Positions 1 through 64,000 of a DNA stretch of 64,000 nt are shown here, piece after piece. The stretch is taken from positions 388,269 through 452,268 of the forward strand of contig CAWGTQ010000016.1 in NCBI GenBank assembly GCA_963825395.1. Reading direction: 5' to 3'. This DNA is from an uncultured Acidobacteriota bacterium. GTDB taxonomy: Bacteria > Acidobacteriota > Terriglobia > UBA7540. The notes beneath the pieces are model-generated. The model worked only from the letters and a program-made list of their open reading frames with translations, had not been told where the DNA came from and made no database searches. The translations under genes and the position numbers were made by a program. How positions within the stretch are numbered: position 1 is the first letter of the stretch; the number at the start of each line of letters is the position of its first letter.

Positions 1-653
1 ACGGTCAGCACAAAATAGGCGAGCCGCGGTTGCGTACCGCGATAGGTGAATTTGAACCATTGAAAACCCTTGAGCATTGCCTGGTAGGCGTCTTCGCTCG
101 GGGAGGGCGCATAAGGCCTTTCGTCGTCGCTGCCATAAATGGTTTGCCCGAACTCGAAGGGCTGGGCGGCCTGCCAAGTATTGTTCGGTGCAGCGGCGAT
201 GACGCCGGGTTGCTTATCCGCGGCGTGCGCCGCCCCTGGAGCCGGCGCTTGGGGAACGAGGTGCAACGTTGCCCCCACGTCCGGCATGCGCACTTTTGCG
301 GGAGCTGACAGAGTGACGTTGACCTGGCCTGGAGCCCGCGGGTGGAGTGTCAGATAGAAATCGAGGTCAGCCGAATGCAGCCATTTGGATCCAATTTCTC
401 CGCTGGCGTCATCTACTGTTACCAGCAAGGCGTCATTGCCCTGAAGCTTGGCGGGGTCTTTGACCCAAACGGTCAACGCGTAAAGCGACTCTGGGTGAAC
501 TCGACCCAGGTGGATTTTACGCACATTTTGGGAGATGGACTGATCGGCCCGCACGGATGGGCCCACGTGCAGCATCAGGGCTATGATGATCGTCCCGGCT
601 GCCAGCGTGAGAATCACCCAATGCGTGCTTTCCCATTTCCTCGGTGCCGCCAT
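1..653 (-). CDS. hypothetical exported/membrane-anchored protein (partial, C-terminus outside window)
   Basis: The minus-strand frame is open from the ATG (cat at 651-653) to the window edge. The N-terminus MAAPRKWESTHWVILTLAAGTIIIALMLHV looks like a signal anchor. It is absent from the ORF track because no stop lies inside the window. Confidence 0.5.
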   Translation of the reverse strand, partial: MAAPRKWESTHWVILTLAAGTIIIALMLHVGPSVRADQSISQNVRKIHLGRVHPESLYALTVWVKDPAKLQGNDALLVTVDDASGEIGSKWLHSADLDFYLTLHPRAPGQVNVTLSAPAKVRMPDVGATLHLVPQAPAPGAAHAADKQPGVIAAAPNNTWQAAQPFEFGQTIYGSDDERPYAPSPSEDAYQAMLKGFQWFKFTYRGTQPRLAYFVLT

Positions 654-710
654 ACCTCTAACCTCCCGGCTGGAGTTCCATTGCTGTCATCCTGGGCGAA
701 GCGCAAGAGT

Positions 711-795
711 GTGGCGCGGACCTGTTCTGTAAGTCCACGGCTTTTCCTTGCCCATAAGGGACGACCCGCGGATCTACGGAACAAGTCCGCACTAC
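711..795. repeat. REP-A palindromic element, degenerate copy (arm family GTAGCGCGGACCTGTTCTGTAGGTCCGCGGC)
   Basis: The inverted arms gtggcgcggacctgttctgtaagtccacggc ... cccgcggatctacggaacaagtccgcactac match the copies at 23391, 24265 and 25512. Confidence 0.7.
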
Positions 796-820
796 ACCTG
801 CTCTTGGGGCTCCGCCTCTA

Positions 821-1627
821 TTAACTACTCCCCAGCAGCTTCTTCCAGCGCGCCCAAGCGTCGATGCGGGCCTGACGATTAGCATCGCTCGCGTCCGGAG
901 CCTCTCCGGCGCGCATGAAGCCGTGGCCGGCGCCTTCGTAGGTGACCGGCTCGAAAGTTTTCCCGGCCGCTTTCATCTGCTCGCGAGTTTCGGGAATCGT
1001 CGCTCCGATGCGGACGTCGTTTCCTGCATAGAAGCCGTACACGGGCGCGGTAATGGCCGCCATGGCTTCCTTCGCCGGCGGCGGGCCGTAGAACACAAAC
1101 GCCGCAGCGAGATCCGCGCGATGCGTAGCAAAGCGGAAGCTCTGGCCCCCGCCCCAGCAGAATCCTGCTACGAACAGCTTGCCGCTGGAGGCCGGAATCT
1201 TCTTGGCATAATCCGCGACGGCGTTGAGGTCCGCTGTGATCTGGTCAGGATTAAGATGGCTCACGGCCTCAACCGCAGGGCTGCTCATGCCTCCACCCGC
1301 CGGGAACGCGCTGCTCCGGCCGCCGTTTGGTCCCATGCCCGAAAGCAGGTCGGGAGCTACCGCGATTTAACCGGCCTCCGCCACCTGGTCAGCCAATTCC
1401 TGCACCCAATCCGTCATCCCGAAAATTTCATGAATGACCAGCACTACGGGTGCCTTGTCCTTTGCCTCGGGGTAGACCACGAAGGTCTCGACCGCGCGCC
1501 CCCCGTGCTTCACGGTGACCCACTCACGATGGCGCGGGGACTTTTCCACCTGCGCGCGCGCCCAGTCCTGAGCCAAAACCGGTGATGCGCTCACCAAAAG
1601 AAGGAACCACACCATGAGGGATCGCAT
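821..1627 (-). pseudogene. dienelactone hydrolase family protein interrupted by a single in-frame TAA
   Basis: Track ORFs 1367..1627 (signal peptide plus DLH N-terminus, VVLVIHEIFGMTDW) and 821..1336 (DLH C-terminus, GFCWGGG nucleophile motif, GAGHGF) are in the same frame. The junction reads ...QVAEAG[TAA]IAVAPDLLSGMGPNGG, where homologs normally carry Tyr. Confidence 0.8.
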
Positions 1628-1891
1628 GTCTCTCTCCTGATTGTCATGTCTTGGGCCCTGCTTCGACCCGAATTGCCGTCTCGGGTGAAGACGATGAGAT
1701 CATACACGCGATACTCGGACACTCGCAAGGCCTGCGGGTGCCGGGTGGTGGGTCAGTGTGGTACCGTACCGTCGAGTTTACCCCGCCAAATGGCGGCATA
1801 AAGCCGCCTCTGCAACCAGCGGAGTACAGGGCATCTTCAGCTCGCCAAACGGGCGAGGGGGGTGACCTGAGTGGGTGAGACGCTGTGCCCG

Positions 1892-2713
1892 CTACCCGCG
1901 AATTCCTATTTCCTGCATCAGCTTGTCGGTTTCGCGGTAGGCTTCCGCGACCCATTCGACAATCTTCGCGGGCTCGGGTGAATACTCAAGTTCGATGCTG
2001 ACGACGCCGCCAAATCCGACTTTCTTAAGTTGCGCAAGATAAGGCCGGAAATCCACCACTCCTCGTCCGGGTGGCAAATCACCGTGTTTCTTTCCATCGC
2101 AATCGGAAAAGTGCACGTGGGCAATGCGTCCCTGCAAGTTAGCAATCTCCTCCGCCGGCGTATGGGCCAGCGCGAGGTGCGAGATGTCCAGATTCGCGCG
2201 CACGGCGGGATCGTGGACGTCATTCAAGAAATTCACCATGGTTTCGAGTGTGTTCACGATGGAAAGGTGGAACGGCTCGAGTTCGATGGCGATTTCGATG
2301 CCCAACCCCGCGGCATAGTCGCCCAACTCGGATACGGCTTCCACGGCCCACTTCCATTGGTCGCGGGGGGCAATGACCTCCTGTTGCCAGATGTATTCTC
2401 CCAGCACAAGCAGGAGGTTTCTGGCTTCGAGCTCGTAGACCATATCCAGGTGTTTTTTGGCGCGCTCAACGTGGAACCGGCGCACCGCTCCATTGAAATC
2501 CGCAATCCCCAGCGCGCAGCAGCACACGCTGATGACGGGCAGCCCGACTTGGCGGCAGGTGTCCTTGATCAACTTCCGCTCTTTAATATCAATCTCCAGG
2601 GGATCAGCAGAAATATCGATGCTATCAAAGCCAATCTCTTTCGTTTTATAAATGCCTTGCGCGGTACCTACGGGGGAACCCAGCCAGGCTGAATTAATGA
2701 GTCCGAGCTTCAT
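1892..2713 (-). CDS. sugar phosphate isomerase/epimerase (xylose isomerase-like TIM barrel)
   Basis: This is a 273-aa ORF with a typical AP-endonuclease-2/TIM-barrel pattern (LELEPF, HVHFSDCDG). Its start overlaps the stop of the upstream Gfo/Idh/MocA gene by 4 nt (2710-2713). Confidence 0.8.
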   Translation of the reverse strand: MKLGLINSAWLGSPVGTAQGIYKTKEIGFDSIDISADPLEIDIKERKLIKDTCRQVGLPVISVCCCALGIADFNGAVRRFHVERAKKHLDMVYELEARNLLLVLGEYIWQQEVIAPRDQWKWAVEAVSELGDYAAGLGIEIAIELEPFHLSIVNTLETMVNFLNDVHDPAVRANLDISHLALAHTPAEEIANLQGRIAHVHFSDCDGKKHGDLPPGRGVVDFRPYLAQLKKVGFGGVVSIELEYSPEPAKIVEWVAEAYRETDKLMQEIGIRG

Positions 2714-3816
2714 GCGTTTTCCTCCTTGATTTCCGCCGGTCGCACCGGCCGATGCTGGTCGAGCGAGCGGTAGCAGGCTTCCACCAGCGCGATCGTGTTG
2801 AGATTATCCCGCCCGCTGAGGACGGATTCCCGCCCTTCTTCCAGGCTGCACAAGAGTTCTCCCATGGTGCCCTCAAAGGCGTCGGGAAACCAAACTTGCG
2901 GCCAGGTGGGCGAGAACCAATAGCCGGGTTGTTGCTTGGTGGTGAAGCGGATGGTGCTGGGAACGCGGGCGGGATAACCCGGCCAACCGATTGTGCCCTG
3001 CGCCGTACCCGCAGTTCCCTCCACGCGCCACTTAATATAGATGTCCGCCGCCCCGCCCTCGCGCGACGGTCCGGTCCACACGTCATCCCAGGCGGCGGCA
3101 CGCATGCCATTTGCGTATTCCAGGATGTAAAGCACAATGCCGTCGCGGTGAGGGAAGTCCAGGCGAGGATCCTGGCGCGCGCTTGCGTACACATACTCGG
3201 GGTCGCCGAAGAGATAGCGGAAAGAATCCAGGTGATGGATACTCATGAAGGCCAGCGTTACTTTGCCGTAATCCTTTGCCCAAGGTTGCCAATGAGGAAT
3301 GGCGCGCATATCCACCGTGGCCAGGACGGGCTCTCCCAAATATCCCCTCCGCAGCACCGTCTTCAGGGCTCGGATCGAATGGTCGTAGCGCATGTTTTGA
3401 TTCACACAAAAACGCACCCCTGCCCGCTCGCAAGCCACCACCATTTCCTGCGCCTCCCGGTAATTCGTCGCCAGCGGTTTCTGCGCCAGGATCCCGTGGA
3501 TATGCTTGTGTTCAAGCGCCGCGTGCACAATAGCCGGTTGCGCGGCGGGCGGAACCGCGATGTCGAGAACCTCAATCCGGTCGTCTGCCAAAAGTTCCTG
3601 CCACGTGTTATAGACCTCCGGGATTCCTCTCAAATCCGCGGTCGCGCGCGCCTGCGCGGTGTCTTTGGAAGCAATCGCCACCACATTGAAACCTGCATTC
3701 CGGTATGCAACAAGATGAATATCGCGCATGATAAAACCTGCTCCAATTGCGCCAATTCGATAATCTTTCTTCCGAGGAAAGACAGGAAGGTGCTCCAAAT
3801 TCAGATCAATGTTCAT
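2710..3816 (-). CDS. Gfo/Idh/MocA family NAD(P)-dependent oxidoreductase
   Basis: This is a 368-aa ORF with an N-terminal Rossmann motif (YRIGAIGAGFIMRDIHL) and an EKP-type motif (LAQKPLA). Confidence 0.85.
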   Translation of the reverse strand: MNIDLNLEHLPVFPRKKDYRIGAIGAGFIMRDIHLVAYRNAGFNVVAIASKDTAQARATADLRGIPEVYNTWQELLADDRIEVLDIAVPPAAQPAIVHAALEHKHIHGILAQKPLATNYREAQEMVVACERAGVRFCVNQNMRYDHSIRALKTVLRRGYLGEPVLATVDMRAIPHWQPWAKDYGKVTLAFMSIHHLDSFRYLFGDPEYVYASARQDPRLDFPHRDGIVLYILEYANGMRAAAWDDVWTGPSREGGAADIYIKWRVEGTAGTAQGTIGWPGYPARVPSTIRFTTKQQPGYWFSPTWPQVWFPDAFEGTMGELLCSLEEGRESVLSGRDNLNTIALVEACYRSLDQHRPVRPAEIKEENA

Positions 3817-4039
3817 TCGAAACGCTCCGTGTGTTCGTCATGTGGCACCGTCGAGGGTACATCTCCTTAGGGTCACAGTTGCGGAGATTCTACGCCGGGC
3901 GGCGAGGGAAAGCACTGCCCTTTTTCCTGCCAGTGTTCTATTTCGATATCGCTCTCCCGCTTCTCACCCCGTTCCCCCCGTGCGGCCTTTGATATACTTC
4001 CGCATGCGAGCCAAAGAATCAATGCATCAGGAGGACCCG

Positions 4040-5392
4040 ATGATATACAAGCCGTTTTTGACAACGCCGCGCCTTATGCTGGTTCTTCTTTTCCTCATGG
4101 TGTTCTACCGCCCAGCGATCACGGCCCCGCCACCCTCCCCCCAGGCCGGCAAGAGTGAGCAAGTCACATTCATTCACTGCGGCACGCTGATTGACGAGGT
4201 ATCGGATGAGCCGCGCCAGAACGCGCTGGTGGAAATTGCGGGAGGCAAGTTCCGCGCCGTCACGAATTACACGCCGGATTATGCCAAGCCCGCCGGCGCG
4301 GCTTTCATCGACCTTGCGGCGGAAACTTGCCTTCCCGGCCTCGTGGATTCGCACACGCATATCCTTCTGCAAGGCGACCAGAAGCCGGGACAGTACGACG
4401 AGCAGATTCTGAAGTGGTCGTTGCCTTACCGCACCATCCTGGGAACACAATCGGCGCGGCGCGCCCTGGAGTACGGATTTACCACTATTCGTGATGTGGA
4501 AACCGAGGGCGCGTATTATGCGGACGTTTCCGTTCGCGACGCGATCAAGCAAGGTGTGATTCCCGGGCCGCGCATGGTGGTGGCGACGCGCGCGCTCGAC
4601 GTAACGGGGGCCTACGCAATACTTGGATATGATCCAGCTTTGAAGTTGCCGCATGGCGTCCAGGTGGTAGACGGGCCCGACGAGTGTCGCAAAGCGGTGC
4701 GTGAGCAGATTGGCAACGGGGCCGATTGGATTAAACTTTATGCCGATCAGCGTGTTTCCACCGCCGACGGCGTGGTGCACAGCGTTCCCACTTTTACCGC
4801 CGAGGAACTCCACGCGATTGTGGATGAGACGCACCGCGAACATCACAAGGTGGCGGCGCACGCCATGGGGTTGGAAGGCGTGCACAACGCCGTGGAGGCA
4901 GGCGTGGATTCCATCGAGCACGGCGCTTTCATCTCGGACGATGATCTGAAGACCATGGTGGCGCATGGAATCTGGTACGTGCCGACGCTCTATATCTTTA
5001 TTTACGCCGAGGAAATTCATCAGGCGGTCGGCTTTCCGGGATGGAAGGGTGGGGTGGAGATTCACGCCGAGACATTTCGACGGGCGCTCAAGGCGGGGGT
5101 GAGAATCGCCTTCGGCACTGACGTAGGCGGATTCGAGTGGACTATCAACCCGGCGAAGGAGTTTCCGCTGATGGTGAAGTACGGCATGACCCCTGCCCAA
5201 GCCCTGCATGCGGCCACAGTTTCCGGAGCGGAATTGGTCGGCATGAACAGCCAAATCGGTTCGGTAGAACAGGGTAAACTTGCGGACCTTGTTGCCGTTA
5301 CAGGCAATCCTCTTAGCGATAGCCAGGTCCTTGAAAACGTCAACTTTGTGATGAAGGAGGGGGTGGTTTACAAGCTGCCAGACAGGCGTTGA
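4040..5392 (+). CDS. amidohydrolase family metal-dependent hydrolase (exported)
   Basis: The ORF frame is 3809..5392. I chose the ATG at 4040 because AGGAGG lies 6 nt upstream and a hydrophobic leader (LMLVLLFLMVF) follows. Metal ligand motifs are GLVDSHTHIL, KVAAHA, IEHG and AFGTDVG. Confidence 0.8.
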   Translation: MIYKPFLTTPRLMLVLLFLMVFYRPAITAPPPSPQAGKSEQVTFIHCGTLIDEVSDEPRQNALVEIAGGKFRAVTNYTPDYAKPAGAAFIDLAAETCLPGLVDSHTHILLQGDQKPGQYDEQILKWSLPYRTILGTQSARRALEYGFTTIRDVETEGAYYADVSVRDAIKQGVIPGPRMVVATRALDVTGAYAILGYDPALKLPHGVQVVDGPDECRKAVREQIGNGADWIKLYADQRVSTADGVVHSVPTFTAEELHAIVDETHREHHKVAAHAMGLEGVHNAVEAGVDSIEHGAFISDDDLKTMVAHGIWYVPTLYIFIYAEEIHQAVGFPGWKGGVEIHAETFRRALKAGVRIAFGTDVGGFEWTINPAKEFPLMVKYGMTPAQALHAATVSGAELVGMNSQIGSVEQGKLADLVAVTGNPLSDSQVLENVNFVMKEGVVYKLPDRR

Positions 5393-5416
5393 CTCAATCT
5401 GGCGTCACCCACCAGA

Positions 5417-5983
5417 TTATTTTGTCCGGGTGCGGGCCGGCGAGCGCGCGGGTGGTTTGGCCACTGCTTTGCGCAGGTCCACTTCGTCTTCGATGACGGA
5501 TTTCAAGTTTTGCAGATGGAAGACCCAGGACTTCACGGCGTTGTCGAGGGCAGGGGCAGCGGTAAACCCCTGGAGCTCCAGTCGCGTGAGTGTGTGTCCG
5601 CCCTCCGGAGAGAGTTTGAACCGCACTTGGGTTTCTGCCTCATCGGTGGGATGCTTCCACGTTAATGCCAGAGTATTGGCGGCCAGAAACTCCGTCACCA
5701 CTCCGTCCACGGGATCTTGATTCTTCCAGCGGAAATGATATTTGCCTCCAAACTGCGGCTCCAGGATGGCCTGATCGGCCAACCATGCGGTCAGCTTTCC
5801 CTGGTCGGAAAGATAGCTGAAGACGGTGACCGTGTCGCTGGTCACATAAACCTGCAAGGTGGCCGAGCGCATCACGGTTACGGGTCCGGTGCCCGGAGGC
5901 TTAGCGGGTCGCGTGGCGTTCTGCTGGGCAGCGCCGTTGCTCCAGGCGCCCAACAAGAATATCAGGGTAAGCAATTTTGGCAT
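5417..5983 (-). CDS. SRPBCC/AHSA1-like domain protein with signal peptide
   Basis: The internal ATG at 5983 gives MPKLLTLIFLLGAWSNGAAQ (signal peptide) followed by an AHSA1-like fold pattern (KLTAWLAD...GGKYHFRW). The upstream extension to 6391 runs antisense to the HD gene. Confidence 0.65.
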   Translation of the reverse strand: MPKLLTLIFLLGAWSNGAAQQNATRPAKPPGTGPVTVMRSATLQVYVTSDTVTVFSYLSDQGKLTAWLADQAILEPQFGGKYHFRWKNQDPVDGVVTEFLAANTLALTWKHPTDEAETQVRFKLSPEGGHTLTRLELQGFTAAPALDNAVKSWVFHLQNLKSVIEDEVDLRKAVAKPPARSPARTRTK

Positions 5984-6127
5984 CGATGGCCCCCGTTCTT
6001 CCCTGGGGGAAGGATTCGCGAGGGATTGTAAAACAAACCGCCGGGTAGAGCAACGCGCATTGCTTTTCCCGGCTTGGGATGCGTCGCGGGGCATCGTATA
6101 ATCAGCAGCCGGTTGAAAGGGGGAGTC

Positions 6128-6715
6128 ATGGATCGCCAAACAGCGTGGGAACTCCTTTGCGAGTACACGAAGAATGAGAATTTGCGGAAGCACGCTTTGG
6201 CCGTGGAAGCCTGCGTGTGCGCTTATGCCCGCAAGTTCGGCGAAGATCAGGAAAAGTGGAGAGTCGTCGGACTGATCCACGATTTCGATTACGAGATCTA
6301 TCCGAACGCTCCCGACCACCCGCTGAAGGGGAGCGAGATTCTCAAGGAAAAAGGGGTGTCGGAAGAGATACGCCGCGCTATTCTCGGCCACGCCGATTAC
6401 AGTGGAGTCGCGCGCGACACGCTGCTGGCCAAAGTGCTGTTTGCTTGTGACGAGGTGGCAGGCTTCATCACCGCCTGTTCATTGGTCCGGCCCGACCGGA
6501 TCGCCAGCCTGGAAGCGAAGTCGGTGAGAAAGAGAATGAAGGATAAAGCCTTCGCGCGCTCCGTGAGCCGCGAGGACATCACCAAGGGTGCGGAGGAACT
6601 AGGGGTCCCCTTGGATGAGCACATCACGTTCTGCATTGCCGCCATGCGCGAGATCGCTGATCAACTGGGCCTGGCGCCCGCAGGCGGCGCCCCCGTCGCG
6701 CCGGCCGCGTCGTAA
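6128..6715 (+). CDS. HD/HDIG domain phosphohydrolase
   Basis: The ATG at 6128 follows a GGGGGAG-like RBS. The HD motif is GLIHDFDY, and LGHADYSG lies downstream. Confidence 0.75.
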   Translation: MDRQTAWELLCEYTKNENLRKHALAVEACVCAYARKFGEDQEKWRVVGLIHDFDYEIYPNAPDHPLKGSEILKEKGVSEEIRRAILGHADYSGVARDTLLAKVLFACDEVAGFITACSLVRPDRIASLEAKSVRKRMKDKAFARSVSREDITKGAEELGVPLDEHITFCIAAMREIADQLGLAPAGGAPVAPAAS

Positions 6716-6730
6716 GGACGCGCATCCGTC

Positions 6731-7504
6731 TCAGGACGCAGGGGGAAGGCCGGAACCGAACCCACCATCCACAACCACAGACGAGCCGGTCATATAAGCC
6801 GCTTCGTCGCTGGCCAGAAACGCGGCCACGCGCGCCACTTCCTCCGGGCGGCCGATTCTCTTCAAGGCCTGAAGCTTGGCCGCTGTGGCGCGAGCTGCGA
6901 CCGGGTCAGGCTGCTCTTCGAAATACCCCCATGCCATACCGGCATCGATGTAACCCGGGCATATACAGTTGACGCGAATACCATCCTTCCCGTGGTCGAT
7001 CGCCATCGCCTTGGTCAGGGCAATGATCGCACCCTTCGTAGCGCAATAGCCCGCGCACATCGGCTCCACGAAAAATCCGTTCACCGAGGCCATGTTGATG
7101 ATGTTTCCGCGTGTCATGCGTAAGTGAGGCAGAAAAAATTTCGAACAGAGGAAGATGCCGCCCAGATTCACGGCCATCTGGTGGTTCCACTCTTCCACGG
7201 TCGTCTCTTCCAAAGTTTTGCTGACTTGTACGGCAGCGTTGTTGAACAGGACGTGTATATTGCCGAAAGCTTGCGCGGTTTCCCGCACCAGCCGCTGAAC
7301 GGAATCGGCGTCCGCCACGTCCATTTCTACCGCCCTTGCCACGCCGCCCGCGGCGGTAATTTCCCGCGCCGTTTCCTGCGCTCCCAAAAAATTGATATCC
7401 GCCACTACCACCCGCGCGCCTTCCTTGGCGAACTCCTGCGCTGAGGCCCGGCCAATTCCTGCGCCGGAACCGGTGATGACCGCAATGCGGTCCTTGAGCT
7501 TCAT
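6731..7504 (-). CDS. SDR family oxidoreductase
   Basis: It carries TGSGAGIGRA (the TGxxxGxG cofactor motif), NNAA and YCATKGA (YxxxK). Confidence 0.85.
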   Translation of the reverse strand: MKLKDRIAVITGSGAGIGRASAQEFAKEGARVVVADINFLGAQETAREITAAGGVARAVEMDVADADSVQRLVRETAQAFGNIHVLFNNAAVQVSKTLEETTVEEWNHQMAVNLGGIFLCSKFFLPHLRMTRGNIINMASVNGFFVEPMCAGYCATKGAIIALTKAMAIDHGKDGIRVNCICPGYIDAGMAWGYFEEQPDPVAARATAAKLQALKRIGRPEEVARVAAFLASDEAAYMTGSSVVVDGGFGSGLPPAS

Positions 7505-7553
7505 GCTTCCTCCGGCTTCCCGTTTGGCATCGCCCGAGCGATTGCCGGCAGGC

Positions 7554-8945
7554 TTACAATTTTACCTGCTGAAGATAGGTCGGCACCGAAACATCCCAGT
7601 GGAGTTGCTGGGCAATGCGCTGCCGCAGAGCCTCGCTGGCCTTGGGTTCACCGTGAACCAAAAGGGTTTTCCCTGGCGTCTTGGCGAACCGGCCAAGCCA
7701 AGCAAGGATTTCACCATAATCCGCATGGGCACTCAGGTTCTCGATGGTCTCAATGCGCGCCCGCACGTGCACTTCGTGGCCGTACATTTTCACGGCCTGG
7801 GCGCCGGATTGGATCGCCTGCCCGCGCGTTCCCGCCGCCTGGAATCCCACGAATAGTATGGTATTGCGATGGTCCGGCAGGCAGCGTTCCAGATGATGAA
7901 CCACGCGGCCGCCCGTCGCCATGCCGCTCGCGGAAATGATAATCGTTGGGTAGTGCGCGTCGTTGAGCTGCTTCGACGCCTCGATAGTCCTGTCAAAGTG
8001 CAGATTGGGTGGGGAGAACGGCTTGATCCCCTGCTCTTCCAGTGCATCCAATTCCAGGCTGTGGTCCTCTCGGTGCTTGTCGTAAAGATGGGTGACGTCG
8101 ATCGCCATGGGGCTGTCCAAGTGGATCGGCAACGAGTGCATCTTCTTATCTTCGATGAGTTCACGGAACAAGAAGAGCAGTTCTTGCGTGCGTCCCACGG
8201 CGAAGGAGGGAATTACTAACGTCCCGCCGCGGCGGGCCGTGTCCTCAACAATCGAAGTCAGGCGCGCGCCAATATCTTCCTTCGGGTGCAACCGGTCGCC
8301 GTAGGTGGATTCGAGCAGCATGTAATCGAATCCGTCTTCAGGCACGGCTGGTTCAGGAATAACCATTTGCGGGAAGCGGCCCAGGTCGCCGGAGAAGAGC
8401 AGCTTCTTGCTGGTCCCGTTTTCCCGGACCGTCACTTCGATCATGCGCGCGCCCAGGATGTGTCCCGCGAAAAAGCCGCGTATCGTGAAGTGCGGGGAAA
8501 TCTCGACCCGCTCCACGGCGTACACCGCATGAATGCGTTCGAGCGACTTTACCGCCTCCTCATAGTTGTAGAGGGGCAGGGCGGGGGCGTGTTTGCTGAA
8601 TCCCTTTTTGTTTGCGAAGTCCGCATCTTCTTCCTGTAGGTGTCCGGAATCCGGCAACACAATTTTGGCAAGATCCACCGTGGCCGAAGACGCCAGGATC
8701 TGGCCGTGAAAGCCGTCCTTCACCAAGCGTGGAATGTAGCCGATGTGGTCGAGGTGCGCGTGCGTCAGGACGATCCATTGGATGCTCGCGGGCGGCACGG
8801 GCAGCGGATTCCAGTTGCGTAGCCGCAGTTCCTTGTCCCCCTGGAAGAGTCCGCAGTCAACCATCAAGCGTTCGCCGCCGGCTTCCAGCAGATATTTCGA
8901 ACCGGTTACCGTGCCGGTCGCACCGAGAAAAGTGAGAGTGGCCAT
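7554..8945 (-). CDS. MBL-fold metallo-hydrolase with beta-CASP / RNA-specificity domain (CPSF73/RNase J-like)
   Basis: This is a 463-aa ORF with THAHLDHIG (HxHxDH), ESTYGDR, and a C-terminal SAHADY...LVHGE. Confidence 0.85.
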   Translation of the reverse strand: MATLTFLGATGTVTGSKYLLEAGGERLMVDCGLFQGDKELRLRNWNPLPVPPASIQWIVLTHAHLDHIGYIPRLVKDGFHGQILASSATVDLAKIVLPDSGHLQEEDADFANKKGFSKHAPALPLYNYEEAVKSLERIHAVYAVERVEISPHFTIRGFFAGHILGARMIEVTVRENGTSKKLLFSGDLGRFPQMVIPEPAVPEDGFDYMLLESTYGDRLHPKEDIGARLTSIVEDTARRGGTLVIPSFAVGRTQELLFLFRELIEDKKMHSLPIHLDSPMAIDVTHLYDKHREDHSLELDALEEQGIKPFSPPNLHFDRTIEASKQLNDAHYPTIIISASGMATGGRVVHHLERCLPDHRNTILFVGFQAAGTRGQAIQSGAQAVKMYGHEVHVRARIETIENLSAHADYGEILAWLGRFAKTPGKTLLVHGEPKASEALRQRIAQQLHWDVSVPTYLQQVKL

Positions 8946-8985
8946 TAATTGTCCTTTGCGTATTGCCTAGGAATGACGTTTGGTA

Positions 8986-10597
8986 TCAAATCACCACCGA
9001 CTCCTGATACTCGCCGAAGACCCGGCGGAGGGCATCGGAGATCTCGCCCACGGTGGCGTAAGCCTTGACGGCGTCGAGAATCGCCGGTAGCAAGTTGCGT
9101 TCGGTACGCGCGGTCTCTTCCACGGCTCGGAGGGTTGATTCCACGCGCGCGGCGTCGCGACGCGCCCGCAGTGCGGCCAGGCGCTCAACCTGGGTGCGTT
9201 CGATTTCGGGATCGATACGCAGAAGGGGCGGAGAGGCTGCGGGTCTCGTCCACATACTGGTTCACCCCCACCACCACACGCTCTTGCCGCTCGATGGCTC
9301 TCTGATATTCGTAAGCGGCCCGCTGGATCTCGCGCTGCACGTAACCCGATTCGATGGCGCGCACCATGCCTCCCATCGCATCGATCCTGCGCAAGTATTC
9401 CCGGGCCTGGGCCTCGATCTCACCGGTGAGTTTTTCGATAACGTAGGAGCCTGCCAGCGGATCGATAGTGTTAGCCACGCCGCTTTCCGCAGCCAGAATT
9501 TGTTGCGTACGCAAGGCCAGCAACGCGGAAGCTTCTGTGGGCAAGGCCAGAGCTTCGTCGCGAGAATTGGTGTGCAGAGATTGCGTCCCGCCCAGTACCG
9601 CCGCCAGCGCCTGGAGCGTGACGCGCACGATGTTTACGTCGGGCTGCTGCGCCGTGAGCGTGGAGCCGGCGGTTTGCGTGTGGAAGCGGAACATCCAGGA
9701 GCGCTGGTTCTGGGCTTGGAAGCGCTCATGCATGATACGCGCCCAGAGCCGCCGCGCGGCGCGGAACTTGGCGACTTCCTCCAGTAGATCGTTATGCGCA
9801 TTCAGAAAGAAGGAGAGGCGCGGCGCAAATTCATCCACCGCCAAGCCTCGCGCCAGCGCCGCTTCCACGTAAGCAATGGCATTGGCTAAGGTGAAAGCCA
9901 CTTCCTGCACAGCGGTCGAGCCTGCTTCACGAATGTGATAGCCGCTGATGGATATGGTGTTCCACCCGGGAGCGCGGTCGCGGCAGAAGGCAAAGATATC
10001 CGTCACGATGCGCAGCGCGGGAGCGAGCGGATAAATGTAAGTGCCCCGCGCAACGTATTCTTTCAGAATATCGTTCTGGACCGTTCCCGACAACCGACTG
10101 AGATCGGCGCCTTGCTTTTCGGCTACGGCGAAATAGAGCGACAGCAAAATCGCCGCCGTCGCGTTGATGGTCATTGACGCCGAGACCCGCTCGAGAGGAA
10201 TCCCCTGGAAGAGCATTTCCATGTCTTCGAGCGAGTCGATGGCCACGCCCACACGCCCCACTTCACCGTGCGCCAGGGGGTGGTCAGAATCAAGGCCAAT
10301 CTGCGTGGGAAGGTCGAACGCGACGGAGAGGCCCGTTTGCCCTTGCGATAGCAGATAACGGTAGCGTGCATTCGATTCGCGTGCCGTCCCGAAACCTGCG
10401 TATTGGCGCATCGTCCAGAGGCGGCTGCGGTAAAGGGCCGCGTGAATGCCACGCGTGAAGGGGTATTCACCCGGATAGCCTGCCTCACTCTCGTAGTCCC
10501 AGCCGGCAAGGTCCTCAGGCGCATAGAACCTCTTAAGCTTCAACCCCGAGCCCGTAACGAATTTGCTTTTAAGTTCCTTGTCGTGTTGTGCAGCCAT
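8986..10597 (-). pseudogene. methylmalonyl-CoA mutase family catalytic subunit carrying a +1 frameshift (or a homopolymer sequencing error)
   Basis: Track ORF 9185..10678 holds the MCM catalytic domain ([34 protein letters not shown]). The last ~85 aa ([18 protein letters not shown]...[16 protein letters not shown]) continue in ORF 8986..9255 in the +1 frame. The switch lies at the coding-strand run CCCC (plus 9225-9228). Confidence 0.8.
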
Positions 10598-10652
10598 AAA
10601 AGCGAACGGCCAAGCGCGCAGTGCGATCTCGCGCGCAACATGCACCGCCAAG

Positions 10653-11060
10653 TCAGTGCACGTTTCGCGCTTTTGCAAAGGAGTAAAGGCAAAGGATCGC
10701 CAGGAATACGGTGAATCCCCCGAACATTGTAAAGTGGACTAGGCCCAATTCCGGAGTTTTCCGGTAACCCTCCCACTCCGCAAAGGTTAGCGACGCCCCG
10801 GCAAGCGTCAAGACCATAAAGGCCAGCCCGATGAGCATGTGAAACAACCGCTTCGCGTTGAGAAACCAGTAATGGAACAGACGACCGAGTCGACTCAAAG
10901 CCTTCCTTTCCTGCCCTGTGCGGGCTCTTCCTATTCCCCGTACATTATCGTATGGACAAACCACGGTGCAGTCAAACACCGGCTCGGCTCCAGTGGCGGG
11001 TTCGGCGCGCACATACAAATTTGGGCCGGGCTGGAGATTTGAAATTCGCTTTGATTTCAC
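10653..11060 (-). CDS. hypothetical small membrane protein
   Basis: This is a 135-aa ORF with two predicted TM helices ([17 protein letters not shown] and [16 protein letters not shown]). I recognise no family. Confidence 0.4.
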
Positions 11061-11154
11061 GGGGTTAGGTGCCGCACCCGGCTTTTGCCTTGACGTCCTT
11101 CAACGGCAATCCTAGAATTGAATTTGCAAGCCACCTTTGCCTTCCAGGTGAGCC

Positions 11155-11454
11155 TTGGAGCTAGACGATAACTTCAAACGCCTAATTAAAGAATTAGGCG
11201 ACGCCATCAACGAGTCTCTCTCCGATTCCGACCGGATTGCCGAGGTCATGTCGCGCATCCGCAACGCCGGTTATGACCTCTTTCTCGTTCTGGAGGTCAC
11301 CATCGGCTTCAACAAGCGCGGCGAGGTGAACCTGGTGCATCGCCAGAAACTCAACGCCGATGTCCGGCCCGATCCCGAGTTCCGCCTGACCACGCAAGAC
11401 ACACAATTCCTTCGCGCCTTGAAAATTGTCGTGGATAAAGACCTTGACGCCTAG
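11155..11454 (+). CDS. hypothetical protein
   Basis: This is a 99-aa ORF with a non-ATG start and a plausible, non-repetitive composition. I recognise no family. Confidence 0.35.
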   Translation: MELDDNFKRLIKELGDAINESLSDSDRIAEVMSRIRNAGYDLFLVLEVTIGFNKRGEVNLVHRQKLNADVRPDPEFRLTTQDTQFLRALKIVVDKDLDA

Positions 11455-11730
11455 GTCAAGGTTACAGTGGTGTGGTGAGGTCGGCGGGTGACAGCACCAA
11501 CTATGCTAATCTAACGCCGCAGGGTAGAACGAAGCCCCCCAACTCCTGGATCGCCATCGCCCTCCACACGCAAATTATTTTCCGGCTGGTAGCGGAGGAA
11601 TTTTCCCTCGCGTTTTACTCCAAGTTACGGCCCCCAGAAAGTTCCCGCGCTGTTGGTGATTCGGCGTGAGAAGTCGCCTTCACGCCCGTTGGCAGCACCC
11701 GACGCCAGCAGCATCTGCAGTCCGTTCGAT

Positions 11731-12738
11731 CTACGGTCTTTCCCATTTGCCGGATTCCCCTGATCGCAAGACGGCATCGATCACGGACATATTCTTGATT
11801 GCATCCTCGACTGGAACCGCAACATCGCCTCCTTCGCGAATCGCCCTCGAGAACACGTCGCCTTGAATCGTATACTGGTCGCAGGTAGCGAACTCCTCCG
11901 TTCTCACGCCCCCTCCGAAGAGGTCAACGCCGTTATCAACGAAGATCCGGCAAGGCCTGTCGTTCGGGGCATTGAACGGGATCTCAACCTCGATACGTCC
12001 TTGCGTTCCGAAAAACTGCATCCGCTGATAGGGCACGAGTTGGGTGCTGCAGGTGAAGATGGACTGTCCCGACGGGAAATCGAGGATCGCGGAGGTCAGC
12101 CGGTCAATCTTCATCTCGGGATCGCGTTCGATCAGCCCCATCACCCGCAAGGGTTCTTCGCGAAAAACAAAACGCGAGGTCGTGATCGGGTAGCAACCGA
12201 TGTCCATTAAACCACCGCCACCCCACTCGGGGACATTGCGGATATTGGCGGGGTCACGGTTAAAGTAGCTGAAGAAGCCTATGATCGAGCGTAACGTGCC
12301 GATCTGGCCAGCCTCGATGATCTCCCGGGTGCGCAGCCACTGCGGGTGCGTGCGGACCATAAAAGCTTCACCGATCTTGACGCCGGTGCGGTCCCGCGCC
12401 GCCAGAAGTGTACGGGCCTCCTCGGCAGTCAGGCTCAGCGGTTTTTCGCATAGGACATGCTTGCCCGCTTCAATCGCCTTGAGGGTCCACGGGACATGAA
12501 GCTGATTTGGGAGCGGGTTGTAAACCGCCTCAATCTCTGGATCCCGCAAGAGCTCTTCATATGATCCATAGGCCTTATCGATGCCGAGCGCGCTTGCCGC
12601 GGCTTCGGCTTTGTGCCGGTCACGCGAGGCGATCGCTGATATCTTACTCCACTCTCCCTGCTGCATGGCCGGTATCACCTTCCGAACCGCGATCTGGGCA
12701 ACGCCCAGAACGCCCCACCGCACTTTGTCTCGCACCAC
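11731..12738 (-). CDS. Gfo/Idh/MocA family oxidoreductase
   Basis: It has the Rossmann N-terminus VRWGVLGVAQIA and the motif CEKPL. I chose the GTG start at 12738 because AAGGAG lies 5 nt upstream; the track start at 12792 is less likely. Confidence 0.8.
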   Translation of the reverse strand: MVRDKVRWGVLGVAQIAVRKVIPAMQQGEWSKISAIASRDRHKAEAAASALGIDKAYGSYEELLRDPEIEAVYNPLPNQLHVPWTLKAIEAGKHVLCEKPLSLTAEEARTLLAARDRTGVKIGEAFMVRTHPQWLRTREIIEAGQIGTLRSIIGFFSYFNRDPANIRNVPEWGGGGLMDIGCYPITTSRFVFREEPLRVMGLIERDPEMKIDRLTSAILDFPSGQSIFTCSTQLVPYQRMQFFGTQGRIEVEIPFNAPNDRPCRIFVDNGVDLFGGGVRTEEFATCDQYTIQGDVFSRAIREGGDVAVPVEDAIKNMSVIDAVLRSGESGKWERP

Positions 12739-12835
12739 GGTTTCTCCTTTCCAAGCACTGGATTCTATCGCGAAAGCGCCGCCACGATCCAATCATTCCT
12801 GGAATCTAAATCGTGACTCTGACATCCTGAGTCTT

Positions 12836-13096
12836 TCAGTATTCCGTCATGGTCCCGTCCTTTGCGTCCAGGTCGATGCGCATAATCCACTCGCAATTGA
12901 CGTAGTGGGATTGAAAGAACTTTTCCAGAGTGGGTTGGTCTGGGGCTTCAACTTCCGTGAGCATTCGCCCCCCAATCTGGCTGCCAAGACACCGCCGGAC
13001 TTTCACCTCTTTACCATTGATCAGCGTTCGCATTAACTCTCTTAAGGCCTGCTTTGTCAGGCAAGCCGTGGTGTGCGCGGCAAAATAGAGTGGCAT
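12836..13096 (-). CDS. small hypothetical protein
   Basis: This is an 86-aa ORF with a compact, non-repetitive sequence. The family is not securely recognised. Confidence 0.4.
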   Translation of the reverse strand: MPLYFAAHTTACLTKQALRELMRTLINGKEVKVRRCLGSQIGGRMLTEVEAPDQPTLEKFFQSHYVNCEWIMRIDLDAKDGTMTEY

Positions 13097-13143
13097 GGGT
13101 CCTCGCTGAGACAGGATTTAGGATCAAGGATTCAGTATAAGTC

Positions 13144-13216
13144 GTAGCGCCGAGCTTTAGCTCCGTACGTGCCCCCCCTTCGCCCGCTCAGGGCAAGCTC
13201 TAAAGGTCGGTGCTAC
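13144..13216. repeat. REP-B-like element, degenerate
   Basis: It reads gtagcgccgagctttagctccgtacgtgcc ... agctctaaaggtcggtgctac and is related to the copies at 20527, 30502, 31681 and 44167. Confidence 0.5.
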
Positions 13217-13243
13217 TTAGCCATTAATCCTGAATTCTAGATC

Positions 13244-14098
13244 CTACTTCAGTCCCAAATGCCGCGCGATCAGCGCGTCGCGCCAGTGGTCAGGCAGAGC
13301 GCGGCCGAGGCTGATTTCGAGCCCGGAGTGGGCGCCCACCACGTAGCGCGTGCGGGGGCGTCGGGCGGTCAGCGCGTGTACGACAGCCTTCACCACCACC
13401 TCGGTTGATGCTGCCTGGGCGGACTCCCGTTCGATGGTGTCGCGAACGACGCGCATGGCGGGCCCATACAACTGAAGGGCTTCGGCAGGGAGTTGCGCCC
13501 GGAGCGCCTCCTCGCTGGTCAGCGATTTTTTCAAGATGGGCGTCCGAATGAAACCCGGCTCCACAATCGAAACGAGAATCTTCCAGGGCCGAAGCTCCAT
13601 GCGCAACGCGTCTGTCAAAGCTTCCAGCGCGAACTTAGAAGCGGAATAGGCACCAGTAAACGGGCTGGAGATCAGGCCACTCACTGAGCCGATATTCACA
13701 ATGCGGCCCCGCGCCTTGCGCAGGCTGGCAAGCAAGATCTGGGTGACGGCGATTTGGCCGACCACGTTGACCTCCAGCTGGCGGCGGAGGGCATCGAGTG
13801 GCAGGAACTCCAGCATTCCGCCCACAACGATGCCGGCGTTGTTGATGAGTCCTGCCAGTCCAGCGCCGCCCAACGCCTCAATGACATTGCGGGCAGCCTG
13901 GCTAACTTCCGTCTCATCGGTGATGTCCAGGCGGACCGGAACCAGCCGCTCGGATGCGCGCCGCCGCAGGGACTCACCATCAGCAGCTTTGCGGATGCAC
14001 GCGAAGACGCGATATCCCAGCTTATCGATGTGCAACGCACACGCTTCCCCGATCCCCGTCGATGCTCCCGTAATGACCACAGCGCCCTTGTCTGCCAT
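13244..14098 (-). CDS. SDR family oxidoreductase
   Basis: The internal ATG at 14098 gives MADKGAVVITGASTGIGEA. NNAG and YSASKFA (YxxxK) are present. Confidence 0.85.
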   Translation of the reverse strand: MADKGAVVITGASTGIGEACALHIDKLGYRVFACIRKAADGESLRRRASERLVPVRLDITDETEVSQAARNVIEALGGAGLAGLINNAGIVVGGMLEFLPLDALRRQLEVNVVGQIAVTQILLASLRKARGRIVNIGSVSGLISSPFTGAYSASKFALEALTDALRMELRPWKILVSIVEPGFIRTPILKKSLTSEEALRAQLPAEALQLYGPAMRVVRDTIERESAQAASTEVVVKAVVHALTARRPRTRYVVGAHSGLEISLGRALPDHWRDALIARHLGLK

Positions 14099-14260
14099 CG
14101 GCCCTCCTCTTTGCGGAGGGCTATAATACCAGCGGACACGCGCCTTGCGCTTTGATGAATTTTTATTACCGATGAGGAAGGTAGCCCCTTCCCCACTCGC
14201 CTGAATCATCCGGGTTAAGCCCTCAAGAAATGAGAGAAAAAGTTGAGGGGAGCTTGCCTT

Positions 14261-14848
14261 TCACTCCAAGGCGGCAAGCAATAGAGAAGCCTTTCGCGCC
14301 AGGTTCAGAGCACGCGGAAGATCGCCGCTTGCCATTGCGTGCGTGGCCTGCGCAAAGAATGTGCGCGCATCTTCAAGCGTTTTCTGATCGTTGGTAGAGA
14401 GCCGTGCGCCATTGAAGCGAGCTAGGCGCTGGCGGACGTCCTGCTCGAGTTGGCGAAACTGGTTCTTGAGATCGTTTTCCTGGGCAGTGCTTTGTCGTGG
14501 TTCGAGGGCGGGAATTTCCGCGGGAGGTGTCTCAGGAGTTTCCTGCGTGGAGGTTTCATCGGGCTCGGGGGCCGTTGCGGTGCGCGCCGGGTTCCGTCGA
14601 CGGTGAGAGGCCGTGGGCTCTGGGGTTTGGGGTGGCGCAATCTCTTCCGGCTCAGGTTCAGGTGGGGGTGCAGGTTCCTCGATCACCAGAACTTGTGGTT
14701 CCGTGGCGGCTGGCGCCGCCGCCGGGGCTTGCGCCGGAGCGTGCGCCGGAACGTAAACAATAAGGCTTTTGGAGGCCTGGCGTTTGGGACAACCGCCAAA
14801 CCAGAGCAACAGAGCGCAAAGCGATGAAATAGACCCACGCCGCAGCAT
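14261..14848 (-). CDS. Pro/Glu-rich lipoprotein, hypothetical
   Basis: The signal peptide ends in a lipobox-like LWFGGC. A long PAPE-rich linker and a helical C-terminal domain follow. Confidence 0.55.
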   Translation of the reverse strand: MLRRGSISSLCALLLWFGGCPKRQASKSLIVYVPAHAPAQAPAAAPAATEPQVLVIEEPAPPPEPEPEEIAPPQTPEPTASHRRRNPARTATAPEPDETSTQETPETPPAEIPALEPRQSTAQENDLKNQFRQLEQDVRQRLARFNGARLSTNDQKTLEDARTFFAQATHAMASGDLPRALNLARKASLLLAALE

Positions 14849-15135
14849 CTTGAGAATTCTATCATTACCGACGCTCAGGGCGAAACCCGCCTGCCGGCGC
14901 AGGAGACGGGCCTCCCCTGGTCGATGGCTCGTGATTTTTGGTAAGGGTTAATAGAAAAAAGCAAACCTTTCCCTCGATTCAGATTATTGACGTCCGATGT
15001 GGAAGCCCCGATAATTTGCCCGTTAGGGGCGTTTGATTGCTCCTCCGCGGCCAAATCTAGGTTAGCCGCACCCCGCGTCGGGTCTTAGGTCAGCCCAGTC
15101 TCAGGGACATCGCTATCCAATCGGAGAGTGGTCAT

Positions 15136-18492
<3,357 letters not shown>

Positions 18493-18653
18493 AAGGGTGG
18501 GTGAGTTTAGGAAATCCGGAATGTATTGCGCCAACGGTGATCGGCACGAAGCATTGTGGATAACCCGAGAATGCCCACCAATACCTGCGCAAGCCCATGC
18601 TGTTCCAAGGACGAGCCGGAAAGCGACATTTTCGACCACAGAGGAGTTCCTCT

Positions 18654-19226
18654 ATGCCCCACATCAAACTTTCGGACGAATTGCCCGGAATCGTAAGCCT
18701 TTTCGCGTTTCGCCCCGAGACGGCGAAGCCCCTGCGTGCGCTGGCGGAGGCTCTGCTGCGAGGACCCAGCACGCTCACGTCCGGTGAGCGCGAGTTGATC
18801 GCCACCTATGTTTCTTCCCGGAACGATTGCTACTTTTGCCAGACCAGCCATGGCGCGGCGGCCGCGCACCATTTCGGCGGCAACGAACAACTGATCGTGG
18901 AGGTAAAGCAGAACTTCGAAGTTGCGCCCATTTCCGCCAAGCTCAAGGCGCTGTTGGCCATTGCCGGTAAGGTCCAGTTGGGCGGGAAGAATGTCACCCC
19001 TGCGGACGTCGAGCGGGCGCGGCAGCAAGGTGCGACGGACCTGGAAATTCACGACACCGTGCTGATTGCCGCGGCCTTTTGCATGTACAACCGCTATGTG
19101 GACGGCCTGGGAACGTGGGCGCCTCGCAATGCCGACTTATACCGGCAGATGGGCGCCAGGATGGCCGATGAGGGTTACATCAAAGCGGACCCGCCCGCTG
19201 CCCGAGCGCAAACAACCGCCAAATAA
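18654..19226 (+). CDS. AhpD-like / carboxymuconolactone decarboxylase family peroxidase-related protein (CxxC)
   Basis: The ATG at 18654 follows GAGGAG. The redox motif is NDCYFCQTSH. It is a paralog of the next two genes. Confidence 0.8.
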   Translation: MPHIKLSDELPGIVSLFAFRPETAKPLRALAEALLRGPSTLTSGERELIATYVSSRNDCYFCQTSHGAAAAHHFGGNEQLIVEVKQNFEVAPISAKLKALLAIAGKVQLGGKNVTPADVERARQQGATDLEIHDTVLIAAAFCMYNRYVDGLGTWAPRNADLYRQMGARMADEGYIKADPPAARAQTTAK

Positions 19227-19241
19227 TTGAAGGAGAAGGCT

Positions 19242-19781
19242 ATGCCTTACATCACGCTGCCCGAAGGTTTGCCGGGGATTCGCGGTCCCATGGCGTTCCG
19301 TCCCGAGACCGCGAAGCCGTTGAACCAACTCGTGGAGGTCCTGCTCCGTGGACCGAACACTCTCACGCCCGGTGAGCGCGAGCTCATCGCCACCTACGTT
19401 TCGTCGCAGAACGACTGTTTTTTCTGCCAGAACATCCACGGCGCAGTTGCCGCGTACCATCTGGGCGGGAACGAGAATCTGGTGTTGGATGTAAAGCGGA
19501 ACTACGAGGGTGCGCAAGTCTCCAGCAAACTCAAGGCGCTACTCGCCATCGCCGGGAAGGTGCAGCAGGGTGGCAAGCAGGTGAAGGCGGAAGACGTCGC
19601 CCGCGCCCGCCAGGAGGGGGCAACCGACCGGGAGATTCATGACACTGTGCTGATTGCCGCGGTCTTTTGCCTGGCCAACCGCTATGTGGACGGATTGGCA
19701 ACCTGGCAGCCCGACGATCCGGAAATGTACCGGGCGCGCGGCGCCAAGACCGCTCAGGAAGGGTATGGGAAGACGCCTTGA
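19242..19781 (+). CDS. AhpD-like / carboxymuconolactone decarboxylase family peroxidase-related protein (CxxC)
   Basis: The ATG at 19242 follows AAGGAG. The redox motif is NDCFFCQNIH. It is a tandem paralog of 18654..19226. Confidence 0.8.
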   Translation: MPYITLPEGLPGIRGPMAFRPETAKPLNQLVEVLLRGPNTLTPGERELIATYVSSQNDCFFCQNIHGAVAAYHLGGNENLVLDVKRNYEGAQVSSKLKALLAIAGKVQQGGKQVKAEDVARARQEGATDREIHDTVLIAAVFCLANRYVDGLATWQPDDPEMYRARGAKTAQEGYGKTP

Positions 19782-19933
19782 TGGGATCGAAGCTCCGCGG
19801 GAAGCATTAAGAGCAAGTCAATAGGCAAAGGACAAAAGTGCGAGACGGTTGCGGACAAAGGCTTTTCGCACCAGGGAGTTGAGATTCAAGCTTCGAAGGA
19901 TTCAAGCACCGGGGGTGGGGTCATCGAGCTTCA

Positions 19934-20335
19934 AGCCCCGGAGGGGCGGCATGATGTAGCCCACGGCGAGCCAGCCGTGGGCTGCGGATGGACTACGGGA
20001 TTCGAAAGCCCCGGAGGGGCGGCATCATGTGGCCCACGGCGAGCCACCCGTGGGAGAAACAAAGCCGAACGAGTTCTGAGCCCCGTAGGGGGCGCCATCA
20101 GAGACCGTTCACAGGGACTCGAGCCCGATCCGCGATAGGGTTCTGGCGGAAGAAATCCCCGATGCCGCCCCTACCGAGGCTGACAAAGTGGATATGCCTT
20201 TTGTTCCCCACGGCTGGCTCGCCGTGGGCCATAAGACGTCGCCGCTACGCGGCTTTAGATCACCCCGAAACTCTTAAGTTGGCGCTTTTGGGCTGTTGGC
20301 CTGGGCTGTAATAAGGCGCCCCTTTGGGGCTTGAA
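19934..20335. repeat. cluster of REP-E units (agccccggaggggcggcatgatgtagcccacggcgagccagccgtggg) in both orientations
   Basis: Near-identical units lie at 19934-19982 and 20007-20054, with a partial unit at 20079-20100. Inverted copies lie at 20157-20250 and 20307-20335. Confidence 0.65.
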
Positions 20336-20526
20336 GGCACCAATGCCCGGATAGAACCGCCCAGGCTGGGGAGAAGTCCGGGCTAGGAGCGTGTCGGAGA
20401 TAAGAGTTATTCGACGAAGAATCAATAACTTACAAGCATTGGCAAGCCGTTAAGTTGTTGATTCTACACACGGCAAGATTTATCTCAGGTAGGCTCCTAA
20501 TGTTGCGTAAGGAAAATGCGTTTACC

Positions 20527-20576
20527 GTAGCGCCGCCCTTTAGGGCGGCACATGCCGGGCTAAAGCCCAGCGCTAC
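20527..20576. repeat. REP-B copy
   Basis: It reads gtagcgccgccctttagggcggcacatgccgggctaaagcccagcgctac, that is two hairpins between GTAGCGC and GCGCTAC termini. Confidence 0.7.
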
Positions 20577-20702
20577 AACGAGTTGACATCCGTCGTATAA
20601 GTAAGCCTATTTTCCTTACGCAACACCAGGCCCCTAAGGCAAGAGGTTACGGTCGGCTAACGACTGAAAACTGACCACTGACAAGCTCTTCGAGGCGAAT
20701 TC

Positions 20703-21320
20703 ATGGACCCCAACAAACCCAAAATGCCGCCGATGTTCCTCCCCGAGGTCGAGAATAACCCGCAACGCGGTGGGCGGGGTGACATGATCCGCCAGATGCG
20801 GGACTCGGGGAAGGAATATCCGCAAATCTGGCACTTGTTCGCTTTTTGTCCGGAGGCAACGAACCATCTGGGCGGCTTTACGCAGGAGGTCATGCGCGGG
20901 AAGTCTCCGCTCACTCCGGGCCTGCGGGAGTTGATCGCCGCCTTCACATCGGCGGGGAACCACTGTCCGTTTTGAGCGAAATATCACGCCGCAGTTGCGG
21001 CGGAATTGCTGGGCAGTGAAGAGGTGGTGCGCGGGGCGATTGACGATCTGGAAAATTCCGCCCTTCCGGAAAAAGAAAAAGCTCTGCTGCGCTTTGTCAT
21101 CAAAGTGAACCATCGCGCGTGGGAAATTACTGCCGGCGATATGAAAGTTCTGTACGCAGCCGGCTGGACGGACGAAGCCATCTATAACGCCGTCACGGTG
21201 TGCGCGCTCTTCAATTTCTACAACCGCTGGATTGACGCCACGGGCGTACACGCCATGTCGGACGAGGCGCATCGGGAATTTGGAAAACGAACTGCCCTAC
21301 ATGGTTATAACCCTAAATAA
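20703..21320 (+). CDS. AhpD-like/CMD family protein with in-frame TGA at the second Cys of CxxC: candidate selenoprotein (CxxU)
   Basis: Track ORFs 20703..20975 and 21006..21320 share one frame, with only TGA (20973-20975) between them. The read-through sequence NHCPF[TGA]AKYHAAVAAE aligns with NDCYFCQTSHGAAAAH and NDCFFCQNIHGAVAAY in the two paralogs upstream. Confidence 0.6.
20976..21009 (+). promoter_or_regulatory. candidate bacterial SECIS hairpin
   Basis: The lower stem pairs GCGA (20976-79) with UUGC (21006-09). The upper stem is CGCCGC (20987-92), loop AGUU, GCGGCG (20997-21002). The apical loop contains GU and starts 17 nt after the UGA. Confidence 0.45.
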
Positions 21321-22536
21321 CGAGCCCGCTGCGGCGGTGAGCGAGTTCGACCGCGGCTATTACGGCTGGCGCGTGGTGCTGGCGGCGTGCCTTGGCGTGA
21401 TGGTGGGGTTTGGTTCACTGTATGTTTACACGTTCGGCGTCTTCATGAAACCCCTGAGCGCCGAATTCGGCTGGAGCCGTGAGGCCATTTCGCGCGGCTT
21501 CGGCCTCGCCGCCCTCTCGATGGCGGTGGGCTCACCCATCATCGGCACATGGCTTGACCGCTACGGGCCGCGCCGGATCATCCTTCCCTGCCTCGCGGTC
21601 TACGGTTGTGGCATCGCCTCGCTGGCCCTGTTGCGCCCGCACCTGTGGCAGTTTTATGCCACCTGTATTCTGCTGGGCGCAGTGGGCAATGGGGCGGCGC
21701 ACTTGGCCTATTCGCGCGCCATCTCCACTTGGTTTCACCAGCATTTAGGTATGGCCCTGGCATTGGTTATGGCGGGAGCAGGATTGGGCTCCATGATCCT
21801 TCCCTTCTTGGCCCAGACGATCATTAGCCGGGCGGGTTGGCGTGCGGCGTATCTATCCCTTGGGGGCCTGGCCTTGGTGGTGGGGCTGCCCTTGACCTGG
21901 CGTTATATCCACGAGCGCATGTCCGTAGAAGACGATTCGCCCGCGGCGCTCCTCTCGGGCCCTACCTGGCAGCAGGGACTGCGCTCATCTCCTTTTTGGA
22001 TCATCGTGGCCGTCCTCTTTGTGAGTTCGGTGAGCATGAACGGAACGATTACCCATCTGGCGGCATTGCTGACGGACCGAGGCATCACCCCCGGTGGCGC
22101 GGCGCTGAGCGCTTCCCTGCTTGGCGGCTCGAGTCTGGCGGGACGGCTGGCGGTAGGCTGGGCCCTGGACCGCTTTTTCGGAGCCCGCGTTGCTTGCGTG
22201 GTTTATCTGATCACCGCCGGAGGGATCCTCATGCTCGCTCGTGCCGGCACTCTCTTCGTGGGCTGCGTAGCTGCGGGGCTCATCGGAGTCGGGGCGGGCG
22301 GCGAGGCGGACATCACTCCCTATCTGCTAACCCGCTACTTCGGTGTGCACGCCTTCTCCACTCTTTACGGGATCACCTGGACTTTCTATGCCATCGCGGG
22401 CGCGATAGGTCCGGTAATTTTAGGGCGGGCATTTGACTCTACAGGGTCGTATACCTCGCTACTTACTCTCCTTGCCGTTACCGTGGTCCTCGCGGGCGCC
22501 CTGATGCTCCTCCTGCCACGTTACTCGAGCAAGTAG
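21301..22536 (+). CDS. MFS transporter (oxalate/formate antiporter-like)
   Basis: The ATG at 21301 overlaps the end of the AhpD-like gene by 20 nt. About 12 hydrophobic segments are visible, and the N-terminus GWRVVLAACLGVMVGFG is typical of the family. Confidence 0.8.
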   Translation: MVITLNNEPAAAVSEFDRGYYGWRVVLAACLGVMVGFGSLYVYTFGVFMKPLSAEFGWSREAISRGFGLAALSMAVGSPIIGTWLDRYGPRRIILPCLAVYGCGIASLALLRPHLWQFYATCILLGAVGNGAAHLAYSRAISTWFHQHLGMALALVMAGAGLGSMILPFLAQTIISRAGWRAAYLSLGGLALVVGLPLTWRYIHERMSVEDDSPAALLSGPTWQQGLRSSPFWIIVAVLFVSSVSMNGTITHLAALLTDRGITPGGAALSASLLGGSSLAGRLAVGWALDRFFGARVACVVYLITAGGILMLARAGTLFVGCVAAGLIGVGAGGEADITPYLLTRYFGVHAFSTLYGITWTFYAIAGAIGPVILGRAFDSTGSYTSLLTLLAVTVVLAGALMLLLPRYSSK

Positions 22537-22559
22537 CGCGGACCTGCGGTTCAAGGTCC

Positions 22560-22625
22560 GCGGCTTTTCACCCGGAATGACGCAATCAGGTTCAAATCTG
22601 CCTGCGCGCATCGAAGTTGTAGCGC
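22560..22625 (+). repeat. 66-nt direct repeat, copy 1, left flank of mazEF
   Basis: gcggcttttcacccggaatgacgcaatcaggttcaaatctgcctgcgcgcatcgaagttgtagcgc differs from copy 2 at only 3 positions. It is preceded by a half REP-A at 22534-22563. Confidence 0.75.
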
Positions 22626-22656
22626 AAGATGTTATATTGGAATATAATCGAAAGGA

Positions 22657-22920
22657 ATGGCTATGCACACAACCAATCTGCGCAAGGTCGGCGGCTCGGT
22701 CATGCTGGCGGTACCGCGCGCCGTGCTCAGCGTCCTGGGCTTGCGGGCGGGAACAAAGGTCGGCATTGTTATCGAACGCGGCCGGCTAGTGGTGGAGCCC
22801 CCAAAACGGCCCCGCTACACCCTCGACGAACTGCTCGCCCAGTGCGACTCCAAGGCCCGCCGCACGAAAGAGGAGCGGGAATGGCTGGATAGCAAGCCTG
22901 TGGGCCGGGAGCTGATCTGA
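22657..22920 (+). CDS. mazE: AbrB/MazE/PemI family antitoxin
   Basis: This 87-aa protein has a SpoVT/AbrB-like N-terminus (LRKVGGSVMLAVPRAVL) and an acidic C-terminus. Its stop overlaps the toxin start (ATGA at 22917-22922). Confidence 0.8.
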   Translation: MAMHTTNLRKVGGSVMLAVPRAVLSVLGLRAGTKVGIVIERGRLVVEPPKRPRYTLDELLAQCDSKARRTKEEREWLDSKPVGRELI

Positions 22921-23252
22921 TGAGGCGTGGCGAAATCTGGGTGGTGGGCCTTGATCCTGCCGAAGGACACGAGCAAAAGGGCCGACGCCCTGTCTTGGTC
23001 ATCTCCCCCGATGCCTTTAACCAGGTCACCAAGGTGCCCGTGGTTCTCCCCATTACCAGCGGCGGGAATTTCGCGCGGACCGCCGGATTTGCGGTATCTC
23101 TGACCGGCGCCGGTACTAAAACCACCGGCGTTGTCCGTTGCGACCAGCCCCGCGCGCTGGATCTCGGCGCGCGCAACGGCAGAAAGCTGGAAAACGTACC
23201 CGATGCGATTATGGACGAGGTTTTGGCGAAGGTAGCGACAATTCTTGAGTGA
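22920..23252 (+). CDS. mazF: MazF/PemK family endoribonuclease toxin
   Basis: This 110-aa protein carries RRGEIWVVGLDPAEGHEQKGRRPVLVISPDAFN and VVLPITS, which is the typical PemK fold signature. Confidence 0.85.
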   Translation: MRRGEIWVVGLDPAEGHEQKGRRPVLVISPDAFNQVTKVPVVLPITSGGNFARTAGFAVSLTGAGTKTTGVVRCDQPRALDLGARNGRKLENVPDAIMDEVLAKVATILE

Positions 23253-23331
23253 GTCAGATATGCTGTTTCAATTAGCTCAGGAAGATGCCGATACCGCGGA
23301 CCGCAGTGAAACGCGTATTCTTCGTTCCTCA

Positions 23332-23397
23332 GCGGCTTTTCATCCGGAATGACGCAATGAGGTTCAAATCCGCCTGCGCGCATCGAAGTTGTAGCGC
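23332..23397 (+). repeat. 66-nt direct repeat, copy 2, right flank of mazEF
   Basis: It reads gcggcttttcatccggaatgacgcaatgaggttcaaatccgcctgcgcgcatcgaagttgtagcgc and merges into a full REP-A. Confidence 0.75.
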
Positions 23398-23471
23398 GTC
23401 CTGTTCTGTAGGTCCGCGGCTCGTTCCCTAAATGCAAGGAAAGGCCGCGCACCTACAGAACAGGTGGCCAC
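23391..23471. repeat. REP-A palindromic element
   Basis: It reads gtagcgcgtcctgttctgtaggtccgcggc ... gccgcgcacctacagaacaggtggccac. Confidence 0.75.
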
Positions 23472-23503
23472 ACCTCCTATTTTTTGAGGCGTCTCCAAGG
23501 GCC

Positions 23504-24055
23504 TTACGCGCTGGCGGCCTTCCAACCGGAGCGCTGGCGCAGGCCGGTGATGTGGGCCACATGATGCTTCCCGTGCCAGGCGTACATGGCCAGGTGTCTC
23601 TCCAATGTCTCCCGTCCCCGCTCGGGGTGCTTCAGGGTGCGCGAAAAATCCTCCGGCTTCAGCGAGCGGAGCAGTATCCCCCAGCGTTGGTGCAGAAGGT
23701 CGACCAGGGCTAAGGAAAGTTCGGCGGGCGCCGTGCGCGCGTCGCTCAAATTCGCCCAGAGTTTTTCGTCATAGGCCTTAATGGTGGGTTCGTCCTCGGT
23801 GAGCGCCAGGCGATTGCGCACGTAGGAGTTCATGTGGCTGTCCGCGAGGTGATGCACCACTTGGCGGACGGTCCAGCCGCCGGGCCGGTAAGGTGTATCG
23901 AGTTGCGCCTCCGTAAGCCCCGCGACGGCCGCACGCAGCCGCGCCGGCAACTCTTCGATGTCGGCAAGCCACTCCTGGCGCTCCGCCTCGCTTGCCAGCA
24001 AGCCTTCACCCGTGCGGTTCCACGCAAACTTTCCGATCGGATATTGCAGGTCCAT
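23504..24055 (-). CDS. DinB/YfiT-like putative metal-dependent hydrolase
   Basis: The internal ATG at 24055 gives MDLQYPIGKF. The His triad context (VVHHLADSHMN, YAWHGKHHVAHI) is typical of YfiT/DinB. Confidence 0.75.
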   Translation of the reverse strand: MDLQYPIGKFAWNRTGEGLLASEAERQEWLADIEELPARLRAAVAGLTEAQLDTPYRPGGWTVRQVVHHLADSHMNSYVRNRLALTEDEPTIKAYDEKLWANLSDARTAPAELSLALVDLLHQRWGILLRSLKPEDFSRTLKHPERGRETLERHLAMYAWHGKHHVAHITGLRQRSGWKAASA

Positions 24056-24110
24056 TGCTTTCCTCCGGTAACACGAGTTTCCATCCTCTTGTCGAGGATC
24101 GACGAAAAGA

Positions 24111-24244
24111 TTCACCACAGAGGGCACAGAGAGCACAGAGAAAAGGACTTCTGCTCGCACGGGGAATAAATACGGTTGACCCACAATTTGTTCTCTGCGT
24201 CTGTTCTCCGTGACCTCTGTGACCCCTGTGACCTCTGTGGTGAA
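24111..24244. repeat. CACAGAG-type palindromic element
   Basis: The left arm ttcaccacagagggcacagagagcacagagaa (24111-24142) is inverted in ttctctgcg...gtgacctctgtggtgaa (24191-24244). Confidence 0.7.
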
Positions 24245-24264
24245 ATCCTTCTTGCATTATGGCT

Positions 24265-24331
24265 AAGGTCCGCGACTCGTTCCCTACGGGGGAAGGAAAG
24301 GCCGCGGACCTACAGAACAGGTCCGCGCTAC
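24265..24331. repeat. REP-A element (left arm truncated)
   Basis: It reads aaggtccgcgactcgttccc...ggccgcggacctacagaacaggtccgcgctac. Confidence 0.7.
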
Positions 24332-24383
24332 AATTGCTTCCGGCAAGCCCCATCGAGTATCCAAGCGCGGTGAAGAATTCGCG

Positions 24384-25448
24384 TTATTCCTTGCGTGCAA
24401 CGAGCAGTTGCGCGCCGCCGTGGCCCCGGAAAAGTTCCAAAGATTCTTCGGGTATTCCCGCCTCGCGGGCGAGAGGCTCATAGTCGGGCCGCTCCAGGTA
24501 TGCATCAACAAATCCTGCCGTTCGCGCCAGCTCTTCCAGTTCGTGGTCCTCGTAACAATGCAGCCGCGACGCCATAGGCTCCGGCGCGGCGGGCGTGCCG
24601 AGAAGTTCCTTAGTGCCGGTAAAGAGTACAAAGCGCCCTCCAGTCGCGAGCGCTCGGCGAATCTCGGAGAGTGCTCTCAGAGGATTGGCAATGAAACCAA
24701 AAACCCCGGTCATCACGGCGCAGGTGAAAATCCCATCAGGGTAAGGCAGGGAACCGGCGTCACCCTCGCGAATTTCCAGCCTGTTCTGTTGGATCGCCCC
24801 GTGGTTGACCTCGCGAGCCAGTCTGACCATGTCGGGACTATGATCGATGGCTGCCGCTTTGCAACCGCTTTTCAGTGCGTCCTGCAAGAATGCCCCGCCT
24901 CCACAGCCGACCTCGAGTAAGTAGTCGCTGGGTTTTAGCCCCAGTACGGCCAGTATGGCTTTGAAGTTGGGGCGATGGTAGAGGGGGTCGCGATAGGTTG
25001 CGCGTGCATTTGGCCCCGAGGGGCGCCGCGCTCTGCGATCGGTGATCCAATCGCCCAAGCGGCTTGGTCCCATGGCGCTGAGGAGCGGGGCGGCAACCTC
25101 GCTCGCGAACCAGCCGGCCAGCTCATTCCCCTGGTCTCCCACCAGATTGCCCCACTCCTGGTGCTCCAGAGTCACCCGCGTGCCCTCCCCGACAGGTTCG
25201 AACCGCACCTCCAACGACGTTTTTTCCGCGGGCTGCCAGTTGGCCGCATGCCACTCGAGCACGATGGTTTCTGGCGGTTGCCAGCGGACTACATGCCCTA
25301 CTTCCAGAGCACCTTCCATCACGCGGCCGTCCGCTCCGGGCTGGAATTGCATCCCACGTTGCGCGAGCGAACTCGACAATTCCTCAACGAATCCCTCGAA
25401 GGCCGAGAGTCGGTCAAGTTTCAAATCGACGCTGGTGCGAACGCTCAT
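24384..25448 (-). CDS. SRPBCC-domain / class I SAM-dependent methyltransferase fusion protein
   Basis: The internal ATG is at 25448. The N-terminal half is AHSA1/SRPBCC-like. The C-terminal half carries the SAM motif I (LLEVGCGGGAF) and GGRFVLF. Confidence 0.75.
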   Translation of the reverse strand: MSVRTSVDLKLDRLSAFEGFVEELSSSLAQRGMQFQPGADGRVMEGALEVGHVVRWQPPETIVLEWHAANWQPAEKTSLEVRFEPVGEGTRVTLEHQEWGNLVGDQGNELAGWFASEVAAPLLSAMGPSRLGDWITDRRARRPSGPNARATYRDPLYHRPNFKAILAVLGLKPSDYLLEVGCGGGAFLQDALKSGCKAAAIDHSPDMVRLAREVNHGAIQQNRLEIREGDAGSLPYPDGIFTCAVMTGVFGFIANPLRALSEIRRALATGGRFVLFTGTKELLGTPAAPEPMASRLHCYEDHELEELARTAGFVDAYLERPDYEPLAREAGIPEESLELFRGHGGAQLLVARKE

Positions 25449-25511
25449 TTTTCTCACCCTCACTGGCGAAAAGTGAATGATCCTGTGCTGCACACAGCTT
25501 GTTAAGGCAGG

Positions 25512-25594
25512 GTAGTGCGACCTGTTCTGTAGGTCCGCGGCTTTTCCTTGCCCATAGGATACGAGCCGCGGACCTACAGAACAGGTCGCGCTAC
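25512..25594. repeat. REP-A element, best-preserved copy
   Basis: It reads gtagtgcgacctgttctgtaggtccgcggc-ttttccttgcccataggatacga-gccgcggacctacagaacaggtcgcgctac. Confidence 0.8.
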
Positions 25595-25667
25595 ACCAGT
25601 TCCCAAGCTTCGCACGGGACGCCGGCATCCGTTTGCGGACGGCGACACAACCGGGGCTGGCATGGCA

Positions 25668-28600
25668 TCAGCGCGGCCCGGAACTGAGCGAAGAGGCTCC
25701 AAAACTGACTGTGCCGGTTAATCCCTTTGAGATCTTTTCCGCTGGCCGGGTCAATTCGGCCTCCATCCCCAGCAGCTTGAGCCGGCTCAGCCAGGGGAGC
25801 AGAAATGAAACCACCAGGAGGCCGAGCAGAACCGGCGTGAGCGTCTCGATTATCCCCGTAGTAATCTTGCTTGTGAAAAAATACAGGTTCCAAATGGTGG
25901 CGAGCATCACCACACAAATAGCGCCCAGCAAAATGCCACCGTAAAGGCCTCCTTGGATAAGCCCGCTGGACAGCAGGGCCCTGACGCGCCGACTGTTTTG
26001 TTCGGCATCGAAGTGGAGCGGGTCCAGATCCAGGCATTTGCCGAAATGTCTCAGTGCGCTACGGTAGTCCTGCTGCTTGAAGCGAACAATGCCAGCGTAG
26101 AAATACGGCGCAGGGTCTCGCGGCTTCAGGTGGATGGCGGTGGCGACCTCTTTGTAAGCCTCCTCATAAAGGTCGGCCTCCTCGTTCTTATCGCCCATCT
26201 CTGTTAGCAATTGGCAAAGGGTCAAATGAAGCTGCCATCGCCTTGATTCATCATGCTGGCAAATGGCTTTCCGCAGCAGTCGAGCCGCATCCGTAAATTC
26301 TCCGCCTCGCATCAGGGCGATGGCAAGCGCGCGAGGCGGATCCTCACTATTGGGATTGGCGGCCATGCCTTCACGGAACATACGGATCGCCTGTTTTGCC
26401 CGGTCGGTCTGCAGATACAAGTTGCCCAGTTCCAAACGAACTTGGGCATCGGTTTTATCGATCTGGCAAGCATTGACGAGGATCTTTTCTGCCTCATCAT
26501 AGCGACCCATCTGCACATAGAGGGCGCCCAGGTCGGCATAATTGCCTTCTTTTGGACTCAGGCGGATGGACGACTTGAGGAAGTCTTCGGACTCCATGGG
26601 CCTCCGCCTTTTGAAGGCAATGACGCCGAGGCAACCGTAAGCTTTGCCGAAATTGGGATCCAATTCCAGAGCCTTGCGACAGTGCTCCTCAGCCTCGCGG
26701 AGGCGCTCTTCCGCCGCCGAGGGTTCGTTGCGCGACCGCCACGCAAGCGCCTCCCCGATCATCGCCCGCCAAGTGGGCATCTCGTTCGCCACCACGGCAG
26801 GAGGCAATTCCGCCGTCTGGCGAACCAACGCCCAACTGAGGTTGACGTGAAGCGCGACATTATTCGGCTCGAAGCCCAACGCCTTGCGGAAATACTCCTC
26901 TGCCTCTTCGTAACTCCCTTGATTGAAATATAGGGCGCCCATGCTGTTGATGCCGGTTACGTTGGTGGGGTCGGCCTTGAAAATGGCCTCGAATTCCTGG
27001 CGAGCACGGATCCAATCGTTCTGGCCGAGGTAGAACCATCCGAGCCGGCCCCAAACCTCCTTATCGTCGGGGCGGGCGGCTCGCAACTGTTGCAGCACTT
27101 CCAGAGCTTGATAGGAGCGGTCCAGGCGGGTTAGAGTGTCTGCCCGGTCGAAGTGGGCCTCGAGATAGCTGGGGTCAACTTCGACGGCCTTGGCGAACCA
27201 TTCTTCGGCTTTCTCGTATTCGTCCCGGTCATAATGCAGCAAGCCGCGCAGGTACATGATTCGAGCGTTGCGGGGAAGCCATTGCAGCGCCTCCGTAATC
27301 GCCTTCTCCATTTCCTCGGGCTTCCGCAGCGCCCGAAGCGCCCTGATCTTCCATTCGCGCGCATCCACGTCTTCAGGTCGGAGGTCCAGAGCTTGGTCAA
27401 ATACTTTAACCGCCTGCGTGTATTGCGTCTGATCGAAGAGCAGCCAGGCGCTTTCAATCAGGATGGGCACATTATTGGGAAGCCGGTCGATAGCCTCCTG
27501 GATCGCCGCTCCGGCCTCGGGAAACCGCCGCAGTAAGCGCAGCGACATGCTCCTCATTCGAAGGGCGTATTCATCGTTGGGATCAACCTTCAACGACTGG
27601 TCAAAGGTCTGGGCAGCCTGCTCGTATTGCTTTAAGTCGTAATGCAACCAGCCGCGTTGGTTCAGAATCTTGACATTTCCAGTAATATGCCGAAGGCCCG
27701 CGTCGAGGAGCTTCCCGGCATCGTCAGGACGCCCGTGAACCTGCAACCGATTACCCTCGCTCACCAGGAGATCTGCGGCGTGGGCCTCGATGAAAGCTTT
27801 GGCCGCCTCGTCATATCGCTTCTGATGGCAACGGATCAAGGCGAGGTCGGTCCGCAGACCTCTTTCCTTTGGCTGGGAGGCGAGCGCTTTGCTAAGAACC
27901 TCGGCGGCCTTGTCGAATTCCCCTTGTAGCTTGAAGCAGTCGGCCTTCATCCGGAGAGCCGTCAAGTCGTCGGGATTAGCGGCAAGCGTCCGGTCAAGTA
28001 CCGCAATGGCCTTGTCGTATAGTTTCAGGTCCCGGAGTTTTCCGGCGAGCTTGTTCAAGATTCCCGCATGATGGGGAAGCCGCTTAAGCGCAGCCTCAGC
28101 CAAGTGCTCGGGGGTGGGAAGGTTGGTGCCGAGAATCGCATTTTCGAGCTCTTCCAAACCATGGGCCGCGAGGAAGTCATCGACTGCATCCGCATACCGA
28201 TCCTGCTCGAGGTGCAGCCACGCGCGCCCAATAAGGACTCCCGGGGTCAGCCGGAGCGTCTCCGGCATGCTCGCGAGCGCTTTCTCGCCTTCCGCGAAAC
28301 GTCCCAATTTGCCTAAAGCCTTGATCTTTCCTCCCCACGCTCCTTGGTTGGCCTGATCGACCTGCAAAGTGCGGTCATAAGCTGCCATGGCTTTCTCATA
28401 TTGCCCATGCTGGCTGTACAAGTCCCCGCACGCGTTCAGTAACCCAGGATACCGGGGGAGCCGGAGGAGAATTGCCTCCATCAACAGGTCGGTTTCGCGA
28501 GGGGGATTCGACTTCAGCGCCTCCCTCAATGCGCCCTCGTCATCGGCCTCTACGAATGCCTCCACCGCTTCGTCATATCGGCCCTTCCCAAGGTACAGCC

Positions 28601-29057
28601 AGCCGCGCTCGGTCAGCACTTCGGGGTTTGTGGTGAGCGCTTCGGGCGCCGCGGCCGCCACTTTCTCCCCTTCATCCCACCGTTGCAGCAGGCGCAGACA
28701 CTTGATCTTTCCTGCCAGGGCTTGAACATTTCCGGGGTCCACACCCAGCGCCCGCTCATAAGTCTGAAGCGCTTTGCCGAAGTTTTTTTGCGCATGATAA
28801 AGATGGGCTTGCTCGGTGATAATCGGCAGATTATTGGGATAATGAAAGAGGGCTCTATTCAGTACGCGCTGCGCTTCGTCGTATTCGCGTTGTTTTCGCA
28901 GGCAGAAGGCGCGGCCAAGAAGCGCCACAATGTTCCGTCCATCCAGATCGAGAGCCCGATTGAAGGCCTGGTCGGCCTCTTTGAACCGGCGGGCCGCGAA
29001 GTGCTCCTGCCCTTGCTCGAGCAGAGCGAGCAGAGCGCCTTGGTCTTCCGCTGCCAT
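25668..29057 (-). CDS. giant TPR-repeat protein with C-terminal transmembrane anchor
   Basis: The ATG at 29057 follows GGAGGA. About 1129 aa consist almost entirely of TPR-like 34-mers (A..F..AL..DP.N). The last ~110 aa contain two hydrophobic helices (GGILLGAICVVMLATIW and LTPVLLGLLVVSFLLPW). Confidence 0.8.
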   Translation of the reverse strand: MAAEDQGALLALLEQGQEHFAARRFKEADQAFNRALDLDGRNIVALLGRAFCLRKQREYDEAQRVLNRALFHYPNNLPIITEQAHLYHAQKNFGKALQTYERALGVDPGNVQALAGKIKCLRLLQRWDEGEKVAAAAPEALTTNPEVLTERGWLYLGKGRYDEAVEAFVEADDEGALREALKSNPPRETDLLMEAILLRLPRYPGLLNACGDLYSQHGQYEKAMAAYDRTLQVDQANQGAWGGKIKALGKLGRFAEGEKALASMPETLRLTPGVLIGRAWLHLEQDRYADAVDDFLAAHGLEELENAILGTNLPTPEHLAEAALKRLPHHAGILNKLAGKLRDLKLYDKAIAVLDRTLAANPDDLTALRMKADCFKLQGEFDKAAEVLSKALASQPKERGLRTDLALIRCHQKRYDEAAKAFIEAHAADLLVSEGNRLQVHGRPDDAGKLLDAGLRHITGNVKILNQRGWLHYDLKQYEQAAQTFDQSLKVDPNDEYALRMRSMSLRLLRRFPEAGAAIQEAIDRLPNNVPILIESAWLLFDQTQYTQAVKVFDQALDLRPEDVDAREWKIRALRALRKPEEMEKAITEALQWLPRNARIMYLRGLLHYDRDEYEKAEEWFAKAVEVDPSYLEAHFDRADTLTRLDRSYQALEVLQQLRAARPDDKEVWGRLGWFYLGQNDWIRARQEFEAIFKADPTNVTGINSMGALYFNQGSYEEAEEYFRKALGFEPNNVALHVNLSWALVRQTAELPPAVVANEMPTWRAMIGEALAWRSRNEPSAAEERLREAEEHCRKALELDPNFGKAYGCLGVIAFKRRRPMESEDFLKSSIRLSPKEGNYADLGALYVQMGRYDEAEKILVNACQIDKTDAQVRLELGNLYLQTDRAKQAIRMFREGMAANPNSEDPPRALAIALMRGGEFTDAARLLRKAICQHDESRRWQLHLTLCQLLTEMGDKNEEADLYEEAYKEVATAIHLKPRDPAPYFYAGIVRFKQQDYRSALRHFGKCLDLDPLHFDAEQNSRRVRALLSSGLIQGGLYGGILLGAICVVMLATIWNLYFFTSKITTGIIETLTPVLLGLLVVSFLLPWLSRLKLLGMEAELTRPAEKISKGLTGTVSFGASSLSSGPR

Positions 29058-29228
29058 CTTTCCTCCAGCCCTGATGAGGTGAGAGACAAGCCGCAAACAC
29101 GCCGCGATGGTCGCCGGCAACCCCGGGAGGGGTGGCGCAATCAAGTATATACCCGCAGCAGGGGGTGCACAATTACCCGGCAAATCGGGGGTGTGCGACA
29201 TGAAAGTGAAAGCAATTACCCTTCGGAC

Positions 29229-29327
29229 GTAGCGCGGGCGTCCCGCCCGCTGGGGCGTGGGCATCCTGCCCGCGTCATTCGCGCGAGCGGGACGCTCCCG
29301 CGACAGCCGGCGAGACGCCCGCGCTAC
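29229..29327. repeat. REP-F palindromic element
   Basis: It reads gtagcgcgggcgtcccgcccgc ... ggcgagacgcccgcgctac. It lies inside the spurious N-terminal extension of the TPR ORF. Confidence 0.65.
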
Positions 29328-29524
29328 AGCGTTTTCCGCCCGTTTCCGGGAAAGTCCAAAGTCTTTCACTTTTATGTCGCGCACCCCAAATCGGGAGTGC
29401 GTCAGCGTGACGAAGAGGCGGCTTTGCGCCGCCACATGGAAATCAAACCGCCCTCTCCGGGGGGAGAGGGTGGCGGCCATGCGCCGCCGGGTGAGGGGTC
29501 ACTTCGCCGGCCCATAACCACTTG

Positions 29525-29600
29525 GTTGCGGCTCCGCCGCTCTGCGCTACCCGCTTCCAATCTCCTGGTGAGAAATCCGCTCTGGCAGAGTGGGTAGCGC
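29525..29600. repeat. partial third copy of the composite repeat seen at 30330 and 31549
   Basis: ttgcggctccgccgctctgcgctacccgcttccaatctcctggtgagaaatcc matches the 3' part of both larger copies. Confidence 0.6.
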
Positions 29601-29758
29601 AGACGTACGCGTTCTTTGCGTTCGTCTGCGGCTCTTCATGGGTCCATGGGATTTCATGTTTGGATGCTAATATCAGGGTTGATGTTTCCATGTTAAGAAC
29701 CGAGGAGGAAGCCAGACGGCGGCTACCTCCGCGCTGCCCGCTCTTCCCTTGGGTTCCG

Positions 29759-30313
29759 TTATTGCTTGAATTCTGGTGCCGTCGTATCCGGCATGAGCTC
29801 CGTGTTGACGTCCTTGACCGACTTTATCACCAGGATAAGCCTAACGCCGACGGGGTATTGTGGCTCGGACCTGAATCGACCAATGATTGTTACGTGGACT
29901 TTGTATTTTCGGACGCCGCAGTCGAGGCAGCCCCAGCCGGGAGGTAGCCGGTAGGGCCACCTTTCATCTTTGAGACGCGTCATTTCCTTGAAACGAGCAT
30001 CCTCCTTGGTCGCGAAGCCGTTCAGCCGCTCACCCTCCTGACCTACTGAGTAATCGATGCGGATTCCCTCTGGGCCCCCTTGGCAATCTCCGACAAGGCT
30101 GTAATTCTCAAAATTTACGTTGATCCAACCCCGTACTTTGACCATTTTCCCGTCGTATTTCTTCCAATTCTCGCTTAACATGCAGGGATCCACGGAATGG
30201 GCGCGCGGGTAAGCCAGCGTTGCCGAAAGGCTAAAGCTGAAACCTACAAGAAGTGCCCACATGAGGGCTTTGGGGACGTTCGGTCGCTCACGGGATCGAG
30301 TTGATTTGATCAC
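29759..30313 (-). CDS. hypothetical exported protein
   Basis: This 184-aa ORF has a signal-peptide-like segment (ALMWALLVGFSFSLSATLA) and several Cys residues. I recognise no family. Repeats flank it. Confidence 0.5.
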   Translation of the reverse strand: MIKSTRSRERPNVPKALMWALLVGFSFSLSATLAYPRAHSVDPCMLSENWKKYDGKMVKVRGWINVNFENYSLVGDCQGGPEGIRIDYSVGQEGERLNGFATKEDARFKEMTRLKDERWPYRLPPGWGCLDCGVRKYKVHVTIIGRFRSEPQYPVGVRLILVIKSVKDVNTELMPDTTAPEFKQ

Positions 30314-30329
30314 GCCTCACATCTCTTTC

Positions 30330-30605
30330 GCGGGCTGGCGCAGAGACGCTTTTCAATCTCTGCGTCTATACTCTGGCTAGTGTGGGGGAGACGCAGACTC
30401 CTACCAGCACGGAGTCTGCGCCAGCCCCGCGTGTTTTTTTAGCAAACGTTTTGCACGTAATGTAGGGCTGAACGGCGTCCGGCCCGCAAGCACCAGCGAA
30501 CGTAGCGCTGACCTTGAGGTCAGCACGTGCCGACCTCAAGGTCGGCGCTACAATTTCCTTGCGGCTCCGCCGCGCTGCGCTACCCGCTTCCAATCTCCTG
30601 GTGAG
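30330..30605. repeat. composite ~250-nt repeat, copy A (contains a REP-B at 30502-30551)
   Basis: cgggctggcgcagagacgcttttcaatctctgcgtcta...gctacccgcttccaatctcctggtgag is collinear with copy B, apart from a ~45-nt extra segment. Confidence 0.75.
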
Positions 30606-30649
30606 TAGCAGGTAGCCACGGTCAGCGCTTTTCTGACCGTGGTCTTTTC

Positions 30650-30925
30650 CCATGCGCGATACCCTGGCGGCAGGCGCACGTAATCAATCTGGACGGGGCA
30701 CGCCGGCACCGTCGGCTTCTCCAGGGCAAAATTGTTGTAACTCGACCACCTCCATTCTTCAGGCCGCTTCACGAGCCCCTTCTTAAGCAGAAACCCCAGA
30801 CGCTGCCGCGAAGCCTCCAGCACCTCGATGAGCAAAGCATACTCCGATTCCTTGCATCGCCGAAAGCGCCGACGGAGATGCACACGGACAAAGAAGATCA
30901 CGTCCGTGTGTCGTAGGCGATGCAC
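30650..30925 (-). pseudogene. C-terminal fragment of an IS200-like/COG1943 Y1 (HUH) transposase
   Basis: The translation contains the typical C-terminal signature GLVKRPEEWRWSSY. No HUH or catalytic N-terminal part lies upstream, and the ORF tail runs into the repeat. Confidence 0.6.
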
Positions 30926-31134
30926 GTTGGAGACGTCCGCAGGTTACCACCACGCCCCGACCCCTTCAAGGACCCACCCAGAACGCGATCGTTGTAGCCA
31001 CAATCGACGTCAGACATGGCATCGAGGGAAAAGCCCACGGACAGAAAAGCGCTGTCCGTGGCTACCAGCTCGGTCTGCGCCAGCCGGCGTTTGACGTGTA
31101 GACTCGAAGGGAGCGCTGTTATAGCATTGCTCGT

Positions 31135-31545
31135 ATGAAAAAAGGGAAATCCGGCATCCGCGGGTTGGCCGCGAAGAGCAACGCCGTTTCGAGGAGCGTG
31201 GACGAGTACCTCGCAGGGGTTCCGGAACCCGCCCGCAGTACCCTGAACAGCCTTCGCGCGGCGATTCGGTCTGTTGTGCCAGCGGAGGCTACGGAGGCCA
31301 TCAGCTATGGGATGCCAACGTTCAAGTACAAGGGGTCGCTGCTGGCGTTCGCCGCGTTTCGGCACCATTGCAGTTTGTTCCCGATGAGTATGTCCGTGAT
31401 GCAAGTGTTCGAGAACGAACTCAGGGACTTCCGCGCGTCCAAAGGAACCCTCCACTTCCCGTTGGACAAGCCTCTGCCCGCCGCTCTGGTGAAAAAGCTG
31501 GTGAAGGCGCGGATTGCGGAGAACGAACGCAAAAAACGGCGCTGA
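31135..31545 (+). CDS. DUF1801 (YdhG-like) domain protein
   Basis: This 136-aa ORF shows the typical pattern VDEYLAGVPEPARSTLNSLRAAI...ISYGMPTFKYKG. Confidence 0.7.
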   Translation: MKKGKSGIRGLAAKSNAVSRSVDEYLAGVPEPARSTLNSLRAAIRSVVPAEATEAISYGMPTFKYKGSLLAFAAFRHHCSLFPMSMSVMQVFENELRDFRASKGTLHFPLDKPLPAALVKKLVKARIAENERKKRR

Positions 31546-31548
31546 TGG

Positions 31549-31784
31549 GCGGGCTGGCGCAGAGACACTTTTCAATCTCTGCGTCTATGCTCCGGCTAGT
31601 GTGGGGGAAACGCAGACTCCCACCCGCACGGAGTCCGCGCCAGCCCCCGAACGGCGTCCGGCCCGCAAGCACCAGCGAACGTAGCGCTGACCTTGAGGTC
31701 AGCACGTGCCGACCTCAAGGTCGGCGCTACAATTTCCTCGCGGCTCCGCCGCGCTGCGCTACCGGTTTCCAATCTCCTGGCGAG
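31549..31784. repeat. composite ~250-nt repeat, copy B (contains a REP-B at 31681-31730)
   Basis: It is a direct repeat of 30330-30605 and begins 4 nt after the DUF1801 stop. Confidence 0.75.
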
Positions 31785-32066
31785 AAATCCTATCTTGCAG
31801 GGTGGCCCAAGAAAAAACCGCTCACCGCAATGAGTACGGTGAGCGGCGATGCTCGGGACAGATGAAGTAATGTCCCGTTATGAAGTCATACTTGGCGGTA
31901 CATAATGCCCAAGTACATATAGGATGTCAACGACTTTTTGTCTCAGCCGGCTAATTTCCTGCCTGTGAGTAAGTGGTAACCTTCCGATTCTAAACGGCCG
32001 ACGAAATTGCCCGTCATTCAAACCTGCCCCCGCCGGTGGCAGGGCTGCCTCCCGACACCGCCGCGC

Positions 32067-33494
32067 TCAGGCGTAGGCGTGCAGTCCGGGAAGCAGGTAG
32101 GTGACGCCGAAGAAAGTAAACATTACGATGCCGAAGCCGATGATGGCGAAGTAGGCCGAGCGCCTTCCGCGCCAGCCGCGCGTCAGACGCATATGCAAGT
32201 AACCGGCGTAGGTCATCCAGGTAATAAGCGCCCAATCTTCTTTCGGGTCCCAACTCCAATATGCGCCCCAGGTGCGATTGGCCCAGTAGGCGCCGGCGAT
32301 GATCATGAAGGTCAATAGGGGGAAGGAAATCGCTACGGTTTTGTAAATCAAACTGTCCAGGGAGTCACGGCTGGGCAGGTAGCCGACAATAGAATCGTAT
32401 TTCCAGTCCAGCACTTTCCAGGCGATGGAAGCGAACAGAGCCGTGGCCACGCCCGCCAGCAGGAACGGGCTATCCGCCAAGCGGACTTGGAAGCCCTGGG
32501 AATATTCGGGGAGGTAATGAGAACCGCCATTTACCTTGACGAGCAGGAGCGCCAAGGCCAGCGCCTGAGCTCCGAGCGCAGCCAGGAAGGCCCAGCGCAC
32601 GACCTTATCCCAGCGTTCCGGCCGGGCGGAATAGGTGGCCAGAAGGTTCATAACCAGGGTGGCCGCTGCCAGCGCCAAGGCCATGACAAACGGCCAGCCC
32701 AACGACTCCAGTGGCACCATCAAGGCCTTGTGAGGAGCAAGCATGACCCTCTCGCGAGCGATGGGATCCCAAGCGGCCATCGTCAGCGCCATGTCGCAAT
32801 TGACGCAAGTGATAGCAATGGCGCCGTATACCCCCACCACCAGGGCCGCACACCAGCTCAGGAAATTCCGGGTGGCAACGCCGTCTTTAACCAAGTATAG
32901 GAGCGCCACGGCAAACGAAATCGTAAAACCCGCGTAGCTCAGCATGGCCAGCGTCACGTGGATTTGCAGCCAGGTGGATTGCAAGGCCGGCACCAACGGA
33001 CGGATTTCTCCCGGCAACACTTGCATCAGGATGAGCGCCAGAGCGGCAATGGGAAGCGTGATGGCTCCCAGGAAGGGCAGTTTGAGTCGCCACTCCGCCA
33101 GGGTGTGCAGCGCCACGACCGCCCACGAAAACACCAATACCATCTCATAAATGTCTGAAAGCGGCGCGTGCCCGGAGGTCGACCAGCGTGCCAGAATGGC
33201 GATCGTGTGGAGTACCAGGCCGCTGCGCGAGAGCAATACCGCACCCTGTAACAGTTCCGGCTGCCGCAAGGCGACAGAAGAGCCATATAACACCGATGCG
33301 CCCAGATAAGCGATAAGCGCCACGTACAAGAATTTCTCGCCAGCTCTCGCACCCACAAACCACCCCTGATTGTTGATTAGATGGGGGACGGAGATCGCCA
33401 GCACCGTCAACGCCGCTACGCTCACCACCAGCAAGATCCAACTTGCGGCGCTGAACTGGCTGCGCTCAGTGGTGTGGGTTATTGCTTTCGCCAT
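32067..33494 (-). CDS. ccsA: cytochrome c biogenesis protein CcsA/ResC (system II)
   Basis: This is a polytopic membrane protein with the WWD-type haem-handling motif WGAYWSWDPKEDWALITW. Confidence 0.85.
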   Translation of the reverse strand: MAKAITHTTERSQFSAASWILLVVSVAALTVLAISVPHLINNQGWFVGARAGEKFLYVALIAYLGASVLYGSSVALRQPELLQGAVLLSRSGLVLHTIAILARWSTSGHAPLSDIYEMVLVFSWAVVALHTLAEWRLKLPFLGAITLPIAALALILMQVLPGEIRPLVPALQSTWLQIHVTLAMLSYAGFTISFAVALLYLVKDGVATRNFLSWCAALVVGVYGAIAITCVNCDMALTMAAWDPIARERVMLAPHKALMVPLESLGWPFVMALALAAATLVMNLLATYSARPERWDKVVRWAFLAALGAQALALALLLVKVNGGSHYLPEYSQGFQVRLADSPFLLAGVATALFASIAWKVLDWKYDSIVGYLPSRDSLDSLIYKTVAISFPLLTFMIIAGAYWANRTWGAYWSWDPKEDWALITWMTYAGYLHMRLTRGWRGRRSAYFAIIGFGIVMFTFFGVTYLLPGLHAYA

Positions 33495-33634
33495 GATTCG
33501 CTTCTCCTTTTTTGACCTGGCCCGAAACGCCCGATCGCGTGACGGAGCACTGCTGGGTCATTTTGTCCGTGACATCCTAGCGGATGTCCCCCGGTCTACA
33601 GCACTCATCACTGCTTATTAGCCCTTTATCCACT

Positions 33635-35083
33635 TTACGCCGCCGGGGCGTCCTCGCTTATCTCATCGGGCGCTTGCACTAAGGCGGCTTCGATTGCGTT
33701 CGTCAACTGATGGAACTTACGTTCAAAATTCTCGCGATACTTGCTTGGCTGCCCGCCCAGCAGGAGCACCGGCTGCCCCTTACGGTCCGCCGCCACTATA
33801 CCCCAAATGCGGATGTGCGAGAGGTACAAGGCCATCATTAATCCGGTGGTCAGGAGCAGACACCCGGCCCAGATCAGCCATTGCCCGGGTTCGTGCGCAA
33901 CCTGCAAGCCCGTCATGGAGTCCATCTCCACACTCACAAACCGGAAGTTGATGTTGGTGTCGTTGGGCGGATGTAATTCCGGCGACTTGGCCAACACCCA
34001 GGCGTTGGTGACTTCGCTGCCGGGCCTCGCCACCTGCAGGTGAATGGCGGGATTACGAGGCTCGTTCGACCGTGAGGTGATCTGGTTGTCCTGCAAGACG
34101 TAGTCGGGTAAGAAATCGGTCAGCGCGACGGCAGCGCCCTGCTCACCCAGCGGCGCCGACGCCCCGGGAGCCAATGTCAGCACTTGGTGTTTCTCCATCC
34201 CGTTTTCCTCCCAACTTGCCTGCATCACGAGCTTGCGGGGCGTGCCAGCGGGAGCGTAGGTTGCCTGGAAAAACCGCACCCCCTTATAGGTAAGAGGATC
34301 GTTTACATAAATCTTCTTCCGCGCCACCTCGCGGCCGTTTTCTAACACTGTTAATTGGCTCCAGTATTGCCGAGGGGATCCGTCAGGGTAAGCGTCCATG
34401 CCCGCCGCATCGCAACGCAAGGTGAAATCGAGGCGGCGGTGGACCCCTGGCATGGTAAGAGGTTCGACATCGTCGGTGCTCATCCCCGGCCGGAGGCTGA
34501 TGTACCCTTTGTAGCCGTGCATTCCATCAAAGATCGCCCCCGCAAATATAATCAACAGGCTTGCGTGGACAACGTAAGGAGCAAGACGCACCAGTCGGTG
34601 TTTTTCCACATAGAGCGTACCCTTGGGAAGAACATCAGGCCGAGGCGGGTGGCCAAGGTTTTCAAGAGTGAGCGCAGCCAGCGCCATCCCTTCCTTGGGG
34701 GTGTGAGGACCAAAAGGGATCTCGCGTTGGTACGGCAGCGCCCGGATGAAGGCCTCGTCGGCAAGAAAATGCGGCCGGGCATACAGCCGCCATACTTGGG
34801 GGAAGCGCTCAATGGACGCCAGCGTGATGTTGGCTCCCAGAAGACCCAAGAGCAGAATGAACCACCACGTGTGAAAGACGTCGAACAGTCCCACCGCATT
34901 CAAAAGACGGACGATCTGCGGAGCGTAGATCTGCTCGATTTGCCCTTCCTGGGCCATGGGCCTTTGCAGAATGAGCGTACCCAAAATCACTGATATTCCT
35001 AACAAGCCAAGTAACATTAACCCGCACTTTAGTGAACTGAAGAATTGCAAGAACTTCTCAAAGCTGGATTGACGACTTGCCAT
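33635..35083 (-). CDS. resB: cytochrome c biogenesis protein ResB/Ccs1 (system II)
   Basis: The internal ATG at 35083 gives MASRQSSFEKFLQFFSSLKCGLMLL. N-terminal TM helices, a large periplasmic domain and a C-terminal TM follow. It lies directly upstream of ccsA. Confidence 0.8.
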   Translation of the reverse strand: MASRQSSFEKFLQFFSSLKCGLMLLGLLGISVILGTLILQRPMAQEGQIEQIYAPQIVRLLNAVGLFDVFHTWWFILLLGLLGANITLASIERFPQVWRLYARPHFLADEAFIRALPYQREIPFGPHTPKEGMALAALTLENLGHPPRPDVLPKGTLYVEKHRLVRLAPYVVHASLLIIFAGAIFDGMHGYKGYISLRPGMSTDDVEPLTMPGVHRRLDFTLRCDAAGMDAYPDGSPRQYWSQLTVLENGREVARKKIYVNDPLTYKGVRFFQATYAPAGTPRKLVMQASWEENGMEKHQVLTLAPGASAPLGEQGAAVALTDFLPDYVLQDNQITSRSNEPRNPAIHLQVARPGSEVTNAWVLAKSPELHPPNDTNINFRFVSVEMDSMTGLQVAHEPGQWLIWAGCLLLTTGLMMALYLSHIRIWGIVAADRKGQPVLLLGGQPSKYRENFERKFHQLTNAIEAALVQAPDEISEDAPAA

Positions 35084-35445
35084 GAAGTGCTCCTGGTCTA
35101 AAGGCATCCCCGAGTCTTTCTCTAGCCTTAAAATCCCTGAATATCCCTCTATCGGCATCTCCGTTGCCAGCCCGGAAAAAATGTCCGGGCTCTATAATTG
35201 CTTGATAATGGATGGGAAATTGGCAGTACGTTTCCTTCCCAGGCGGCAACAGGGAACTCCTCGGTGCAAAAATTTGGGGCAAAAGCCACATGGAATTGCG
35301 CGTGGATACTCAATTTGTCCGTTTTTCGGTCATAGGGGAGCCCCTGCCCACTCACTTTGAACAACATCCAGACGGACGAAAAGGAACTCAAAATGCTGAC
35401 AAAAGGGCAGGTGTGAGAATAGCTCTTATATTGCAGGAGGTTAGA

Positions 35446-35742
35446 ATGAAGCCTTTTACTACTGTTCGTGATGCAGCCGACGTGAAGGAATTCGTTGCTG
35501 GTCCCAGGCCGGTAACTCCTTTCAAAGATGTTACTCCCATGGAAATGCAACCCACCTTCACCTTGACTTTCTCGATTGGAACCTCAATGCGGGAGATTCA
35601 TGATACGGTAATCCGTACCGTATTGCAGTTCACTCGGCACAATCGTCTGCGCGCTGCGCAACTGCTGCAGATCAACCCCCGGACGATCCGTCGTCGGTTG
35701 GGCAAAAAGGACGGGGCCGGTTCCGCCACACGAGCGGCCTAA
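35446..35742 (+). CDS. small Fis-type helix-turn-helix DNA-binding protein
   Basis: The ATG follows AGGAGG. The C-terminus LQFTRHNRLRAAQLLQINPRTIRRRL matches the Fis/NtrC-type HTH pattern. Confidence 0.6.
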   Translation: MKPFTTVRDAADVKEFVAGPRPVTPFKDVTPMEMQPTFTLTFSIGTSMREIHDTVIRTVLQFTRHNRLRAAQLLQINPRTIRRRLGKKDGAGSATRAA

Positions 35743-36060
35743 TATTCTTTCGTTCTCATCTATACGGCTCGCCCTTTGCTTTGCGAGGAGGGTCCCCGCC
35801 TCGTACCTTCCCATTACGAACCCGCACCCGGACCTTGATTCCGAGGGTGCGGTTTGTGCCGGTGACAGAGTGTCACCGGCACAAGGTCGCCACGCTCTCC
35901 TCCGCGATGACTCTCCAAAATTGGCGCTTTACGTGCTCCAAGCTTGTTCAAGCGTAGTCTCGATGAAAAACGCGCTGTGGGTGTTTGTGCAATGTGGGAC
36001 ATGGTTGAACATTCGGACCAAGAGGGAAGCTTGGGGGCGGGTGATTCGGTGGGCGAGCAG

Positions 36061-36462
36061 ATGAGCGGCCGCATCCTGATTATTGATGACGATCCACATT
36101 TCCTGCGCGTCCTTCAACGGATTTTATCCGGTGAGAAATTCGTAGTCACGGCGACCTCAAATCCCTGCGATGCCATTGGACTTCTGAGTTCTGGCAATTT
36201 TGATTTGATCATTTGCGATCTACGGATGCCTGATTGCGACGGTCTGAACATACTCCAAGCCATTCGTAGCGCCGGGAATGAGATTCCGGTTATCATTCTC
36301 ACCGCCTATGGTGAGGTGGATACATATTTGGAAGCCATGAATGCCGGGGCAACGGAGTATCTGAATAAGCCCATTAAGTCAGATGATCTCGTCCCGGTTG
36401 TCCGCAACTGCCTCCGTAAAGGCAATCACCGCCGCAGTTCCAAGCGATCTAATAGCGTCTAA
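36061..36462 (+). CDS. single-domain response regulator (receiver only)
   Basis: It carries RILIIDDD, the phospho-acceptor context DLIICDLRMPDCDG, and ILTAYG ... KP. Confidence 0.8.
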   Translation: MSGRILIIDDDPHFLRVLQRILSGEKFVVTATSNPCDAIGLLSSGNFDLIICDLRMPDCDGLNILQAIRSAGNEIPVIILTAYGEVDTYLEAMNAGATEYLNKPIKSDDLVPVVRNCLRKGNHRRSSKRSNSV

Positions 36463-36687
36463 AGTGCCCACCTTTTGAGATTAGGATTTCCAACCAAATC
36501 GTGGTTCCACCCACACTGTCTGCGTGAAGACGCACGAAACTGAGCGTATTGATGGGAATCAGGCCGGCGCGAGGGCCGCTGCCATGCGGTGCACACTGAG
36601 ATTTTTTGTGCTTTCCATGTCCCCTCGAATCTGGCCTGACCGTTTTCGCTTGACGAATCTTCGCAAAGAAACTTTCTCTGACCAACG

Positions 36688-39219
36688 TCAAGTTCTTAGC
36701 TCAACGATCGTCGCTCCGCCACCGCCTTCTTGGGGCGGGGCCAAGTAGAATTTCTCAACATGGGGGTGATGAGAAAACATCTCGTGCAGGGTTCTTCGCA
36801 GAATGCCCTTGCCGTGGCCGTGAATAATGCGCACCCGCGAGCGTCCACCCAGAAAAGCCTGGTCGAGATATTTATCCACGCGCTCGCGGGCCTCCTCCGC
36901 CGTATTTCCGATGACATTGAACTCCTCCGGGACTTCTTCGCTGCGCGATGTGGCCACCGTCGGATCCGGAGCGCCTCCCGGCATCAGAGGCCTGACCTCT
37001 TCCTTGCCGACGCGCATTTTCAATCGTCCCACGGACACTTCCACTAGCCCGCCCTCAAGCAGGGCCGTTACCGTTCCGGGTGTGGAAACACCCATCAATT
37101 GCACACGGTCACCGACCGCCATCGGCCGTACAACAGTGGGTTCTTGGGGCGCCGGAGCGGCCTCACCCAGCGCTTCCAGTACCCGAGTGTTCCATTCCTC
37201 CCGCGCCTCCCGCACCAAGCCGGTGGCTTTCCGCTCGCCCCGCGTCACCACCTTGACGGGCGCTGCTTGTCTGCGCAACTCCTCCAGTGATTGCTCCCAC
37301 GTCTTCGCGTACTGCCGCAAGGTGTCGTCCAAGCGGGAGTCAAGCTCTCGCAGCTTGGCGCGGCGGTCCTGCTGGAATTGCCGCTCCAATTGTTCTGCGT
37401 GTTTTTCCAGCTCCTGCTTTTCGATTTCCAGCGCCTTCAGATTGTGTTCCATTTCGGTGCGTTGCTGGTGCAGACCCGCCACCAGCGCGGCGGCCTCGGC
37501 GTCGGCCGGATGGAGCAGGGACCGTGCCTTCTGCACGATGCCAGGTTCCAAGCCCAATCGCGCGGCGATATCCAGCGCGCTCGATTTTCCCGGCAAGCCG
37601 ACGAGCAGGCGATAGGTGGGTTCCAGCGTCGCTTCATCGAACTCCATCGCCGCGTTCACGGCTTCCGCGGTTTCGGCGGCGTAGGCTTTCAGGCGCGAAT
37701 GGTGGGTGGTCACCATGGTCATAGCGCCGCGCTGGCGAAAGTGTTCGAGAATGGCCACGGCCAGCGCCGCGCCTTCGTTGGGCTCCGTGCTGGCGCCAAT
37801 CTCATCGAGCAGCACCAGATCGTTTGGCCCTGCCACTTCCGCCATGGCCTCGATGTTGGTCACGTGGGCGGAAAAGGTGCTGAGGCTCGCCGCAATGGAT
37901 TGCTGGTCGCCGATGTCCGCCAGCACGCGCCCGAACAGTGGCAGCTTGACTTCGTTGGCGGGCACGGGTATTCCCGCCTGCGCCATCAGTGCCACGATGC
38001 CCAGCGCCTTCAGCGCGACGGTCTTGCCGCCGGCGTTCGGTCCGCTGATGATCATCAGGGTTTTTGGCGCTTTCAGTTCCAGGTCAAGGTGGATAACCCG
38101 TGAATGCCCAGTGCTGAGGGCTAATAATAGGAGTGGGTGGCGAAACCCGTTCAGACAAATTGCCCGCTCCGGGCGAATCTCCGGAATGCAGCAGTCAAAT
38201 TGTTTGCTGAATTCGCCCTTGGCGAAGGCCCAGTCGATTTCGCCCAAAATGTCCGCTGCGCGCCTCAAGTCTTCGCGACGTTCTTGCAGTTTGCGCGTGA
38301 ACTCCCCCAGGATGCGCTGGACTTCCGCGAACTCGCGGTCTTGCAATTCCACCAATTCATTATTGAGAGCCAGCGTTTCCAGGGGTTCGATATAAACCGT
38401 GGCGCCGGAGGAACTGGACCCGTGCACCACGCCCTGCACGCGCCGTTTTTCCTCCACGCGGACGGGGATGACGAAGCGGTCATTGCGGATGGTCACCACG
38501 GCGTCCTGAAGCACGGTATCCTGGGAATAGCGCCGCAGCATCCGCTCCAGGCTCGACTGGATTTCAAGCTTGGCGCGCTCGATAGCCCGGCGAATCCGTC
38601 CCAACTCTTGACTCGCGGAAGAGTCCACGGTGCCATCGGGATTGATCTTGCCCGCCAGCTCCGTCACCAGGCTGCGGAAATCCGGCAGTGCGCGCGCCAG
38701 TTCCGCGAGGCGCGGCGTGGCTGACGGTGCTGCAGAGCCTGCCCGGAGCGGAGCGAAGGGGGCGAAAGGCGTTCGGCCTCCTTCCCCCGGGTGCGTCGCT
38801 GCGGGGCCGAGCGGCGCGCGGCCCCCTGTGCCCTCGTGTTGGGCGGCGCGCGGTGCGTCGCCATGCGCGAACGTGCGGTACATATCGAGGCCAGCCCGCG
38901 CCACTTCCACCAACGCCATGATCTCCGAGGCGGCGAGCGCCAGCCCTTCCACCCGCAATTTGTCCAGCAACGGGCCGGGGTCGCACAGTCCCGCCAGGCT
39001 GGGGCGAGCGCCCTCGCGTAAATACTCGCGTGCCTCGCCTGCCAATTCCAAATCGCGCCGAATCTTTTCCAGATGCGTGTGCGGTTCAACTCGCTCCAGC
39101 CGCGGCTCGCTGATGGGGCCGGAAAGATAACGGTGCAGCAGCTCAATAACGGCAGGGAACTCCAGCACGTCGCGGGAGAAGGGATCAATCGTCCTGTGCG
39201 TCAAGTCCGAGTCAGCCAT
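36688..39219 (-). CDS. mutS2: endonuclease MutS2 (with C-terminal Smr domain)
   Basis: This 843-aa ORF has the Walker A motif ISGPNAGGKT, DEIGASTEP, and the C-terminal Smr segment VRIIHGHGKGILR. Confidence 0.9.
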   Translation of the reverse strand: MADSDLTHRTIDPFSRDVLEFPAVIELLHRYLSGPISEPRLERVEPHTHLEKIRRDLELAGEAREYLREGARPSLAGLCDPGPLLDKLRVEGLALAASEIMALVEVARAGLDMYRTFAHGDAPRAAQHEGTGGRAPLGPAATHPGEGGRTPFAPFAPLRAGSAAPSATPRLAELARALPDFRSLVTELAGKINPDGTVDSSASQELGRIRRAIERAKLEIQSSLERMLRRYSQDTVLQDAVVTIRNDRFVIPVRVEEKRRVQGVVHGSSSSGATVYIEPLETLALNNELVELQDREFAEVQRILGEFTRKLQERREDLRRAADILGEIDWAFAKGEFSKQFDCCIPEIRPERAICLNGFRHPLLLLALSTGHSRVIHLDLELKAPKTLMIISGPNAGGKTVALKALGIVALMAQAGIPVPANEVKLPLFGRVLADIGDQQSIAASLSTFSAHVTNIEAMAEVAGPNDLVLLDEIGASTEPNEGAALAVAILEHFRQRGAMTMVTTHHSRLKAYAAETAEAVNAAMEFDEATLEPTYRLLVGLPGKSSALDIAARLGLEPGIVQKARSLLHPADAEAAALVAGLHQQRTEMEHNLKALEIEKQELEKHAEQLERQFQQDRRAKLRELDSRLDDTLRQYAKTWEQSLEELRRQAAPVKVVTRGERKATGLVREAREEWNTRVLEALGEAAPAPQEPTVVRPMAVGDRVQLMGVSTPGTVTALLEGGLVEVSVGRLKMRVGKEEVRPLMPGGAPDPTVATSRSEEVPEEFNVIGNTAEEARERVDKYLDQAFLGGRSRVRIIHGHGKGILRRTLHEMFSHHPHVEKFYLAPPQEGGGGATIVELRT

Positions 39220-39255
39220 AGTGGTGTGCCATTGTAGCAGAGGCGGGGCAGGGAT

Positions 39256-39376
39256 ATAGGATTCAGGATTTGGGATTTAGGACCAAAAACACGAGAGGCG
39301 CGGCGGGTACTTTCGACCGGCTCTTGATCTCAAGATTCGTCGAGGGACGATAAGGCGACTTTTCAAGCCGAATCCC
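39256..39376. repeat. 121-nt MITE-like element, copy 1
   Basis: ataggattcaggatttgggatttaggaccaaaaacacgagaggcgcggcgggtact...attcgtcgagggacgataaggcgacttttcaagccgaatccc is near-identical to 46703-46823 except for a ~20-nt centre. Confidence 0.7.
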
Positions 39377-39536
39377 AAAATTCGGTCGCATGTTGGGGTG
39401 ATGGTTGTTGCACCCTTGGTGAGTCGTGGGTAGGATGGGCTTTGTGATCTACCTCGACCACAACGCGACCACGCCCATACTGCCGGAGGTACTGGATGCG
39501 ATGATGCCGTACCTCACGACGGAATGGGGCAATCCG

Positions 39537-39584
39537 TAGGGCCGAACAGCGTTCGGCCATGGACCAGCGTTGCTGGTCCCTACA
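39537..39584. repeat. REP-C doublet inserted in the desulfurase gene
   Basis: It reads gtagggccgaacagcgttcggccatggaccagcgttgctggtccctac. Confidence 0.75.
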
Positions 39585-39784
39585 TTGTCTCCACGGCCCG
39601 CGAACAGGTGGCGGAGCTGATTGGAGCGCACCCACTGGATGTGATTTTCACTTCATGCGCGACGGAGAGCAACCATGCTGCCATCGCGGCGGCGCTCCGG
39701 GCCAACCCCACGAAACGCCACATTGTGACATCCCAAGTAGAACATTCGTCCGTGCTGAATTACTGCATGGCGCTGGAACGGGGC

Positions 39785-39870
39785 GGGTTATGTAGCGGCG
39801 GGTTTACCCCGCCATTGTCTGTTGCGCCCATGGCGCCAAATGGCGGGGTAAACCCGCCACTACATAACCC
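39785..39870. repeat. 86-nt palindromic insertion (GGGTTTACCCCGCCATT arms)
   Basis: It reads gggttatgtagcggcgggtttaccccgccatt...aatggcggggtaaacccgccactacataaccc. A related half-site lies at about 1787-1812. Confidence 0.7.
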
Positions 39871-40061
39871 GGGCTACCGCGTCACCTGCCTGCCGGTTGA
39901 CCGCGAGGGCTTGCCGCTCTTTTTCTGTTTTAGCTGACCACTGATAGCTGAGAGCTGACTGCTGCCGTTCTGACGGGCCACAAGTTTCATGTGCCTAAAG
40001 GCATTGGCGCGCTATACGTCCGGCGCAAATCGCCATTCTCACCCTTGGTCTACGGCGGGCA

Positions 40062-40298
40062 TTAGGATACCGCCAACCGCAGGTCCGCGGTGACGGGCAA
40101 TTCAAAGAGGTCGCTCCGCTGCAAGCGCGTCGAGAAGAACATCACCTCCAAGTTCTCTACTTCACGGGTGGTGGGATTCAGGCGCGCCACAACATCGTCG
40201 CCCAATTCCTCCGATTCCTGGGCAGGATACGGCGGGCACTTGTCAATATGCAGGATGTCGGCTTCCCGGTCGTACTTAAAGGTTAACTTCGCGTCCAT
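40062..40298 (-). CDS. DUF2283-family small protein (putative antitoxin)
   Basis: This 78-aa ORF (MDAKLTFKYDREADILHIDK...ENLEV) shows the typical DUF2283 pattern. Confidence 0.65.
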   Translation of the reverse strand: MDAKLTFKYDREADILHIDKCPPYPAQESEELGDDVVARLNPTTREVENLEVMFFSTRLQRSDLFELPVTADLRLAVS

Positions 40299-40602
40299 TC
40301 CACGACTCCTTGCCCAAGTTTGCTGACCACGTACGCGGTTATCACCCAGTGGCGGCGAGTCCTGCGTTCGCTTACGACCACCACTACAACATGCTTGCCA
40401 CTCATGATGTCATCAAACCAGTGCGAGAACAAGCGGGCTCGGCGGAGCGGGCGCTCCGCCGGACCTCGTGGGGTTCTGCCAGCGTCATACGAATGCGGTC
40501 GCGGATCTTGGGCAATAGCTCCGGGTGGCGGTCCCCGACGTGCTTTTCTCGTTCTTCTGTAAGCTCTACTTCGCCCGCCAGGTACGGACAGGAAAATCGC
40601 AC
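40283..40602 (-). pseudogene. small toxin-like protein upstream of DUF2283, -1 frameshift
   Basis: ORF 40402..40602 (VELTEEREKHVGDRHPELL...EPHEVRRSARSAEP) continues as RLFSHWFDDIMSGKHVVVVVVSERRTRRHWVITAYV in the frame of ORF 40283..40642. The switch is at a CCC run near 40443-40447. Confidence 0.5.
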
Positions 40603-41231
40603 TCGCTGGTCCCCTCAACGTGCCGGCACGACAGCACTTCACCCACTACATGCACTCCAGTATATGCGCCACTCGGGGTGGTCACAAAATGTGACCACCT
40701 GTTTCGTGAAGTGCCGTTCCCTAACCCCTAATCCCGAGCCGTTCTTACTGTGAACTGTCAACTGTGGACTGTGAGCCAATTTCGCAGCTTTCTCTGCTCT
40801 TCGAGGGCGTCACCCTGCCATTGGAGCTTTCCTACCACGTCAGTGAAATCGTATTTGGACCCGTTGGGCTGTGGCGTGCTGCCCACCACCAGGACGAGAT
40901 CTATGATGGACAAAGTGCTACCGCTTAAGGACTCCGTGACCGGATCTGTTTTTCCGGATTATCAGTCTTACGTCTGCCTCGCTTGGCTAAAGTTTGGCGG
41001 ACTTGTAATCCAGCACGGAAGGCAAGGCTACTCTTTGCCAAAAGGGATTGAGCTTGAAAAGTCGATCGAGACCCTATGGGCCAATCTTCTAACCCGCTAG
41101 TGAGGATGAGGACATTGCAACCAGCGACCGCACATGATTTGCTCAAGGCTGATCCAAAGGAAAAGGAGGGGTATAGGGGGTTTTCCATTGTTCATCTGAC
41201 CGCTTACTCGGTTTAAAGTCTACGCCACTCC

Positions 41232-42149
41232 CTATTTATCCCCCCATGGTCCAGGGGGCACCCATTTTTCGCGAAAGTTCTTTCCCGCACTTAAAGCGGT
41301 CAACAACGGTCCAAGAAAAGTGGCGATGGCGACGACCACCTCTGCGAGCTCCGGCGGAGCGTCGAGCCGGCTTTTTCGGATAAATCCCCGCCACTGGCTT
41401 TTTTTCGGGGGGTCATCCGCGAACCTGGTTGTCAGGCCGATGGGTTCGGGAACAATTTTCGTTTCCCGATGGGAAAATGTTTTAGCGACGGCATTGCCGA
41501 GGGTTTGCCCATCGAAGTCGAACTGCCGGGACAGCGTCCAGATGTCAAAGTAGTCTTTCATTCTGCTATTGAGGATGCCGCGGGTAACCAGCGACTCGAG
41601 TTTCTCGGCCACGATGCTCTCTTTGCTGTAGCCGCGCAGTCGCGGTGCTTCAAATTCGAGAAGGGTTGGGTATTCGATCGGCTGGGGAGCGGGAACGATG
41701 ACGTCCCCGAATCCGATATCCAGATGAAGAGTCACTCGGGCTGTACCCAAGTTGGCCCGGAACCGGATGCGAACGCCTTCGTAGTTGGCGTCCTCAGCAA
41801 TTCTTACGCCCTTGACCGTGGCCGGGTTGAACACGAGACCGTCGGGCGCAACCGGCTGGGTGCAAATCTGCCTGGTGATGGCCACGACGCTTTCGAGTTG
41901 ATTGGCCGTTCTGCCCAAGAGGTCAATGTCCTTCGTCGGGCGGTAAGACTCCAGTTTCCATACGGTGAACATGAGCGCGCCCTTCAGAATGAATCGGGCG
42001 GCATGAGGCGACTTAGAAAGACGATAGAGGAAGCGCTCCATCGCAAAATATTGGAGGAGTTCATTGAAAGGTCGATGAGTCTGCCGAGCCCTGTTCAAAA
42101 GCAATTGGTGCACCGAGGCCGGAAGGTTGATTGGGGCTCGCTTGGTCAC
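41232..42149 (-). CDS. nucleotidyltransferase AbiEii/AbiGii toxin family protein
   Basis: This 305-aa ORF carries FILKGALMF...TKDIDLLG, the DUF1814/AbiEii signature. It overlaps the AbiEi stop by 4 nt. Confidence 0.85.
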   Translation of the reverse strand: MTKRAPINLPASVHQLLLNRARQTHRPFNELLQYFAMERFLYRLSKSPHAARFILKGALMFTVWKLESYRPTKDIDLLGRTANQLESVVAITRQICTQPVAPDGLVFNPATVKGVRIAEDANYEGVRIRFRANLGTARVTLHLDIGFGDVIVPAPQPIEYPTLLEFEAPRLRGYSKESIVAEKLESLVTRGILNSRMKDYFDIWTLSRQFDFDGQTLGNAVAKTFSHRETKIVPEPIGLTTRFADDPPKKSQWRGFIRKSRLDAPPELAEVVVAIATFLGPLLTALSAGKNFREKWVPPGPWGDK

Positions 42150-42766
42150 ACCAGCGCCTCCAGGTAGGGGCGCATCACCTTGGCAACACGGCAGACTTCC
42201 GTGGCTTTAATCAGTGCGTCGATGTTCCTCTTTCTTCTCCCCAGATAGAGTTTGAGCGCATCGCGAGCGGTGTCGAGGCCAATTTTGTTCCGGTATTTGA
42301 AGCAGTCCGCAATGGTTTTTTCGGGACTGTAAATCCGCACCTGCGTCCCGTCGAGTTGGTGCGCCTCCATACCGAATTCGAAAACTCTGTGGGAGAACCA
42401 GAATATCCGGAGAGGAGGATAATCGAGGCGAGGGGGTTCCGCCCCGCGCGGCAGGGCAAGATACACTTCGTGCGGAATCTCGGTCGTCAGTTCGTGGAAG
42501 GCCAGCGCGGAGATAAGGCAGATGACGCCGCTCGGGACCCTCATTCCCACCATGACCAGATCGGGGCTCCCCAGCGGCGGCAGATCAGAGAGGCGGTAAA
42601 GGCCTCGGCCAAGGCACGCGAGGGTCCCAGAATCGCGCATCCTGTAAAGCGTTTCGGGATGAATGCCGAGGCGCAGTGCCTCTTTCGTTCTGAGCACACC
42701 TCCGTGTTGCCGGAAGATGTTCCGCGCGCGGGAGGGGCGGTCTCGGTTTGGTCGTTGTGACGACAT
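42146..42766 (-). CDS. type IV TA system AbiEi family antitoxin / transcriptional regulator
   Basis: This 206-aa ORF has an N-terminal wHTH (GGVLRTKEALRLGIHPETLYRMRDSGTLACLGRGLYRL) and the C-terminal AbiEi_4-like domain. Confidence 0.85.
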   Translation of the reverse strand: MSSQRPNRDRPSRARNIFRQHGGVLRTKEALRLGIHPETLYRMRDSGTLACLGRGLYRLSDLPPLGSPDLVMVGMRVPSGVICLISALAFHELTTEIPHEVYLALPRGAEPPRLDYPPLRIFWFSHRVFEFGMEAHQLDGTQVRIYSPEKTIADCFKYRNKIGLDTARDALKLYLGRRKRNIDALIKATEVCRVAKVMRPYLEALV

Positions 42767-42889
42767 ACCCGATAATATTACCAGCAGTTGTTAATATTTG
42801 GCGGTAAATTTATCGGAAGTACGGTGGCCGCCGACACGGGGGATTGACGGTCCGTGTAGAATCGAACTGCGTTCAGCCGCGGGTCAGCG

Positions 42890-43108
42890 CTACAGACCAG
42901 TCCTCGCAGTTCGCAGCCTCGGCGACGACGCGTAGATGGTGGTCTCAAACAGTTTTACGTCATCCTCCATCATATTCCGATGCCGTCGGAGCCGCTGCAC
43001 ATGCTTCTGGGCATTCCGCAGGCGCCTGAAATTCTTGGCTCCAACAGCGATCCCACGCCACACGTCTACCACAGTGTAAACCTGCAACTTGATTTTGTTT
43101 CGAATCAT
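42890..43108 (-). CDS. hypothetical small protein
   Basis: This 72-aa ORF lies 4 nt downstream of ORF 43113..43358. No family is recognised. It could be a TA-like pair or a gene remnant. Confidence 0.3.
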   Translation of the reverse strand: MIRNKIKLQVYTVVDVWRGIAVGAKNFRRLRNAQKHVQRLRRHRNMMEDDVKLFETTIYASSPRLRTARTGL

Positions 43109-43112
43109 GTTT

Positions 43113-43358
43113 CTACCCCTTTAAGAGACGCGCGTGCCAATCGAAAACGTTTTCACACAGGACTGGTCGTATCGGGTCAAAGCCAGCGGGCAGGTCGGGC
43201 CGTAACGAAAACCGGTTGGTCAGTGCCCAGTCGAGTTTTCCGATGTCATTGTCAGGATAGATGTGGGCGTTGAGATTTTGCCCATGAAAGCAATGCAAGA
43301 GCAAATGTCCTCTGGGGTTGGATACTATGAAAGCTCGCTGTACGATGTTGTGCGTCAA
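43113..43358 (-). CDS. hypothetical small protein
   Basis: This is an 81-aa ORF. The open frame extends upstream without an ATG (GYCGNPTTLTHNIV...). No family is recognised. Confidence 0.3.
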   Translation of the reverse strand: MTHNIVQRAFIVSNPRGHLLLHCFHGQNLNAHIYPDNDIGKLDWALTNRFSLRPDLPAGFDPIRPVLCENVFDWHARLLKG

Positions 43359-43711
43359 GGTCGTGGGGTTCCCGCAGTACCCCTAGTCCTTGTCGGTATT
43401 GCACCGTAGTTTTAGCCTCAGCCGACTCGCACAGCGTCTGGCCCACCAGGCACCCTTCAGTCACCACAAAAGCAAAACCCCGCCGGAGGCCTTGAGGCTG
43501 ATCCGACGGGGAGGAAGTCTCAAGATGAGCATGAATCCCAGCGCCTCGCTTTATCAAGGGCTAATCCAGCCAAGAAAGGTGCGGCCAGCAGTCCCTCGCG
43601 GGCCTTGTCGCGATCAACCACGGTGCACGTCCAGCAGCCGAAGCGGCTGTGGCCACAACTGGGGGTGCTGGTGTCAATCTGGATGGGGCACTCGCCGTTC
43701 GAGGCGCTGGC

Positions 43712-43825
43712 GTAGGGACACGCCATGGCATGGCCATACGGAGGCGATTGCCTCGGGGGTTGGGATTCTGTGGACACGCCATGGCGTGTCCGTACGGGGG
43801 CGATTGCCTCGGCGGTGGGGGTTCT
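43712..43825. repeat. tandem pair of REP-G units inside the dndC remnant
   Basis: There are two units of ~57 nt, each containing the palindrome ggacacgccatggc(a/g)tg(g/t)cc followed by tacgg(a/g)ggcgattgcctcgg. Confidence 0.7.
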
Positions 43826-43984
43826 GGAGGAGGTAGGCCCAAACGTCCCACGTCGTCAGGAATTCAATGGGATTTGATACCCAAACGCGGGGCAAGTCGG
43901 GATGCCGCCGCAAGCCGTTGCGCGTTTGGTGGGCCGCCATGGTTTGGGCGCGGGTGGAGCTCTCGGCGCGGCGCGCTCCGGCTT

Positions 43985-44032
43985 GTAGCGGCGGTCTCCG
44001 ACCGCCGGCGGGCGATCGGAGATCGCCGCTAC
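43985..44032. repeat. REP-H palindrome inside the dndC remnant
   Basis: It reads gtagcggcggtctccgaccgccggcgggcgatcggagatcgccgctac. Confidence 0.7.
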
Positions 44033-44166
44033 AGCGAATGCCCACGCGCTGCTTTACCAGGGCGTTTACCGGGTCAATCTTCATCCGCTGCGTACACCAG
44101 CGGAAGGTGCGGTTGGGGGGAGGGTAGCCGCGTCCTATAATGTTGACCCAAAAGGGTCTTTTTATC

Positions 44167-44216
44167 GTAGCGCCGGCCTTTAGGCCGGCACGTGCCGACC
44201 TAAAGGTCGGCGCTAC
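44167..44216. repeat. REP-B copy inside the dndC remnant
   Basis: It reads gtagcgccggcctttaggccggcacgtgccgacctaaaggtcggcgctac. Confidence 0.75.
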
Positions 44217-44398
44217 ATTGTTGGCGTCACATTGTTGGCGTCAATGTTCAGGCCGTGCTGCTCGGAGCACTTGCGCATGCGGTCCAGCGTGCCTTCAATC
44301 ATTTCGGCAATGGCGGGAATCTCCACGCGCGCGTCCGTGCAGAGGACCGAGATGGGCTTCTTGCGCTGCTCGGCGGGGATGGACAGAACGGCGTCGTT

Positions 44399-44447
44399 GT
44401 AGGGCCGAAGAGCCTTCGGCCCAAGGCCGAGCGCTGCTCGGCCCTAC
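44399..44447. repeat. REP-C doublet inside the dndC remnant
   Basis: It reads gtagggccgaagagccttcggcccaaggccgagcgctgctcggccctac. Confidence 0.75.
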
Positions 44448-44734
44448 ACGGCCGCTAAGGCCCACCAGCCACGGCCGCTGGTCGTCCAAATAGAGTTGTC
44501 GGAGTGAACCCTTGATGTCCCGAAACATTCGCCGTCCCGTCGCGGGGAGTATACACCCCACCCTCTTATTTTCAAGTAATGTCTTTAAGATAGCATCTGT
44601 GGCAGCCGGCGGAAAAGCGGGTGGCCCGGACCTTTTATGGAGGTCTGCGGTTCGTCCCCCTTTCGACACCGAAAAGCCACCCACCCGGAGGACAGGCGCT
44701 ACGCTTGGTTAAGGGGATTTCGCCGGATTCCGTC

Positions 44735-44779
44735 CGAAAAACGCCCTTCCTGGAAAGTGGCCAAGCTGAGCCACGGGTA
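44735..44779 (+). repeat. 45-nt conserved hairpin element, copy 1
   Basis: cgaaaaacgcccttcctggaaagtggccaagctgagccacgggta differs from 57369-57413 at a single position. It contains the hairpin GTGGC-caagctga-GCCAC. Confidence 0.6.
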
Positions 44780-44863
44780 ACGCCGACATCTCAAGCCTGC
44801 CCTTAGCGGAGCGAGCCGAAGAACCTCGACCCGGATATCGATGAGACCTATTATCCAGAATTC

Positions 44864-45418
44864 CTATTGTGAGGCTTGAGTATGCTTCCGGTGCCGAGCG
44901 TGCGTTCGGGCCTTGCTCTTTTTAGGCTGGACCGCCGGTTTCTCTGGCGCCGGTACCGGTAGCGGAAGGTCAGAGTTGAACATTGTGCGCGCAATCTTCC
45001 ACAACCCGCCGGCCTGTTTGCGCCAAATGGTCAGGTACTTGCCGTGGTCTTCGATTGGCGCCGCCCCGGCAGGGGTCACGGTCATGGAATAGGTTCCGCG
45101 ATCGTAGGCCAAGTCTCCTCGGCCTTCGATTTCCAAGCTCTGCTCCTGGAAGTTGGAAAACGCCGGGAAAGCCTCATCCCAGGCCTGGATGGCGGCCTTG
45201 CCCTGGACCGCCGCCTGATGGGGCGGCAACTCGATGGCGTCGTCCTCATAGAGGACCAAATCCCCGTTCCAGTCTTTGGCGTTCATTAGCTTCATATCGT
45301 TCTCGTCAGCTTGGCGAATCGCCGTTCGGTCAGACTCGGACAGTCCGCCGCGCTGGCATCCGACACTGAATCCCAGGCAGACTACCATGCCTATCATCAA
45401 AACGAGTCGCTTCTCCAT
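44864..45418 (-). CDS. DUF4440/SnoaL-like (NTF2 fold) lipoprotein
   Basis: The internal ATG at 45418 gives MEKRLVLMIGMVVCLGFSVGC (lipobox). The pattern GKYLTIWRKQAGGLWKIARTMFNSD is typical of DUF4440. Confidence 0.65.
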   Translation of the reverse strand: MEKRLVLMIGMVVCLGFSVGCQRGGLSESDRTAIRQADENDMKLMNAKDWNGDLVLYEDDAIELPPHQAAVQGKAAIQAWDEAFPAFSNFQEQSLEIEGRGDLAYDRGTYSMTVTPAGAAPIEDHGKYLTIWRKQAGGLWKIARTMFNSDLPLPVPAPEKPAVQPKKSKARTHARHRKHTQASQ

Positions 45419-45736
45419 TGCATTTGCCTCCTCTCCGGGTGTTCCGTCCCGGAGTCCTCGGCGGCTATCAAGATTCACGCAGAATTATCTTTCAGCTCTC
45501 GCCGGTGGAGAGTGTACTCTCATTTCCGTCTACCGGAGTTCAATTCTTTCTTCATCGCTATCATCGACTCCGAACTGCCCATCTAGAAGTCCTGGTCTCC
45601 TCATTTGGACGTGTCCTGAAGAACGGCACAAATCGCATAAGGCTTGCGCCGCGCGGCCGTCTGCCCGCGGCTTCTAAAACACAACGGCCGACAGCGAGTG
45701 CTGTCGGCCGCGAGAACTTCGAGTTGATGATGGAAT

Positions 45737-46432
45737 CTACCGGCGCCCACCACCATGACCACCTCTGCCTCCGCCCCCATGTCCACCGCCTCTGGAGGTA
45801 TGTCCGCCGCCACCGAAGGAGCGTCCGCCGCCGCTGAAGGCATGTCCGCCGCCACCGAAGGAGCGTGCGCCGCCACGGAAGGCATGTCCGCCGCCACTGA
45901 AGGAGCGTGCCCCGCCGCTGAAGGCATGCCCGCCGCCACTGAAGGAGCGTCCGCCGCTGAAAGCCTGCCCGGAGTAACCGTTACCGACCCCACCACGGAA
46001 TCCCCCGCGCCCGGAAAAGCCCTGCCCGCCTCCATAGTAGCCGCGTCCGCCAAAGCCAGGTCCGCCGGAGAAGCCGCGCCAACCGTGGCCAAAGCCCCAC
46101 GGCCCGGCACCAATAAAGATCCCGCCTGAGAACCAGCTTGGTCCATAGTAGCCGTAGGGTGCGCAGGCGTACGGGTAAGAGGGGTAGTAGCCATAAGGGC
46201 ACGCCGGAGGTGGCCCCACGTAGACCGGCTGCCCATAGCCCTGATCTGGATAGGCCTGATCGCCATAGCCCTGATTCGGATTGCCCTGATCAGGATAGGC
46301 CTGATTTCCATAGCCCGGGTCCCCATAGCCCGGGTCCCCGTAGCCCGGACCCTGCGGTGGTCCTTGGGCAAAGGCATACGGTGCAAGCAACATGCCCACT
46401 CCCAGTACTGTTAGAAGTTTTGTGTATCGCAT
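45737..46432 (-). CDS. secreted Gly/Tyr/Pro-rich low-complexity repeat protein
   Basis: The signal peptide is MRYTKLLTVLGVGMLLAPYAFAQ. GYGDP/QGYGDQAYPDQ repeats follow, then a Cys-containing YPY segment and a GG(H/R)(A/S)FSGG repeat tail. Confidence 0.6.
   Translation of the reverse strand: MRYTKLLTVLGVGMLLAPYAFAQGPPQGPGYGDPGYGDPGYGNQAYPDQGNPNQGYGDQAYPDQGYGQPVYVGPPPACPYGYYPSYPYACAPYGYYGPSWFSGGIFIGAGPWGFGHGWRGFSGGPGFGGRGYYGGGQGFSGRGGFRGGVGNGYSGQAFSGGRSFSGGGHAFSGGARSFSGGGHAFRGGARSFGGGGHAFSGGGRSFGGGGHTSRGGGHGGGGRGGHGGGRR
45799..45964 (-). repeat. 42-nt tandem repeat (~4 copies) inside the Gly-rich CDS
   Basis: The plus-strand unit is gcatgtccgccgccaccgaaggagcgtgcgccgccacggaag. It encodes a 14-aa period, GGGHAFSGGARSFS. 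Confidence 0.7.
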
Positions 46433-46702
46433 TTGATTCCTCCCTCGAGCCCTTGTCCTTGCCCAATTCCAACTTCAGTTAGGGCAATTGCCCTGCCAAA
46501 CCACGTGGTCTCGCAAAGGTCGTGATTTCATGCGGTTCGGGATGCAGCGGCCAAACGGCAGGGTCCCGCGAAGTCACAGGTGGTGGTGGTTTCTGTCTAG
46601 GGTGGTGGTTTTGGGCTACTCCGTCCGCGATGACCGCTTTTCATCCTCTTGACCCAAACGGCCGATAACGAGGCGGGGGAGTGTGGGCCGCGCGACAAGG
46701 AA

Positions 46703-46823
46703 ATAGGATTCAGGATTTGGGATTTAGGACCAAAAACACGAGAGGCGCGGCGGGTACTCTCCGCGGACTTTGGCTCTCAAGATTCGTCGAGGGACGATAA
46801 GGCGACTTTTCAAGCCGAATCCC
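46703..46823. repeat. 121-nt MITE-like element, copy 2
   Basis: See 39256-39376; both copies are in the same orientation. Confidence 0.7.
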
Positions 46824-47077
46824 GAGCTAGGATAGCGACTCCCTTACCAGCAGTCGCTTGCAACCCATTGACTGAACCTGTGCGAGCTCACACGCCGTAT
46901 GGGCAAAAAGGGAGAGTTGTATCCACTTCTCAGGCCGGCCGTCCATGAGTCCAACTCAGCGCAGGCGTCTCCGAGGTTCTGTTGTTTAAATGTAAAAGAA
47001 GGGTAGTATCGAGCTTTCCATTTTTCGGAAAAAGGTGACTGCAAGGTTTGACCATCGGTGTTGGGAAAGGAGGGGGC

Positions 47078-49822
47078 ATGCGGCTGCTAAGTGACGCGGG
47101 GATCAATCGCCGTGAATTTCTGAAGAAGACCGCCCTGGCGGGGGGAGTAGGCATGGTCAATGGGGCGTTTGCGGCATCCGGACGCAGCGTATCCATCATC
47201 CGGGCCCCAGGCGACCCGGTGGCCGCTTCCGCGCCGGTCGAATGGGCCGTCAGGGAGGTTGAGCAGTCGCTCAGGGCGCGGGGTGTTGCGGTGCTATTTC
47301 ATCAAAGCATTGACCAAGCCGCTGCCGACGACCTTTGCATTGCTGTCTCCGGTGCAGCGGCTGGACGGGCCACCGCACTCCTGGAGACATCGGGCGTCTC
47401 CGCCCCCACGGCCCCGGAGTCTTTGACCATAGCGCCTGGAAAGGCCGCTGGCCGGCCTCTGCTCCTAGCTTGCGGAGCGGACGCTCGCGGCCTGGTATAC
47501 GCTTTGATGGAGATCGCGGACCGGGTGAACTATGCGGACGATCCGTTTGAGGCTCTTGAGGTGCGGGCGCCCATTATGGAGCGTCCCGCCAATCTGGTGC
47601 GTTCTGTGGACCGCTGTTTCGTGAGCGATGTGGAGGACAAACCCTGGTATAGCGACCGTTCGATGTGGCCGCCGTATCTCACCATGCTGGCCACCCAGCG
47701 ATTCAATCGCTTCACGCTAAGCTTCGGTATTGGCTACGATTACCCTCACGCGGTCACGGACGCTTACTTTTATTTCGCCTATCCCTTCCTGCTTGGGGTT
47801 CCTGGATACAATGTGCGCGCGGTGGGGCTTCCGGACGAGGAACGCGACCGGAACCTCAAAATGCTGCGCTGGATCAGTGATGAGACGGCTGCCCGCGGCT
47901 TGGATTTTCATCTAGGGCTCTGGACCCACGCCTTTGAATGGCCCAAAGGCTCTGAACCTAACTACACCATCGAGGGTCTAACTCCTGAGACTCACGCCTC
48001 TTATTGCCGGGACGCCCTCCGCACCTTGCTCGAAGCGTGCCCGAGCATCAGCGGGGTGACGTTTCGGATTCACGGGGAGAGCGGCATCCCCGAGGGAAAC
48101 CTTTCGTTCTGGCCAACGGTGTTTGAGGCCATTCCCAAATCCGGGCGGCGAATTGAAATCAACATGCACGCCAAAGGCATGAGCGAGCGGATGATCGATA
48201 TGGCGCTTTCCGTGGGAGCGCCCGTCACCATTTCGCCGAAGTACTGGGCCGAACATATCGGGTTGCCCTACCAGCCGTCGTCGATCCGCCGGATGGAAAT
48301 GCCGCCGCGCGGCCAGAAGGAGGAAGGGTTCTTCCGCCTCAGTTCCGGGGCAAGAAGATTTCTGCGCTACAGTTACGGCGATTTATTGGGGCACGACCGC
48401 CGCTATGGGGTCATCTTCCGTGTCTGGCCGGGAACGCAGCGGTGTCTCATGTGGGGCGACCCGGTGATGGCAGCGGCAGGCGCGCGCGCCGCGGGCTTTT
48501 GTGGCAGCCGGGGAATGGACCTTTTTGAGCCGCTTTCGTTCAAGGGACGGCACGGCTCGGGCCTGCCGGGTGGGAGATGCGCTTATGCGGATGATTCCCT
48601 AAATCCCCGTTATGATTGGGAAAAGTTTCTCTACACCTACCGCGTCTGGGGGCGTCACCTTTATAATCCCGATACCCATCCTGACACGTGGCGCCGGTTT
48701 TTGCGCAAGCAATACCGGGCGGCGTCTTACGCTACCGAGGAGGCGCTCGCCAACGCCAGCCGCATTCTGCGCCTGGTGCTGACAGCACGGGGGCCTTCCG
48801 GCGCCAATAACAGTTACTGGCCTGAAATTTACACCAACATGCCCATCGTTGATGCGGACAAGAACCATGTTTACCACGATACTTTGCCGCCCAAGACTTT
48901 CGCCAATGTCAGCTCATTCGATCCAGAAATGTTTGCTCAGATCAATGACGTTGCGGCGGCGATGCTCAAGGGAAATCCCAGCGGTAAATACACGCCCATC
49001 GAAGTAGCGAAATGGCTTGAGGGCTTCGCAGACGCGGCCGACAAAGGCCTTGCCGCGGCAAAGGCCCGGTCAAGCGATCCGCGTACTCCCGAGTTCCGAC
49101 GCGTGGCCGTTGACGTGGTCATTCAGAGCAGCATCGGGCGATTCTTCGCGTGGCAGCTCCGCAGTGGGGTGCTCTACGCGCTTTACGAACTAACGGGGGA
49201 CACGACGGCCCTCGAAGAAGCGCTGCGAGCTTACCGCCGCGCGCGCAAACACTGGGCGGACGCTGCGATTCATGCGAAGGGTGTTTACCTGGCGGATATC
49301 ACTTATGGGACGGAAGGGAACCTTCGGGGCTGTTGGCTGGACCGCCTGCCGGCAATCGACGACGACATTCGAGATATGGAGAATCGTCTGGTGAAGGCGA
49401 AGGAGACCGTGGCCCCCGCCGAGGGTCCAGACCGCGAAAGGGTGCGGAATGCGGTGCACAAGGTATTATCGCGGCCGATGCGGCCTACACTGCCCTGCCG
49501 GCATGTGGCGCCCGCTCATTTCGAGGCCGGGCAGCCCTTGCGGGTTGAGCTTTCAGTTGAGCCTCGCAGCGGCATCGAGGGCATTACCGTCCGTTTCGTA
49601 TACCGCCACGTGAACCAGGGTGAGGACTATCAGACGCAAGAAATGCAACCGGAGTCGAACCTGTACGCAGCGATCATTCCGGGAAGCTATACGAAATCAC
49701 CCTATGCGCTTCAATACTTCTTTGAGCTTCATACGCGTGGCGGATGGGCGTGGCTTTATCCTGGACTGGGCCCGCATTTGTCAAATCAACCGTATTTCGT
49801 AGTGGAGCAGGCAGGAGTTTAA
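47078..49822 (+). CDS. Tat-signal exported protein, probable glycoside hydrolase (family not recognised)
   Basis: The ATG at 47078 follows AGGAGGGGG. The twin-arginine leader is INRREFLKKTALAGGVGMV. The protein has about 914 aa. It sits 21 nt upstream of a GH42-like gene. Confidence 0.65.
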   Translation: MRLLSDAGINRREFLKKTALAGGVGMVNGAFAASGRSVSIIRAPGDPVAASAPVEWAVREVEQSLRARGVAVLFHQSIDQAAADDLCIAVSGAAAGRATALLETSGVSAPTAPESLTIAPGKAAGRPLLLACGADARGLVYALMEIADRVNYADDPFEALEVRAPIMERPANLVRSVDRCFVSDVEDKPWYSDRSMWPPYLTMLATQRFNRFTLSFGIGYDYPHAVTDAYFYFAYPFLLGVPGYNVRAVGLPDEERDRNLKMLRWISDETAARGLDFHLGLWTHAFEWPKGSEPNYTIEGLTPETHASYCRDALRTLLEACPSISGVTFRIHGESGIPEGNLSFWPTVFEAIPKSGRRIEINMHAKGMSERMIDMALSVGAPVTISPKYWAEHIGLPYQPSSIRRMEMPPRGQKEEGFFRLSSGARRFLRYSYGDLLGHDRRYGVIFRVWPGTQRCLMWGDPVMAAAGARAAGFCGSRGMDLFEPLSFKGRHGSGLPGGRCAYADDSLNPRYDWEKFLYTYRVWGRHLYNPDTHPDTWRRFLRKQYRAASYATEEALANASRILRLVLTARGPSGANNSYWPEIYTNMPIVDADKNHVYHDTLPPKTFANVSSFDPEMFAQINDVAAAMLKGNPSGKYTPIEVAKWLEGFADAADKGLAAAKARSSDPRTPEFRRVAVDVVIQSSIGRFFAWQLRSGVLYALYELTGDTTALEEALRAYRRARKHWADAAIHAKGVYLADITYGTEGNLRGCWLDRLPAIDDDIRDMENRLVKAKETVAPAEGPDRERVRNAVHKVLSRPMRPTLPCRHVAPAHFEAGQPLRVELSVEPRSGIEGITVRFVYRHVNQGEDYQTQEMQPESNLYAAIIPGSYTKSPYALQYFFELHTRGGWAWLYPGLGPHLSNQPYFVVEQAGV

Positions 49823-49843
49823 GAAGATGAGGAGGGTTTGGTC

Positions 49844-52036
49844 ATGGTAAATCGACGCGACTTTCTGCAAACCTTCGCCATTGGATCGTTGCTCGCCACG
49901 AGCAGGCCAGGCAGTTCGGGGGAAGTAGCCGGGTCGGACCCCAAAGGATGGTACGACCGCCCGATGCGCTGGGCGCAGCTCGCCTTCGTCGAGGACGACC
50001 CGGGCAACTACGATCCCGCCTTTTGGCTGGACTATTTCCGCCGCATTCATGCCGATGCCGCATGTCTTAGCGCCGGAGGGTGCGTCGCCTTTTATCCTAC
50101 CCAAATTCCTCTTCATTACCGAAGCAGGTGGCTGGGGAATATGGATCCCTTCGGCGATATGGTGAAGGGTTGCCGCGCTTTGGGAATGAATGTGATTGGC
50201 CGAACCGACCCTCATGCCGTGCATCAGGATGTCTTTGACGCGCATCCCGACTGGATCATGGTTGACGCCGAGGGTAGAAAGCAGCGGCACCCGTCGGATC
50301 CGGACTTCTGGATTACTTGTGCCCTCGGCCCCTACAATTTCGAGTTCATGACCACCGTGACGAAGGAGATCATGCGGCTCTACCACTTGGACGGAATCTT
50401 CTCGAACCGCTGGGCCGGTTCCGGCATGTGCTACTGCCTTCACTGTAAGGAGAACTTCCTGGCGTTCTCAGGGATGGATCTGCCACGAAGCAACGATCCA
50501 CAGAATCCGGCGCGACGCCAATACATCCTCTGGCGCCAGAAGCGGCTCTTTGAACTGTGGCGCCTCTGGGATTCCGCCATTAAGGATATCAATCCTGGCG
50601 CCAGCTATATCGCGAATGCCGGTGGCGGGGCTCTTAGCGGACTCGACATGAAAACCATCGGCGAGATAGCGCCTACATTGTTCGCGGATAGGCAAGGGCG
50701 CAGTGGGGTCATGCCGCCGTGGGCAAACGGTAAGAATGGCAAGGAATACCGTGCCACCCTGGGGCGAAAGGCGATTGCCGGGATCTTCAGTGTCGGAAAT
50801 ACCGCCAAGTACCGGTGGAAGGACTCCGTTCAAAATGGCGACGAGATCCGGATGTGGGTTGTCGACGGCATTGCGCACGGTTTGCGCCCCTGGTTTACCA
50901 AATTCAATGCCAAGCCGATCGACCGGCGCTGGCTTCCCGTAGTCGAAGAGATCTATAACTGGCATTACCAGAATGAGCGATACCTGCGCAATGAACGCTC
51001 GCTGGCCCGAGTGGCCATGGTGTATTCGCAACAGACCGCCGCATTTTATGGAGGCGAGCAGGCACAAGCCAAGGTGGAAGATCCCGCCCTCGGCTTTTAC
51101 CAGGCGCTCGTGGAAGCTCGGATTCCCTTCGAGATGGTCCATGACGAACTGCTCGATTCTGAGCACGTGGCGCCTTTCCGTACGCTAATCCTGCCGAACA
51201 TTGCGGCGCTATCCACGAAACAGTGCGATCAGATCCAGGAATATGTGAATAAGGGCGGGAGTGTTATCGCCACTTATGAAACGTCGCTTTATGACGAATG
51301 GGGCGTACGCAGGCAGGACTTCGGGCTTGCCTCCCTATTCGGTGCTTCGTTTGCCGGCGGGGTGGAAGGGCCGATGTTGAACTCCTATCTAGCCTTGGAG
51401 AAGGATCCGGCGACCGGCCGTTTCCATCCCCTGTTGTTCGGGCTGGAGGATGCAACCCGCATCATCAACGGCGTGAATAGAGTGATCGTGAAACCTGCGG
51501 AAGCCGGTGCGTATTCTCCCCTGAGGGTCGTTCCCTCGTATCCGGATCTTCCTATGGAAGAGGTTTTCCCGCGTCCGGCCACGACGAATGAGGCGGGGGT
51601 ATTCATTCGTCAAATTGGACGCGGACGCGTGGTGTACTTCCCTTGGGATGTGGACCGCACCTTCTGGGAGGTGCTGGATGTGGATCACGGGAAGTTGCTG
51701 CGCAACGCGGTGCTGTGGGCCACGAACGAACCGGCGCCGGTTTCGGTCAAGGGTGCTGGGGTTCTTGATCTGTCAATCTGGACGCAAAAGAATTCCATAA
51801 CCGTTCATCTGGTGAACCTGACCAATCCCATGATGATGAAGGGACCCCTGCGGGAGATCATTCCCGTGCCGCGCCAGCAGGTGCGCATCCTTATTCCCAA
51901 CCGCCAGCACATCGCGAAGGTCCACCTGCTGGTGGCAAAGCAGGAGATACCCTATCGACAGGACGGGGTTACCATTGATCTGGAGATCCCGGCCATAGAA
52001 CTTCATGAGGTCATCGCGCTCGATTTTGCGTCCTAG
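49844..52036 (+). CDS. Tat-signal GH42-like / beta-galactosidase-trimerisation-domain family protein
   Basis: The ATG at 49844 follows GAGGAGGG. The leader is VNRRDFLQTFAIGSLLA. The N-terminal TIM-barrel-like region (GMNVIGRTDPHAV...LDGIFSNRW) and a Cys cluster (CYCLHC) resemble this family. Confidence 0.65.
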   Translation: MVNRRDFLQTFAIGSLLATSRPGSSGEVAGSDPKGWYDRPMRWAQLAFVEDDPGNYDPAFWLDYFRRIHADAACLSAGGCVAFYPTQIPLHYRSRWLGNMDPFGDMVKGCRALGMNVIGRTDPHAVHQDVFDAHPDWIMVDAEGRKQRHPSDPDFWITCALGPYNFEFMTTVTKEIMRLYHLDGIFSNRWAGSGMCYCLHCKENFLAFSGMDLPRSNDPQNPARRQYILWRQKRLFELWRLWDSAIKDINPGASYIANAGGGALSGLDMKTIGEIAPTLFADRQGRSGVMPPWANGKNGKEYRATLGRKAIAGIFSVGNTAKYRWKDSVQNGDEIRMWVVDGIAHGLRPWFTKFNAKPIDRRWLPVVEEIYNWHYQNERYLRNERSLARVAMVYSQQTAAFYGGEQAQAKVEDPALGFYQALVEARIPFEMVHDELLDSEHVAPFRTLILPNIAALSTKQCDQIQEYVNKGGSVIATYETSLYDEWGVRRQDFGLASLFGASFAGGVEGPMLNSYLALEKDPATGRFHPLLFGLEDATRIINGVNRVIVKPAEAGAYSPLRVVPSYPDLPMEEVFPRPATTNEAGVFIRQIGRGRVVYFPWDVDRTFWEVLDVDHGKLLRNAVLWATNEPAPVSVKGAGVLDLSIWTQKNSITVHLVNLTNPMMMKGPLREIIPVPRQQVRILIPNRQHIAKVHLLVAKQEIPYRQDGVTIDLEIPAIELHEVIALDFAS

Positions 52037-52039
52037 CGT

Positions 52040-52342
52040 TCATTCCGGCCGATGGGGGGACCAGGAGAAACCGGCGGGTACGCGGCCTTGCCGCTTGCCC
52101 CCTACCGGCGGCAGATCGGGAGCCGTATTCGCCAAGGCTTGCAGGCCCGGCTTCTCCTCGACGGAGACAGTAATCACGCTGGGCGGGGCCTCGGGAGTCC
52201 CGCCGCTTTGGCTCTGCAGCACCACTTCTTGATAGACCAGCAGCACTTCCCGCATCTTAGTCTCGAAGGCCGGATCGCGCCGCTCCAGATAATAAGTCAC
52301 CTTGTCGGCTGACCAGAAGATTGGCCGTGGTCGAGCGTGCAC
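52040..52342 (-). mobile_element. IS630-family transposase fragment (no DDE domain)
   Basis: The translation RRDPAFETKMREVLLVYQEV...VSVEEKPGLQAL matches the conserved SxDPxFxxK...DEKxxIQAL linker region of IS630-like transposases. It is truncated on both sides. Confidence 0.6.
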
Positions 52343-52890
52343 GATTATGTGGGGAGCGTGAACGATGCACCGATCACCCCCAGCGGCCTGTCGGCGGATC
52401 GCATCACGATTCCCGCCGACCCGCGAACGCGGATATGAGCCGATGCCAGGATGGGACTATGCCGGATCGAAATGCTGCAGACGAACGCAAACGACGCGTA
52501 CGTCTGCGCTACCTCGCTTCTGGAGCTGATGGCCGACAGGATTAGCTTCGACCTGCGGCAGTTGGGCGTTCCGGAACTCCAGGAGCCATAGAGGGGCCTC
52601 TGCGGTCCGCCTTCCGTGGGGTTTTCAGCGACCCTCCTCAGCGTTTCCACGAGTGCAAGCGCAATATTGGTCGAACTTCCCCGCCGTCCTCGATTCGCTG
52701 TATAATCCTGCTAAAGGGAGAGACCTGCAGGAGAACACGACGCGGAGGAGCGCGTGCGAACGGACGAGGGGTGTGCTGGCAGCAATGAAACGCGGCCCCC
52801 CCTTAAACAGGGTTATGTGTGGTTGGGTGTTGACTAGCGGGCGATGACAGCGCGGGCTCTGGTGGCTGATACTGGCCAAAAAGGGGCGCA

Positions 52891-55464
52891 ATGAAAACTC
52901 AGAAGCCAACCAAACAGCATTCTCAGCGGATGCTGTGCTGCCTGATGCTGGCGGCAGCATTGCCGCCGGCTTTCGGCCAAGTGGGTTCCGATCCGCAGGC
53001 ACTGCAAAACAGCGGCATCGCCAAGATCGACACGTGGACCGATTATGTCCGCCGCACCGGGGACGCCAAGAGCACAGTCTCCGAGTTGGCGGCAGCGCAG
53101 GCCGACTTGAAAGCCAGCTTTGACCTTTTCACGCAGCAGAAAGACTATGCCGGAGCGTCGCTGAGCGCGACCAAACTGGCGAACATCGAGAGACTGTTGA
53201 ACCAATGGCGCCAGGCTGTGCCGATCTACCAGACGGCAGTACAGCTCGCCAAGCTCGCCGGTCGTACAGATTATCAAACCACCGCGCTGTCGAACCTTTC
53301 ATGGTCCGAGTTGCAGCTCGGCGAGACTGACGCAGCCGAAGAGCACGTCCGTGAGGCCGTGCGCCTCGGGGCCGATTGCGGCAACAAGGAGTTTTATTTC
53401 GAGGCCCTCGATACGGCTGGTGAGGTCGAGGCCAAGCGGAACGATCTGGTGGCGGCAGGCGATTACCTGGACCGTGCACTGGCCATGAGCGGACAGATCG
53501 ATGACAAGAAGAAACTTTACCTCGGATACATGGATCGCGGCGACATTTACGGGCAGATTGCCACGAAGTGCGACTATCAGCGCAACTTCGACGTCTGCTA
53601 CCAGTCACTCGAGCTGGCACGGACCGACTACCAGAAGGGATTGGCCATTACCCAGGAGCTGGGTTATACCTATTTCTCGAATTTGTTCCAGGAGTTCCTG
53701 AAAGAACTCGATACCCGTAAGGCGATAATTCAGTCGATGCAGCATGGTGATCAGGCTATTACCAGCACCAAGCTCTTCAGCCCCCAGCAACCGAAGGATG
53801 TGCTGGTCACAGAGCATTTCACGTCCGGCGCCTGGGACGCTGCCATGCTAGCGCCGGTGGAAGCCGTGGTTAAGGAGTTTCGGGATTGGCAGGCTCGTCA
53901 GCGGCAGCAGGGATTGACCGTGCAGGATCTTAATCCCTCAGACGCTTGCCTGGAAGGCCAACTTGCCGAGATGAAAGGCGACAATGATGCTGCCTTGGCG
54001 GCCTTTCAGCAAGCTCATGAACTGCTGGAAAAGGATCGCCGGAACCTGAATGACGAACAGGCACGGGGCGCATTCATGGAGGACAAGCTTTCCTGCTATT
54101 ACGATCCGGCGCTCATTATGCTCGACCGCCGACGGTATCCGGAAGCCTTCGCCATTTTCGAACAGTCGCGTTCCCGGGCTATGGCCGACCTTCTGGCCAG
54201 TCGCCCGCTGACCTTGGACAACGCCAAGGAACGTGAGCTGTTCTCACAACTGCAAACCCTAAAGACCAACATTGCCGCGCAGCAGGAAAAGCTTTTCAAC
54301 CTCACCGGCAGCCGGGATCGCGACAAGAACATCAAGCAAATTATCGAGCTTCAGAGCAAGATCACCGCGCTCCAGCAACAGTTCGAGCAGCTCGAAAGCC
54401 GCGTCGCGAAAGAAGCCCCCAAACTGAAGGAACTGACGGCCGCTCAACCTGCGACGCTGGACAGCGTGCAGCGATCCGCGGCGAAGGGGAATTATGATGT
54501 TCTCTATTACGTGGTTCTGGAACACGCCGTAATCCTTTGGCATATTGACGGCGCCGGAGTCCAGGTCAAGAATGTTTTCCTGCCGCATGTTCAGCTTATA
54601 AAAAAGGCCGCGGCCCTTCACGACAGCCTGGTCGCACCACGCGACGCACCGGACGCTCAGTTCGACGAGGACACTTCGCGCCAGTTGTTTCTCTACCTCA
54701 TCCAGCCGATGCTCGCTTCCATCAAGAGCCGTCATCTCATCCTGGTACCCCACGAAGAGCTAAACTCGATTCCCTTCCAGGCGCTGCAAGACCCGGCAAC
54801 TGGAAAGTATCTGGGAGAGACTTTTGCGATTTCCTATGCGCCTAGCGCCACAGTCCTGGCAAGTCTGGAGAGCCTTTCGTCACTGAAGCGCGGGCGCCTG
54901 CTGGCAGTGGCCGATCCTTCGATCCACGAGGCCAGCGATGAAGTCAACGCCATCGGCAAGCTCTATCCGGGACGCAGTAAAGTGGTAGCGCAAGAAGCCG
55001 CCAGCAAAGCAGACGTGAAGAGCTGGGTGAGCGATTACGATATGGTGCACCTTTCGGTGCATGGGAAGTTCAATCGCAGTGATCCGCTGCTATCATATCT
55101 GCAACTCAAGGAAGAGGAACCTGACAATGGGCGGTTGACGGCGGCGGAAATGTTTGGCCTGCCGCTACGGAAGAACAGTGTTGTGGTGCTGAGCGCCTGC
55201 GAAACCGGCCGCGTCGAGGCAACTCACGCCAACGAAGTCCAGGGCATGGTGCGCTCGCTGCTCTACGCTGGGGCAGGCAGACTGGTGCTTTCCGAGTGGG
55301 AAGTGAATGCCGGGTCCACCCGCTTGTGGATGGAGACCTTCTACCGGCAGGGGCAAAACAGCCCGCCAGCGGAGGCGGCACGGCTGGCCCTGATTGCGGT
55401 TAAGGCGCGCCCCGAGTACAGTCATCCCTTTTTCTGGGCGCCGTTTGTGATGACGGGGAAATAG
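52891..55464 (+). CDS. exported TPR-like / coiled-coil / CHAT-domain (caspase-fold) protease
   Basis: This 857-aa ORF has a signal peptide (MLCCLMLAAALPPAFGQ). The C-terminal CHAT domain carries a His (MVHLSVHGKF) and a Cys (VVVLSACETG) dyad context and ends with HPFFWAPFVMTGK. Confidence 0.85.
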   Translation: MKTQKPTKQHSQRMLCCLMLAAALPPAFGQVGSDPQALQNSGIAKIDTWTDYVRRTGDAKSTVSELAAAQADLKASFDLFTQQKDYAGASLSATKLANIERLLNQWRQAVPIYQTAVQLAKLAGRTDYQTTALSNLSWSELQLGETDAAEEHVREAVRLGADCGNKEFYFEALDTAGEVEAKRNDLVAAGDYLDRALAMSGQIDDKKKLYLGYMDRGDIYGQIATKCDYQRNFDVCYQSLELARTDYQKGLAITQELGYTYFSNLFQEFLKELDTRKAIIQSMQHGDQAITSTKLFSPQQPKDVLVTEHFTSGAWDAAMLAPVEAVVKEFRDWQARQRQQGLTVQDLNPSDACLEGQLAEMKGDNDAALAAFQQAHELLEKDRRNLNDEQARGAFMEDKLSCYYDPALIMLDRRRYPEAFAIFEQSRSRAMADLLASRPLTLDNAKERELFSQLQTLKTNIAAQQEKLFNLTGSRDRDKNIKQIIELQSKITALQQQFEQLESRVAKEAPKLKELTAAQPATLDSVQRSAAKGNYDVLYYVVLEHAVILWHIDGAGVQVKNVFLPHVQLIKKAAALHDSLVAPRDAPDAQFDEDTSRQLFLYLIQPMLASIKSRHLILVPHEELNSIPFQALQDPATGKYLGETFAISYAPSATVLASLESLSSLKRGRLLAVADPSIHEASDEVNAIGKLYPGRSKVVAQEAASKADVKSWVSDYDMVHLSVHGKFNRSDPLLSYLQLKEEEPDNGRLTAAEMFGLPLRKNSVVVLSACETGRVEATHANEVQGMVRSLLYAGAGRLVLSEWEVNAGSTRLWMETFYRQGQNSPPAEAARLALIAVKARPEYSHPFFWAPFVMTGK

Positions 55465-55465
55465 C

Positions 55466-56374
55466 ATGCCCGAGCTCTGGAACGACTTCACGGACAAGCT
55501 GGGAAGTCTGGCAGGAAAATGGACGGCATACGCCGCCGTGGGCTCCTTCTTGCTCTACCTGCTCGGCTACCTTACCCTGCGTTTCCAGCTCAGCACCTAC
55601 GGCGTGGCCGCCGACCTCGACATTTTCGATGAAAAGTACCTGTTCGCTGGTTGCCGCTTTGTGGTGTACCTGGTATCGGCCGTGCCTAACATTCTCATTA
55701 TCGTTCTGGTGCTGGCGGCCATCGGATATGTCCCGTACAAGCTTGTGCCGGTGTCTCTCAAGGACCGCATGAAACGCTGGGTCTCTTCTTGGTGCGCCCC
55801 CCCTCTCCATCTGCCTCTGCTGGGCGTGGTGCTGGCTGTGGCGTTGATCCAATTCGTGATGCGTAAGTGCTTCGCCTTTGGCAATCTGCTGCTGCGTAAG
55901 CAACTGCCCGATGAATGGTCCAGTTCCGTGCTCCTGGCCAGCGATGGCAAGCTTTCGCTGTACTTCAGCGGCCTGGTTGCAGGCGCGCTGCTCACCGGCG
56001 CCATCCTTCTTTTTGTGCAACACCGCGCCACGGCCACCACCGCCGCATCCCGCTTCTGGACAGGCCTTCTGGTTTTCCTTTTTGCGGTAGAGTTTCTGCT
56101 GCTGCCGGTCAACTACGGCGTCCTGATCGCCACCCAGCAGCTTCCGCGAGTAGCAGAACTCAGCGCCGTTGAGAAGCCTCCCGCAGGTGAACGTGACTGG
56201 CTGCTGTGGGACAGCAAAGACGCTTTCACCTACTTCATTCGCGACGGCCAAGATCAGCGCACGATCATCACCGTGCCCAGAAAGGACGCCACGGTGAGGA
56301 TCGTCGCTTATGACGACATATTTTGCGTGTTGTTTGGCGGAAACAACGTCCAGTCCCGTCCCTGTCCGAGGTAG
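55466..56374 (+). CDS. polytopic membrane protein, unknown family
   Basis: The ATG lies 1 nt after the CHAT stop (TAGCATG). About 5 hydrophobic helices precede a soluble C-terminal domain of ~80 aa. Confidence 0.6.
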   Translation: MPELWNDFTDKLGSLAGKWTAYAAVGSFLLYLLGYLTLRFQLSTYGVAADLDIFDEKYLFAGCRFVVYLVSAVPNILIIVLVLAAIGYVPYKLVPVSLKDRMKRWVSSWCAPPLHLPLLGVVLAVALIQFVMRKCFAFGNLLLRKQLPDEWSSSVLLASDGKLSLYFSGLVAGALLTGAILLFVQHRATATTAASRFWTGLLVFLFAVEFLLLPVNYGVLIATQQLPRVAELSAVEKPPAGERDWLLWDSKDAFTYFIRDGQDQRTIITVPRKDATVRIVAYDDIFCVLFGGNNVQSRPCPR

Positions 56375-56380
56375 GAAGTC

Positions 56381-57136
56381 ATGCGTAGACCCATTGCCTG
56401 CTTGCTCTTGATTTTACTGGTAAGTGCCTTCCCAGGACTCGCCCAGACGAATGCACCAGCCGGCAGGCCGAAGCCACAGACCAGTTTCATCGAGAAGGTC
56501 CTGAAGTTTGTCGGCATCTCCGACAATCCGGGCACGCTCAAAGGTCCGGGCGACGAAGTTACCAGTGGAGAACTCTGGCTGACCGACTTGCAGGCCAGGA
56601 CCACGCGCGCTTTGACCTCCAGCGACGGCTACCGTTCTCCGATTTTTCTGGCTGGAAACAAGGACGTACTCGCGCTGCGCGGTACGGAGGTGGTACGCGT
56701 CCCAAGTGCGGGTGGAGAAGGCAAGAAGCTCTATTCGGTTGACGGGATCCTGAAGCTGGTGGGAGCCGGCTCGGAAGATGCCGGAACGGTACTCATCCTC
56801 TTGCGGGACGGAGTCGGCGGACATCCGCGTGTAGGGCTGCTGACGGTTGGCACAGGGGTGGTGATGCCTATGCCTTACGACTCTGCTTCCAATCATGATC
56901 TGCAAATGGTGGAGGACCTGGAAGGATGGTCGCGGACTTACGGCGACCAGCACATCTACGTGCGACGGCAATTCAAACAAGCGCTCTCGGGTACGGTCGA
57001 GTGGAGTGACGTTTTTCTTCAGGTGGAAGGTCAACCGCCGGTGGATGTCAGCCAGTGTGATGGGGTCAATTGCGGGCAGCCGTCCCTCTCCGCTGATCAA
57101 CATTGGCTGGTCTTCGTAAAAACGAAGACGGAATAA
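56381..57136 (+). CDS. exported protein, possibly beta-propeller-like, unknown family
   Basis: The ATG lies 6 nt after the previous stop, with an AGGAAG RBS. The signal peptide is MRRPIACLLLILLVSAFPGLAQ. The C-terminal PSLSADQHWLVFV resembles a TolB-type blade motif. Confidence 0.6.
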   Translation: MRRPIACLLLILLVSAFPGLAQTNAPAGRPKPQTSFIEKVLKFVGISDNPGTLKGPGDEVTSGELWLTDLQARTTRALTSSDGYRSPIFLAGNKDVLALRGTEVVRVPSAGGEGKKLYSVDGILKLVGAGSEDAGTVLILLRDGVGGHPRVGLLTVGTGVVMPMPYDSASNHDLQMVEDLEGWSRTYGDQHIYVRRQFKQALSGTVEWSDVFLQVEGQPPVDVSQCDGVNCGQPSLSADQHWLVFVKTKTE

Positions 57137-57368
57137 GACCGAGCGCGATTAAGTTTCAGCGAGATTATCGAGCTTTAAGCTTTATCGCAGTAAACAGAGG
57201 CTCGGCAAAGTCCCATGCCGGCGATGTGCGTGGTTGGGTCAGGAACGTTGGCTATCCGGAAGCGATTCGAGTCGGGACTCAACGCTACAGCTTACCTGCG
57301 TATAGTCGCCAAGGTTAACCAATAGATGTCAAAAACTGCCCAACCCACTACCTGAGCTGGATTGGGAA

Positions 57369-57413
57369 CGAAGAACGCCCTTCCTGGAAAGTGGCCAAGC
57401 TGAGCCACGGGTA
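57369..57413 (+). repeat. 45-nt conserved hairpin element, copy 2
   Basis: It reads cgaagaacgcccttcctggaaagtggccaagctgagccacgggta. Confidence 0.6.
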
Positions 57414-57540
57414 GCGCGGAGTTATTCCGCCCCGAGCGGGATGGTTCTGCGGCTCTTCGTTGCGCAGATCAATAAACGTGTGGACCTTTTTCGTATTCAG
57501 ACCCGCGGAGTAGTGCGCTGCGCGCGCAACTCCGCGCTAC
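57411..57540. repeat. 130-nt element with perfect 13-nt terminal inverted repeats
   Basis: GTAGCGCGGAGTT lies at 57411-57423 and AACTCCGCGCTAC at 57528-57540. Confidence 0.6.
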
Positions 57541-57904
57541 CGGCTTTCGCATTAAAAAACATGTTTACGCTCATGGTATTCAGAGCTTGGAGGTGTATAC
57601 TTTTGCCTGCCCGAGGCCCAGGAAGGAAGTTCCGTATCGACAAAGCAAGCTGGTAACGCAGCTCCTCTGCCCGACTGGCATGGTGCCGAGCCTTACCGGG
57701 CCGGAGTGCTCTCGCTCGCAGCGCATCGACCTGGGGTGAAAGTGCAGACGCGCGAGTTGATCGGGAGGAATGCCTCCCGGCCCGCGCTTCGACCTCGACC
57801 CCTCTCTCGCCAAGTCTTCAGAGTTTGTAGCGTGCAAGGGTCCCTCATCGTCCCGCCTCGGTAACAAGGGAGGGCCGTATCTCCGACAAGGGAGGAATAT
57901 CGAA

Positions 57905-59092
57905 GTGACAAAAAATATTTCGCGAAGGTCCTTTATGGTTGGTGCGGCCACTGCGGCGGCGGCCCTGCGTGTTGGTGGGGCGAATGACCGCATTCGCCTG
58001 GGCATCATCGGCTCGGGCCAGCGTGGGCAGTACTTGATGACCAGGGCCAACGAGACCGGCAATATTGAATGGGTAGCGATTTCTGACATCTACGACGCCC
58101 GGCGCGATGAAGCCGAGAAGGTGGCGAAGACCCGTGTCGACAAGTACCCCGATTACCATGAATTACTCGATCGCAAAGATATCGACGGCGTAATTGTGGC
58201 GACTTTCGATCACATGCATTCCCAGATATCCATCGACGCCTGCAGGGCCGGCAAGGACGTTTACGTCGAAAAGCCCATGACCTCGTTGCCCGAGCAGGGG
58301 CCACCCCTGGTGCGCGCCGTCCGTGAAACCCACCGCATCCTGCAAGTGGGAATGCAGCAGCGGACCACGGCCCACTTCGCCGAAGCCAAGCAGAAATATT
58401 TCGATACCGGCGTGATCGGCAAGGTCAACATGGTCCGAACGATCTGGAACGGCAACAGCGGTTATTTGACGCCAGTCCCCCCCGGCATGGAGCAGAAGCC
58501 TGCGGGTCTCGATTGGGACGCTTGTCTTGCCTGGCTTCCCAAGATTCCCTGGGACCCCAAGCGCTATTTCAACCGCTTCGCTTACTGGGATTTCTCCACC
58601 GGCGGTCAGACCGGAGGCCTGTTCGTGCACATGGTCGACGTGGTTCACTGGTTCATGAACCTGACGCATCCCTTGGCGGCCGTGGCGGGCGGAGGAATTT
58701 ATCTTTACGACGACGGACGCGACACGCCTGACAACGTCAATTTCATTGTGGAATACCCCGAGAAGCTCAACGTGACGTTTGAAGCTACGATCACCGATAT
58801 GATCGGACGGGACAACGCGGACATCGTCTTCATGGGTACCGGCGGGAGGCTCTCTATCTTCCGCTACGGTTACAAGTTCATCCCCAGCAAACAAAATCCC
58901 CAACTGGCCGAGGCCACCGTGCCCGGCGTGAACGACCAGCACATGAGAAATTGGCTGGACTGCATGCGCAGCCGCAAGCAACCCAATGGCGACGTGGTGA
59001 ATGGACACTATTCGGCGATGGCTTGCCATATCGGTGATATCGCTTACCAGCAGAAAACCCGGACCACCTGGCAAAAGGAGTGGGAGGTATGA
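57905..59092 (+). CDS. Tat-signal Gfo/Idh/MocA family oxidoreductase
   Basis: I chose the GTG at 57905, 8 nt after GGGAGGA. The twin-arginine leader is ISRRSFMVGAATAAAAL. The Rossmann motif is IRLGIIGSGQRG, and EKP is present (YVEKPM). Confidence 0.8.
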   Translation: MTKNISRRSFMVGAATAAAALRVGGANDRIRLGIIGSGQRGQYLMTRANETGNIEWVAISDIYDARRDEAEKVAKTRVDKYPDYHELLDRKDIDGVIVATFDHMHSQISIDACRAGKDVYVEKPMTSLPEQGPPLVRAVRETHRILQVGMQQRTTAHFAEAKQKYFDTGVIGKVNMVRTIWNGNSGYLTPVPPGMEQKPAGLDWDACLAWLPKIPWDPKRYFNRFAYWDFSTGGQTGGLFVHMVDVVHWFMNLTHPLAAVAGGGIYLYDDGRDTPDNVNFIVEYPEKLNVTFEATITDMIGRDNADIVFMGTGGRLSIFRYGYKFIPSKQNPQLAEATVPGVNDQHMRNWLDCMRSRKQPNGDVVNGHYSAMACHIGDIAYQQKTRTTWQKEWEV

Positions 59093-59922
59093 GCATCGAA
59101 GTCGGTGTCAATATGGAATTCATCCGGTCGCAGGACAAGTCATTCACCGCCGGGGTGGAGCGAGCCACGAAATTGGGTTACAAGTACGTGGAGCCGATGG
59201 TTCACAACGGGCGGGAACTGCTGAGCGAAGCGGGATATTTCCACTCCTTCTCCCTCGATGACGATCCCGGAGAAATGAAGGACATCCTCGATCAAAACGG
59301 GGTGAAGCCTTCCGCCTTGAGCGCGCATTGCCCGCTGATGCGCCCGGAAATCAGCGTGCCGTATTTGCAGAAGGCCATTCGCCTCGCCGCCGCCATCGGC
59401 GCGCCCGTCGTCAATACTGATGAGGGCATTCGCCCCGCCTGGGTGGGCATGGATGAGGCATTCCAGATCATGAAGTACACACTCGCGACGGTGCTGCGCA
59501 CGGCCGAGCGCTATCGAGTTTTCATCGGCATTGAACCTCACCAGAGCATTTCCCGCACTACGGAAGGGCTGCTGAAAATCGTCGGCCTGGTGGAATCGCC
59601 GTTCTTACGGGTGAATTACGATACCGGAAACGTGTACCTGGCGGGCGGCGATCCTTACGAGGGATTGAAGGCCGTCAGTCCCTTGCTGGTTCACGTCCAC
59701 GCCAAGGATATTACGGTTGAGCACGCGGACGCGGAACGCGGCAAGGTGACCGGGACACCGGTGGGATGCGCCTGCGGGGATGGCGTCATCGATTGGCAGC
59801 GAGTCATTGCCATCTTGCGGGACGAGAACTTCAGCGGCGTGCTCTCCGTCGAGTGCGGCACCGAGCAGCAGGCCGCGCGCAGCTTGGCCCATCTCCACCA
59901 GGTGCTGGGTGTTGGGTGCTAG
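59089..59922 (+). CDS. sugar phosphate isomerase/epimerase (xylose isomerase-like TIM barrel)
   Basis: The ATG overlaps the upstream stop (ATGA). IGIEPH and LVHVHAKD are present. Confidence 0.8.
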   Translation: MSIEVGVNMEFIRSQDKSFTAGVERATKLGYKYVEPMVHNGRELLSEAGYFHSFSLDDDPGEMKDILDQNGVKPSALSAHCPLMRPEISVPYLQKAIRLAAAIGAPVVNTDEGIRPAWVGMDEAFQIMKYTLATVLRTAERYRVFIGIEPHQSISRTTEGLLKIVGLVESPFLRVNYDTGNVYLAGGDPYEGLKAVSPLLVHVHAKDITVEHADAERGKVTGTPVGCACGDGVIDWQRVIAILRDENFSGVLSVECGTEQQAARSLAHLHQVLGVGC

Positions 59923-60030
59923 AGGCTGGGGGCGTTCTCCAGTTGCGAGCCAGCTAATGTCTTGTTGGCCCTGACGGGCCTGGGATCTTCGGATCGTCGC
60001 AGACACAGCAGCATAGGAAGAGAGTGAATC

Positions 60031-60987
60031 ATGACTCGAATTGTTCGCAAAGCGACCGTTATGTTTACTTTTTGCTTGATCATGGGGCTGGCCTTTTCTT
60101 CAGGCCGAACGCCGTTGGGCCATGCGTTGGGGCTCGCGCAAGACACCATTCCATTCTTCCAGCCGGGGAAAATCCGCGTCCTGATCTTTTCCGGCCGTAA
60201 CAATCATGATTGGCGCGCCACGACGCCATTTCTGCGAAAAATTCTGGTAAACAGCGGCCGATTTGACGTGCGGGTGGAAGAGGAACCTGCAGGTGTTACG
60301 GCGGCGACGCTCGCGGCCTACGATGTGCTCGTCCTGGACTATGAAGGGCCGCGCTGGGGAGAAGTGACCGAAGAGGCCGTCGTGAACTTCGTGAAGCAAG
60401 GTAAAGGACTGGTGGCGGTCCACGGCGCCAACTACACCTTCACAGGTCTTGAAGTCCTGGCCGATAACCACAAGCCCTCCGGCCTCAAGCAGCCGCCCTG
60501 GCCCGAGTACTTGCAGATGATTGGCGGGTGGTGGACGGCGGGTCCGCCCAAGACCGCCCACGCTCCGCGCCATTGCTTCACGGTGAAGTTTGTGGACCGC
60601 GAGCATCCCATCACCCGTGGGTTGGCAGAGTCCTTCCGAACTTCCGATGAGCTGTACCACAGCCCCCAGATGTCGCCCGCTGCGCACATCCTGGCCACGG
60701 CTTTCGACGATCCCACGAATGGCGGCACGGGCAAGGATGAGCCCTTGATGTGGACAGTCAACTACGGCAAGGGGCGCGTCTTCTACACGGCTCTAGGCCA
60801 CGATGAGTCAGCCCAGCAGGAAAGCGGTTATGTGAGCACCGTTGCGCGCGGCGTGGAATGGGCGGCCACCGGCGCTGTCACCCTTCCGCCCGATGGTGCG
60901 CTTCCCAGCCCAGGCGCGGCCGCCCCTTCGCCTGCTGGTGGTTACCGGCGGACACGAATACGCCACCACCTTTTACACTGTCTTTGA
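60031..60987 (+). CDS. ThuA-domain protein 1 (signal peptide); possibly fused to the next ORF
   Basis: It carries KIRVLIFSGRNNHDW, GLVAVHGA and GRVFYTALGHD, which are ThuA signatures. The last ~25 aa after WAATG are low-complexity and overlap the next ORF. Confidence 0.7.
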   Translation: MTRIVRKATVMFTFCLIMGLAFSSGRTPLGHALGLAQDTIPFFQPGKIRVLIFSGRNNHDWRATTPFLRKILVNSGRFDVRVEEEPAGVTAATLAAYDVLVLDYEGPRWGEVTEEAVVNFVKQGKGLVAVHGANYTFTGLEVLADNHKPSGLKQPPWPEYLQMIGGWWTAGPPKTAHAPRHCFTVKFVDREHPITRGLAESFRTSDELYHSPQMSPAAHILATAFDDPTNGGTGKDEPLMWTVNYGKGRVFYTALGHDESAQQESGYVSTVARGVEWAATGAVTLPPDGALPSPGAAAPSPAGGYRRTRIRHHLLHCL

Positions 60988-61576
60988 AGGAGCGGACGAC
61001 CTGCACTGGGAGCACGCCCTCTCGAACCATGCGGCCTTCCGCAATGACCTTCGCAAAGACTTCGACGTATTAGTGCTTTACGATTTTTCGCAGGATATCA
61101 GCGACGCAGAAAAGACCAACTTGCGCAACTTCGTGGAAGGGGGCAAAGGAATCGTGGTGCTCCATCACGCCATCGCCGATTATCAGGACTGGGAATGGTG
61201 GTTCAAGGAGGTGGTAGGGGGCAAATACCTTCTCAAACCCGACGGCTCCATGCCCGCATCGACGTATCTGCACGGTCAGGAGGCTTGTGTGACGCCCGTC
61301 ATGCGCCATCCCATCACCGCGCGGATCGGACCCATGCACTTGTGGGACGAAACTTATAAGGGTATGTGGATCTCGCCGGACGTGAAAGTGCTGCTCCGGA
61401 GCGATGCTCCCACCAGTGACGGTCCCGTCGCCTGGATTAGCCCTTACACGAAATCGCGCGTGGTCTACATCCAACTCGGCCACGGTGAGACCGCGCATCT
61501 TTACCCTGCCTACCGCACGCTGGTCCAAGACGCCATCCGTTGGACCGGCAGCAGACTTGATGCAGAGAAGAAGTAG
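60893..61576 (+). CDS. ThuA-domain protein 2
   Basis: It carries LRLLVVTGGHEY, GIVVLHHA and VVYIQLGHG. It sits in the +1 frame relative to ORF 1 and overlaps it by 95 nt. Confidence 0.7.
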   Translation: MVRFPAQARPPLRLLVVTGGHEYATTFYTVFEGADDLHWEHALSNHAAFRNDLRKDFDVLVLYDFSQDISDAEKTNLRNFVEGGKGIVVLHHAIADYQDWEWWFKEVVGGKYLLKPDGSMPASTYLHGQEACVTPVMRHPITARIGPMHLWDETYKGMWISPDVKVLLRSDAPTSDGPVAWISPYTKSRVVYIQLGHGETAHLYPAYRTLVQDAIRWTGSRLDAEKK

Positions 61577-61694
61577 GAAAGAGACAAGCGCAGAGTTAGC
61601 CGCAGTTCGCCTTAATCGGCGGTTCTTTAGATCAGAACCCCAACGCATTTATTACCCTCCAACGAGGAAAGGCCGCAGAGTAATCCTGCTCGGA

Positions 61695-61724
61695 GCGGGA
61701 TAACTCTGCGCTCCCGCTTTTTTC
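61695..61724 (+). terminator. possible Rho-independent terminator
   Basis: The stem pairs GCGGGA (61695-700) with TCCCGC (61712-17) and is followed by TTTTTT (61718-23). It lies about 120 nt after the ThuA stop. The stem is short. Confidence 0.4.
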
Positions 61725-61964
61725 TAAGTATTCAACCAAAGAGAAGCTTTCCCCCTTTGAAACGATGCGGGGGTTGCTGTCACTACTCAAACGAAAACCG
61801 ACGGGCCCGATGCCAGGACCATACTCCCCTCGATATTTTGCAGGTCCGTTCGGGCGCTGGACCCCGTCGCGAGCTGTTTCCAGTGAGCTTTCGAGGGATC
61901 TTAGTTAGGCTGAAGATTGATGTTTTGCAACGGGTCGAATCCTCAGAAGGTGGAGAAAAGAACG

Positions 61965-62657
61965 ATGCGAAATCTAATGGGAAATCATTGGAACCTGTTG
62001 GTGGTGGCCCTTCTTTCTTGTGCGCCAATGGCTTTCGGTGATCAAGTTACGATGACGCTCCAGCCAATCCCTGGTGGCCAACTGAACCTGGGCGGCGTTT
62101 ACACCGGCGCGTATCCCTTCTCAATAGACGGCAGTACGATGATCACCACAGCGGTGTGCGATGATTTCAACGACCAGGTCTACGTTGGTGAGTCTTGGAA
62201 GGCGAATGTCTACTCATTTTCCAGCCTGGACGCCAGTACGCCCACTGTATTGTTTGGATTAAACGGCTCCGCCAGCCAATGGCAGGATTACGACGAGGCA
62301 GCTTGGCTGGTTGAGCAAATGTACAAACCGGTCAATGCGGCTTCCGCGTCCAATATCAGCTACCCCATCTGGGGTATTTTCGAGCCGAGCGCCTTGCGCA
62401 ATGACTCTTCGGCGCATGCGTGGATTAATTCGGCAGCAAGCCAAACCTATTCGACAGGCGAATTTTCCAACTTTGAGATCCTCATGCCCATCAGTGGCAC
62501 GCAGCCGTTCGGTGTTGGTCGGCCGCAGGAATTCTTGGTCGAGACTCCCGAGTCATCTGCCCCAATCCTTTTCGGTGCGGACTTATTGGGCTTGGCCACG
62601 CTGACTTTCTTATTCCGTCGGCGCACTTCTAGAACGCAAAGCCAGCCGCAGCGGTAG
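61965..62657 (+). CDS. PEP-CTERM sorting-domain protein
   Basis: The ATG at 61965 follows GGTGGAG. The signal peptide is LLVVALLSCAPMAFG. The C-terminus reads VETPESSAPILFGADLLGLATLTFLFRRR, that is a PEP-like motif, a TM helix and a basic tail. Confidence 0.75.
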   Translation: MRNLMGNHWNLLVVALLSCAPMAFGDQVTMTLQPIPGGQLNLGGVYTGAYPFSIDGSTMITTAVCDDFNDQVYVGESWKANVYSFSSLDASTPTVLFGLNGSASQWQDYDEAAWLVEQMYKPVNAASASNISYPIWGIFEPSALRNDSSAHAWINSAASQTYSTGEFSNFEILMPISGTQPFGVGRPQEFLVETPESSAPILFGADLLGLATLTFLFRRRTSRTQSQPQR

Positions 62658-62689
62658 GCCCGAACGGTGTTCGAGCGGAGGATGTAGAA

Positions 62690-62737
62690 GTAGGGCCGAG
62701 CGGCGCTCGGCCTGGGCCGAATGCCATTCGGCCCTAC
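62690..62737. repeat. REP-C doublet, left flank of RAYT
   Basis: It reads gtagggccgagcggcgctcggcctgggccgaatgccattcggccctac. Confidence 0.8.
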
Positions 62738-63067
62738 AATTGGCCGAGGGCCCCTCGGCCCCACGTTCTCCGGCATCACGAAACCGCTATTCATCAGGAT
62801 GTGCTCTCCCTTCGGCCCCAAAACCCACAAGATGCCGTGAAGATGATTGGGCATCACTATGAAGGCGTCTAATTCAAGTTCTCGCCGGATGCTTGCCGAT
62901 TCCAGCCACTGCTCCCGTGCAAACCTGCCGCAGTCATTTTCTTCCGTGCGATCTTCCACCACATGGCCGAAGATGCAATTTCTGTTGAATGCGCAGAGCG
63001 TAACAAAGTATGCCCCCGGGAGGGCGTAGTCGTATTTCATCGACGAGATCGAATCGCGTTCTAGCAT
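62738..63067 (-). mobile_element. REP-associated tyrosine transposase (RAYT, Y1/HUH), truncated after the HUH motif
   Basis: The N-terminus reads MKYDYALPGAYFVTLCAFNRNCIFG...LDAFIVMPNHLHGILWV (the HUH motif is HLH). No C-terminal catalytic Tyr region is visible, and the ORF continues into REP sequence. Confidence 0.7.
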
Positions 63068-63069
63068 TT

Positions 63070-63117
63070 GTAGGGCCGAATGGCATTCGGTCTAGGCCGA
63101 ACCCCGCTCGGCCCTAC
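63070..63117. repeat. REP-C doublet, right flank of RAYT (inverted relative to the left copy)
   Basis: gtagggccgaatggcattcggtctaggccgaaccccgctcggccctac is close to the reverse complement of 62690-62737. Confidence 0.8.
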
Positions 63118-63378
63118 GAGTGGGCGAGCGTCGTTCGCCCCCACACCTTCGCGGGGAGTATGTACACCCATGACGCTAAAGGGGAAGCGTTTTCCGCCGC
63201 CTGCAAAGTCTCGCCCTTCCAGACCCGTGGTGAGAAATCACGGCTGGGGGGCACCCCGGGTTGCGCGAGCGTTCCCACACTCACTATACTTTATGCTTTT
63301 CGGGGATTTGGCATTACACGTACTCGCACCCGCTAGCGCGGCTTATCCCCCGATCCTCAGCAGGAAGGAGTTCGTTCG

Positions 63379-64000
63379 ATGAAGTCATCCCGCCGTAATT
63401 TTCTTTTGACCGCGGTCACGGCGCCCTTGGCGGCGCGTCTGGACCCCTGGGGGCATGGCCGTTTTGAGGCCGTGGCGGCCGTGCTGCCCGCCGGGCAAAT
63501 GCAATTTGAGAACCCGCAACTTATTCGCTACGACGCCAAGTGTTTCACCATTAATGGCAAGGATACGCTGGTGGTGAGCGGCGCTTTCCATTACCCCCGC
63601 TGTCCCAAGGCGCTCTGGCGCGATCGCTTGCAGAAATTAAAGCTGGCGGGATTTAACACGATTGAGAGCCTCGCCTTCTGGAATTATCACGAACCGCAGG
63701 AAGGCAAAGTGGACCTCGCGGAGTTTGAAGAATTCGTCAAACTCGTTCACGAGATGGGTTTCATGATGATCGTCCGTCCGGGACCCTATATCTGCGGGGA
63801 ATGGGAACGCGGAGGATATCCTTCCTGGGTGGCGGCCAAGCGTTTTCCCCTTCGCTCGCCCAATCCGGAGAGTCTGCGCGACCTCGCAGCACTGGTACTC
63901 GGAGGTTCTCCCCATCATCATGCAGAACCAGGTGACGCTGGGCGGACCGATCATCATGGTGCAGGTGGAAAATGAGTACGACTACAGCGTGCCCATGCCC
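63379..64000 (+). pseudogene. GH35 beta-galactosidase, 5' part, with a +1 frameshift near 63877-63886 (continues beyond window)
   Basis: The Tat-like leader is SRRNFLL. GH35 motifs are FHYPR, GFNTIE and GPYICGEWERGGYPSW. After ...NPESLR the homologous sequence QHWYSEVLPIIMQNQVTLGGPIIMVQVENEY continues in the +1 frame, which stays open to position 64000. Confidence 0.7.

What the first reader, a model, noticed from the sequence alone, without database searches (positions are those of the whole stretch)
20703..21320. In-frame TGA on the second Cys of the CxxC motif of an AhpD-like paralog, followed by a SECIS-like hairpin: candidate selenoprotein
Seen in the sequence: the track splits this locus into 20703..20975 and 21006..21320, but both pieces share one frame. 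The only stop between them is TGA at 20973-20975. Reading through gives ...FTSAGNHCPF[TGA]AKYHAAVAAELLGSEE.... The two tandem paralogs just upstream read ...NDCYFCQTSHGAAAAHHFGG and ...NDCFFCQNIHGAVAAYHLGG, so the TGA sits exactly on the second redox Cys (CxxC becomes CxxU). Eleven nt downstream lies a perfect hairpin, CGCCGC-AGUU-GCGGCG (20987-21002), with a lower stem GCGA/UUGC. Its GU-containing apical loop starts 17 nt after the UGA, which fits bacterial SECIS geometry. The equivalent codons in paralog 2 (cggcgc-agtt-gccgcg) pair at only 4 of 6 positions, so the stem is specifically improved in the TGA copy. Established knowledge: AhpD-like/CMD-family selenoproteins with Sec in the redox motif occur in bacterial selenoproteomes, often next to Cys paralogs. 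Inference: this is a recoded Sec gene, not a nonsense pseudogene.
Basis: partly seen in the sequence, partly recalled or inferred. Interest (0 to 1): 0.8.

Follow-up and report, generated by a model that had tools for sequence, protein, structure and literature searches.

The report
AhpD-like selenoprotein gene with SECIS
The "split" gene at 20703-21320 is one intact gene for an AhpD-like redox enzyme whose in-frame UGA almost certainly encodes selenocysteine; this is a real but already known kind of selenoprotein that public annotation cuts in two.

Summary
The Sec reading is strongly supported. Window 20703-21320 (+) is one frame with a single internal stop, TGA at 20973-20975, on the second Cys of C-P-F-C. 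The joined protein scores above NCBIfam's cut-off for TIGR01926, which a 2026 review lists as the "AhpD-like protein, CxxU" selenoprotein family.

All 80 best-matching species genomes (Bryobacterales and other Terriglobia) and two metagenome contigs carry TGA at this same codon. Each keeps about 114 open codons after it, under purifying selection (dN/dS 0.14).

The hairpin CGCCGC-(A/G)GU(U/C)-GCGGCG starts 11 nt after the UGA in all 83 sequences. It shows compensatory synonymous changes at three pairs. The homologous site in 16 Cys copies keeps only 3-6 of 7 pairs.

TGA also ends this same gene in 17 of 83 orthologs, so the code is standard.

Two points fall short. No sel genes or tRNA-Sec lie in the window, and the rest of the genome could not be searched. 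The only machinery evidence is at the taxon level: Solibacter usitatus has SelA, SelB and Sec-FdhA, and SelA is common in Bryobacteraceae MAGs.

Verdict: a new member of a known kind. Its value is mainly for annotation.

The parts
20703..21320 (+). Complete AhpD-like (TIGR01926/CMD) selenoprotein gene: 205 sense codons including Sec91, terminal TAA at 21318-21320
   Evidence: Single frame with one internal TGA. Pfam CMD 45.5 bits; NCBIfam TIGR01926 92.7 bits against a cut-off of 81.8. Orthologs L004 and L005 align over residues 1-205. GAGG lies 8 nt upstream of the ATG at 20703 (read from the sequence).
20964..20975 (+). Redox motif codons TGT CCG TTT TGA = Cys88-Pro-Phe-Sec91 (CxxU)
   Evidence: C88, P89 and F90 are invariant in the alignment of 20. 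The fourth codon is TGA in 83 of 83 orthologs.
20973..20975 (+). UGA read as selenocysteine (Sec91)
   Evidence: TGA at the homologous codon in all 80 genome loci and 2 metagenome contigs. It aligns with Cys in Cys orthologs and paralogs.
20976..20986 (+). 11-nt spacer between the UGA and the SECIS hairpin
   Evidence: The length is invariant because the region is an ungapped coding alignment. E. coli fdhF has the same 11-nt spacing.
20987..21002 (+). SECIS upper hairpin: 6-bp stem CGCCGC/GCGGCG with loop AGUU. GU is invariant and the loop-flanking A..U covaries with G..C in orthologs.
   Evidence: 98.7% of cells paired over 7 pairs; 3 pairs carry compensatory changes; slid controls give 28-82%. 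At least 11 independent AU<->GC switches on the tree. Synonymous-site variability drops here. Covariance model: 64.2 bits here, 52.8 bits on a gene left out of training, 19-27 bits on Cys orthologs.
20928..20930 (+). Glu76, 12 residues before Cys88 (the position of Glu118 in the M. tuberculosis AhpD proton relay)
   Evidence: Invariant in orthologs. The spacing matches the AhpD relay Glu118/Cys130/Cys133/His137 described in PMC3141380. The functional role is inferred.
20985..20987 (+). His95, 4 residues after Sec91 (the position of AhpD His137). Its third base is also the first base of the SECIS stem.
   Evidence: His in 83 of 83. CAC 76 / CAT 7; four of the seven CAT pair with a compensating GCA at the stem's 3' end (TA:4), the other three are U-U mismatches (TT:3).
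18654..19226 (+). Context: Cys paralog 1 (CYFC), about 34% identical to the Sec protein
19242..19781 (+). Context: Cys paralog 2 (CFFC)
   Evidence: The homologous 'hairpin' has 5 of 7 pairs and a model score of 10.7 bits.
21301..22536 (+). Context: MFS transporter gene overlapping the 3' end of the selenoprotein gene (callers start it at TTG 21280); probably co-transcribed
   Evidence: Pfam MFS_1 134 bits; NCBIfam L-lactate and oxalate/formate MFS families, below their cut-offs. A homologous MFS gene lies immediately downstream in 32 of 81 loci. The same arrangement occurs next to Cys orthologs.
15136..18492 (+). Context: TonB-dependent receptor (CarboxypepD_reg-Plug-barrel) at the head of the cluster
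   Evidence: Pfam. A homolog lies within about 4.5 kb of the Sec gene in 18 of 81 loci. The same gene order occurs in Cys-ortholog locus L083.

Best explanation
Window 20703-21320 encodes one 205-residue AhpD-like protein (NCBIfam TIGR01926 'peroxidase-related enzyme', CMD superfamily). Residue 91 is selenocysteine.

Decoding. During translation the UGA at 20973-20975 is not read as stop. The mRNA just downstream folds into a short GC-rich hairpin (20987-21002, beginning 11 nt after the UGA). This hairpin displays an invariant G-U dinucleotide at its tip. That is the geometry of a bacterial SECIS element. It recruits SelB carrying Sec-tRNA(Sec) to the ribosome.

Chemistry. The product carries Glu76...Cys88-Pro-Phe-Sec91...His95. 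This has the same spacing as the Glu...CxxC...His proton relay of AhpD, and the motif sits at the N-terminus of a helix. The selenol of Sec91 most likely acts as the attacking nucleophile in a thiol/selenol oxidoreductase cycle: it forms a selenenylsulfide with Cys88, which a cellular reductant then reduces.

What is shown and what is inferred. Shown here: the single frame, family membership, UGA conservation, selection on the downstream half, and the conserved, covarying hairpin. Inferred: SelB-dependent Sec insertion, the catalytic role of Sec91, and the substrate. The gene sits in a cluster with two Cys paralogs, a TonB-dependent receptor and an overlapping MFS transporter gene. This suggests a role tied to an imported compound, but the substrate is unknown.
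For: Frame and family
- One frame, one internal TGA.
- TIGR01926 at 92.7 bits against a cut-off of 81.8; Pfam CMD.
- TIGR01926 is listed as 'AhpD-like protein, CxxU' among predicted prokaryotic selenoprotein families (PMC13188914).
- AhpD-like COG2128 with CxxU is reported in PMC1088965 and PMC2398784.

Orthologs
- TGA at the same codon in 80 of 80 species-representative genomes and 2 JGI contigs, at 63-83% amino-acid identity.
- 113-126 open codons after the TGA with a conserved C-terminus in all 83.
- dN/dS is 0.137 downstream and 0.209 upstream.
- No conserved restart codon follows the TGA.
- TGA is the ordinary terminator of this same gene in 17 of 83 orthologs.

Hairpin
- Present in 83 of 83 sequences. 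98.7% of cells are paired.
- Compensatory changes: CG<->UA at two pairs and AU(42)<->GC(37) with no mismatch at the loop-flanking pair.
- At least 11 and at least 4 independent switches on a tree.
- Synonymous variability is lowest at codons -3..+12.
- Homologous sites in 16 Cys copies keep only 3-6 of 7 pairs, even where the peptide is similar.
- A covariance model gives 47.7-64.2 bits on the 9 TGA genes in the 12 sources it searched. One of these, the L091 domain 1 gene, was left out of training (52.8 bits). Cys copies score at most 27 bits.

Comparisons
- Geometry equals E. coli fdhF: the upper hairpin starts at nt 15 and GU lies in the loop.
- Cys ortholog P0012 sits in the same TonB-CMD-CMD-CMD-MFS gene order.
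- A model of that ortholog has pLDDT 93.5. It places the CxxC at a helix N-terminus and matches AhpD-like structures at TM 0.69-0.80.

Taxon-level machinery
- The supplement of PMC1794560 holds Solibacter usitatus SelA, SelB and two Sec-containing FdhA.
- Many homologs 72-90% identical to SelA were found, several named as from Bryobacteraceae or Acidobacteriia MAGs.
Against: - No selA, selB, selD or tRNA-Sec in the 64-kb window or in 1.42 Mb of related loci. The rest of this genome could not be searched, so the machinery is not shown for this organism.
- No protein-level evidence exists.
- The hairpin lacks the bulged U that E. coli SelB needs.
- The lower stem is not conserved.
- Rfam has no model that matches.
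- The peptide HAAVAAELL is itself conserved, so part of the nucleotide conservation is a protein constraint. The synonymous-site covariation is not.
Confidence: 0.93

Rival explanations
1. The UGA is read through or suppressed by something other than the Sec system. Candidates are near-cognate Trp/Cys/Arg insertion, or one of the unusual allo-tRNA or tRNA(Sec)-like tRNAs described in Acidobacteria and other bacteria. Position 91 would then be a standard amino acid.
For: [quoted passage not shown]
- The sel machinery is not demonstrated for this genome.
Against: - The codon aligns exactly with a redox Cys of a family already known to use Sec at this position.
- A hairpin with SECIS geometry and an invariant GU loop is under selection at synonymous sites. 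A general suppressor would not need it.
- TGA still ends the same gene in 17 of 83 orthologs.
- SelA is widespread in the same order.
Confidence: 0.04
2. It is a genuinely split gene. Translation ends at the TGA, giving a 90-residue N-fragment. A separate C-fragment starts at TTG 21006. This is how public annotation treats it. The hairpin would then serve coupling or mRNA stability.
For: - Gene callers produce 90-aa and 104-aa products.
- The 90-aa product sits in a 67-member cluster at 90% identity.
Against: - No start codon is conserved after the TGA. At codons +11 and +12, only 31 and 25 of 83 sequences have a start-type codon.
- The CxxC helix and AhpD fold would be cut at the active site.
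- Cys orthologs are single chains of about 200 residues.
- The JGI full-length products are the same gene with the TGA translated as W.
Confidence: 0.02
3. It is a nonsense pseudogene of a Cys-type AhpD-like paralog, made dispensable by the two intact paralogs upstream.
For: Two Cys paralogs lie upstream. NCBI, ENA and some JGI records annotate only fragments.
Against: - The same TGA is present in 83 of 83 orthologs from at least 80 species.
- There is no second lesion.
- Purifying selection is stronger downstream than upstream of the TGA.
- The paralogs are only about 34% identical to it, so they are not redundant copies.
Confidence: 0.01

Closest known systems
AhpD-like protein selenoprotein family (COG2128 / NCBIfam TIGR01926, motif CxxU). 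First predicted in the Sargasso Sea and GOS metagenomes; listed in the 2026 AEM review.
   Same: Scores above the TIGR01926 cut-off. Sec replaces the second Cys of CxxC. A small GU/G-containing hairpin lies downstream of the UGA. Cys homologs are widespread.
   Different: This clade is from soil and peat Acidobacteriota (Bryobacterales and other Terriglobia), whereas the described examples are mostly marine metagenome reads. Here the UGA form is fixed in all 80 closest species. The gene sits with an MFS transporter, a TonB-dependent receptor and, in some genomes, Cys paralogs.
E. coli fdhF SECIS element (the SelB-binding upper hairpin)
   Same: 11-nt spacer. The upper hairpin begins at nt 15 counted from the U of UGA. 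G-U lies at the tip, flanked by complementary bases: fdhF has A-GGUC-U, here C-(A/G)GU(U/C)-G.
   Different: No bulged U17. A perfect 6-7 bp GC-rich stem. GU at nt 22-23 instead of 23-24. No conserved lower stem. Binding by an acidobacterial SelB is untested.
AhpD of Mycobacterium tuberculosis and PA0269 of Pseudomonas aeruginosa (characterised AhpD proteins with a CxxC proton relay)
   Same: The spacing Glu(-12)...Cys-x-x-Cys...His(+4) is reproduced as Glu76, Cys88, Sec91, His95. All are conserved.
   Different: Phe90 replaces His132 (Tyr50 in PA0269). The fold match to M. tuberculosis AhpD is poor (TM 0.32-0.48), whereas PA0269-type and TIGR01926-type structures match well. No ahpC was identified among the neighbouring genes that were examined.
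Solved TIGR01926-type structures: 6k40 (D. radiodurans alkyl hydroperoxide reductase AhpD), 2pfx, 2oyo, 2prr, 3c1l
   Same: Sequence E-values of 1e-14 to 2e-13, with CxxC aligned to CPF(U). The model of Cys ortholog P0012 matches at TMq 0.67-0.72 and TMt 0.76-0.80.
   Different: All are Cys proteins. Most are structural-genomics entries without a known substrate.
Other AhpD-related selenoprotein models: NF041238 (AhpD_rel_CFYUT), NF041047 (distant AhpD homolog), NF041537 (ArsM/AhpD)
   Same: The same superfamily and the same CxxU logic.
   Different: Scores of 35.5 bits against a cut-off of 175, or no hit, so this is not a member of those families.

Membership tests
AhpD-like selenoprotein family (TIGR01926 / COG2128, CxxU) | Protein matches the family HMM above the curated cut-off | tested here: met
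   92.7 bits against a cut-off of 81.8, residues 25-182 on profile positions 15-173 of 178. The query had Cys substituted for Sec.
AhpD-like selenoprotein family (TIGR01926 / COG2128, CxxU) | In-frame UGA aligned with the second Cys of the CxxC redox motif of Cys homologs | tested here: met
   CPF-TGA against CPFC, CEFC, CYFC and so on.
AhpD-like selenoprotein family (TIGR01926 / COG2128, CxxU) | UGA and downstream reading frame conserved in orthologs (TGA/Cys pairs, no further lesions) | tested here: met
   83 of 83 TGA; 113-126 open codons downstream; dN/dS 0.137.
AhpD-like selenoprotein family (TIGR01926 / COG2128, CxxU) | Selenium actually incorporated at the UGA | not testable with these tools
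   Needs 75Se labelling or mass spectrometry.
AhpD-like selenoprotein family (TIGR01926 / COG2128, CxxU) | Host genome encodes SelA, SelB, SelD and tRNA-Sec | tested here: inconclusive
   None in the 64-kb window or in 1.42 Mb of related loci. Taxon-level evidence is positive: S. usitatus SelA, SelB and Sec-FdhA and abundant Bryobacteraceae SelA. No SelA hit could be placed on the same contig as a UGA locus.
Bacterial SECIS element (fdhF type) | Hairpin immediately downstream of the UGA, with the upper stem-loop about 11 nt away | tested here: met
   The stem starts at nt 15 from the U of UGA in 83 of 83 sequences; fdhF is the same.
Bacterial SECIS element (fdhF type) | Small apical loop with conserved G (GU) | tested here: met
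   The loop is AGUU (45) or GGUC (38). G and U are invariant.
Bacterial SECIS element (fdhF type) | Structure maintained by compensatory change | tested here: met
   3 of 7 pairs have double changes. 0 of 500 shuffles reach the observed pairing or covariation score. Slid registers give 28-82% paired. The switches are repeated and independent.
Bacterial SECIS element (fdhF type) | Bulged U in the 5' strand of the upper stem (U17 of E. coli) | tested here: not met
   The stem is perfect and has no bulge. This feature is known from E. coli; whether it is required in other phyla was not established here.
Bacterial SECIS element (fdhF type) | Binds SelB and directs Sec insertion | not testable with these tools
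   Needs binding or reporter assays.
AhpD (alkylhydroperoxidase D, AhpC-recycling enzyme) | Glu...CxxC...His proton-relay residues | tested here: met
   Glu76, Cys88, Sec91 and His95 have the spacing of Glu118, Cys130, Cys133 and His137. The His132 position is Phe.
AhpD (alkylhydroperoxidase D, AhpC-recycling enzyme) | AhpD-like all-helical fold | tested here: met
   The model of Cys ortholog P0012 has pLDDT 93.5. TMq/TMt are 0.67-0.72/0.76-0.80 to 6k40, 2prr, 2oyo, 2pfx and 3c1l, but only 0.32-0.48 to M. tuberculosis AhpD. The window protein itself could not be submitted.
AhpD (alkylhydroperoxidase D, AhpC-recycling enzyme) | Works with AhpC (genetic linkage or activity) | tested here: not met
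   The neighbours are a TonB-dependent receptor, two CMD paralogs, an MFS transporter and a MazEF pair. No peroxiredoxin was identified among the ORFs examined. Activity was not tested.

The most novel reading that the evidence does not exclude
This gene represents a very large clade of soil Acidobacteriota (Bryobacterales and other Terriglobia; all 80 closest species) in which selenocysteine, not cysteine, is the fixed state of an AhpD-like enzyme.

The clade has an almost invariant SECIS variant: a 7-bp stem presenting a bare G-U dinucleotide, with no bulged U. It also has a recurrent operon link to an MFS transporter and a TonB-dependent receptor.

On that reading the enzyme is not an AhpC recycler. 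It would process an imported small molecule using selenol chemistry, for example a reductive dehalogenation or detoxification like the fold relative Bmp8. Selenium use would then be a general and overlooked trait of one of the most abundant soil bacterial orders.
Probability: 0.25. Interest if true: 0.5.

Novelty: new member of a known kind. Interest (0 to 1): 0.3.

Why it matters
Annotation. Public records cut this gene into a 90-residue "peroxidase", "alkylhydroperoxidase family enzyme" or "hypothetical protein" and a 104-residue fragment. The 90-residue piece sits in a 67-member cluster at 90% identity. Alternatively, records translate the UGA as Trp. A simple rule would repair hundreds of records in Acidobacteriota: TIGR01926 hit + C-x-x-TGA + N11 + CGCCGC-RGUY-GCGGCG.

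Biology. The result indicates that many Bryobacterales and Terriglobia probably use selenocysteine in a redox enzyme, which bears on selenium demand in soils. The 83-sequence alignment is also a clean natural covariation data set for a non-enterobacterial SECIS. It does not reveal a new mechanism.

Tried and rejected
- tRNA-Sec. ARAGORN found no tRNA-Sec in the window or in 60 related loci.
- sel genes. tblastn with E. coli SelA, SelB and SelD against the window plus 1.42 Mb of loci gave one weak hit, in L008. It proved to be a HypE-like PurM-family ORF, not SelD. NCBIfam scans of 28 window ORFs found no sel genes. The TonB receptor is not the FCYXU selenoprotein type.
- Same-genome link. I took the S. 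usitatus SelA sequence from a paper supplement, searched for homologs, and compared their contig lengths and records with those of the UGA loci. None matched.
- Rfam. No SECIS family matches.
- Lower stem GCGA/UUGC. Rejected as part of the element because those columns do not pair in orthologs.
- Other selenoprotein genes in the window. A screen for in-frame TGA with open flanks and a hairpin of at least 6 bp returned 6 sites. Only 20973 joins two pieces of one protein family. The others were not pursued.
Structure prediction of the Cys-substituted window protein; cluster look-up with a 'U' residue; P0001 not on record; no DNA for P0078.
- Code reassignment (TGA = Trp, as JGI translations suggest). 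Rejected because TGA ends the same gene in 17 of 83 orthologs.
Full report
**What is in the window.**
The stretch 20703-21320 (+) is listed as two ORFs, 20703..20975 (90 aa) and 21006..21320 (104 aa), in the same frame. Translating it straight through gives 205 sense codons and one internal stop, TGA at 20973-20975. The local sequence is ...RELIAAFTSAGNHCPF*AKYHAAVAAELLGSEE.... With Cys in place of the stop, the protein matches Pfam CMD (PF02627, 45.5 bits). It also matches NCBIfam TIGR01926 'peroxidase-related enzyme' at 92.7 bits, above the curated cut-off of 81.8.

Two tandem CMD genes upstream (18654-19226 and 19242-19781) carry CYFC and CFFC at the aligned position. They are only about 34% identical to this protein.

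The hairpin CGCCGC-AGTT-GCGGCG lies at 20987-21002, 11 nt after the TGA. The surrounding 71 nt fold at -28.1 kcal/mol (z = -2.74).

**Orthologs carry the same TGA.**
A protein search returned about 2,500 relatives. About two dozen of the best 120 are JGI proteins with 'CPFW' at the motif. For two of them I fetched the DNA. The 'W' is a TGA in an otherwise open frame of 198-205 codons.

I then scanned one genome per bacterial species. The 80 best loci were nearly all Bryobacterales, Bryobacteraceae, Solibacteraceae or otherwise unclassified Terriglobia or Acidobacteriota MAGs, at 63-83% identity. All 80 have TGA at exactly this codon.

- In all 83 sequences the frame stays open for 113-126 codons after the TGA. 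It ends in a conserved ...KRxAxHGY... C-terminus.
- For pairs with unsaturated dS, median dN/dS is 0.209 upstream of the TGA. It is 0.137 downstream, with the hairpin codons left out.
- No start-type codon is conserved after the TGA.
- The same gene ends in TGA in 17 of the 83 orthologs. TGA is therefore an ordinary stop in these genomes, and the JGI 'W' is an annotation artefact.

These results exclude a pseudogene, a split gene and a reassigned code.

**The hairpin is under selection as RNA.**
The 45 nt from the TGA onward align without gaps. The stem CGCCGC/GCGGCG and the G-U in the loop are present in all 83 sequences.

With seven pairs counted (columns 15-21 with 24-30), 98.7% of cells form a standard pair. 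Registers slid by 1-3 columns give 28-82%. None of 500 column shuffles reaches the observed pairing or covariation score.

Three pairs change on both sides, always through synonymous substitutions:

| Pair | Change | Counts |
|---|---|---|
| Outermost pair | C-G to U-A (His CAC to CAT with Ala GCG to GCA) | 4 U-A among 83 sequences |
| Fourth pair | C-G to U-A (Ala GCC to GCT with GCG to GCA) | 5 sequences |
| Loop-flanking bases | A..U or G..C | A..U 45, G..C 38 of 83, never mixed |

On a neighbour-joining tree built from the protein without the hairpin codons, the loop-flanking switch needs at least 11 independent events. The fourth-pair switch needs at least 4.

Synonymous-codon variability along the gene is lowest at codons -3 to +12. 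Normalised entropy there is 0.45-0.53, against 0.62-0.87 elsewhere.

The homologous sites of 16 Cys-type orthologs and paralogs keep only 3-6 of the 7 pairs. This holds even where the peptide is nearly the same, such as HVAVAAEML or HAAVTAELL.

A covariance model built from the alignment gave these scores:

| Target | Score (bits) |
|---|---|
| This window | 64.2 |
| A TGA gene not used for training (L091) | 52.8 |
| Cys orthologs | 19-27 |
| Cys paralogs | at most 15 |

**Comparison with a known SECIS.**
I read E. coli fdhF from the annotated genome. After its UGA (codon 140) come 11 nt. The upper hairpin spans nt 15-31, with loop GGUC (G23, U24) closed by A21-U26. A review gives the same description: an upper stem-loop 11 nt from the UGA, nt 15-31, with essential U17, G23 and U24 (PMC8659212).

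Here the hairpin also starts at nt 15. The loop is (A/G)GU(U/C), with GU at nt 22-23. There is no bulged U. It therefore works like an fdhF-type SECIS but is a simpler, perfectly paired variant.

**What the protein is.**
- The closest solved structures by sequence are TIGR01926-type proteins: 2pfx, 2oyo, 2prr, 3c1l and D. radiodurans AhpD 6k40. E-values run from 1e-14 to 2e-13, with CxxC aligned to CPF(U).
I therefore modelled the Cys ortholog P0012, which is 66% identical and sits in the same gene order. The model has pLDDT 93.5, is all-helical, and places the CxxC at the N-terminus of helix 90-104.
- That model matches those structures at TMq 0.67-0.72 and TMt 0.76-0.80. It matches M. tuberculosis AhpD only at 0.32-0.48. 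The debrominase Bmp8 is a weaker fold relative.
- Glu76, Cys88, Sec91 and His95 reproduce the spacing of the AhpD proton relay Glu118, Cys130, Cys133 and His137 (PMC3141380). All four are conserved in orthologs.
- That Sec91 is the attacking nucleophile is my inference. It rests on the usual behaviour of Sec in CxxU proteins and on my recollection that Cys133 is the nucleophile in AhpD.

**Genomic context.**
The cluster reads: TonB-dependent receptor (15136-18492), two Cys paralogs, the Sec gene, then an MFS transporter whose start (21280 or 21301) overlaps the Sec gene's end.

- A homologous MFS gene follows the Sec gene in 32 of 81 loci.
- A homologous TonB-dependent receptor lies within about 4.5 kb in 18 of 81 loci.
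- Tandem Cys paralogs occur in 9 loci.
- The Cys ortholog P0012 has the same TonB-CMD-CMD-CMD-MFS order.
- No peroxiredoxin gene was identified among the window ORFs examined.

**Selenocysteine machinery.**
The window has no tRNA. No tRNA-Sec was found in 60 related loci. tblastn with E. coli SelA, SelB and SelD found nothing in the window or in 1.42 Mb of loci, apart from a HypE-like ORF. NCBIfam scans of 28 window ORFs found no sel genes.

Sixty-four kilobases is about 1% of such a genome, so this says little. I could not search the remainder.

At the taxon level the evidence is positive:

- Zhang et al. 2006 count 3 selenoprotein families and 4 selenoproteins in Acidobacteria.
- Their supplement holds Solibacter usitatus SelA, SelB and two Sec-containing FdhA sequences.
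- With that SelA as query, the 120 best hits are 72-100% identical. They include proteins that NCBI names as from Bryobacteraceae and Acidobacteriia MAGs.
- None could be placed on the same contig as a UGA locus.

**Novelty.**
AhpD-like (COG2128) proteins with CxxU were predicted as selenoproteins in 2005. They are among the most abundant families in ocean metagenomes. The 2026 review lists 'AhpD-like protein, TIGR01926, CxxU'.

This gene is thus a new member of a known kind. What is less appreciated is how uniform the UGA form is across soil Acidobacteriota, and that public records split it. The 90-aa piece sits in a 67-member cluster named 'peroxidase', 'alkylhydroperoxidase family enzyme' or 'hypothetical protein'; the 104-aa piece sits in a separate cluster. 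Other records translate the UGA as Trp.

In the paper library I found nothing linking selenocysteine with Bryobacter, Solibacter usitatus or Acidobacteriota apart from one incidental mention; the 2006 comparative paper came from my earlier searches.

**Verdict.**
I put about 0.93 on the UGA being decoded as selenocysteine through the hairpin. Interest is modest (0.3): the finding is correct and useful for annotation, but it would not surprise a specialist.

Noticed in passing
window 19782-20702: The 921-nt spacer between Cys paralog 2 and the Sec gene is packed with repeats. It holds four Acido-Lenti-1 RNA motif copies: 19934-19981 (-) at 46.8 bits, above the gathering score, and 20007-20054 (-), 20207-20254 (+) and 20300-20331 (+) below it. 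It also holds nested inverted repeats. A strain variant (L088) has only an 18-nt spacer at the same junction, so this looks like an inserted mobile or repeat element.
   Followed up: partly
L091:2083-3363: A JGI soil contig encodes a 426-codon tandem fusion of two AhpD-like domains. Domain 1 has CPF-TGA followed by the same hairpin (cacgccgcggtcgcggcgg). Domain 2 has CRYC. Database proteins P0001, P0003, P0005 and P0008 (323-336 aa) are this gene called from just after the TGA.
   Followed up: yes
P0002, P0004, P0006 and others (JGI); P0121-P0139: The same gene is annotated inconsistently. Some JGI products are full-length with Trp at the UGA. NCBI, ENA and other JGI records hold a 90-aa and a 104-aa fragment. 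The 90-aa cluster has 67 members at 90% identity.
   Followed up: yes
window 22557-23412: A MazE/MazF (PemK) toxin-antitoxin pair lies at 22657-22920 and 22920-23252. Pfam scores are 28.4 and 104.2 bits. It is bracketed by an 84-nt direct repeat, 22557-22640 and 23329-23412, at 87% identity.
   Followed up: partly
window 23390-23468, 24289-24323, 25512-25595: A palindromic repeat containing GACCTACAGAACAGGTC recurs in intergenic positions, as direct and inverted copies at 89-97% identity. It is probably a REP-like element.
   Followed up: no
window 7554-8945 (-): A 463-aa metallo-beta-lactamase/beta-CASP ribonuclease. Its best NCBIfam hits are 'type VII CRISPR-associated protein Cas14' (344.5 bits, cut-off 800) and archaeal aCPSF1 (253 bits, cut-off 580). 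Both are far below cut-off.
   Followed up: no
window 21280-22536 and 32 of 81 related loci: An MFS transporter gene overlaps or directly follows the AhpD-like Sec gene. Its nearest NCBIfam families are L-lactate and oxalate/formate transporters, below cut-off. It also follows the Cys orthologs. A TonB-dependent receptor lies within about 4.5 kb in 18 of 81 loci. This may point to the enzyme's substrate.
   Followed up: partly

Follow-up and report, generated by a model that had tools for sequence, protein, structure and literature searches.

The window, that is, the whole stretch of 64,000 nucleotides analyzed here (C16:388269-452268), belongs to a Terriglobia (Acidobacteriota) assembly of 7.2 Mb in 86 contigs, with 58% G+C and ~91% completeness; close relatives are MAGs named Terriglobia or Acidobacteriota that come from soil and peat. 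Three-frame translation of the region 43200-44900 revealed five collinear fragments of a dndC gene on the minus strand, running from position 44528 down to 43583, and a repeat search placed GTAG-headed multi-copy palindromes of four families (REP-B, REP-C, REP-H, and REP-G) at the junctions between them (Table 1). DndC, the protein described by the model TIGR03183, belongs to the DNA phosphorothioation systems of the type represented by dndA-E of Streptomyces lividans and dptB-E of Salmonella. The predicted promoter of the gene is kept, according to the alignment, in the intact orthologues and in all relic copies.

Table 1. Features of the dndC relic and its surroundings (positions within the window).
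Feature	Position	Strand	Description
Broken dndA-like (NifS/IscS-type) cysteine desulfurase	39482..40083	+	pieces 39482-39913 and 39970-40083; internal stop
Foreign 3' tail	43461..43582	-	promoter-like TTGATA-18-CATGCT (43557-43528), G+C-rich hairpin (43511-43478), T-run
dndC fragment 5	43714-43583	-	codons ~216-260, Cys-rich motif; YASASNGECPIQIDTSTPSCGHSRFGCWTCTVVDRDKA, YASASNGECPIQIDTSTPSCGHSRFGCWTCTVVDRDKAREGLLA
56-nt tandem duplication with REP-G	43715..43826	-	55/56-nt direct repeats 43716-43770 and 43772-43826; private to the window copy
dndC fragment 4	~43980-43827	-	ARRAESSTRAQTMAAHQTRNGLRRHPDLPRVWVSNPIEFLTTWDVWAYLLQNP; ARRAESSTRAQTM...NPIEFLTTWDVWAYLLQNP
REP-H REPIN	43984..44033	-	palindrome 44032-43985; TGTAGCGGCG...CGCCGCTACA; 23-nt arms, 91%
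dndC fragment 3	~44160-44041	-	FWVNIIGRGYPPPNRTFRWCTQRMKIDPVNALVKQRVG
REP-B REPIN	44167..44216	-	GTAGCGCC..GGCGCTAC; two inverted 25-nt arms, 92% complementary
14-nt tandem duplication	44215..44242	-	GACGCCAACAATGT x2; private to the window copy; breaks the frame
dndC fragment 2	44395-44243 (to ~44229 with DANN)	-	codons ~39-89; DAVLSIPAEQRKKPISVLCTDARVEIPAIAEMIEGTLDRMRKCSEQHGLNI; ...ISVLCTDARVEIP...NIDANN
REP-C REPIN with filler	44396..44450	-	palindrome 44447-44399 (repeat search 44391-44455); GTAGGGCC...GGCCCTAC
dndC fragment 1	44528-44451	-	codons 1-26, MFRDIKGSLRQLYLDDQRPWLVGLSG; ends within the PP-loop motif SGGKDS
Predicted dndC promoter	44548..44575	-	TTGAAA-16 nt-TATACT; 10/12 consensus matches; 0.2 sites expected in shuffles
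Upstream segment X	44572..44699	-	94% identical to C13:15388-15515; duplicated together with the relic

The repeat-free concatenate of the fragments (242 amino acids) matched TIGR03183 with 219 bits (E 1e-64) in one stretch covering positions 4-259 of 447, and the PADLOC DndC models with 220-227 bits. The generic PAPS-reductase model PF01507 gave only 32 bits and the APS reductase model 17 bits, in agreement with the assignment of the fragments to DndC, and not to generic PAPS reductases, in the first-pass annotation. The concatenate scores below the curated TIGR03183 cut-off of 290.4 bits because only these profile positions are left, and the intact congeneric orthologues reach 376-387 bits on the same model, above the cut-off. 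The gene in the window is derived from a member of the DndC family and is itself no intact member. Similar to DndC of the Dnd systems, it carries the PP-loop region, FRWCT, ARRAES, and the Cys-rich CP..C..RFGCWTC motif in the same order; it differs in that it has only codons 1-260, a destroyed PP-loop, and a repeatedly broken frame.

With the intact 429-aa DndC of the congeneric genome G018 as the query, tblastn detected only codons 1-260 of ~430 in the window; the homology stops at 43583, and the C-terminal ~170 codons (~261-430) are absent. Both this search and the DNA alignment showed the fragments to be collinear with the intact congeneric gene. Two outcomes had been named beforehand as able to overturn the DndC reading, a failure to score as DndC and a lack of collinearity, and neither was observed. 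All the peptides quoted at first were recovered on the minus strand in the DndC order, and all the pieces listed then are present, the fourth of them being longer than had been recognized. The PP-loop motif SGGKDS is cut after SG, as had been described: the window copy reads LVGLSG and then passes into REP-C. FSGGKDST reads through in the intact orthologues and in a second relic of the same genome (on contig C13, see below). The codons for DANN at the end of fragment 2 lie inside the 14-nt duplication (44242-44215). The Cys-rich Fe-S motif ECPIQIDTSTPSCGHSRFGCWTC is present in the window, out of frame with the upstream fragments, and the reading frame of the window gene is broken at least four times.

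REP-B, REP-C, and REP-H are REPIN doublets of the form GTAG...CTAC, each composed of two inverted hairpin units with arms of 23-31 nt, and their palindromes were located where the first-pass annotation had placed them. The z-scores of single-strand folding against shuffled sequences were -4.7 for REP-C, -8.1 for REP-B, and -6.5 for REP-H. REP-G consists of one hairpin only; its head is GTAG in the C13 copy and degenerate (GTAC/GTAT) in the window. What had been described as a tandem pair of REP-G is indeed a direct repeat in the region 43712-43825, but it is a 56-nt duplication in which each unit consists of ~28 nt of dndC-derived sequence and one REP-G hairpin with the core GGACACGCCATGGCGTGTCC. 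The second copy of the 14-nt duplication overlaps the GT of the REP-B head.

DNA alignment with the intact genes indicated that none of the four repeats is a simple insertion, as had been assumed at first; each of them replaces 12-36 nt of dndC. In the REP-C event, 55 nt were gained and 36 nt (encoding GKDSTMLASLVF) were lost, with a net change of +19. The REP-B event, with its filler, brought ~63 nt and removed 18 nt (LLKPLM), giving a net +45 that is in frame in the C13 copy; the REP-H event, also with filler, brought 56 nt and removed 23 nt (HWGEAILHL), with an in-frame net of +33. The REP-G event added ~26-29 nt at the cost of ~12-15 nt, and its net +14 is frame-breaking. Programmed -1 frameshifting or bypass at REP-G was considered and rejected: the site has no slippery heptamer, and the GTAG head is a stop in the shifted frame. 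The replacement character of the inserts, the truncation of the 3' end, the 14-nt duplication, and the existence of a second copy had all been absent from the first-pass annotation.

The profiles of DndD and DndB found no match in the 7.2-Mb assembly, and tblastn with the partners of this DndC subfamily (DndD, HerA/FtsK-like ATPase, HNH, and DGQHR proteins) found nothing there either, which extends to the whole assembly the lack of dndB and dndD noted earlier for the flanks. The desulfurase matches of the genome comprise housekeeping genes and the broken dndA-like gene, located 3.5 kb from the dndC relic. No partner dnd gene survives in the assembly, an absence that is not absolute in view of the ~91% completeness, the 86 contigs, and the uninformative DndE profile; therefore, no phosphorothioation is expected.

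The dndA-like relic is 68-82% identical to the desulfurase located beside the intact dndC in G018, and it is syntenic with the desulfurase adjoining intact dndC in G018, in the congeneric genome G002, and at other loci. On both sides, the window is syntenic with the islands of G018 and G002. This dnd-type island is intact in the two congeners, and the initial view of the locus as a relic of a Dnd-type system holds. The DndC subfamily concerned (~430 aa) occurs across many phyla with 70-90% identity. Among 80 loci of the subfamily, dndC is accompanied by genes for DndD in 56 (186 bits on PADLOC DndD), a HerA/FtsK-like ATPase in 54, an HNH protein in 25, a DGQHR (DndB/DpdB-like) protein in 22, and a cysteine desulfurase in 19. 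The intact orthologues elsewhere resemble known Dnd systems in adjoining DndD, a DGQHR/DndB-like gene, and a cysteine desulfurase; they differ in that dndC is usually followed by DndD and the HerA/FtsK-like ATPase and in that no DndE was recognized, and the genome of the relic differs in the lack of detected partner genes. DndC matches were found in 16 of 61 related genomes, only five of the 16 exceeding the family cut-off, and many of the 61 genomes examined contained several dndC fragments.

Segment X, upstream of the promoter, contains a terminator-like hairpin (44698-44678) that probably belongs to the upstream gene. A tRNA-derived attachment site was rejected for this segment because the tRNA/tmRNA and Rfam scans of the 39-47 kb part of the window returned nothing relevant. 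At the other end, the deletion of the last ~170 codons has fused dndC to the promoter and leader of an unrelated NYN-domain gene; in other copies the tail leads into this gene, which is missing from the window copy. The tail accompanies dndC relics in 7 of 29 congeners and is joined to dndC at codon ~20, ~31, ~150, or ~260, depending on the genome. It is missing from every intact locus and therefore is foreign, not the native end of the dnd operon. A transposon end was also rejected, since the junction shifts by ~20 nt between copies and thus no clean terminus exists. The variable junctions fit a progressive deletion of the pseudogene between its own promoter and that of the downstream gene.

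A profile search of the genome revealed a second relic at C13:4328-5368, which has in common with the window copy the promoter, REP-B, REP-H, one REP-G, the truncation, and the tail. It lacks REP-C, keeps SGGKDSTMLASLVF intact, and its reading frame runs on across REP-B and REP-H without a stop for 292 codons; its tail leads into the NYN-domain gene. A 10-kb Mu-like element with TG...CA ends is inserted just upstream of its promoter. The lesions of this relic and of the copies in other genomes are compared in Table 2.

Table 2. Lesions in the copies of dndC compared (+, present; -, absent).
Copy	REP-C	REP-B	REP-H	REP-G	3' end
Window (C16)	+	+	+	+ (duplicated)	codon 260 + tail
C13, same genome	-	+	+	+	codon 260 + tail
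G007 copy a	-	region replaced	+	+	codon 260 + tail
G007 copy b	site missing with 5' part	site missing with 5' part	site missing with 5' part	+	codon 260 + tail
G004:C24	+ (same junction)	-	-	match ends at codon ~157	not seen
G004:C10	not seen	+	beyond truncation	beyond truncation	codon ~150 + tail
G015:C6	-	+	-	-	full length
Intact dndC (G018 etc.)	-	-	-	-	full length, no tail

All four possible combinations of the presence and absence of REP-C and REP-B exist among the copies compared. Where a lesion is shared, the junctions and the replaced nucleotides are the same; REP-B and REP-H show no difference in their filler bases, and REP-C shows a slight one (CGT/AAC in the window and AAT/AAAC in G004). 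These data do not support, as it was worded, the earlier picture of one dead gene in which REPs landed again and again. The C13 copy has REP-B, REP-H, REP-G, and the truncation in common with the window copy; REP-H, REP-G, and the truncation occur in the G007 relics as well; REP-B is found in the full-length G015 copy, and REP-C stands at the same junction in a G004 relic that has neither REP-B nor REP-H. Therefore, most of the hits occurred outside the window copy.

The differences between the window and C13 copies comprise 23 synonymous and 12 non-synonymous substitutions, with a dN/dS of 0.14, and are distributed over codon positions 3:1:2 as 23:8:4. They are clustered (for example, seven fall in codons 127-134), and the 3' part of the C13 copy resembles the intact G018 allele more than it does the window copy. 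The bias toward third positions continues downstream of the shared frameshift, and the promoter region diverges by ~6%, the same as the rest. Such a low dN/dS between copies that share frame-breaking lesions is unexpected under plain neutral decay. Because the third-position bias persists past the shared frameshift, the pattern reads as homologous exchange that recurred among dndC alleles, both dead and living, and not as selection on the relic, as far as can be judged from the alignments; a mutation bias that depends on GC3 could account for some of the excess at third positions. The clustered, third-position-biased substitutions suggest that lesions and sequence patches were shuffled among dndC alleles, and recombination among these alleles appears to be the best explanation for the combination of lesions in the window.

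Based on these results, we consider it highly probable that the window locus is a non-functional remnant of a horizontally mobile dnd island, the relic and intact alleles of which swapped segments by recombination. Simple decay in situ, with one dead dndC hit four times and the shared lesions representing independent site-specific insertions, is quite improbable. REPs are abundant in the genome, with several families present, and different congeners carry three different inserts in the PP-loop region, a possible sign of hot spots; however, REP-C has the same junction, the same replaced nucleotides, and nearly the same filler in the window and in G004, and the junctions and fillers are likewise the same for REP-H in G000 and G007 and for REP-B in G000, G015, and G004:C10. 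Identical junctions fit one event each, later passed on. The coexistence of all four REP-C/REP-B combinations and the clustered, third-position-biased substitutions also argue against such decay.

A remaining function of the relic or of its C13 sister, whether that of a shortened PP-loop ATPase or that of a promoter or transcribed RNA module retained ahead of the NYN defence gene, is very unlikely. The PP-loop of the window copy is destroyed and its frame broken at least four times, and neither the window copy nor the C13 copy has the Fe-S Cys motif in frame. The dN/dS of 0.14 between the copies could be taken as a sign of function, but the third-position bias persists beyond the reach of protein-level selection; similarly, the promoter is conserved, but its region has diverged to the same ~6% extent as the rest. 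The C13 frame, open for 292 codons with SGGKDS intact, and the minimal relics of G027, G019, and G004, which consist of the dndC promoter and 20-30 codons before the tail, would also be compatible with some function, whereas the NYN gene is absent from the window copy. An origin of the fragments from a non-Dnd PAPS-reductase-like gene (e.g., BREX BrxP, SspD, or a phage DndC-like methyltransferase partner) seems extremely improbable: the weaker PADLOC matches that might point to it ("MTase_II" PDLC03333, 155 bits; BrxP, 25 bits; SspD, 26 bits) are far exceeded by those of the DndC models (219-227 bits), and the intact orthologues surpass the TIGR03183 cut-off. Although in G018 and G002 the gene after the intact dndC encodes an HNH protein instead of DndD, DndD adjoins dndC in most loci of the subfamily (56 of 80), with DGQHR (DndB-like) and cysteine desulfurase genes recurring nearby.

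Under the preferred reading, that of a remnant shaped by recombination, REP-B (+45 nt) and REP-H (+33 nt) would have entered first. Because both are in frame, they may have entered a still-living gene, the chance of two in-frame events out of two being ~1/9; in this genome, in-frame REPINs belonging to these families are tolerated within the open PolB and type ISP frames discussed below. The frame-breaking REP-G and the 3' deletion would then have killed dndC. Subsequently, the 1.24-kb unit of segment X, relic, and tail would have come to stand at C16, at C13, and in congeners. The relic and intact dndC alleles would have exchanged segments by homologous recombination or gene conversion, which would have spread identical lesions in different combinations and imported synonymous-biased patches. 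Finally, the window copy would have ended with all four REP lesions and the two duplications of 14 and 56 nt.

The assembly contains 49 full doublets of REP-B, 26 of REP-H, and 2 of REP-C; with up to three mismatches allowed, half units number 100 for REP-B, 68 for REP-H, and 31 for REP-C, and the REP-G core occurs 28 times. REP-C and REP-G are small families. A profile search found 18 Y1-transposase matches in the genome. One of them, a RAYT-like gene at C16:357541-357801 (PF01797, 31.7 bits), is flanked by REP-B units at 357281-357306 and 357941-357968, variants that were revealed by a flank-copy-number scan. In a search that allowed up to four mismatches, nine Y1-transposase genes had no unit of REP-B, REP-C, REP-H, or REP-G in the 700 bp on either side, and no cognate RAYT for REP-C, REP-H, or REP-G was found among the 18 matches.

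REPIN doublets also occur in long open frames (6 of 49 for REP-B and 7 of 26 for REP-H). The in-frame cases include one family-B DNA polymerase (PolB) and two type ISP restriction-modification enzymes, all matching their families; in the type ISP enzymes, ~70 clustered residues of REP-coded sequence lie within the PF18135 match (324 bits). The MutS2 gene in the window has an in-frame insert of 40-60 residues that is polymorphic in the genus: it is missing in about half of the congeners, and all the frames are open.

GTAG REPs inside genes, above all those for replication and repair, and Rickettsia palindromic elements in frame within ORFs have already been described (PMC3733652, PMC10969869). 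The GTAG palindromes of Di Nocera et al. (2013; PMC3733652), often dimers encoding 16-30 residues inside reading frames, are similar to the REPINs in PolB, in the type ISP enzyme, and in the dndC frame of C13. The present case differs from that account in its host, an Acidobacteriota MAG, in the piling up of several families in one gene, and in the breaking of the frame by some of them. A loss of 12-36 nt of target per insert is not mentioned in the accessible parts of that report or in their treatment of the Rickettsia elements. The inverted REPs forming a hairpin doublet of ~50 nt, present in tens of copies, and the Y1-transposase gene flanked by REP-B units correspond to the REPIN-RAYT system (Bertels and Rainey, 2011; PMC3116915). 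REPINs have been described as extragenic and mostly inherited vertically (PMC3116915). In contrast, the REP copies in dndC are not extragenic, lying within a gene or pseudogene, and identical REPIN lesions are found here inside a horizontally mobile gene, common to several species and shuffled.

In all four of the four events, about 26-63 nt were gained and 12-36 nt lost. If REPIN integration were coupled to the loss of target sequence and the lesions were then transferred, REPINs could serve as "off switches" that are both inherited and transferable and that silence a costly modification gene in horizontal circulation; alternatively, the relic, consisting of a promoter and hairpins, could have been co-opted as a transcribed regulatory module before the NYN defence gene. 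We regard this extension, in either form, as improbable.

Overall, the finding is real and was correctly identified, and its object is for the most part an ordinary one: a modification gene that was acquired horizontally, is decaying, and has been invaded by REPs. Taken alone, the locus carries little weight, as another dead gene of defence or modification. What gives it value is the natural record it provides, in which a small set of REPIN lesions can be traced through paralogues and species, and empty and filled sites with exact junctions are now at hand for four REP families. We know of no study of REPIN biology in the phylum Acidobacteriota. Three points deserve some interest: all four REP events are replacements, identical lesions are common to copies and species in discordant combinations, and in-frame REPINs are frequent in those open frames of this genome whose products match known families. 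For the biology of Dnd systems, our analysis shows that a DndC subfamily of ~430 aa circulates across phyla and has been repeatedly lost in this genus of Terriglobia.

The dndC relic of the window is accompanied in the same genome by a second dndC relic, in which the PP-loop is undamaged and an open frame of 292 codons runs continuously across both REP-B and REP-H. Downstream of this copy comes an NYN-domain gene of 208 aa (PADLOC HEC-09, E 8e-11). Inserted immediately upstream of the second relic's -35 box is a Mu-like transposable element with 5'-TG...CA-3' ends, flanked on either side by a duplicated TAAAGAC; according to our reading of its ORFs, the element would encode a putative 574-aa transposase, a 314-aa AAA+ MuB-like protein and an S24-type repressor.

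The foreign segment joined to the 3' end of the window's relic is conserved in 7 of 29 congeners, where it is located immediately before an NYN-domain gene and, in every case, is adjoined by a dndC remnant. It resembles a leader or attenuator. Within the window, the interval that separates the broken desulfurase from the dndC relic holds two overlapping genes, which have the look of a putative AbiEii/AbiEi toxin-antitoxin pair.

Features and their coordinates (C, contigs of the source organism's own assembly, G000; L, extracted loci of relatives)
Feature	Location	Strand	Remarks
In-frame REP doublets (REP-B, REP-C, REP-H) within long ORFs	C20:143966-144074; C51:178489-178589; C67:25427-25477; C47:90783-90832		
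Y1-transposase (PF01797) gene with its flanking REP-B units	C16:357281-357968		REP-B units at both sides; ~31 kb left of window
Two overlapping genes, 305 aa and 206 aa	window 41232-42766	minus	read from sequence
Second dndC relic	C13:4328-5368	minus	
MutS2 in-frame insert, 40-60 residues	window ~38716-38868	minus	mutS2, 36688-39219
Promoter-like TTGACA-18-TATGCT, then hairpin and T-run	window 43461-43582; L110-L118		
Mu-like transposable element, ~10 kb	C13:~5369-15387		ORFs read from sequence

The long ORFs that hold the in-frame REP doublets are those of a family-B DNA polymerase, of a protein read from its sequence as a putative TPR protein, and of two type ISP restriction-modification enzymes; the peptides that the doublets encode recur (e.g., VAPTFRSARADLKVSAT). 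The Y1-transposase gene is likely the RAYT (REP-associated Y1 transposase) of the REP-B family. In the congener G018, the dndA-like desulfurase adjoining an intact dndC (L017, G018:C19, 2867-4252) carries an in-frame REP-H-like stretch, CSVDLRSTFGGRRPPLQ, which is absent from the broken desulfurase copy of the window.

The in-frame insert of MutS2 is present in about 10 congeners and missing in about 14, with the empty site reading ...FAKHPT/PRLSELAR... (the slash marks the insertion point); the frames are open in all of them (800-880 aa), with or without the insert.

Among the congeners G017, G015, G004 and G027 (L025, L021, L026 and L028, respectively), the FSGGKDS codons of the dndC PP-loop are broken by at least three different inserts, and these codons may represent an insertion hot spot. 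The DndC subfamily of ~430 aa retains 70-90% identity across Acidobacteriota, Nitrospirota, Verrucomicrobiota, Binatia, Planctomycetota and proteobacterial MAGs (L029-L108), a level of similarity between phyla which implies that its horizontal transfer has been both recent and frequent.

What the first reader, a model, noticed from the sequence alone, without database searches (positions are those of the whole stretch)
52040..57540. Translationally coupled operon: exported TPR-CHAT protease, polytopic membrane protein and exported beta-propeller-like protein, bracketed by mobile-element debris
Seen in the sequence: the three ORFs 52891..55464, 55466..56374 and 56381..57136 are separated by 1 nt and 6 nt. 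The first has a Sec-type signal peptide, TPR-like repeats, a long coiled-coil (QLQTLKTNIAAQQEKL...QQQFEQLESRV) and a complete CHAT domain. That domain shows a His (HLSVHG) and Cys (LSACETG) dyad context. The second has about 5 TM helices plus a soluble tail. The third has a signal peptide and a TolB-like blade motif. I recognise no family for genes 2 and 3. Upstream lies an IS630 transposase fragment (52040-52342) with REP remnants. Downstream are ~630 nt of non-coding DNA holding a 45-nt conserved element and a 130-nt element with 13-nt TIRs. Established knowledge: CHAT is a caspase-fold protease found in conflict, cell-death and signalling systems, mostly cytoplasmic. Inference: an envelope-located CHAT coupled to a dedicated membrane partner and a periplasmic partner may be an uncharacterised envelope proteolytic signalling or defence module acquired as an island.
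Basis: partly seen in the sequence, partly recalled or inferred. Interest (0 to 1): 0.75.

Follow-up and report, generated by a model that had tools for sequence, protein, structure and literature searches.

The report
Exported caspase-like protease with membrane partners
Three tightly packed genes encode a secreted caspase-type protease, a five-helix membrane protein and a secreted beta-propeller-like protein; the same set recurs in many bacterial phyla, which suggests an undescribed proteolytic module working outside the cytoplasm, function still unknown.

Summary
ORFs 52891-55464, 55466-56374 and 56381-57136 exist, with gaps of 1 nt and 6 nt. Gene 1 is a signal-peptide TPR-CHAT protease with an intact His724/Cys770 dyad. 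Gene 2 is a 5-TM protein with a small beta C-terminal domain. Gene 3 is an exported beta-propeller-like protein. Genes 2 and 3 match no Pfam, NCBIfam, PADLOC or PDB family.

The linkage is strong. In 80 species-representative genomes carrying a gene-2 homolog, 78 have a caspase-fold protease in the same cluster: 56 CHAT, 12 Peptidase_C14 (fused to WD40 or Sel1, also with signal peptides), 6 both. All 76 loci with enough downstream sequence also carry gene 3. Twelve of the 150 best representative clusters are natural gene2::gene3 fusions, and these place gene 2's C-terminus in the periplasm.

So genes 2 and 3 form a constant core that pairs with interchangeable exported caspase-type proteases. 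The literature searches I ran found no description of this. The closest characterised case is DdvA, a periplasmic TPR-CHAT anti-sigma factor.

The function is inferred, not shown. My best guess is a periplasmic proteolytic switch acting on the membrane partner, possibly at a conserved Lys/Arg (K54 of gene 3). The upstream IS630 fragment is real. Acquisition as an island is suggested but not proven.

The parts
52040..52342 (-). Remnant of an IS630-family transposase (about 70 aa of homology), immediately after the GHL6 gene and about 550 nt upstream of gene 1
   Evidence: NCBIfam IS630 E=1e-3. tblastn against plasmids gives 58% identity over residues 14-83 to annotated IS630 transposases, E=5e-10.
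52891..55464 (+). Gene 1: exported TPR-CHAT cysteine protease, 857 aa
   Evidence: ORF. Pfam CHAT and TPR. Orthologs sit directly upstream of gene-2 homologs in 66 of 80 loci: 56 CHAT+g3, 6 CHAT+C14+g3 and 4 at contig ends.
52891..52977 (+). Sec-type signal peptide of gene 1 (residues 1-29, predicted cleavage AFG|Q)
   Evidence: The hydrophobic core covers residues 14-32, and an in-frame stop 7 codons upstream rules out a longer N-terminus. The feature is conserved in nearly all of 54 orthologs. The cleavage site was read by eye; no signal-peptide predictor was available.
53056..54180 (+). TPR/helical-repeat region of gene 1 (residues about 56-430), including the invariant Cys227/Cys236 (codons 53569-53571 and 53596-53598)
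   Evidence: Pfam TPR_12, TPR_2 and TPR_MalT. PDB profile hits to LGN/Pins-type TPRs. C227 and C236 are invariant in 21 diverse orthologs; a periplasmic disulfide is an inference.
54211..54513 (+). Probable coiled-coil segment of gene 1 (residues about 441-541)
   Evidence: Composition rich in L, Q, A, K and E. Weak SMC/GpsB-type hits. Not modelled.
54670..55458 (+). CHAT (caspase-fold) domain of gene 1; catalytic His724 (55060-55062) and Cys770 (55198-55200)
   Evidence: Pfam PF12770, 182 bits against a cut-off of 24. Aligned to the His/Cys of 8d9f_A. Conserved in 54/55 and 55/55 sequences. Codons checked.
55466..56374 (+). Gene 2: 302-aa inner-membrane protein of an unnamed family. It has 5 TM helices, inferred N-in/C-out, a conserved periplasmic loop motif LDxxDE[KR]YLFAGxRF (residues 51-65), and a periplasmic beta (SH3-like) C-terminal domain (residues 228-282, nt 56147-56311).
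   Evidence: No Pfam, NCBIfam or PADLOC family. 567 homologs and 347 clusters at 50% identity. AF2 model. No PDB fold or sequence relative. Topology follows from fusions that lack a TM segment between the two parts.
56381..57136 (+). Gene 3: 251-aa exported beta-propeller-like protein of an unnamed family. It has a signal peptide (residues 1-21, nt 56381-56443), an N-terminal helix (36-44), a disordered linker carrying the conserved basic residue K54 (56540-56542), a beta domain (residues 63-247), and conserved Cys226/Cys231.
   Evidence: 330 homologs. AF2 pLDDT 80. TolB propellers are the top fold hits, but weak. PD40 hit weakly in 8 of 36 homologs. Position 54 is K or R in 87 of 88 sequences. 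Found next to gene-2 homologs in every locus with enough sequence.
57370..57414 (+). 45-nt repeated intergenic element, second copy at 44736-44780; role unknown and not shown to belong to the module
   Evidence: Only the roughly 45-nt core is shared.
57415..57451 (+). Terminator-like hairpin about 280 nt after gene 3
   Evidence: Consensus scan only.

Best explanation
SHOWN. The three genes are one conserved module that works outside the cytoplasm. Gene 1 is a Sec-exported TPR-CHAT protease with an intact catalytic dyad. Genes 2 and 3 are a fixed pair: a 5-TM inner-membrane protein whose conserved loop and small beta C-terminal domain face the periplasm, and an exported beta-propeller-like protein. 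In some lineages the pair is fused into one polypeptide. The pair is the constant core. The protease next to it is interchangeable between two caspase-fold families, TPR-CHAT and WD40- or Sel1-Peptidase_C14. All of these carry signal peptides and repeat-type sensor domains.

INFERRED, most likely mechanism. The gene2-gene3 complex sits at the periplasmic face of the inner membrane as the dedicated partner of the exported protease. When the repeat domain senses an envelope cue, the protease cleaves the partner. The best candidate site follows the conserved basic residue K54, within the motif G-[ILV]-[ST]-x-[ST]-P-x-x-[LM]-[KR]-G, in the disordered linker between gene 3's N-terminal helix and its beta domain. 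In fusions the same motif lies in the linker between the gene-2 and gene-3 parts. Cleavage then changes the state of the 5-TM protein. That protein has no cytoplasmic domain, so the output is most simply a change in the membrane itself, such as permeabilisation or an envelope response. This would be a periplasmic counterpart of caspase-gasdermin or Craspase-type proteolytic switches.

I put about 0.9 on 'dedicated functional module' and about 0.4 on this specific switch mechanism.
For: Linkage: In 80 GTDB species-representative loci found through gene 2 alone, 56 have CHAT+g3, 6 have CHAT+C14+g3 and 12 have C14+g3. Four have CHAT but are cut at the contig end before g3. Only 2 show no protease, and both are truncated near the gene.

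Gene order and spacing: Identical order and spacing recur in a Bryobacteraceae MAG whose g3 is only 62% identical and whose flanks differ.

Fusions: 12 of the top 150 clusters at 50% identity are gene2::gene3 fusions. Three were checked in context and each lies directly downstream of a CHAT gene.

Neighbours: No other gene family recurs in more than 8 loci.

Extracytoplasmic location: Signal peptides are present on the CHAT orthologs, on the WD40-C14 proteins and on g3. The fusions have no TM segment between the two parts. Cys pairs are invariant or nearly invariant in g1 and g3.

Active proteases: H724 and C770 are conserved, and the C14 partners keep the SGHG and DxC motifs.

Candidate cleavage site: Position 54 is K or R in 87 of 88 sequences, whichever protease type is adjacent, and it lies in a segment with pLDDT below 50.

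No route to cytoplasmic signalling: g2's cytoplasmic parts are limited to an 18-aa N-terminus and short loops, and no sigma or anti-sigma gene is conserved nearby.

Mobility and modularity: The flanks are not shared by relatives. An IS630 remnant lies next to the window's copy and a Y1 transposase next to a fusion copy. The NJ tree of g2 intermixes CHAT-linked, C14-linked and 'both' loci. Homologs occur in Acidobacteriota, Desulfobacterota, NC10, Nitrospinota, Rokubacteria, Binatia and Alpha-, Beta- and Gammaproteobacteria.
Against: No experiment, and no computed complex model, shows an interaction or a cleavage. The K/R motif could be a docking site rather than a scissile site. CHAT specificities vary; according to PMC11506125, separase cuts after Arg while craspase sites differ.

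g2 and g3 are unusually well conserved, at 70-87% identity across genera. That fits a housekeeping role at least as well as a conflict role.

There is no PADLOC hit, no recurrent defence neighbours, and no copy on sequenced plasmids or phages.

The g2 model has only moderate confidence (pLDDT 67), so a pore or channel capability is pure inference.

The co-occurrence survey started from gene 2 using a single peptide pattern. It is therefore not exhaustive, and the reverse question, whether this CHAT subfamily ever occurs without genes 2 and 3, was not asked.
Confidence: 0.4

Rival explanations
1. Anchor or adaptor model. Genes 2 and 3 are not substrates. They form a membrane tether and substrate-delivery platform, with a TolB-like beta domain, that positions an exported caspase-type protease at the inner membrane. 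The protease then processes or quality-controls other envelope proteins, as a physiological or stress function rather than a conflict system.
For: g2 and g3 are highly conserved in sequence. Tight translational coupling suggests a stoichiometric complex. g2 has no conserved set of catalytic-type residues. There are no defence-island neighbours and no PADLOC hit. The window's flanks are ordinary sugar-metabolism genes. In gammaproteobacterial versions an alpha/beta-hydrolase and an autotransporter lie alongside and could be clients.
Against: The distribution is patchy across phyla and the genomic contexts are variable. Protease families are swapped around a constant core, and housekeeping machines rarely tolerate that. 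The invariant basic residue in a disordered linker has no explanation in this model.
Confidence: 0.3
2. Transmembrane signalling by regulated proteolysis, as proposed for DdvA. The periplasmic CHAT acts as a site-1 protease on the membrane partner, whose remnant is then processed to send a signal into the cytoplasm.
For: DdvA of Myxococcus xanthus is a precedent for a periplasmic TPR-CHAT proposed to start regulated intramembrane proteolysis (PMC11506125). The module has the same broad layout of a periplasmic sensor-protease plus a membrane protein.
Against: g2 has no cytoplasmic domain that could hold a sigma factor or other transducer. g1 has a cleavable signal peptide rather than an N-terminal anti-sigma domain plus TM helix. 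No ECF sigma, two-component or other regulator gene is conserved next to the module.
Confidence: 0.1
3. Transpeptidase or sorting machine. The caspase-fold enzyme acts as a transamidase that attaches exported proteins to an envelope acceptor, with the polytopic membrane protein and the beta-rich protein as non-catalytic subunits. The analogy is to GPI transamidase or the T9SS sortase PorU.
For: The argument is by analogy only and rests on my own knowledge. Clan CD enzymes include transamidases that work on the non-cytoplasmic side together with polytopic membrane and beta-rich subunits. The subunit types are superficially similar.
Against: No sequence or fold similarity to any GPI-T or PorU/PorZ subunit was detected. 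No family of candidate substrates with a shared sorting signal was seen next to the module.
Confidence: 0.07
4. The adjacency is incidental: three unrelated genes happen to be packed together.
For: None beyond the absence of experimental data.
Against: Linkage holds in 78 of 80 independent species-level loci across many phyla, with fusions and conserved spacing.
Confidence: 0.01

Closest known systems
[quoted passage not shown]
   Same: It has a TPR-CHAT domain with a His/Cys dyad located in the periplasm and associated with the inner membrane. It is proposed to sense an extracytoplasmic cue and cut a membrane-proximal linker.
   Different: DdvA is a single polypeptide with a cytoplasmic zinc-binding anti-sigma domain and one TM helix, and it is paired with an ECF sigma. 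Here the protease is a free exported protein with a cleavable signal peptide. Its partners are a 5-TM protein and a beta-propeller-like protein, and no sigma factor is linked. DdvA did not appear among the PDB sequence hits of g1 or of its family profile.
Craspase: the type III-E CRISPR TPR-CHAT protease Csx29, with its substrate Csx30
   Same: It is the closest solved relative of the CHAT domain (8d9f_A, E=9e-6), with the catalytic His and Cys aligned. The logic is that of a sensor-activated TPR-CHAT cutting a dedicated partner encoded next to it.
   Different: Craspase is cytoplasmic and RNA-guided, bound to gRAMP/Cas7-11. The NCBIfam Csx29 model scores 24 bits against a cut-off of 300. No CRISPR genes are nearby.
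Bacterial gasdermin operons with neighbouring caspase-like proteases (CHAT, Peptidase_C14 or subtilase, fused to TPR/WD40/NACHT). This comparison rests on my own knowledge.
   Same: A small membrane-acting partner is encoded next to interchangeable caspase-fold proteases that carry repeat sensors. Here the same interchange between CHAT and C14 is seen around one constant partner pair.
   Different: Gasdermins are soluble, beta-rich cytoplasmic proteins that insert after cleavage. Gene 2 is a constitutive 5-helix membrane protein, and the whole system here is exported. No similarity to gasdermin was detected.
Prokaryotic orthocaspases/metacaspases with WD40 or Sel1 repeats (Peptidase_C14)
   Same: The alternative protease partners of the gene2-gene3 pair belong to this group and keep the His and Cys motifs.
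   Different: Those linked to the pair carry signal peptides and are embedded between or beside genes 2 and 3. The window itself has CHAT, not C14.
TolB (periplasmic beta-propeller of the Tol-Pal system)
   Same: It gives the best fold matches for gene 3 (2hqs_A, E=1e-4). Both are exported. The C-terminal 'CGQPSxSxDGxxLVF' motif resembles a PD40 blade.
   Different: TM-score is only about 0.3, and gene 3 is about half the size. Pfam hits did not reach the gathering cut-off. No Tol-Pal genes are linked.

Membership tests
CHAT domain family (Pfam PF12770, caspase fold, clan CD) | Profile match above the curated cut-off | tested here: met
   182 bits against a cut-off of 24, covering positions 2-288 of the 289-position profile.
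CHAT domain family (Pfam PF12770, caspase fold, clan CD) | Catalytic His-Gly and Cys present and conserved | tested here: met
   H724-G725 and C770 align with the His/Cys of 8d9f_A. Conserved in 54/55, 55/55 and 55/55 sequences.
CHAT domain family (Pfam PF12770, caspase fold, clan CD) | Proteolytic activity | not testable with these tools
   Needs an enzyme assay.
Type III-E CRISPR Craspase (Csx29) | Match to the Csx29 model above its cut-off | tested here: not met
   NF041237 scores 24 bits against a cut-off of 300.
Type III-E CRISPR Craspase (Csx29) | Adjacent gRAMP/Cas7-11, Csx30/Csx31 or a CRISPR array | tested here: not met
   The neighbours are a GHL6 hydrolase, an IS630 fragment and a GFO/IDH/MocA oxidoreductase. 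No such family recurs across 80 loci.
DdvA-like TPR-CHAT anti-sigma factors | N-terminal cytoplasmic zinc-binding anti-sigma domain plus a single TM helix, fused to the periplasmic TPR-CHAT | tested here: not met
   g1 starts with a cleavable signal peptide, and an upstream in-frame stop means it cannot be longer. Pfam and NCBIfam found no anti-sigma domain.
DdvA-like TPR-CHAT anti-sigma factors | Cognate ECF sigma gene adjacent | tested here: not met
   None in the window's neighbourhood. No sigma family recurs in related loci.
DdvA-like TPR-CHAT anti-sigma factors | TPR-CHAT located in the periplasm | tested here: met
   By prediction only: a conserved signal peptide, periplasmic partners and invariant Cys pairs.
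Bacterial gasdermin-protease systems | A gasdermin-fold gene next to the protease | tested here: not met
   Genes 2 and 3 have no Pfam hit. The g2 model is a helical TM bundle with no PDB match. The g3 model is propeller-like.
TolB / PD40 beta-propeller family (for gene 3) | PD40 repeats above threshold and a closed 6-bladed propeller with the TolB N-terminal domain | tested here: not met
   The window protein has no Pfam hit at E<=0.1. PD40 is hit weakly in 8 of 36 homologs, best E=9e-4. Foldseek TM is about 0.3 over a structured core of about 190 residues.
Known anti-phage defence systems (PADLOC-DB v2) | Any component matching a defence-system model | tested here: not met
   Only marginal TPR or coiled-coil hits for g1 (E>=6e-4) and none for g2 or g3.
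IS630 family insertion sequence (upstream fragment) | Complete DDE transposase with terminal inverted repeats | tested here: not met
   Only about 70 aa of homology, matching profile positions 111-175 of 299. It is a remnant, not a functional element.

The most novel reading that the evidence does not exclude
Genes 2 and 3 define a widespread and so far undescribed family of extracytoplasmic 'caspase-and-effector' systems. An exported sensor-protease (TPR-CHAT, WD40-C14 or Sel1-C14) detects an envelope-level threat or cue. It then cleaves the beta-propeller subunit at the conserved Lys/Arg, unlocking the 5-TM subunit to depolarise or permeabilise the inner membrane. This would be a periplasmic analogue of caspase-gasdermin cell-death switches, and would show that caspase-type regulated proteolysis also operates in the bacterial periplasm.
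Probability: 0.25. Interest if true: 0.85.

Novelty: new variant of a known kind. Interest (0 to 1): 0.72.

Why it matters
Caspase-fold proteases in bacteria (CHAT, orthocaspases) are currently understood almost entirely as cytoplasmic components of immunity and cell-death systems. The one characterised periplasmic TPR-CHAT, DdvA, is described by its authors as the only such case.

This locus shows that exported caspase-type proteases of two different families share one dedicated, unnamed membrane partner pair across at least ten bacterial lineages. That gives two protein families of unknown function a concrete context.

It also gives a testable hypothesis: cleavage at a conserved basic residue, with a membrane-level output. 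Cultured organisms carrying the module are available for the test, namely Syntrophus gentianae and Thioalkalicoccus limnaeus Um2.

If the module proves to be a death or defence switch, it would extend caspase-like regulated proteolysis to the periplasm. If it proves to be an envelope-processing machine, it would be a new kind of envelope protease complex.

Tried and rejected
1. Family assignment for genes 2 and 3. Pfam, NCBIfam and PADLOC gave nothing. PDB sequence profiles gave nothing. Foldseek for g2 gave nothing significant; the best hit had E=0.03 and TM 0.14, and only the C-terminal roughly 56 residues resemble SH3-like integrase C-terminal domains.

2. The first genome scan used a 62-sequence alignment that was too divergent to yield a search pattern. 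I repeated it with a closer alignment.

3. Empty-site test of the island idea. A metagenome scan with the upstream GHL6 protein returned 80 loci. None carries the trio or the window's downstream gene. The closest loci (88% DNA identity) share only the GHL6 gene itself, so no empty site can be defined.

4. Mobile carriers. Gene 2 has no match in the plasmid or phage collections.

5. RNA elements. Rfam found nothing in 51900-57900. The promoter and terminator scans are at or near background. The window has no tRNA.

6. The '130-nt element with TIRs'. The inverted repeat is at chance level, and the second copy of the 45-nt element shares no flanking similarity.

7. Literature. Four full-text searches for periplasmic or exported CHAT or metacaspase with membrane partners found only DdvA as relevant. 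None described this gene trio.

8. Other conserved neighbours such as regulators or defence genes. None is present in more than 8 of 80 loci.

9. I considered and rejected a lipoprotein or Tat signal for g1. There is no lipobox before Cys16 or Cys17 and no twin-arginine motif (sequence, read by eye).

Full report
CHECK OF THE OBSERVATION

The three ORFs exist exactly as described: 52891-55464 (857 aa), 55466-56374 (302 aa) and 56381-57136 (251 aa). Gene 1's TAG is followed by a single base and then gene 2's ATG. Six bases separate gene 2's stop from gene 3's ATG. Purine-rich SD-like stretches lie inside the ends of the preceding genes, which fits translational coupling.

Gene 1 has a full-length Pfam CHAT domain at residues 594-856 (E=2e-53, 182 bits against a cut-off of 24) and TPR matches at residues 93-159 and 355-381. 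Its closest solved relative is the TPR-CHAT protease of the type III-E CRISPR 'Craspase' (8d9f_A, E=9e-6). HLSVH724G and LSAC770ETG align with that protein's His and Cys. From memory, these correspond to catalytic H585/C627 in the published numbering.

The signal peptide is not a start-codon artefact. An in-frame stop lies seven codons upstream of the ATG, and the only alternative start, M14, keeps the hydrophobic core.

Gene 2 has five predicted TM helices followed by a small beta domain at residues 228-282 (hydropathy; AF2 model with pLDDT 67). Gene 3 has a signal peptide and an all-beta fold (AF2 pLDDT 80, pTM 0.76). Its best PDB matches are TolB propellers, but weakly (E=1e-4, TM about 0.3). 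The PD40 repeat model is hit weakly in 8 of 36 homologs.

Neither gene 2 nor gene 3 matches any Pfam, NCBIfam or PADLOC family or any PDB sequence, even with family profiles.

The IS630 remnant at 52040-52342(-) is real, with 58% identity over 70 aa to annotated IS630 transposases (E=5e-10). The 45-nt element downstream has a second copy at 44736-44780. The '13-nt TIRs' are at chance level (E=0.12).

IS THE TRIO A UNIT?

Gene 2 has 567 homologs and gene 3 has 330 in the 90%-clustered protein collection. Nearly all are unnamed and come from soil and peat metagenomes and Acidobacteriota MAGs. The exhaustive 50%-cluster library gives 347 clusters for gene 2, down to about 30% identity.

Contigs carrying identical or distant copies show the same order, CHAT then gene 2 then gene 3, with the same 1-nt and 6-nt spacing. 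This holds even where gene 3 is only 62% identical and the flanking genes differ.

I then scanned one genome per GTDB species using a gene-2 alignment alone. This returned 80 loci from Acidobacteriota (several orders), Desulfobacterota, NC10, Nitrospinota, Rokubacteria, Binatia, Alpha-, Beta- and Gammaproteobacteria, and one MAG labelled Heliomicrobium.

Six-frame ORFs of these loci were searched with the window's proteins and with Peptidase_C14 domains. The tally is as follows.
- 56 loci have a gene-1-like TPR-CHAT directly upstream, plus gene 3.
- 6 loci have CHAT, a Peptidase_C14 protease and gene 3.
- 12 loci have only a Peptidase_C14 protease, plus gene 3.
- 4 loci have CHAT but end at the contig edge before gene 3 could appear.
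- 2 loci show no protease. One contig begins at gene 2, and the other ends 1.4 kb after it.

Every locus with room for gene 3 has it. No other gene family recurs in more than 8 loci.

WHAT WAS NOT IN THE FINDING

First, the partners are not CHAT-specific. In a second architecture the order is gene 2, then a 960-1250-aa protein, then gene 3. The large protein is a WD40 array ending in a Peptidase_C14 caspase domain. In Methylococcaceae-type loci a Sel1-repeat Peptidase_C14 precedes gene 2. These proteases keep the SGHG and DxC catalytic motifs. They also begin with signal peptides, for example MKRLSLALVLISGLRAEDPRLVIESGGH.

Cultured Syntrophus gentianae has a four-gene version: TPR-CHAT, gene 2, gene 3, then WD40-C14. 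Thioalkalicoccus limnaeus Um2 has the C14 version.

In a neighbour-joining tree of gene 2, the C14-linked, CHAT-linked and 'both' loci are intermixed (no support values were computed). This suggests repeated exchange of the protease around a constant core.

Second, 12 of the 150 best 50%-clusters of gene 2 are 502-543-aa proteins in which gene 2 is fused to the mature part of gene 3. Three such fusions were checked in context, and each sits directly downstream of a CHAT gene.

The fusions have no hydrophobic segment after the fifth TM helix. Gene 2's C-terminal domain must therefore be in the same compartment as gene 3, which in the unfused form is exported. This fixes gene 2 as N-in/C-out. 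The most conserved loop (LDxxDE[KR]YLFAGxRF, residues 51-65) and the beta domain then face the periplasm. The Lys/Arg-rich loops at residues 94-114 and 187-193 fall on the cytoplasmic side (my reading of the positive-inside rule).

Third, the extracytoplasmic location of the protease is a family trait. Nearly all of 54 full-length CHAT orthologs have an n-region, an h-region and an AxA-like site before a conserved mature start 'DPxxLQ'. Three long variants have unresolved N-terminal extensions. Two cysteines in the TPR region (C227, C236) are invariant in 21 diverse orthologs. Gene 3 likewise has a near-invariant Cys pair (C226, C231). Both are consistent with periplasmic disulfides, which is an inference.

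MECHANISM

Shown: this is a self-contained module made of an exported, apparently active caspase-fold protease carrying a repeat-type sensor, plus a two-part membrane partner.

Inferred: the partner is what the protease acts on or through. Gene 2 has no cytoplasmic domain, so a DdvA-like relay to a sigma factor is unlikely, and no regulator gene is linked.

A candidate scissile or docking site stands out. Between gene 3's N-terminal helix (residues 36-44) and its beta domain lies a segment with pLDDT below 50. It carries the motif G45-[ILV]-[ST]-x-[ST]-P50-x-x-[LM]-[KR]54-G. Position 54 is Lys or Arg in 87 of 88 sequences, including C14-linked copies and fusions, while the surrounding linker varies. 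Metacaspases and separase cut after basic residues (my own knowledge; for separase also PMC11506125).

My preferred model is a periplasmic proteolytic switch. A cue sensed by the TPR, WD40 or Sel1 domain leads to cleavage of gene 3, or of the fusion linker. That cleavage changes the state of the 5-TM protein, giving a membrane-level output.

I give about 0.9 to 'dedicated functional module' and about 0.4 to this switch. The main rival, at 0.3, is that genes 2 and 3 anchor and serve the protease, which then processes other envelope proteins. The high sequence conservation of genes 2 and 3 (70-87% across genera) and the absence of defence-type neighbours favour that rival. The patchy distribution, the variable contexts and the protease swapping count against it.

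COMPARISON WITH WHAT IS KNOWN

Gene 1 is a member of the CHAT family, since both the profile and the dyad tests are met. It is not a Csx29/Craspase: the model scores 24 bits against a cut-off of 300, and there is no CRISPR context. It is not a DdvA-type anti-sigma either, having no anti-sigma domain, no TM anchor and no ECF sigma nearby.

DdvA is nevertheless the closest characterised case. Its authors describe it as the only reported structure of a transmembrane anti-sigma with a periplasmic TPR-CHAT, and the only characterised anti-sigma with such a domain (PMC11506125).

The logic resembles gasdermin-protease operons, with interchangeable caspase-fold proteases carrying repeat sensors next to a membrane-acting partner. 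However, there is no gasdermin fold here and the compartment is different. Four full-text literature searches found no description of this trio. The library lacks most subscription journals, so prior description cannot be excluded.

THE ISLAND QUESTION

In favour: the IS630 remnant lies directly upstream. The 4.2-kb trio has the most atypical tetranucleotide composition of any equal-sized stretch in the window (0.0183 against a mean of 0.0127 and sd 0.0015). None of the 80 related loci shares the window's flanking genes.

Against or neutral: GC and GC3 are ordinary. There is no tRNA in the window, and no integrase was looked for beyond the ORFs listed around the trio. The k-mer signal could reflect the unusual amino-acid composition of a coiled coil plus TM helices. 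An empty site could not be defined, because the closest relatives of the upstream GHL6 gene (88% DNA identity) share nothing else with the window.

Verdict on the island question: plausible but unproven.

VERDICT

Function and island origin remain open. I rate this as a new variant of a known kind (caspase-fold protease plus dedicated partner) in an unusual compartment, with two unnamed partner families. Interest is 0.72.

Noticed in passing
window 57370-57414 and 44736-44780: A 45-nt sequence occurs twice, both times in intergenic DNA, with 2 mismatches. It contains a GTGGC...GCCAC hairpin. Only the roughly 45-nt core is shared and the flanks are unrelated. There is no Rfam match in the copy that was searched.
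   Followed up: partly
window 52477-52513 and 29593-29629 (opposite strand): A 37-nt repeat (95% identity) links the long 5' region of gene 1 with a site 23 kb upstream. Its nature is unknown.
   Followed up: no
L043:5506-6444 and 7550-8887; L058:7930-8757 and 8807-10207; L085:12744-13712 and 13787-15424(-): In the gammaproteobacterial Peptidase_C14 versions of the module, an alpha/beta-hydrolase (lipase-like) gene and an autotransporter beta-domain gene lie beside genes 2 and 3. L087 has a GDSL lipase upstream. These could be extra effectors or clients.
   Followed up: partly
L060:8925-10094 and L063:9139-10332: Short (389-397 aa) exported Peptidase_C14-like proteins lie between gene 2 and the WD40-C14 gene. 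They lack the SGHG and DxC catalytic motifs and may be pseudo-proteases.
   Followed up: partly
L032:4931-7984, L033:3-2816, L038:4897-7998: CHAT orthologs of about 1020 aa have an extra N-terminal extension before the conserved 'DP..LQ' start, and no obvious signal peptide at the point where the others have one. The true starts were not resolved.
   Followed up: no
L012:3924-5300(-), L014, L025, L028, L030: A 400-490-aa protein with no Pfam family lies near the trio, divergently upstream in several cases, in 5 Acidobacteriota loci. It is absent from the window.
   Followed up: partly
L029, L031, L056, L065, L078: In several long-read MAG loci the module genes are split or merged across frames. 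One example is a 1376-aa ORF joining CHAT, gene 2 and gene 3 in L056. These look like assembly indels, not real fusions.
   Followed up: no
window 49838-52036: The GHL6/Glyco_hydro_42M gene has hundreds of close relatives in soil metagenomes. Its two nearest relatives (88% DNA identity) share no flanking DNA with the window on either side, so this region as a whole has little conserved synteny.
   Followed up: partly
window 57770-59092: The mechanical ORF of the GFO/IDH/MocA oxidoreductase (440 aa) probably starts too early. The gene call on the identical contig gives 385 aa, and a weak Tat-signal match lies at residues 49-65.
   Followed up: no

Follow-up and report, generated by a model that had tools for sequence, protein, structure and literature searches.

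A probable decayed REPtron remnant with an in-frame REP array, from a likely Terriglobia lineage

Introduction

What is left of a RAYT gene when a short minus-strand reading frame with the N-terminal features of the family lies between two inverted REP doublets, and how was the rest of it lost? This question is raised by a locus in a 64-kb stretch of DNA (the window), which covers positions 388269-452268 of contig C16 in a draft assembly (G000) of 7.21 Mb in 86 contigs, with 58% G+C and an estimated completeness of 90.6%. The original prediction had described the locus as a truncated and inactive RAYT, directly bounded by two doublets of its own REP family, and had called this the classical RAYT/REP arrangement. 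From what is established for TnpA-REP and IS200/IS605 enzymes, intact relatives of the gene considered here are expected to bind the GTAG foot with its hairpin in single-stranded DNA, to cut there and to rejoin the DNA via a tyrosine.

The REP-C repeat family

The unit of the repeat family at the locus, REP-C, has 23 nt (GTAGGGCCGA-N7-TCGGCC) and combines a GTAG foot with an 8-bp G+C-rich hairpin. The foot is followed by GGCCGA...TCGGCC, and the 8-bp stem opens with the pairs G-C, G-C and C-G. With up to two mismatches allowed, 10 matches were found in the window compared to 0.06 expected by chance. The genome-wide count that had been suggested gave 71 matches in 59 clusters, ten of the 71 being those of the window, and a reversed-pattern control in the genus scan returned 0-2 matches. 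Five of the 71 genome matches lie within about 1 kb of the remnant. This several hundred-fold enrichment at the locus is what one would expect of a RAYT with its REPs. Genus-wide the expectation is borne out only in part: 29 same-genus genomes have between 0 and 99 REP-C copies each, with no clean relation to the presence of an intact cognate or same-clade RAYT, a comparison confounded by the incompleteness of the MAGs; three genomes (G001, G021, G017) carry 71-99 copies although they have no same-clade RAYT match.

Doublets make up only about 8 of the 59 clusters in G000, and the remaining clusters are singlets. A pair of inverted REPs that forms one long hairpin is the REPIN, reportedly described by Bertels and Rainey in 2011 as a replicating doublet population. 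The singlet-heavy makeup of REP-C fits a decaying population, which is short of a proof. Outside the remnant locus the repeats are mostly extragenic: the open frame spanning a REP-C cluster has a median of 208 aa, compared to 408 aa at random positions of G000. Genes with a clear in-frame copy are mutS2, one for a Ser/Thr kinase, and two ORFs that are PolB-like and PriA-like, respectively.

As a side observation, copies read in frame within long ORFs were noted at C26:3042-3089, C20:143967-143989, C28:68684-68706 and C47:90382-90404 of G000; the host ORFs, named by sequence motifs only, are Ser/Thr protein kinase-like (VGPNGVRPGPNAVGPY), PolB-like (840 aa), PriA-like and a TPR protein. Other repeat families in the same genome outnumber REP-C, with approximately 60-120 copies each by 14-mer counts, e.g. 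GCACGCACTCCAAAGCTTCGCTCCG, TGTAGGTCCGCGGCTTTT, GTAGCGCGGACCTG and GTAGCGCCGACCTT.

The reading frame of the remnant

The minus-strand frame encodes both the RAYT N-terminal signature YDYALPGAYFVTLCAFNRNCIFG and the motif MPNHLHGIL, as had been predicted. The HUH motif MPNHLHG falls on frame residues 72-78 (H-L-H is encoded at 62837-62845), and its column is invariant in the homolog alignment (A3). The proposed limits of the ORF, 62738-63067, call for revision. There is no stop codon at 62738, and the frame is open over 62447-63067 (206 aa), reading through three REPs as NVGPRGPRPIVGPNGIRPRPSAARPY. Within this mechanical frame only residues 10-129 belong to the RAYT and the REP array; the part beyond them is antisense to the neighboring gene. 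The other end, the ATG at 63067, is taken up below.

The Pfam search of the 206-aa frame gave no match. The best-scoring family is REP_Tyr_transpos of NCBIfam (NF047646), which aligns residues 19-86 with profile positions 11-68 only, at 22.5 bits compared to a curated cut-off of 80 bits; the anticipated alignment to a RAYT profile is thus present in position and low in score. The WQ motif and the YIxxNP tyrosine were sought in the window copy by comparison with more than 200 homologs and both are absent, in accordance with the earlier statement that the catalytic Tyr region is missing. Since WQ and the catalytic Tyr are gone, the window copy is a pseudogene of the RAYT family and not a functional member, and it cannot cut or join DNA. 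No second copy of the remnant gene was found in the genome, where the nearest paralog is 34-39% identical.

The 5' side of the locus carries repeats in close succession. The outermost one is a variant REP hairpin at 63118-63144, GTGGGGGCGAACGACGCTCGCCC on the minus strand (hairpin z = -2.5), a stem variant which prolongs the direct repeat D1. It is followed by the 5' flanking REP-C doublet at 63070-63117, a REPIN-like pair of inverted 23-nt REPs with a 2-nt gap, and homologous arrays lie upstream of the gene in L052, L055 and L056, three loci of relatives. The second doublet, at 62690-62737, is indeed inverted relative to the first, as described before: the two are 91% reverse-complementary over 53 nt. 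Both 48-nt doublets fold as hairpins, well beyond shuffled controls (z = -5.1 and -4.7).

Intact homologs and their linker

A homolog search with residues 1-95 returned 234 proteins with 60-82% identity, the best of them with 75-82%; several are named RayT by JGI, and the source names of two homologs contain "Terriglobia bacterium". The intact homologs have 200-270 aa. After the HUH half they contain a variable stretch of translated REPs (VGPNGVRP, RPNAVRPY, AERRSAL, GRTPFGP), then continue with PPMRPxSLASWAxGFKS...WQEDYFERIIRDE...YILSNP, and end about 25-30 aa after the NP of YIxxNP. On these proteins, too, REP_Tyr_transpos scores below the cut-off of 80 bits (49-69 bits), and it matches in two stretches, profile positions 11-68 and 70-135. 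The insert thus falls precisely on the boundary that separates the HUH sub-domain from the remainder of the core.

The residues W204, Q205, Y225, N229 and P230 are invariant in an alignment of 49 homologs. A catalytic Tyr within WQxxYxEH was considered and ruled out in favor of YIxxNP by these invariant columns and by the literature, in which the catalytic residues of the E. coli TnpA-REP are Y115 and N119, the tyrosine being the Y of YIxxNP (PMC6006769).

Among the close-clade proteins 73 possess the HUH motif, and 50 of the 73 also have WQ and YIxxNP in frame. REP-C-derived peptides (VGPNGVRP, PNAVRPY, AERRSAL) are present in the linker of 46 of these 50 intact proteins, the other four having a REP-free linker of approximately 70 aa. 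The HuH-to-Tyr distance in the intact proteins ranges from 93 to 154 aa with a median of 123 aa, and several other members of the clade have a frameshift after the REP array. Same-clade genes were found in 5 of 24 same-genus genomes searched: three are intact with internal REP-C, the copy in G010 has a stop codon, and G003 has an intact gene (L060) whose linker is free of REPs but whose flanks carry REP-C.

For the structural comparison P0001, one of the intact homologs, was used in place of the remnant. Its AlphaFold model, computed with the 49-sequence alignment, has a confident core in residues 20-100 and 170-245 (pLDDT 86-98), and the REP-encoded residues 105-165 have a pLDDT below 50, which indicates that the REP-encoded stretch would be a disordered loop. 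The top Foldseek match of the model is 4ER8_A, the E. coli TnpA-REP bound to a REP hairpin, with a probability of 1.00 and a target-normalised TM-score of 0.61. IS200/IS605 transposases come next.

Comparison with intact loci at the DNA level

For the DNA-level comparison two intact reference loci, L052 (JGI) and L055 (ENA/NCBI), were aligned with the window. Upstream of the homologs' start lies CCGAACGCGATTCGGCCCCGCCG-ATG, and the counterpart in the window is CTAGAACGCGATTCGATCTCGTCG-ATG. The original start was probably not at 63067, as initially assumed, but at the ATG at 63040, because the homologs align from the latter and the upstream segment matches theirs. In the alignment with L052 and L055 the segment 63041-63067 on the minus strand, ATGCTAGAACGCGATTCGATCTCGTCG, would then be a pseudo-leader, a degenerate copy of the REP-like sequence in front of the homologs' start. 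The N-terminal half of the RAYT extends over 62768-63040 on the minus strand, contains YDYALPGAYF in addition to MPNHLHG, and is approximately 88% identical to L052 at the nucleotide level over 266 nt of the HUH half.

A further lesion had been overlooked. Directly after ATGAAATACGAC, at 63028/63029, 45 nt are absent in the window. The deletion is in frame, is bounded by two TACGAC direct repeats, and takes out LRIHHRRSIRLTHYD with the conserved N-terminal HHRRSIRL motif. This loss also bears on the question whether the frame could be maintained as an HUH-only protein, a REP-binding regulator or competitor without nuclease-ligase activity. A frame open over 206 aa and an HUH half that is still about 78-82% identical to the intact proteins would speak for such a role, but without the HHRRSIRL motif and the C-half the product lacks about half of the confidently folded core, the frame runs on into the antisense of the neighboring gene, and truncated forms of this kind did not turn up as a conserved family. 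We consider this reading extremely improbable.

The second point concerns the 3' side of the remnant. Intragenic REP 1, at 62742-62764 on the minus strand, deviates from the unit by one mismatch and is translated as VGPRGPRP. The doublet at 62690-62737, read on the minus strand, contributes REPs 2 and 3, translated as VGPNGIRP-RPSAARPY, and a degenerate fourth REP, GTAGGCCCGAACGGTGTTCGAGC, lies at 62654-62676 on the plus strand, homologous to the last internal REP of L052. Taken together these repeats align with the internal in-frame array of L052 over 108 nt. The doublet itself shares 47 of 48 nt with its internal counterpart in L052, compared to 87.5% over 48 nt for the 3' flank of that locus. 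By this alignment, the left doublet is part of an intragenic four-REP array that spans 62654-62764, and not a 3' flank.

This argues against the reading as a classical REPtron, in which a truncated ORF at 62738-63067 would be bounded by flanking doublets and the left doublet would be the original 3' flank. Inverted REPs on both sides are the textbook layout of a REPtron (PMC3733652), and the two doublets do bracket the HUH remnant with 91% reverse complementarity. There is, however, no stop codon between the ORF and the left doublet, the doublet and its neighbors match the internal array of L052 far better than its 3' flank, and VGPNGIRP and RPSAARPY are in the same frame as in the intact proteins. 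We leave this reading a slim chance. The predicted arrangement stands as far as the 5' REP doublet is concerned; the array on the other side is intragenic and in frame, which is the hallmark of TnpA-REP subclass 2.4 (PMC6006769).

Similarity to intact RAYT genes reaches as far as the GTAG of the fourth REP and breaks off there, at about 62654; this is the deletion junction. Also missing from the window copy are the stop codon and 3' REPs of intact genes. To place this in context, six intact or near-intact same-clade loci (L052, L055/L057, L056, L058, L059, L060) are flanked by REP-C, and the 3' REP flank that the window has lost is present in all six loci examined. These flanks, together with the local enrichment, uphold the claim that an inactive RAYT lies beside its cognate REP family. 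In intact relatives from metagenomes and from the same genus REP-C precedes the gene, is usually also present within it in frame, and either follows the stop codon or overlaps it; the stop codon of the RAYT is the TAG of the downstream REP in L052, L055 and several other loci. No flanking genes were shared between the window and the loci of relatives or metagenomes, and neither an empty nor an intact orthologous site was recovered among them.

The junction was further bounded with help of the convergent gene. A PEP-CTERM-like ORF at 61917-62657 on the plus strand obtains its TAG stop (62655-62657) from the GTAG of the fourth REP. Its in-genome paralog, likewise a PEP-CTERM-like exported protein (C49:11341-12043), is 86% identical. 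The similarity of the pair ends at approximately 62623, and the divergence is confined to the last 10 or so codons, which in the window copy run into the degenerate REP.

One must keep in mind that a junction next to repeats could originate in the assembly, the real genome containing an intact RAYT and the assembler having joined the internal array to sequence past the 3' REPs. The draft nature of the assembly, with 86 contigs and 90.6% completeness, and the near-identity of the short repeats in REP arrays lend this some plausibility. On the other hand the same copy carries the independent 45-nt deletion with its TACGAC direct repeats, the junction follows a unique degenerate REP and does not lie within a repeated unit, the contig runs on for tens of kb on both sides, and half-RAYT remnants that break at REP arrays recur (C37:56386-56514 and L068, described below). 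An artefact of this kind seems quite improbable to us.

Paralogous RAYTs with their own REPs

The arrangement is not restricted to REP-C. Paralogous RAYTs with 34-50% identity have a different REP family of their own, with copies ahead of the gene, in the same linker (in frame) and either at the stop codon or overlapping it, as seen at C16:64573-65355 in G000, at L062-L073 in relatives and at L085-L087 in metagenomes. The G000 paralog (minus strand) is intact with approximately 260 aa, possesses HUH and WHENYYEH...YICTNP, and lies about 323 kb upstream of the window. Its REPs (GTACGGGCAYGCC-type; GTACGGGCAYGCCAYGGCRTGCCC) occur upstream, over the stop codon and at two in-frame internal sites, one of which is a five-fold PVQPVDGM repeat. 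L086, from a Chloroflexi MAG, has the 28-nt palindrome GTAGGGGCGCAGCATGCTGCGCCCCTAC upstream, in the linker (VGAQHAAPL) and over the stop codon. Double-foot REPs, GTAGGGGC...GCCCCTAC, are present in L064 and L086.

Two further broken copies were noted. At C37:56386-56514 in G000 (minus strand) a C-terminal half-RAYT remnant with an 86-aa open frame has an in-frame REP doublet at its beginning, and REP-C is present about 360 nt from it, at C37:56004. This fragment was considered as the lost half of the window remnant and rejected; it belongs to the family of the 34%-identical paralog, the one with the GTACGGGCA-type REP. In L068 (G017, C14:288362-288631) the N-half of a RAYT ends right after the HUH motif (AIFVLPG), and some 350 aa of unrelated sequence follow in the same frame; the break is thus located where other genes have their REP array.

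An intact paralog able to mobilise REP-C, for which a search had been proposed, did not appear: tblastn with intact homologs against G000 found no intact same-clade RAYT, just the 34%-identical paralog and the C37 fragment, and with 90.6% completeness in 86 contigs an intact copy could sit in the missing part. The assembly contains 36 RAYT/Y1-type matches altogether, a side observation; among them are five separate IS200-like copies with identical Pfam matches, unrelated to the remnant locus.

Reconstruction of the locus

We propose that the locus is, in all likelihood, a decayed REPtron remnant of the TnpA-REP subclass 2.4 or RAYT group 4 type. As read from the alignments, its anatomy is that of a 5' REP doublet, followed by the N-half of the gene, the intragenic in-frame REP array and the deletion. 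Intact relatives would encode an HUH/Y1 single-strand DNA endonuclease-ligase that, by analogy with the E. coli TnpA-REP, may recognise its own REP by the GTAG foot and the hairpin. REP-C, the cognate REP in this case, lies upstream, downstream (often giving the TAG stop) and inside the gene as a variable in-frame array, which presumably forms a disordered loop after the HUH strand and ahead of the helix that leads to WQ and the YIxxNP tyrosine.

Still present in the window copy are the 5' REP doublet, the half of the gene with HUH, and the four REPs of the internal array. One deletion removed the 45 nt with the HHRRSIRL motif between the TACGAC direct repeats. The other took all that follows the internal array in intact genes: WQ and the catalytic Tyr, and with them the stop codon and the REPs on the 3' side. 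Most likely the C-half was lost by recombination from REP to REP, by slippage or by excision, involving the internal array and the 3' REPs. We infer a REP-mediated loss because the junction lies exactly at a REP foot and because the C37 and L068 remnants break at the array, too. The approximately 59 REP-C loci of G000 are probably a non-replicating relic population, as no intact cognate RAYT was found in the assembly.

A more far-reaching idea is that the intragenic REP array acts as a built-in break point, and that subclass 2.4 RAYTs inactivate themselves through excision of a half-gene. The RAYT, or recombination between REPs, would then remove the half-gene between the internal array and a flanking REP, and the products would be half-gene remnants at REP arrays as in the window, at C37:56386-56514 and in L068. 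We regard this as unlikely, albeit conceivable. The recurrent half-RAYT breaks at internal arrays hint that the arrays make the gene fragile.

Relation to known systems

The presence of cognate REPs in frame within RAYT genes was entertained as an undescribed feature and dropped, as it had already been stated for subclass 2.4. Quentin, Siguier, Chandler and Fichant (2018, PMC6006769) reported in-frame REPs inside subclass 2.4 genes between HuH and Tyr, modelled the insert as a peripheral extension, gave the key motifs as NH[IFV]H, WQ and YIxNNP, and described the REPs as either long or "double foot". The subclass belongs to the TnpA-Y1 superfamily (PMC6006769) and equals RAYT group 4 of Bertels et al. 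2017 (PMC5581495). REPs inside RAYT genes are not mentioned by Di Nocera et al. 2013 (PMC3733652), Nunvar 2010 (PMC2817692) or Bertels 2017 (PMC5581495). The intragenic REP feature is thus known, and the copy in the window is a decayed representative, probably from a Terriglobia lineage.

The assignment to subclass 2.4 rests on matching its published description, which it appears to fit with motifs that are near and not exact. Shared features are the HUH/Y1 core, GT[AG]G-footed long REPs that flank the gene (of the long canonical type, with three G-C pairs at the stem base), in-frame REPs between HuH and Tyr, an insertion of variable length between beta3 and alphaC, a short conserved N-terminal motif, an apparent lack of a C-terminal tail domain, and WQ in the intact relatives. 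In contrast to the published members, the window copy is a pseudogene without the WQ/Tyr half and with an N-terminal deletion, the HuH motif is NHLH compared to NH[IFV]H, and the Tyr motif of the homologs is YILSNP compared to YIxNNP, with YICTNP and YIMNNP also occurring among them. The median HuH-Tyr distance in the clade is 123 aa compared to the published 88, and the lineage here is probably Terriglobia, judged by the source names of two homologs, whereas the paper reports mainly Cyanobacteria, Bacteroidetes "and various phyla" (PMC6006769).

The E. coli TnpA-REP (YafM/RayT; 4ER8; Nunvar 2010, PMC2817692; Messing 2012, PMC3479197) has the HUH and YIxxNP motifs, a GTAG-footed hairpin substrate and gene-flanking REPs in common with the clade, and it is the best structural match of the modelled intact homolog. 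It differs in having 165 aa and no intragenic REPs, and at the sequence level the resemblance is marginal (E = 0.19). Di Nocera et al. 2013 (PMC3733652) reported GTAG REPs that lie within genes in frame, and stop codons provided by GTAG feet. The likeness to such repeats and to Rickettsia palindromic elements (PMC3733652) consists in REP-C copies in frame within ordinary genes, in TAG stops supplied by the GTAG foot, and in 48-nt doublets that keep the reading frame; the difference is that the host gene here is the cognate transposase itself. The TnpA of IS200/IS605 (IS608, ISDra2) has the HUH/Y1 fold in common with the clade and presumably acts on hairpin ends of single-stranded DNA by the same chemistry. 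Unlike these elements, the remnant comes without near-identical multiple copies, without tnpB and without subterminal IS ends.

By itself the locus adds little, being a pseudogene of a described RAYT subclass. It may be of use for annotation: REP peptides within a RAYT ORF are normal in this lineage, and REPs beside a RAYT fragment are not automatically the ends of an element. The apparently orphaned REP-C population, set beside relatives that keep the enzyme, could offer a natural comparison of REP decay after loss of the RAYT.

Other sites in the window

The further REP-C sites named in the original prediction were recovered. The doublet in the dead desulfurase is located at 39536-39584, where it inserts a TAG in the NifS-like frame after ...TTEWGNP, and the doublet at 44399-44447 was confirmed. 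The mutS2 gene at 36688-39219 (minus strand) contains degenerate REP-C hairpins in frame, as had been noted, and is intact with 843 aa.

The window also holds the second transposase fragment that had been reported at 30650-30925. It is a RAYT fragment; its ORF extends over 30548-30925 (minus strand) and is internally deleted. It is 57% identical to the intact RAYT at C63:58449 and represents another type: ...SRQRLGFLL is joined directly to KKGLVKRPEEWRWSSY, the region from HUH to Tyr being gone. The fragment is of a different RAYT subclass and has a C-terminal WRWSSY tail, as in C63:58449.
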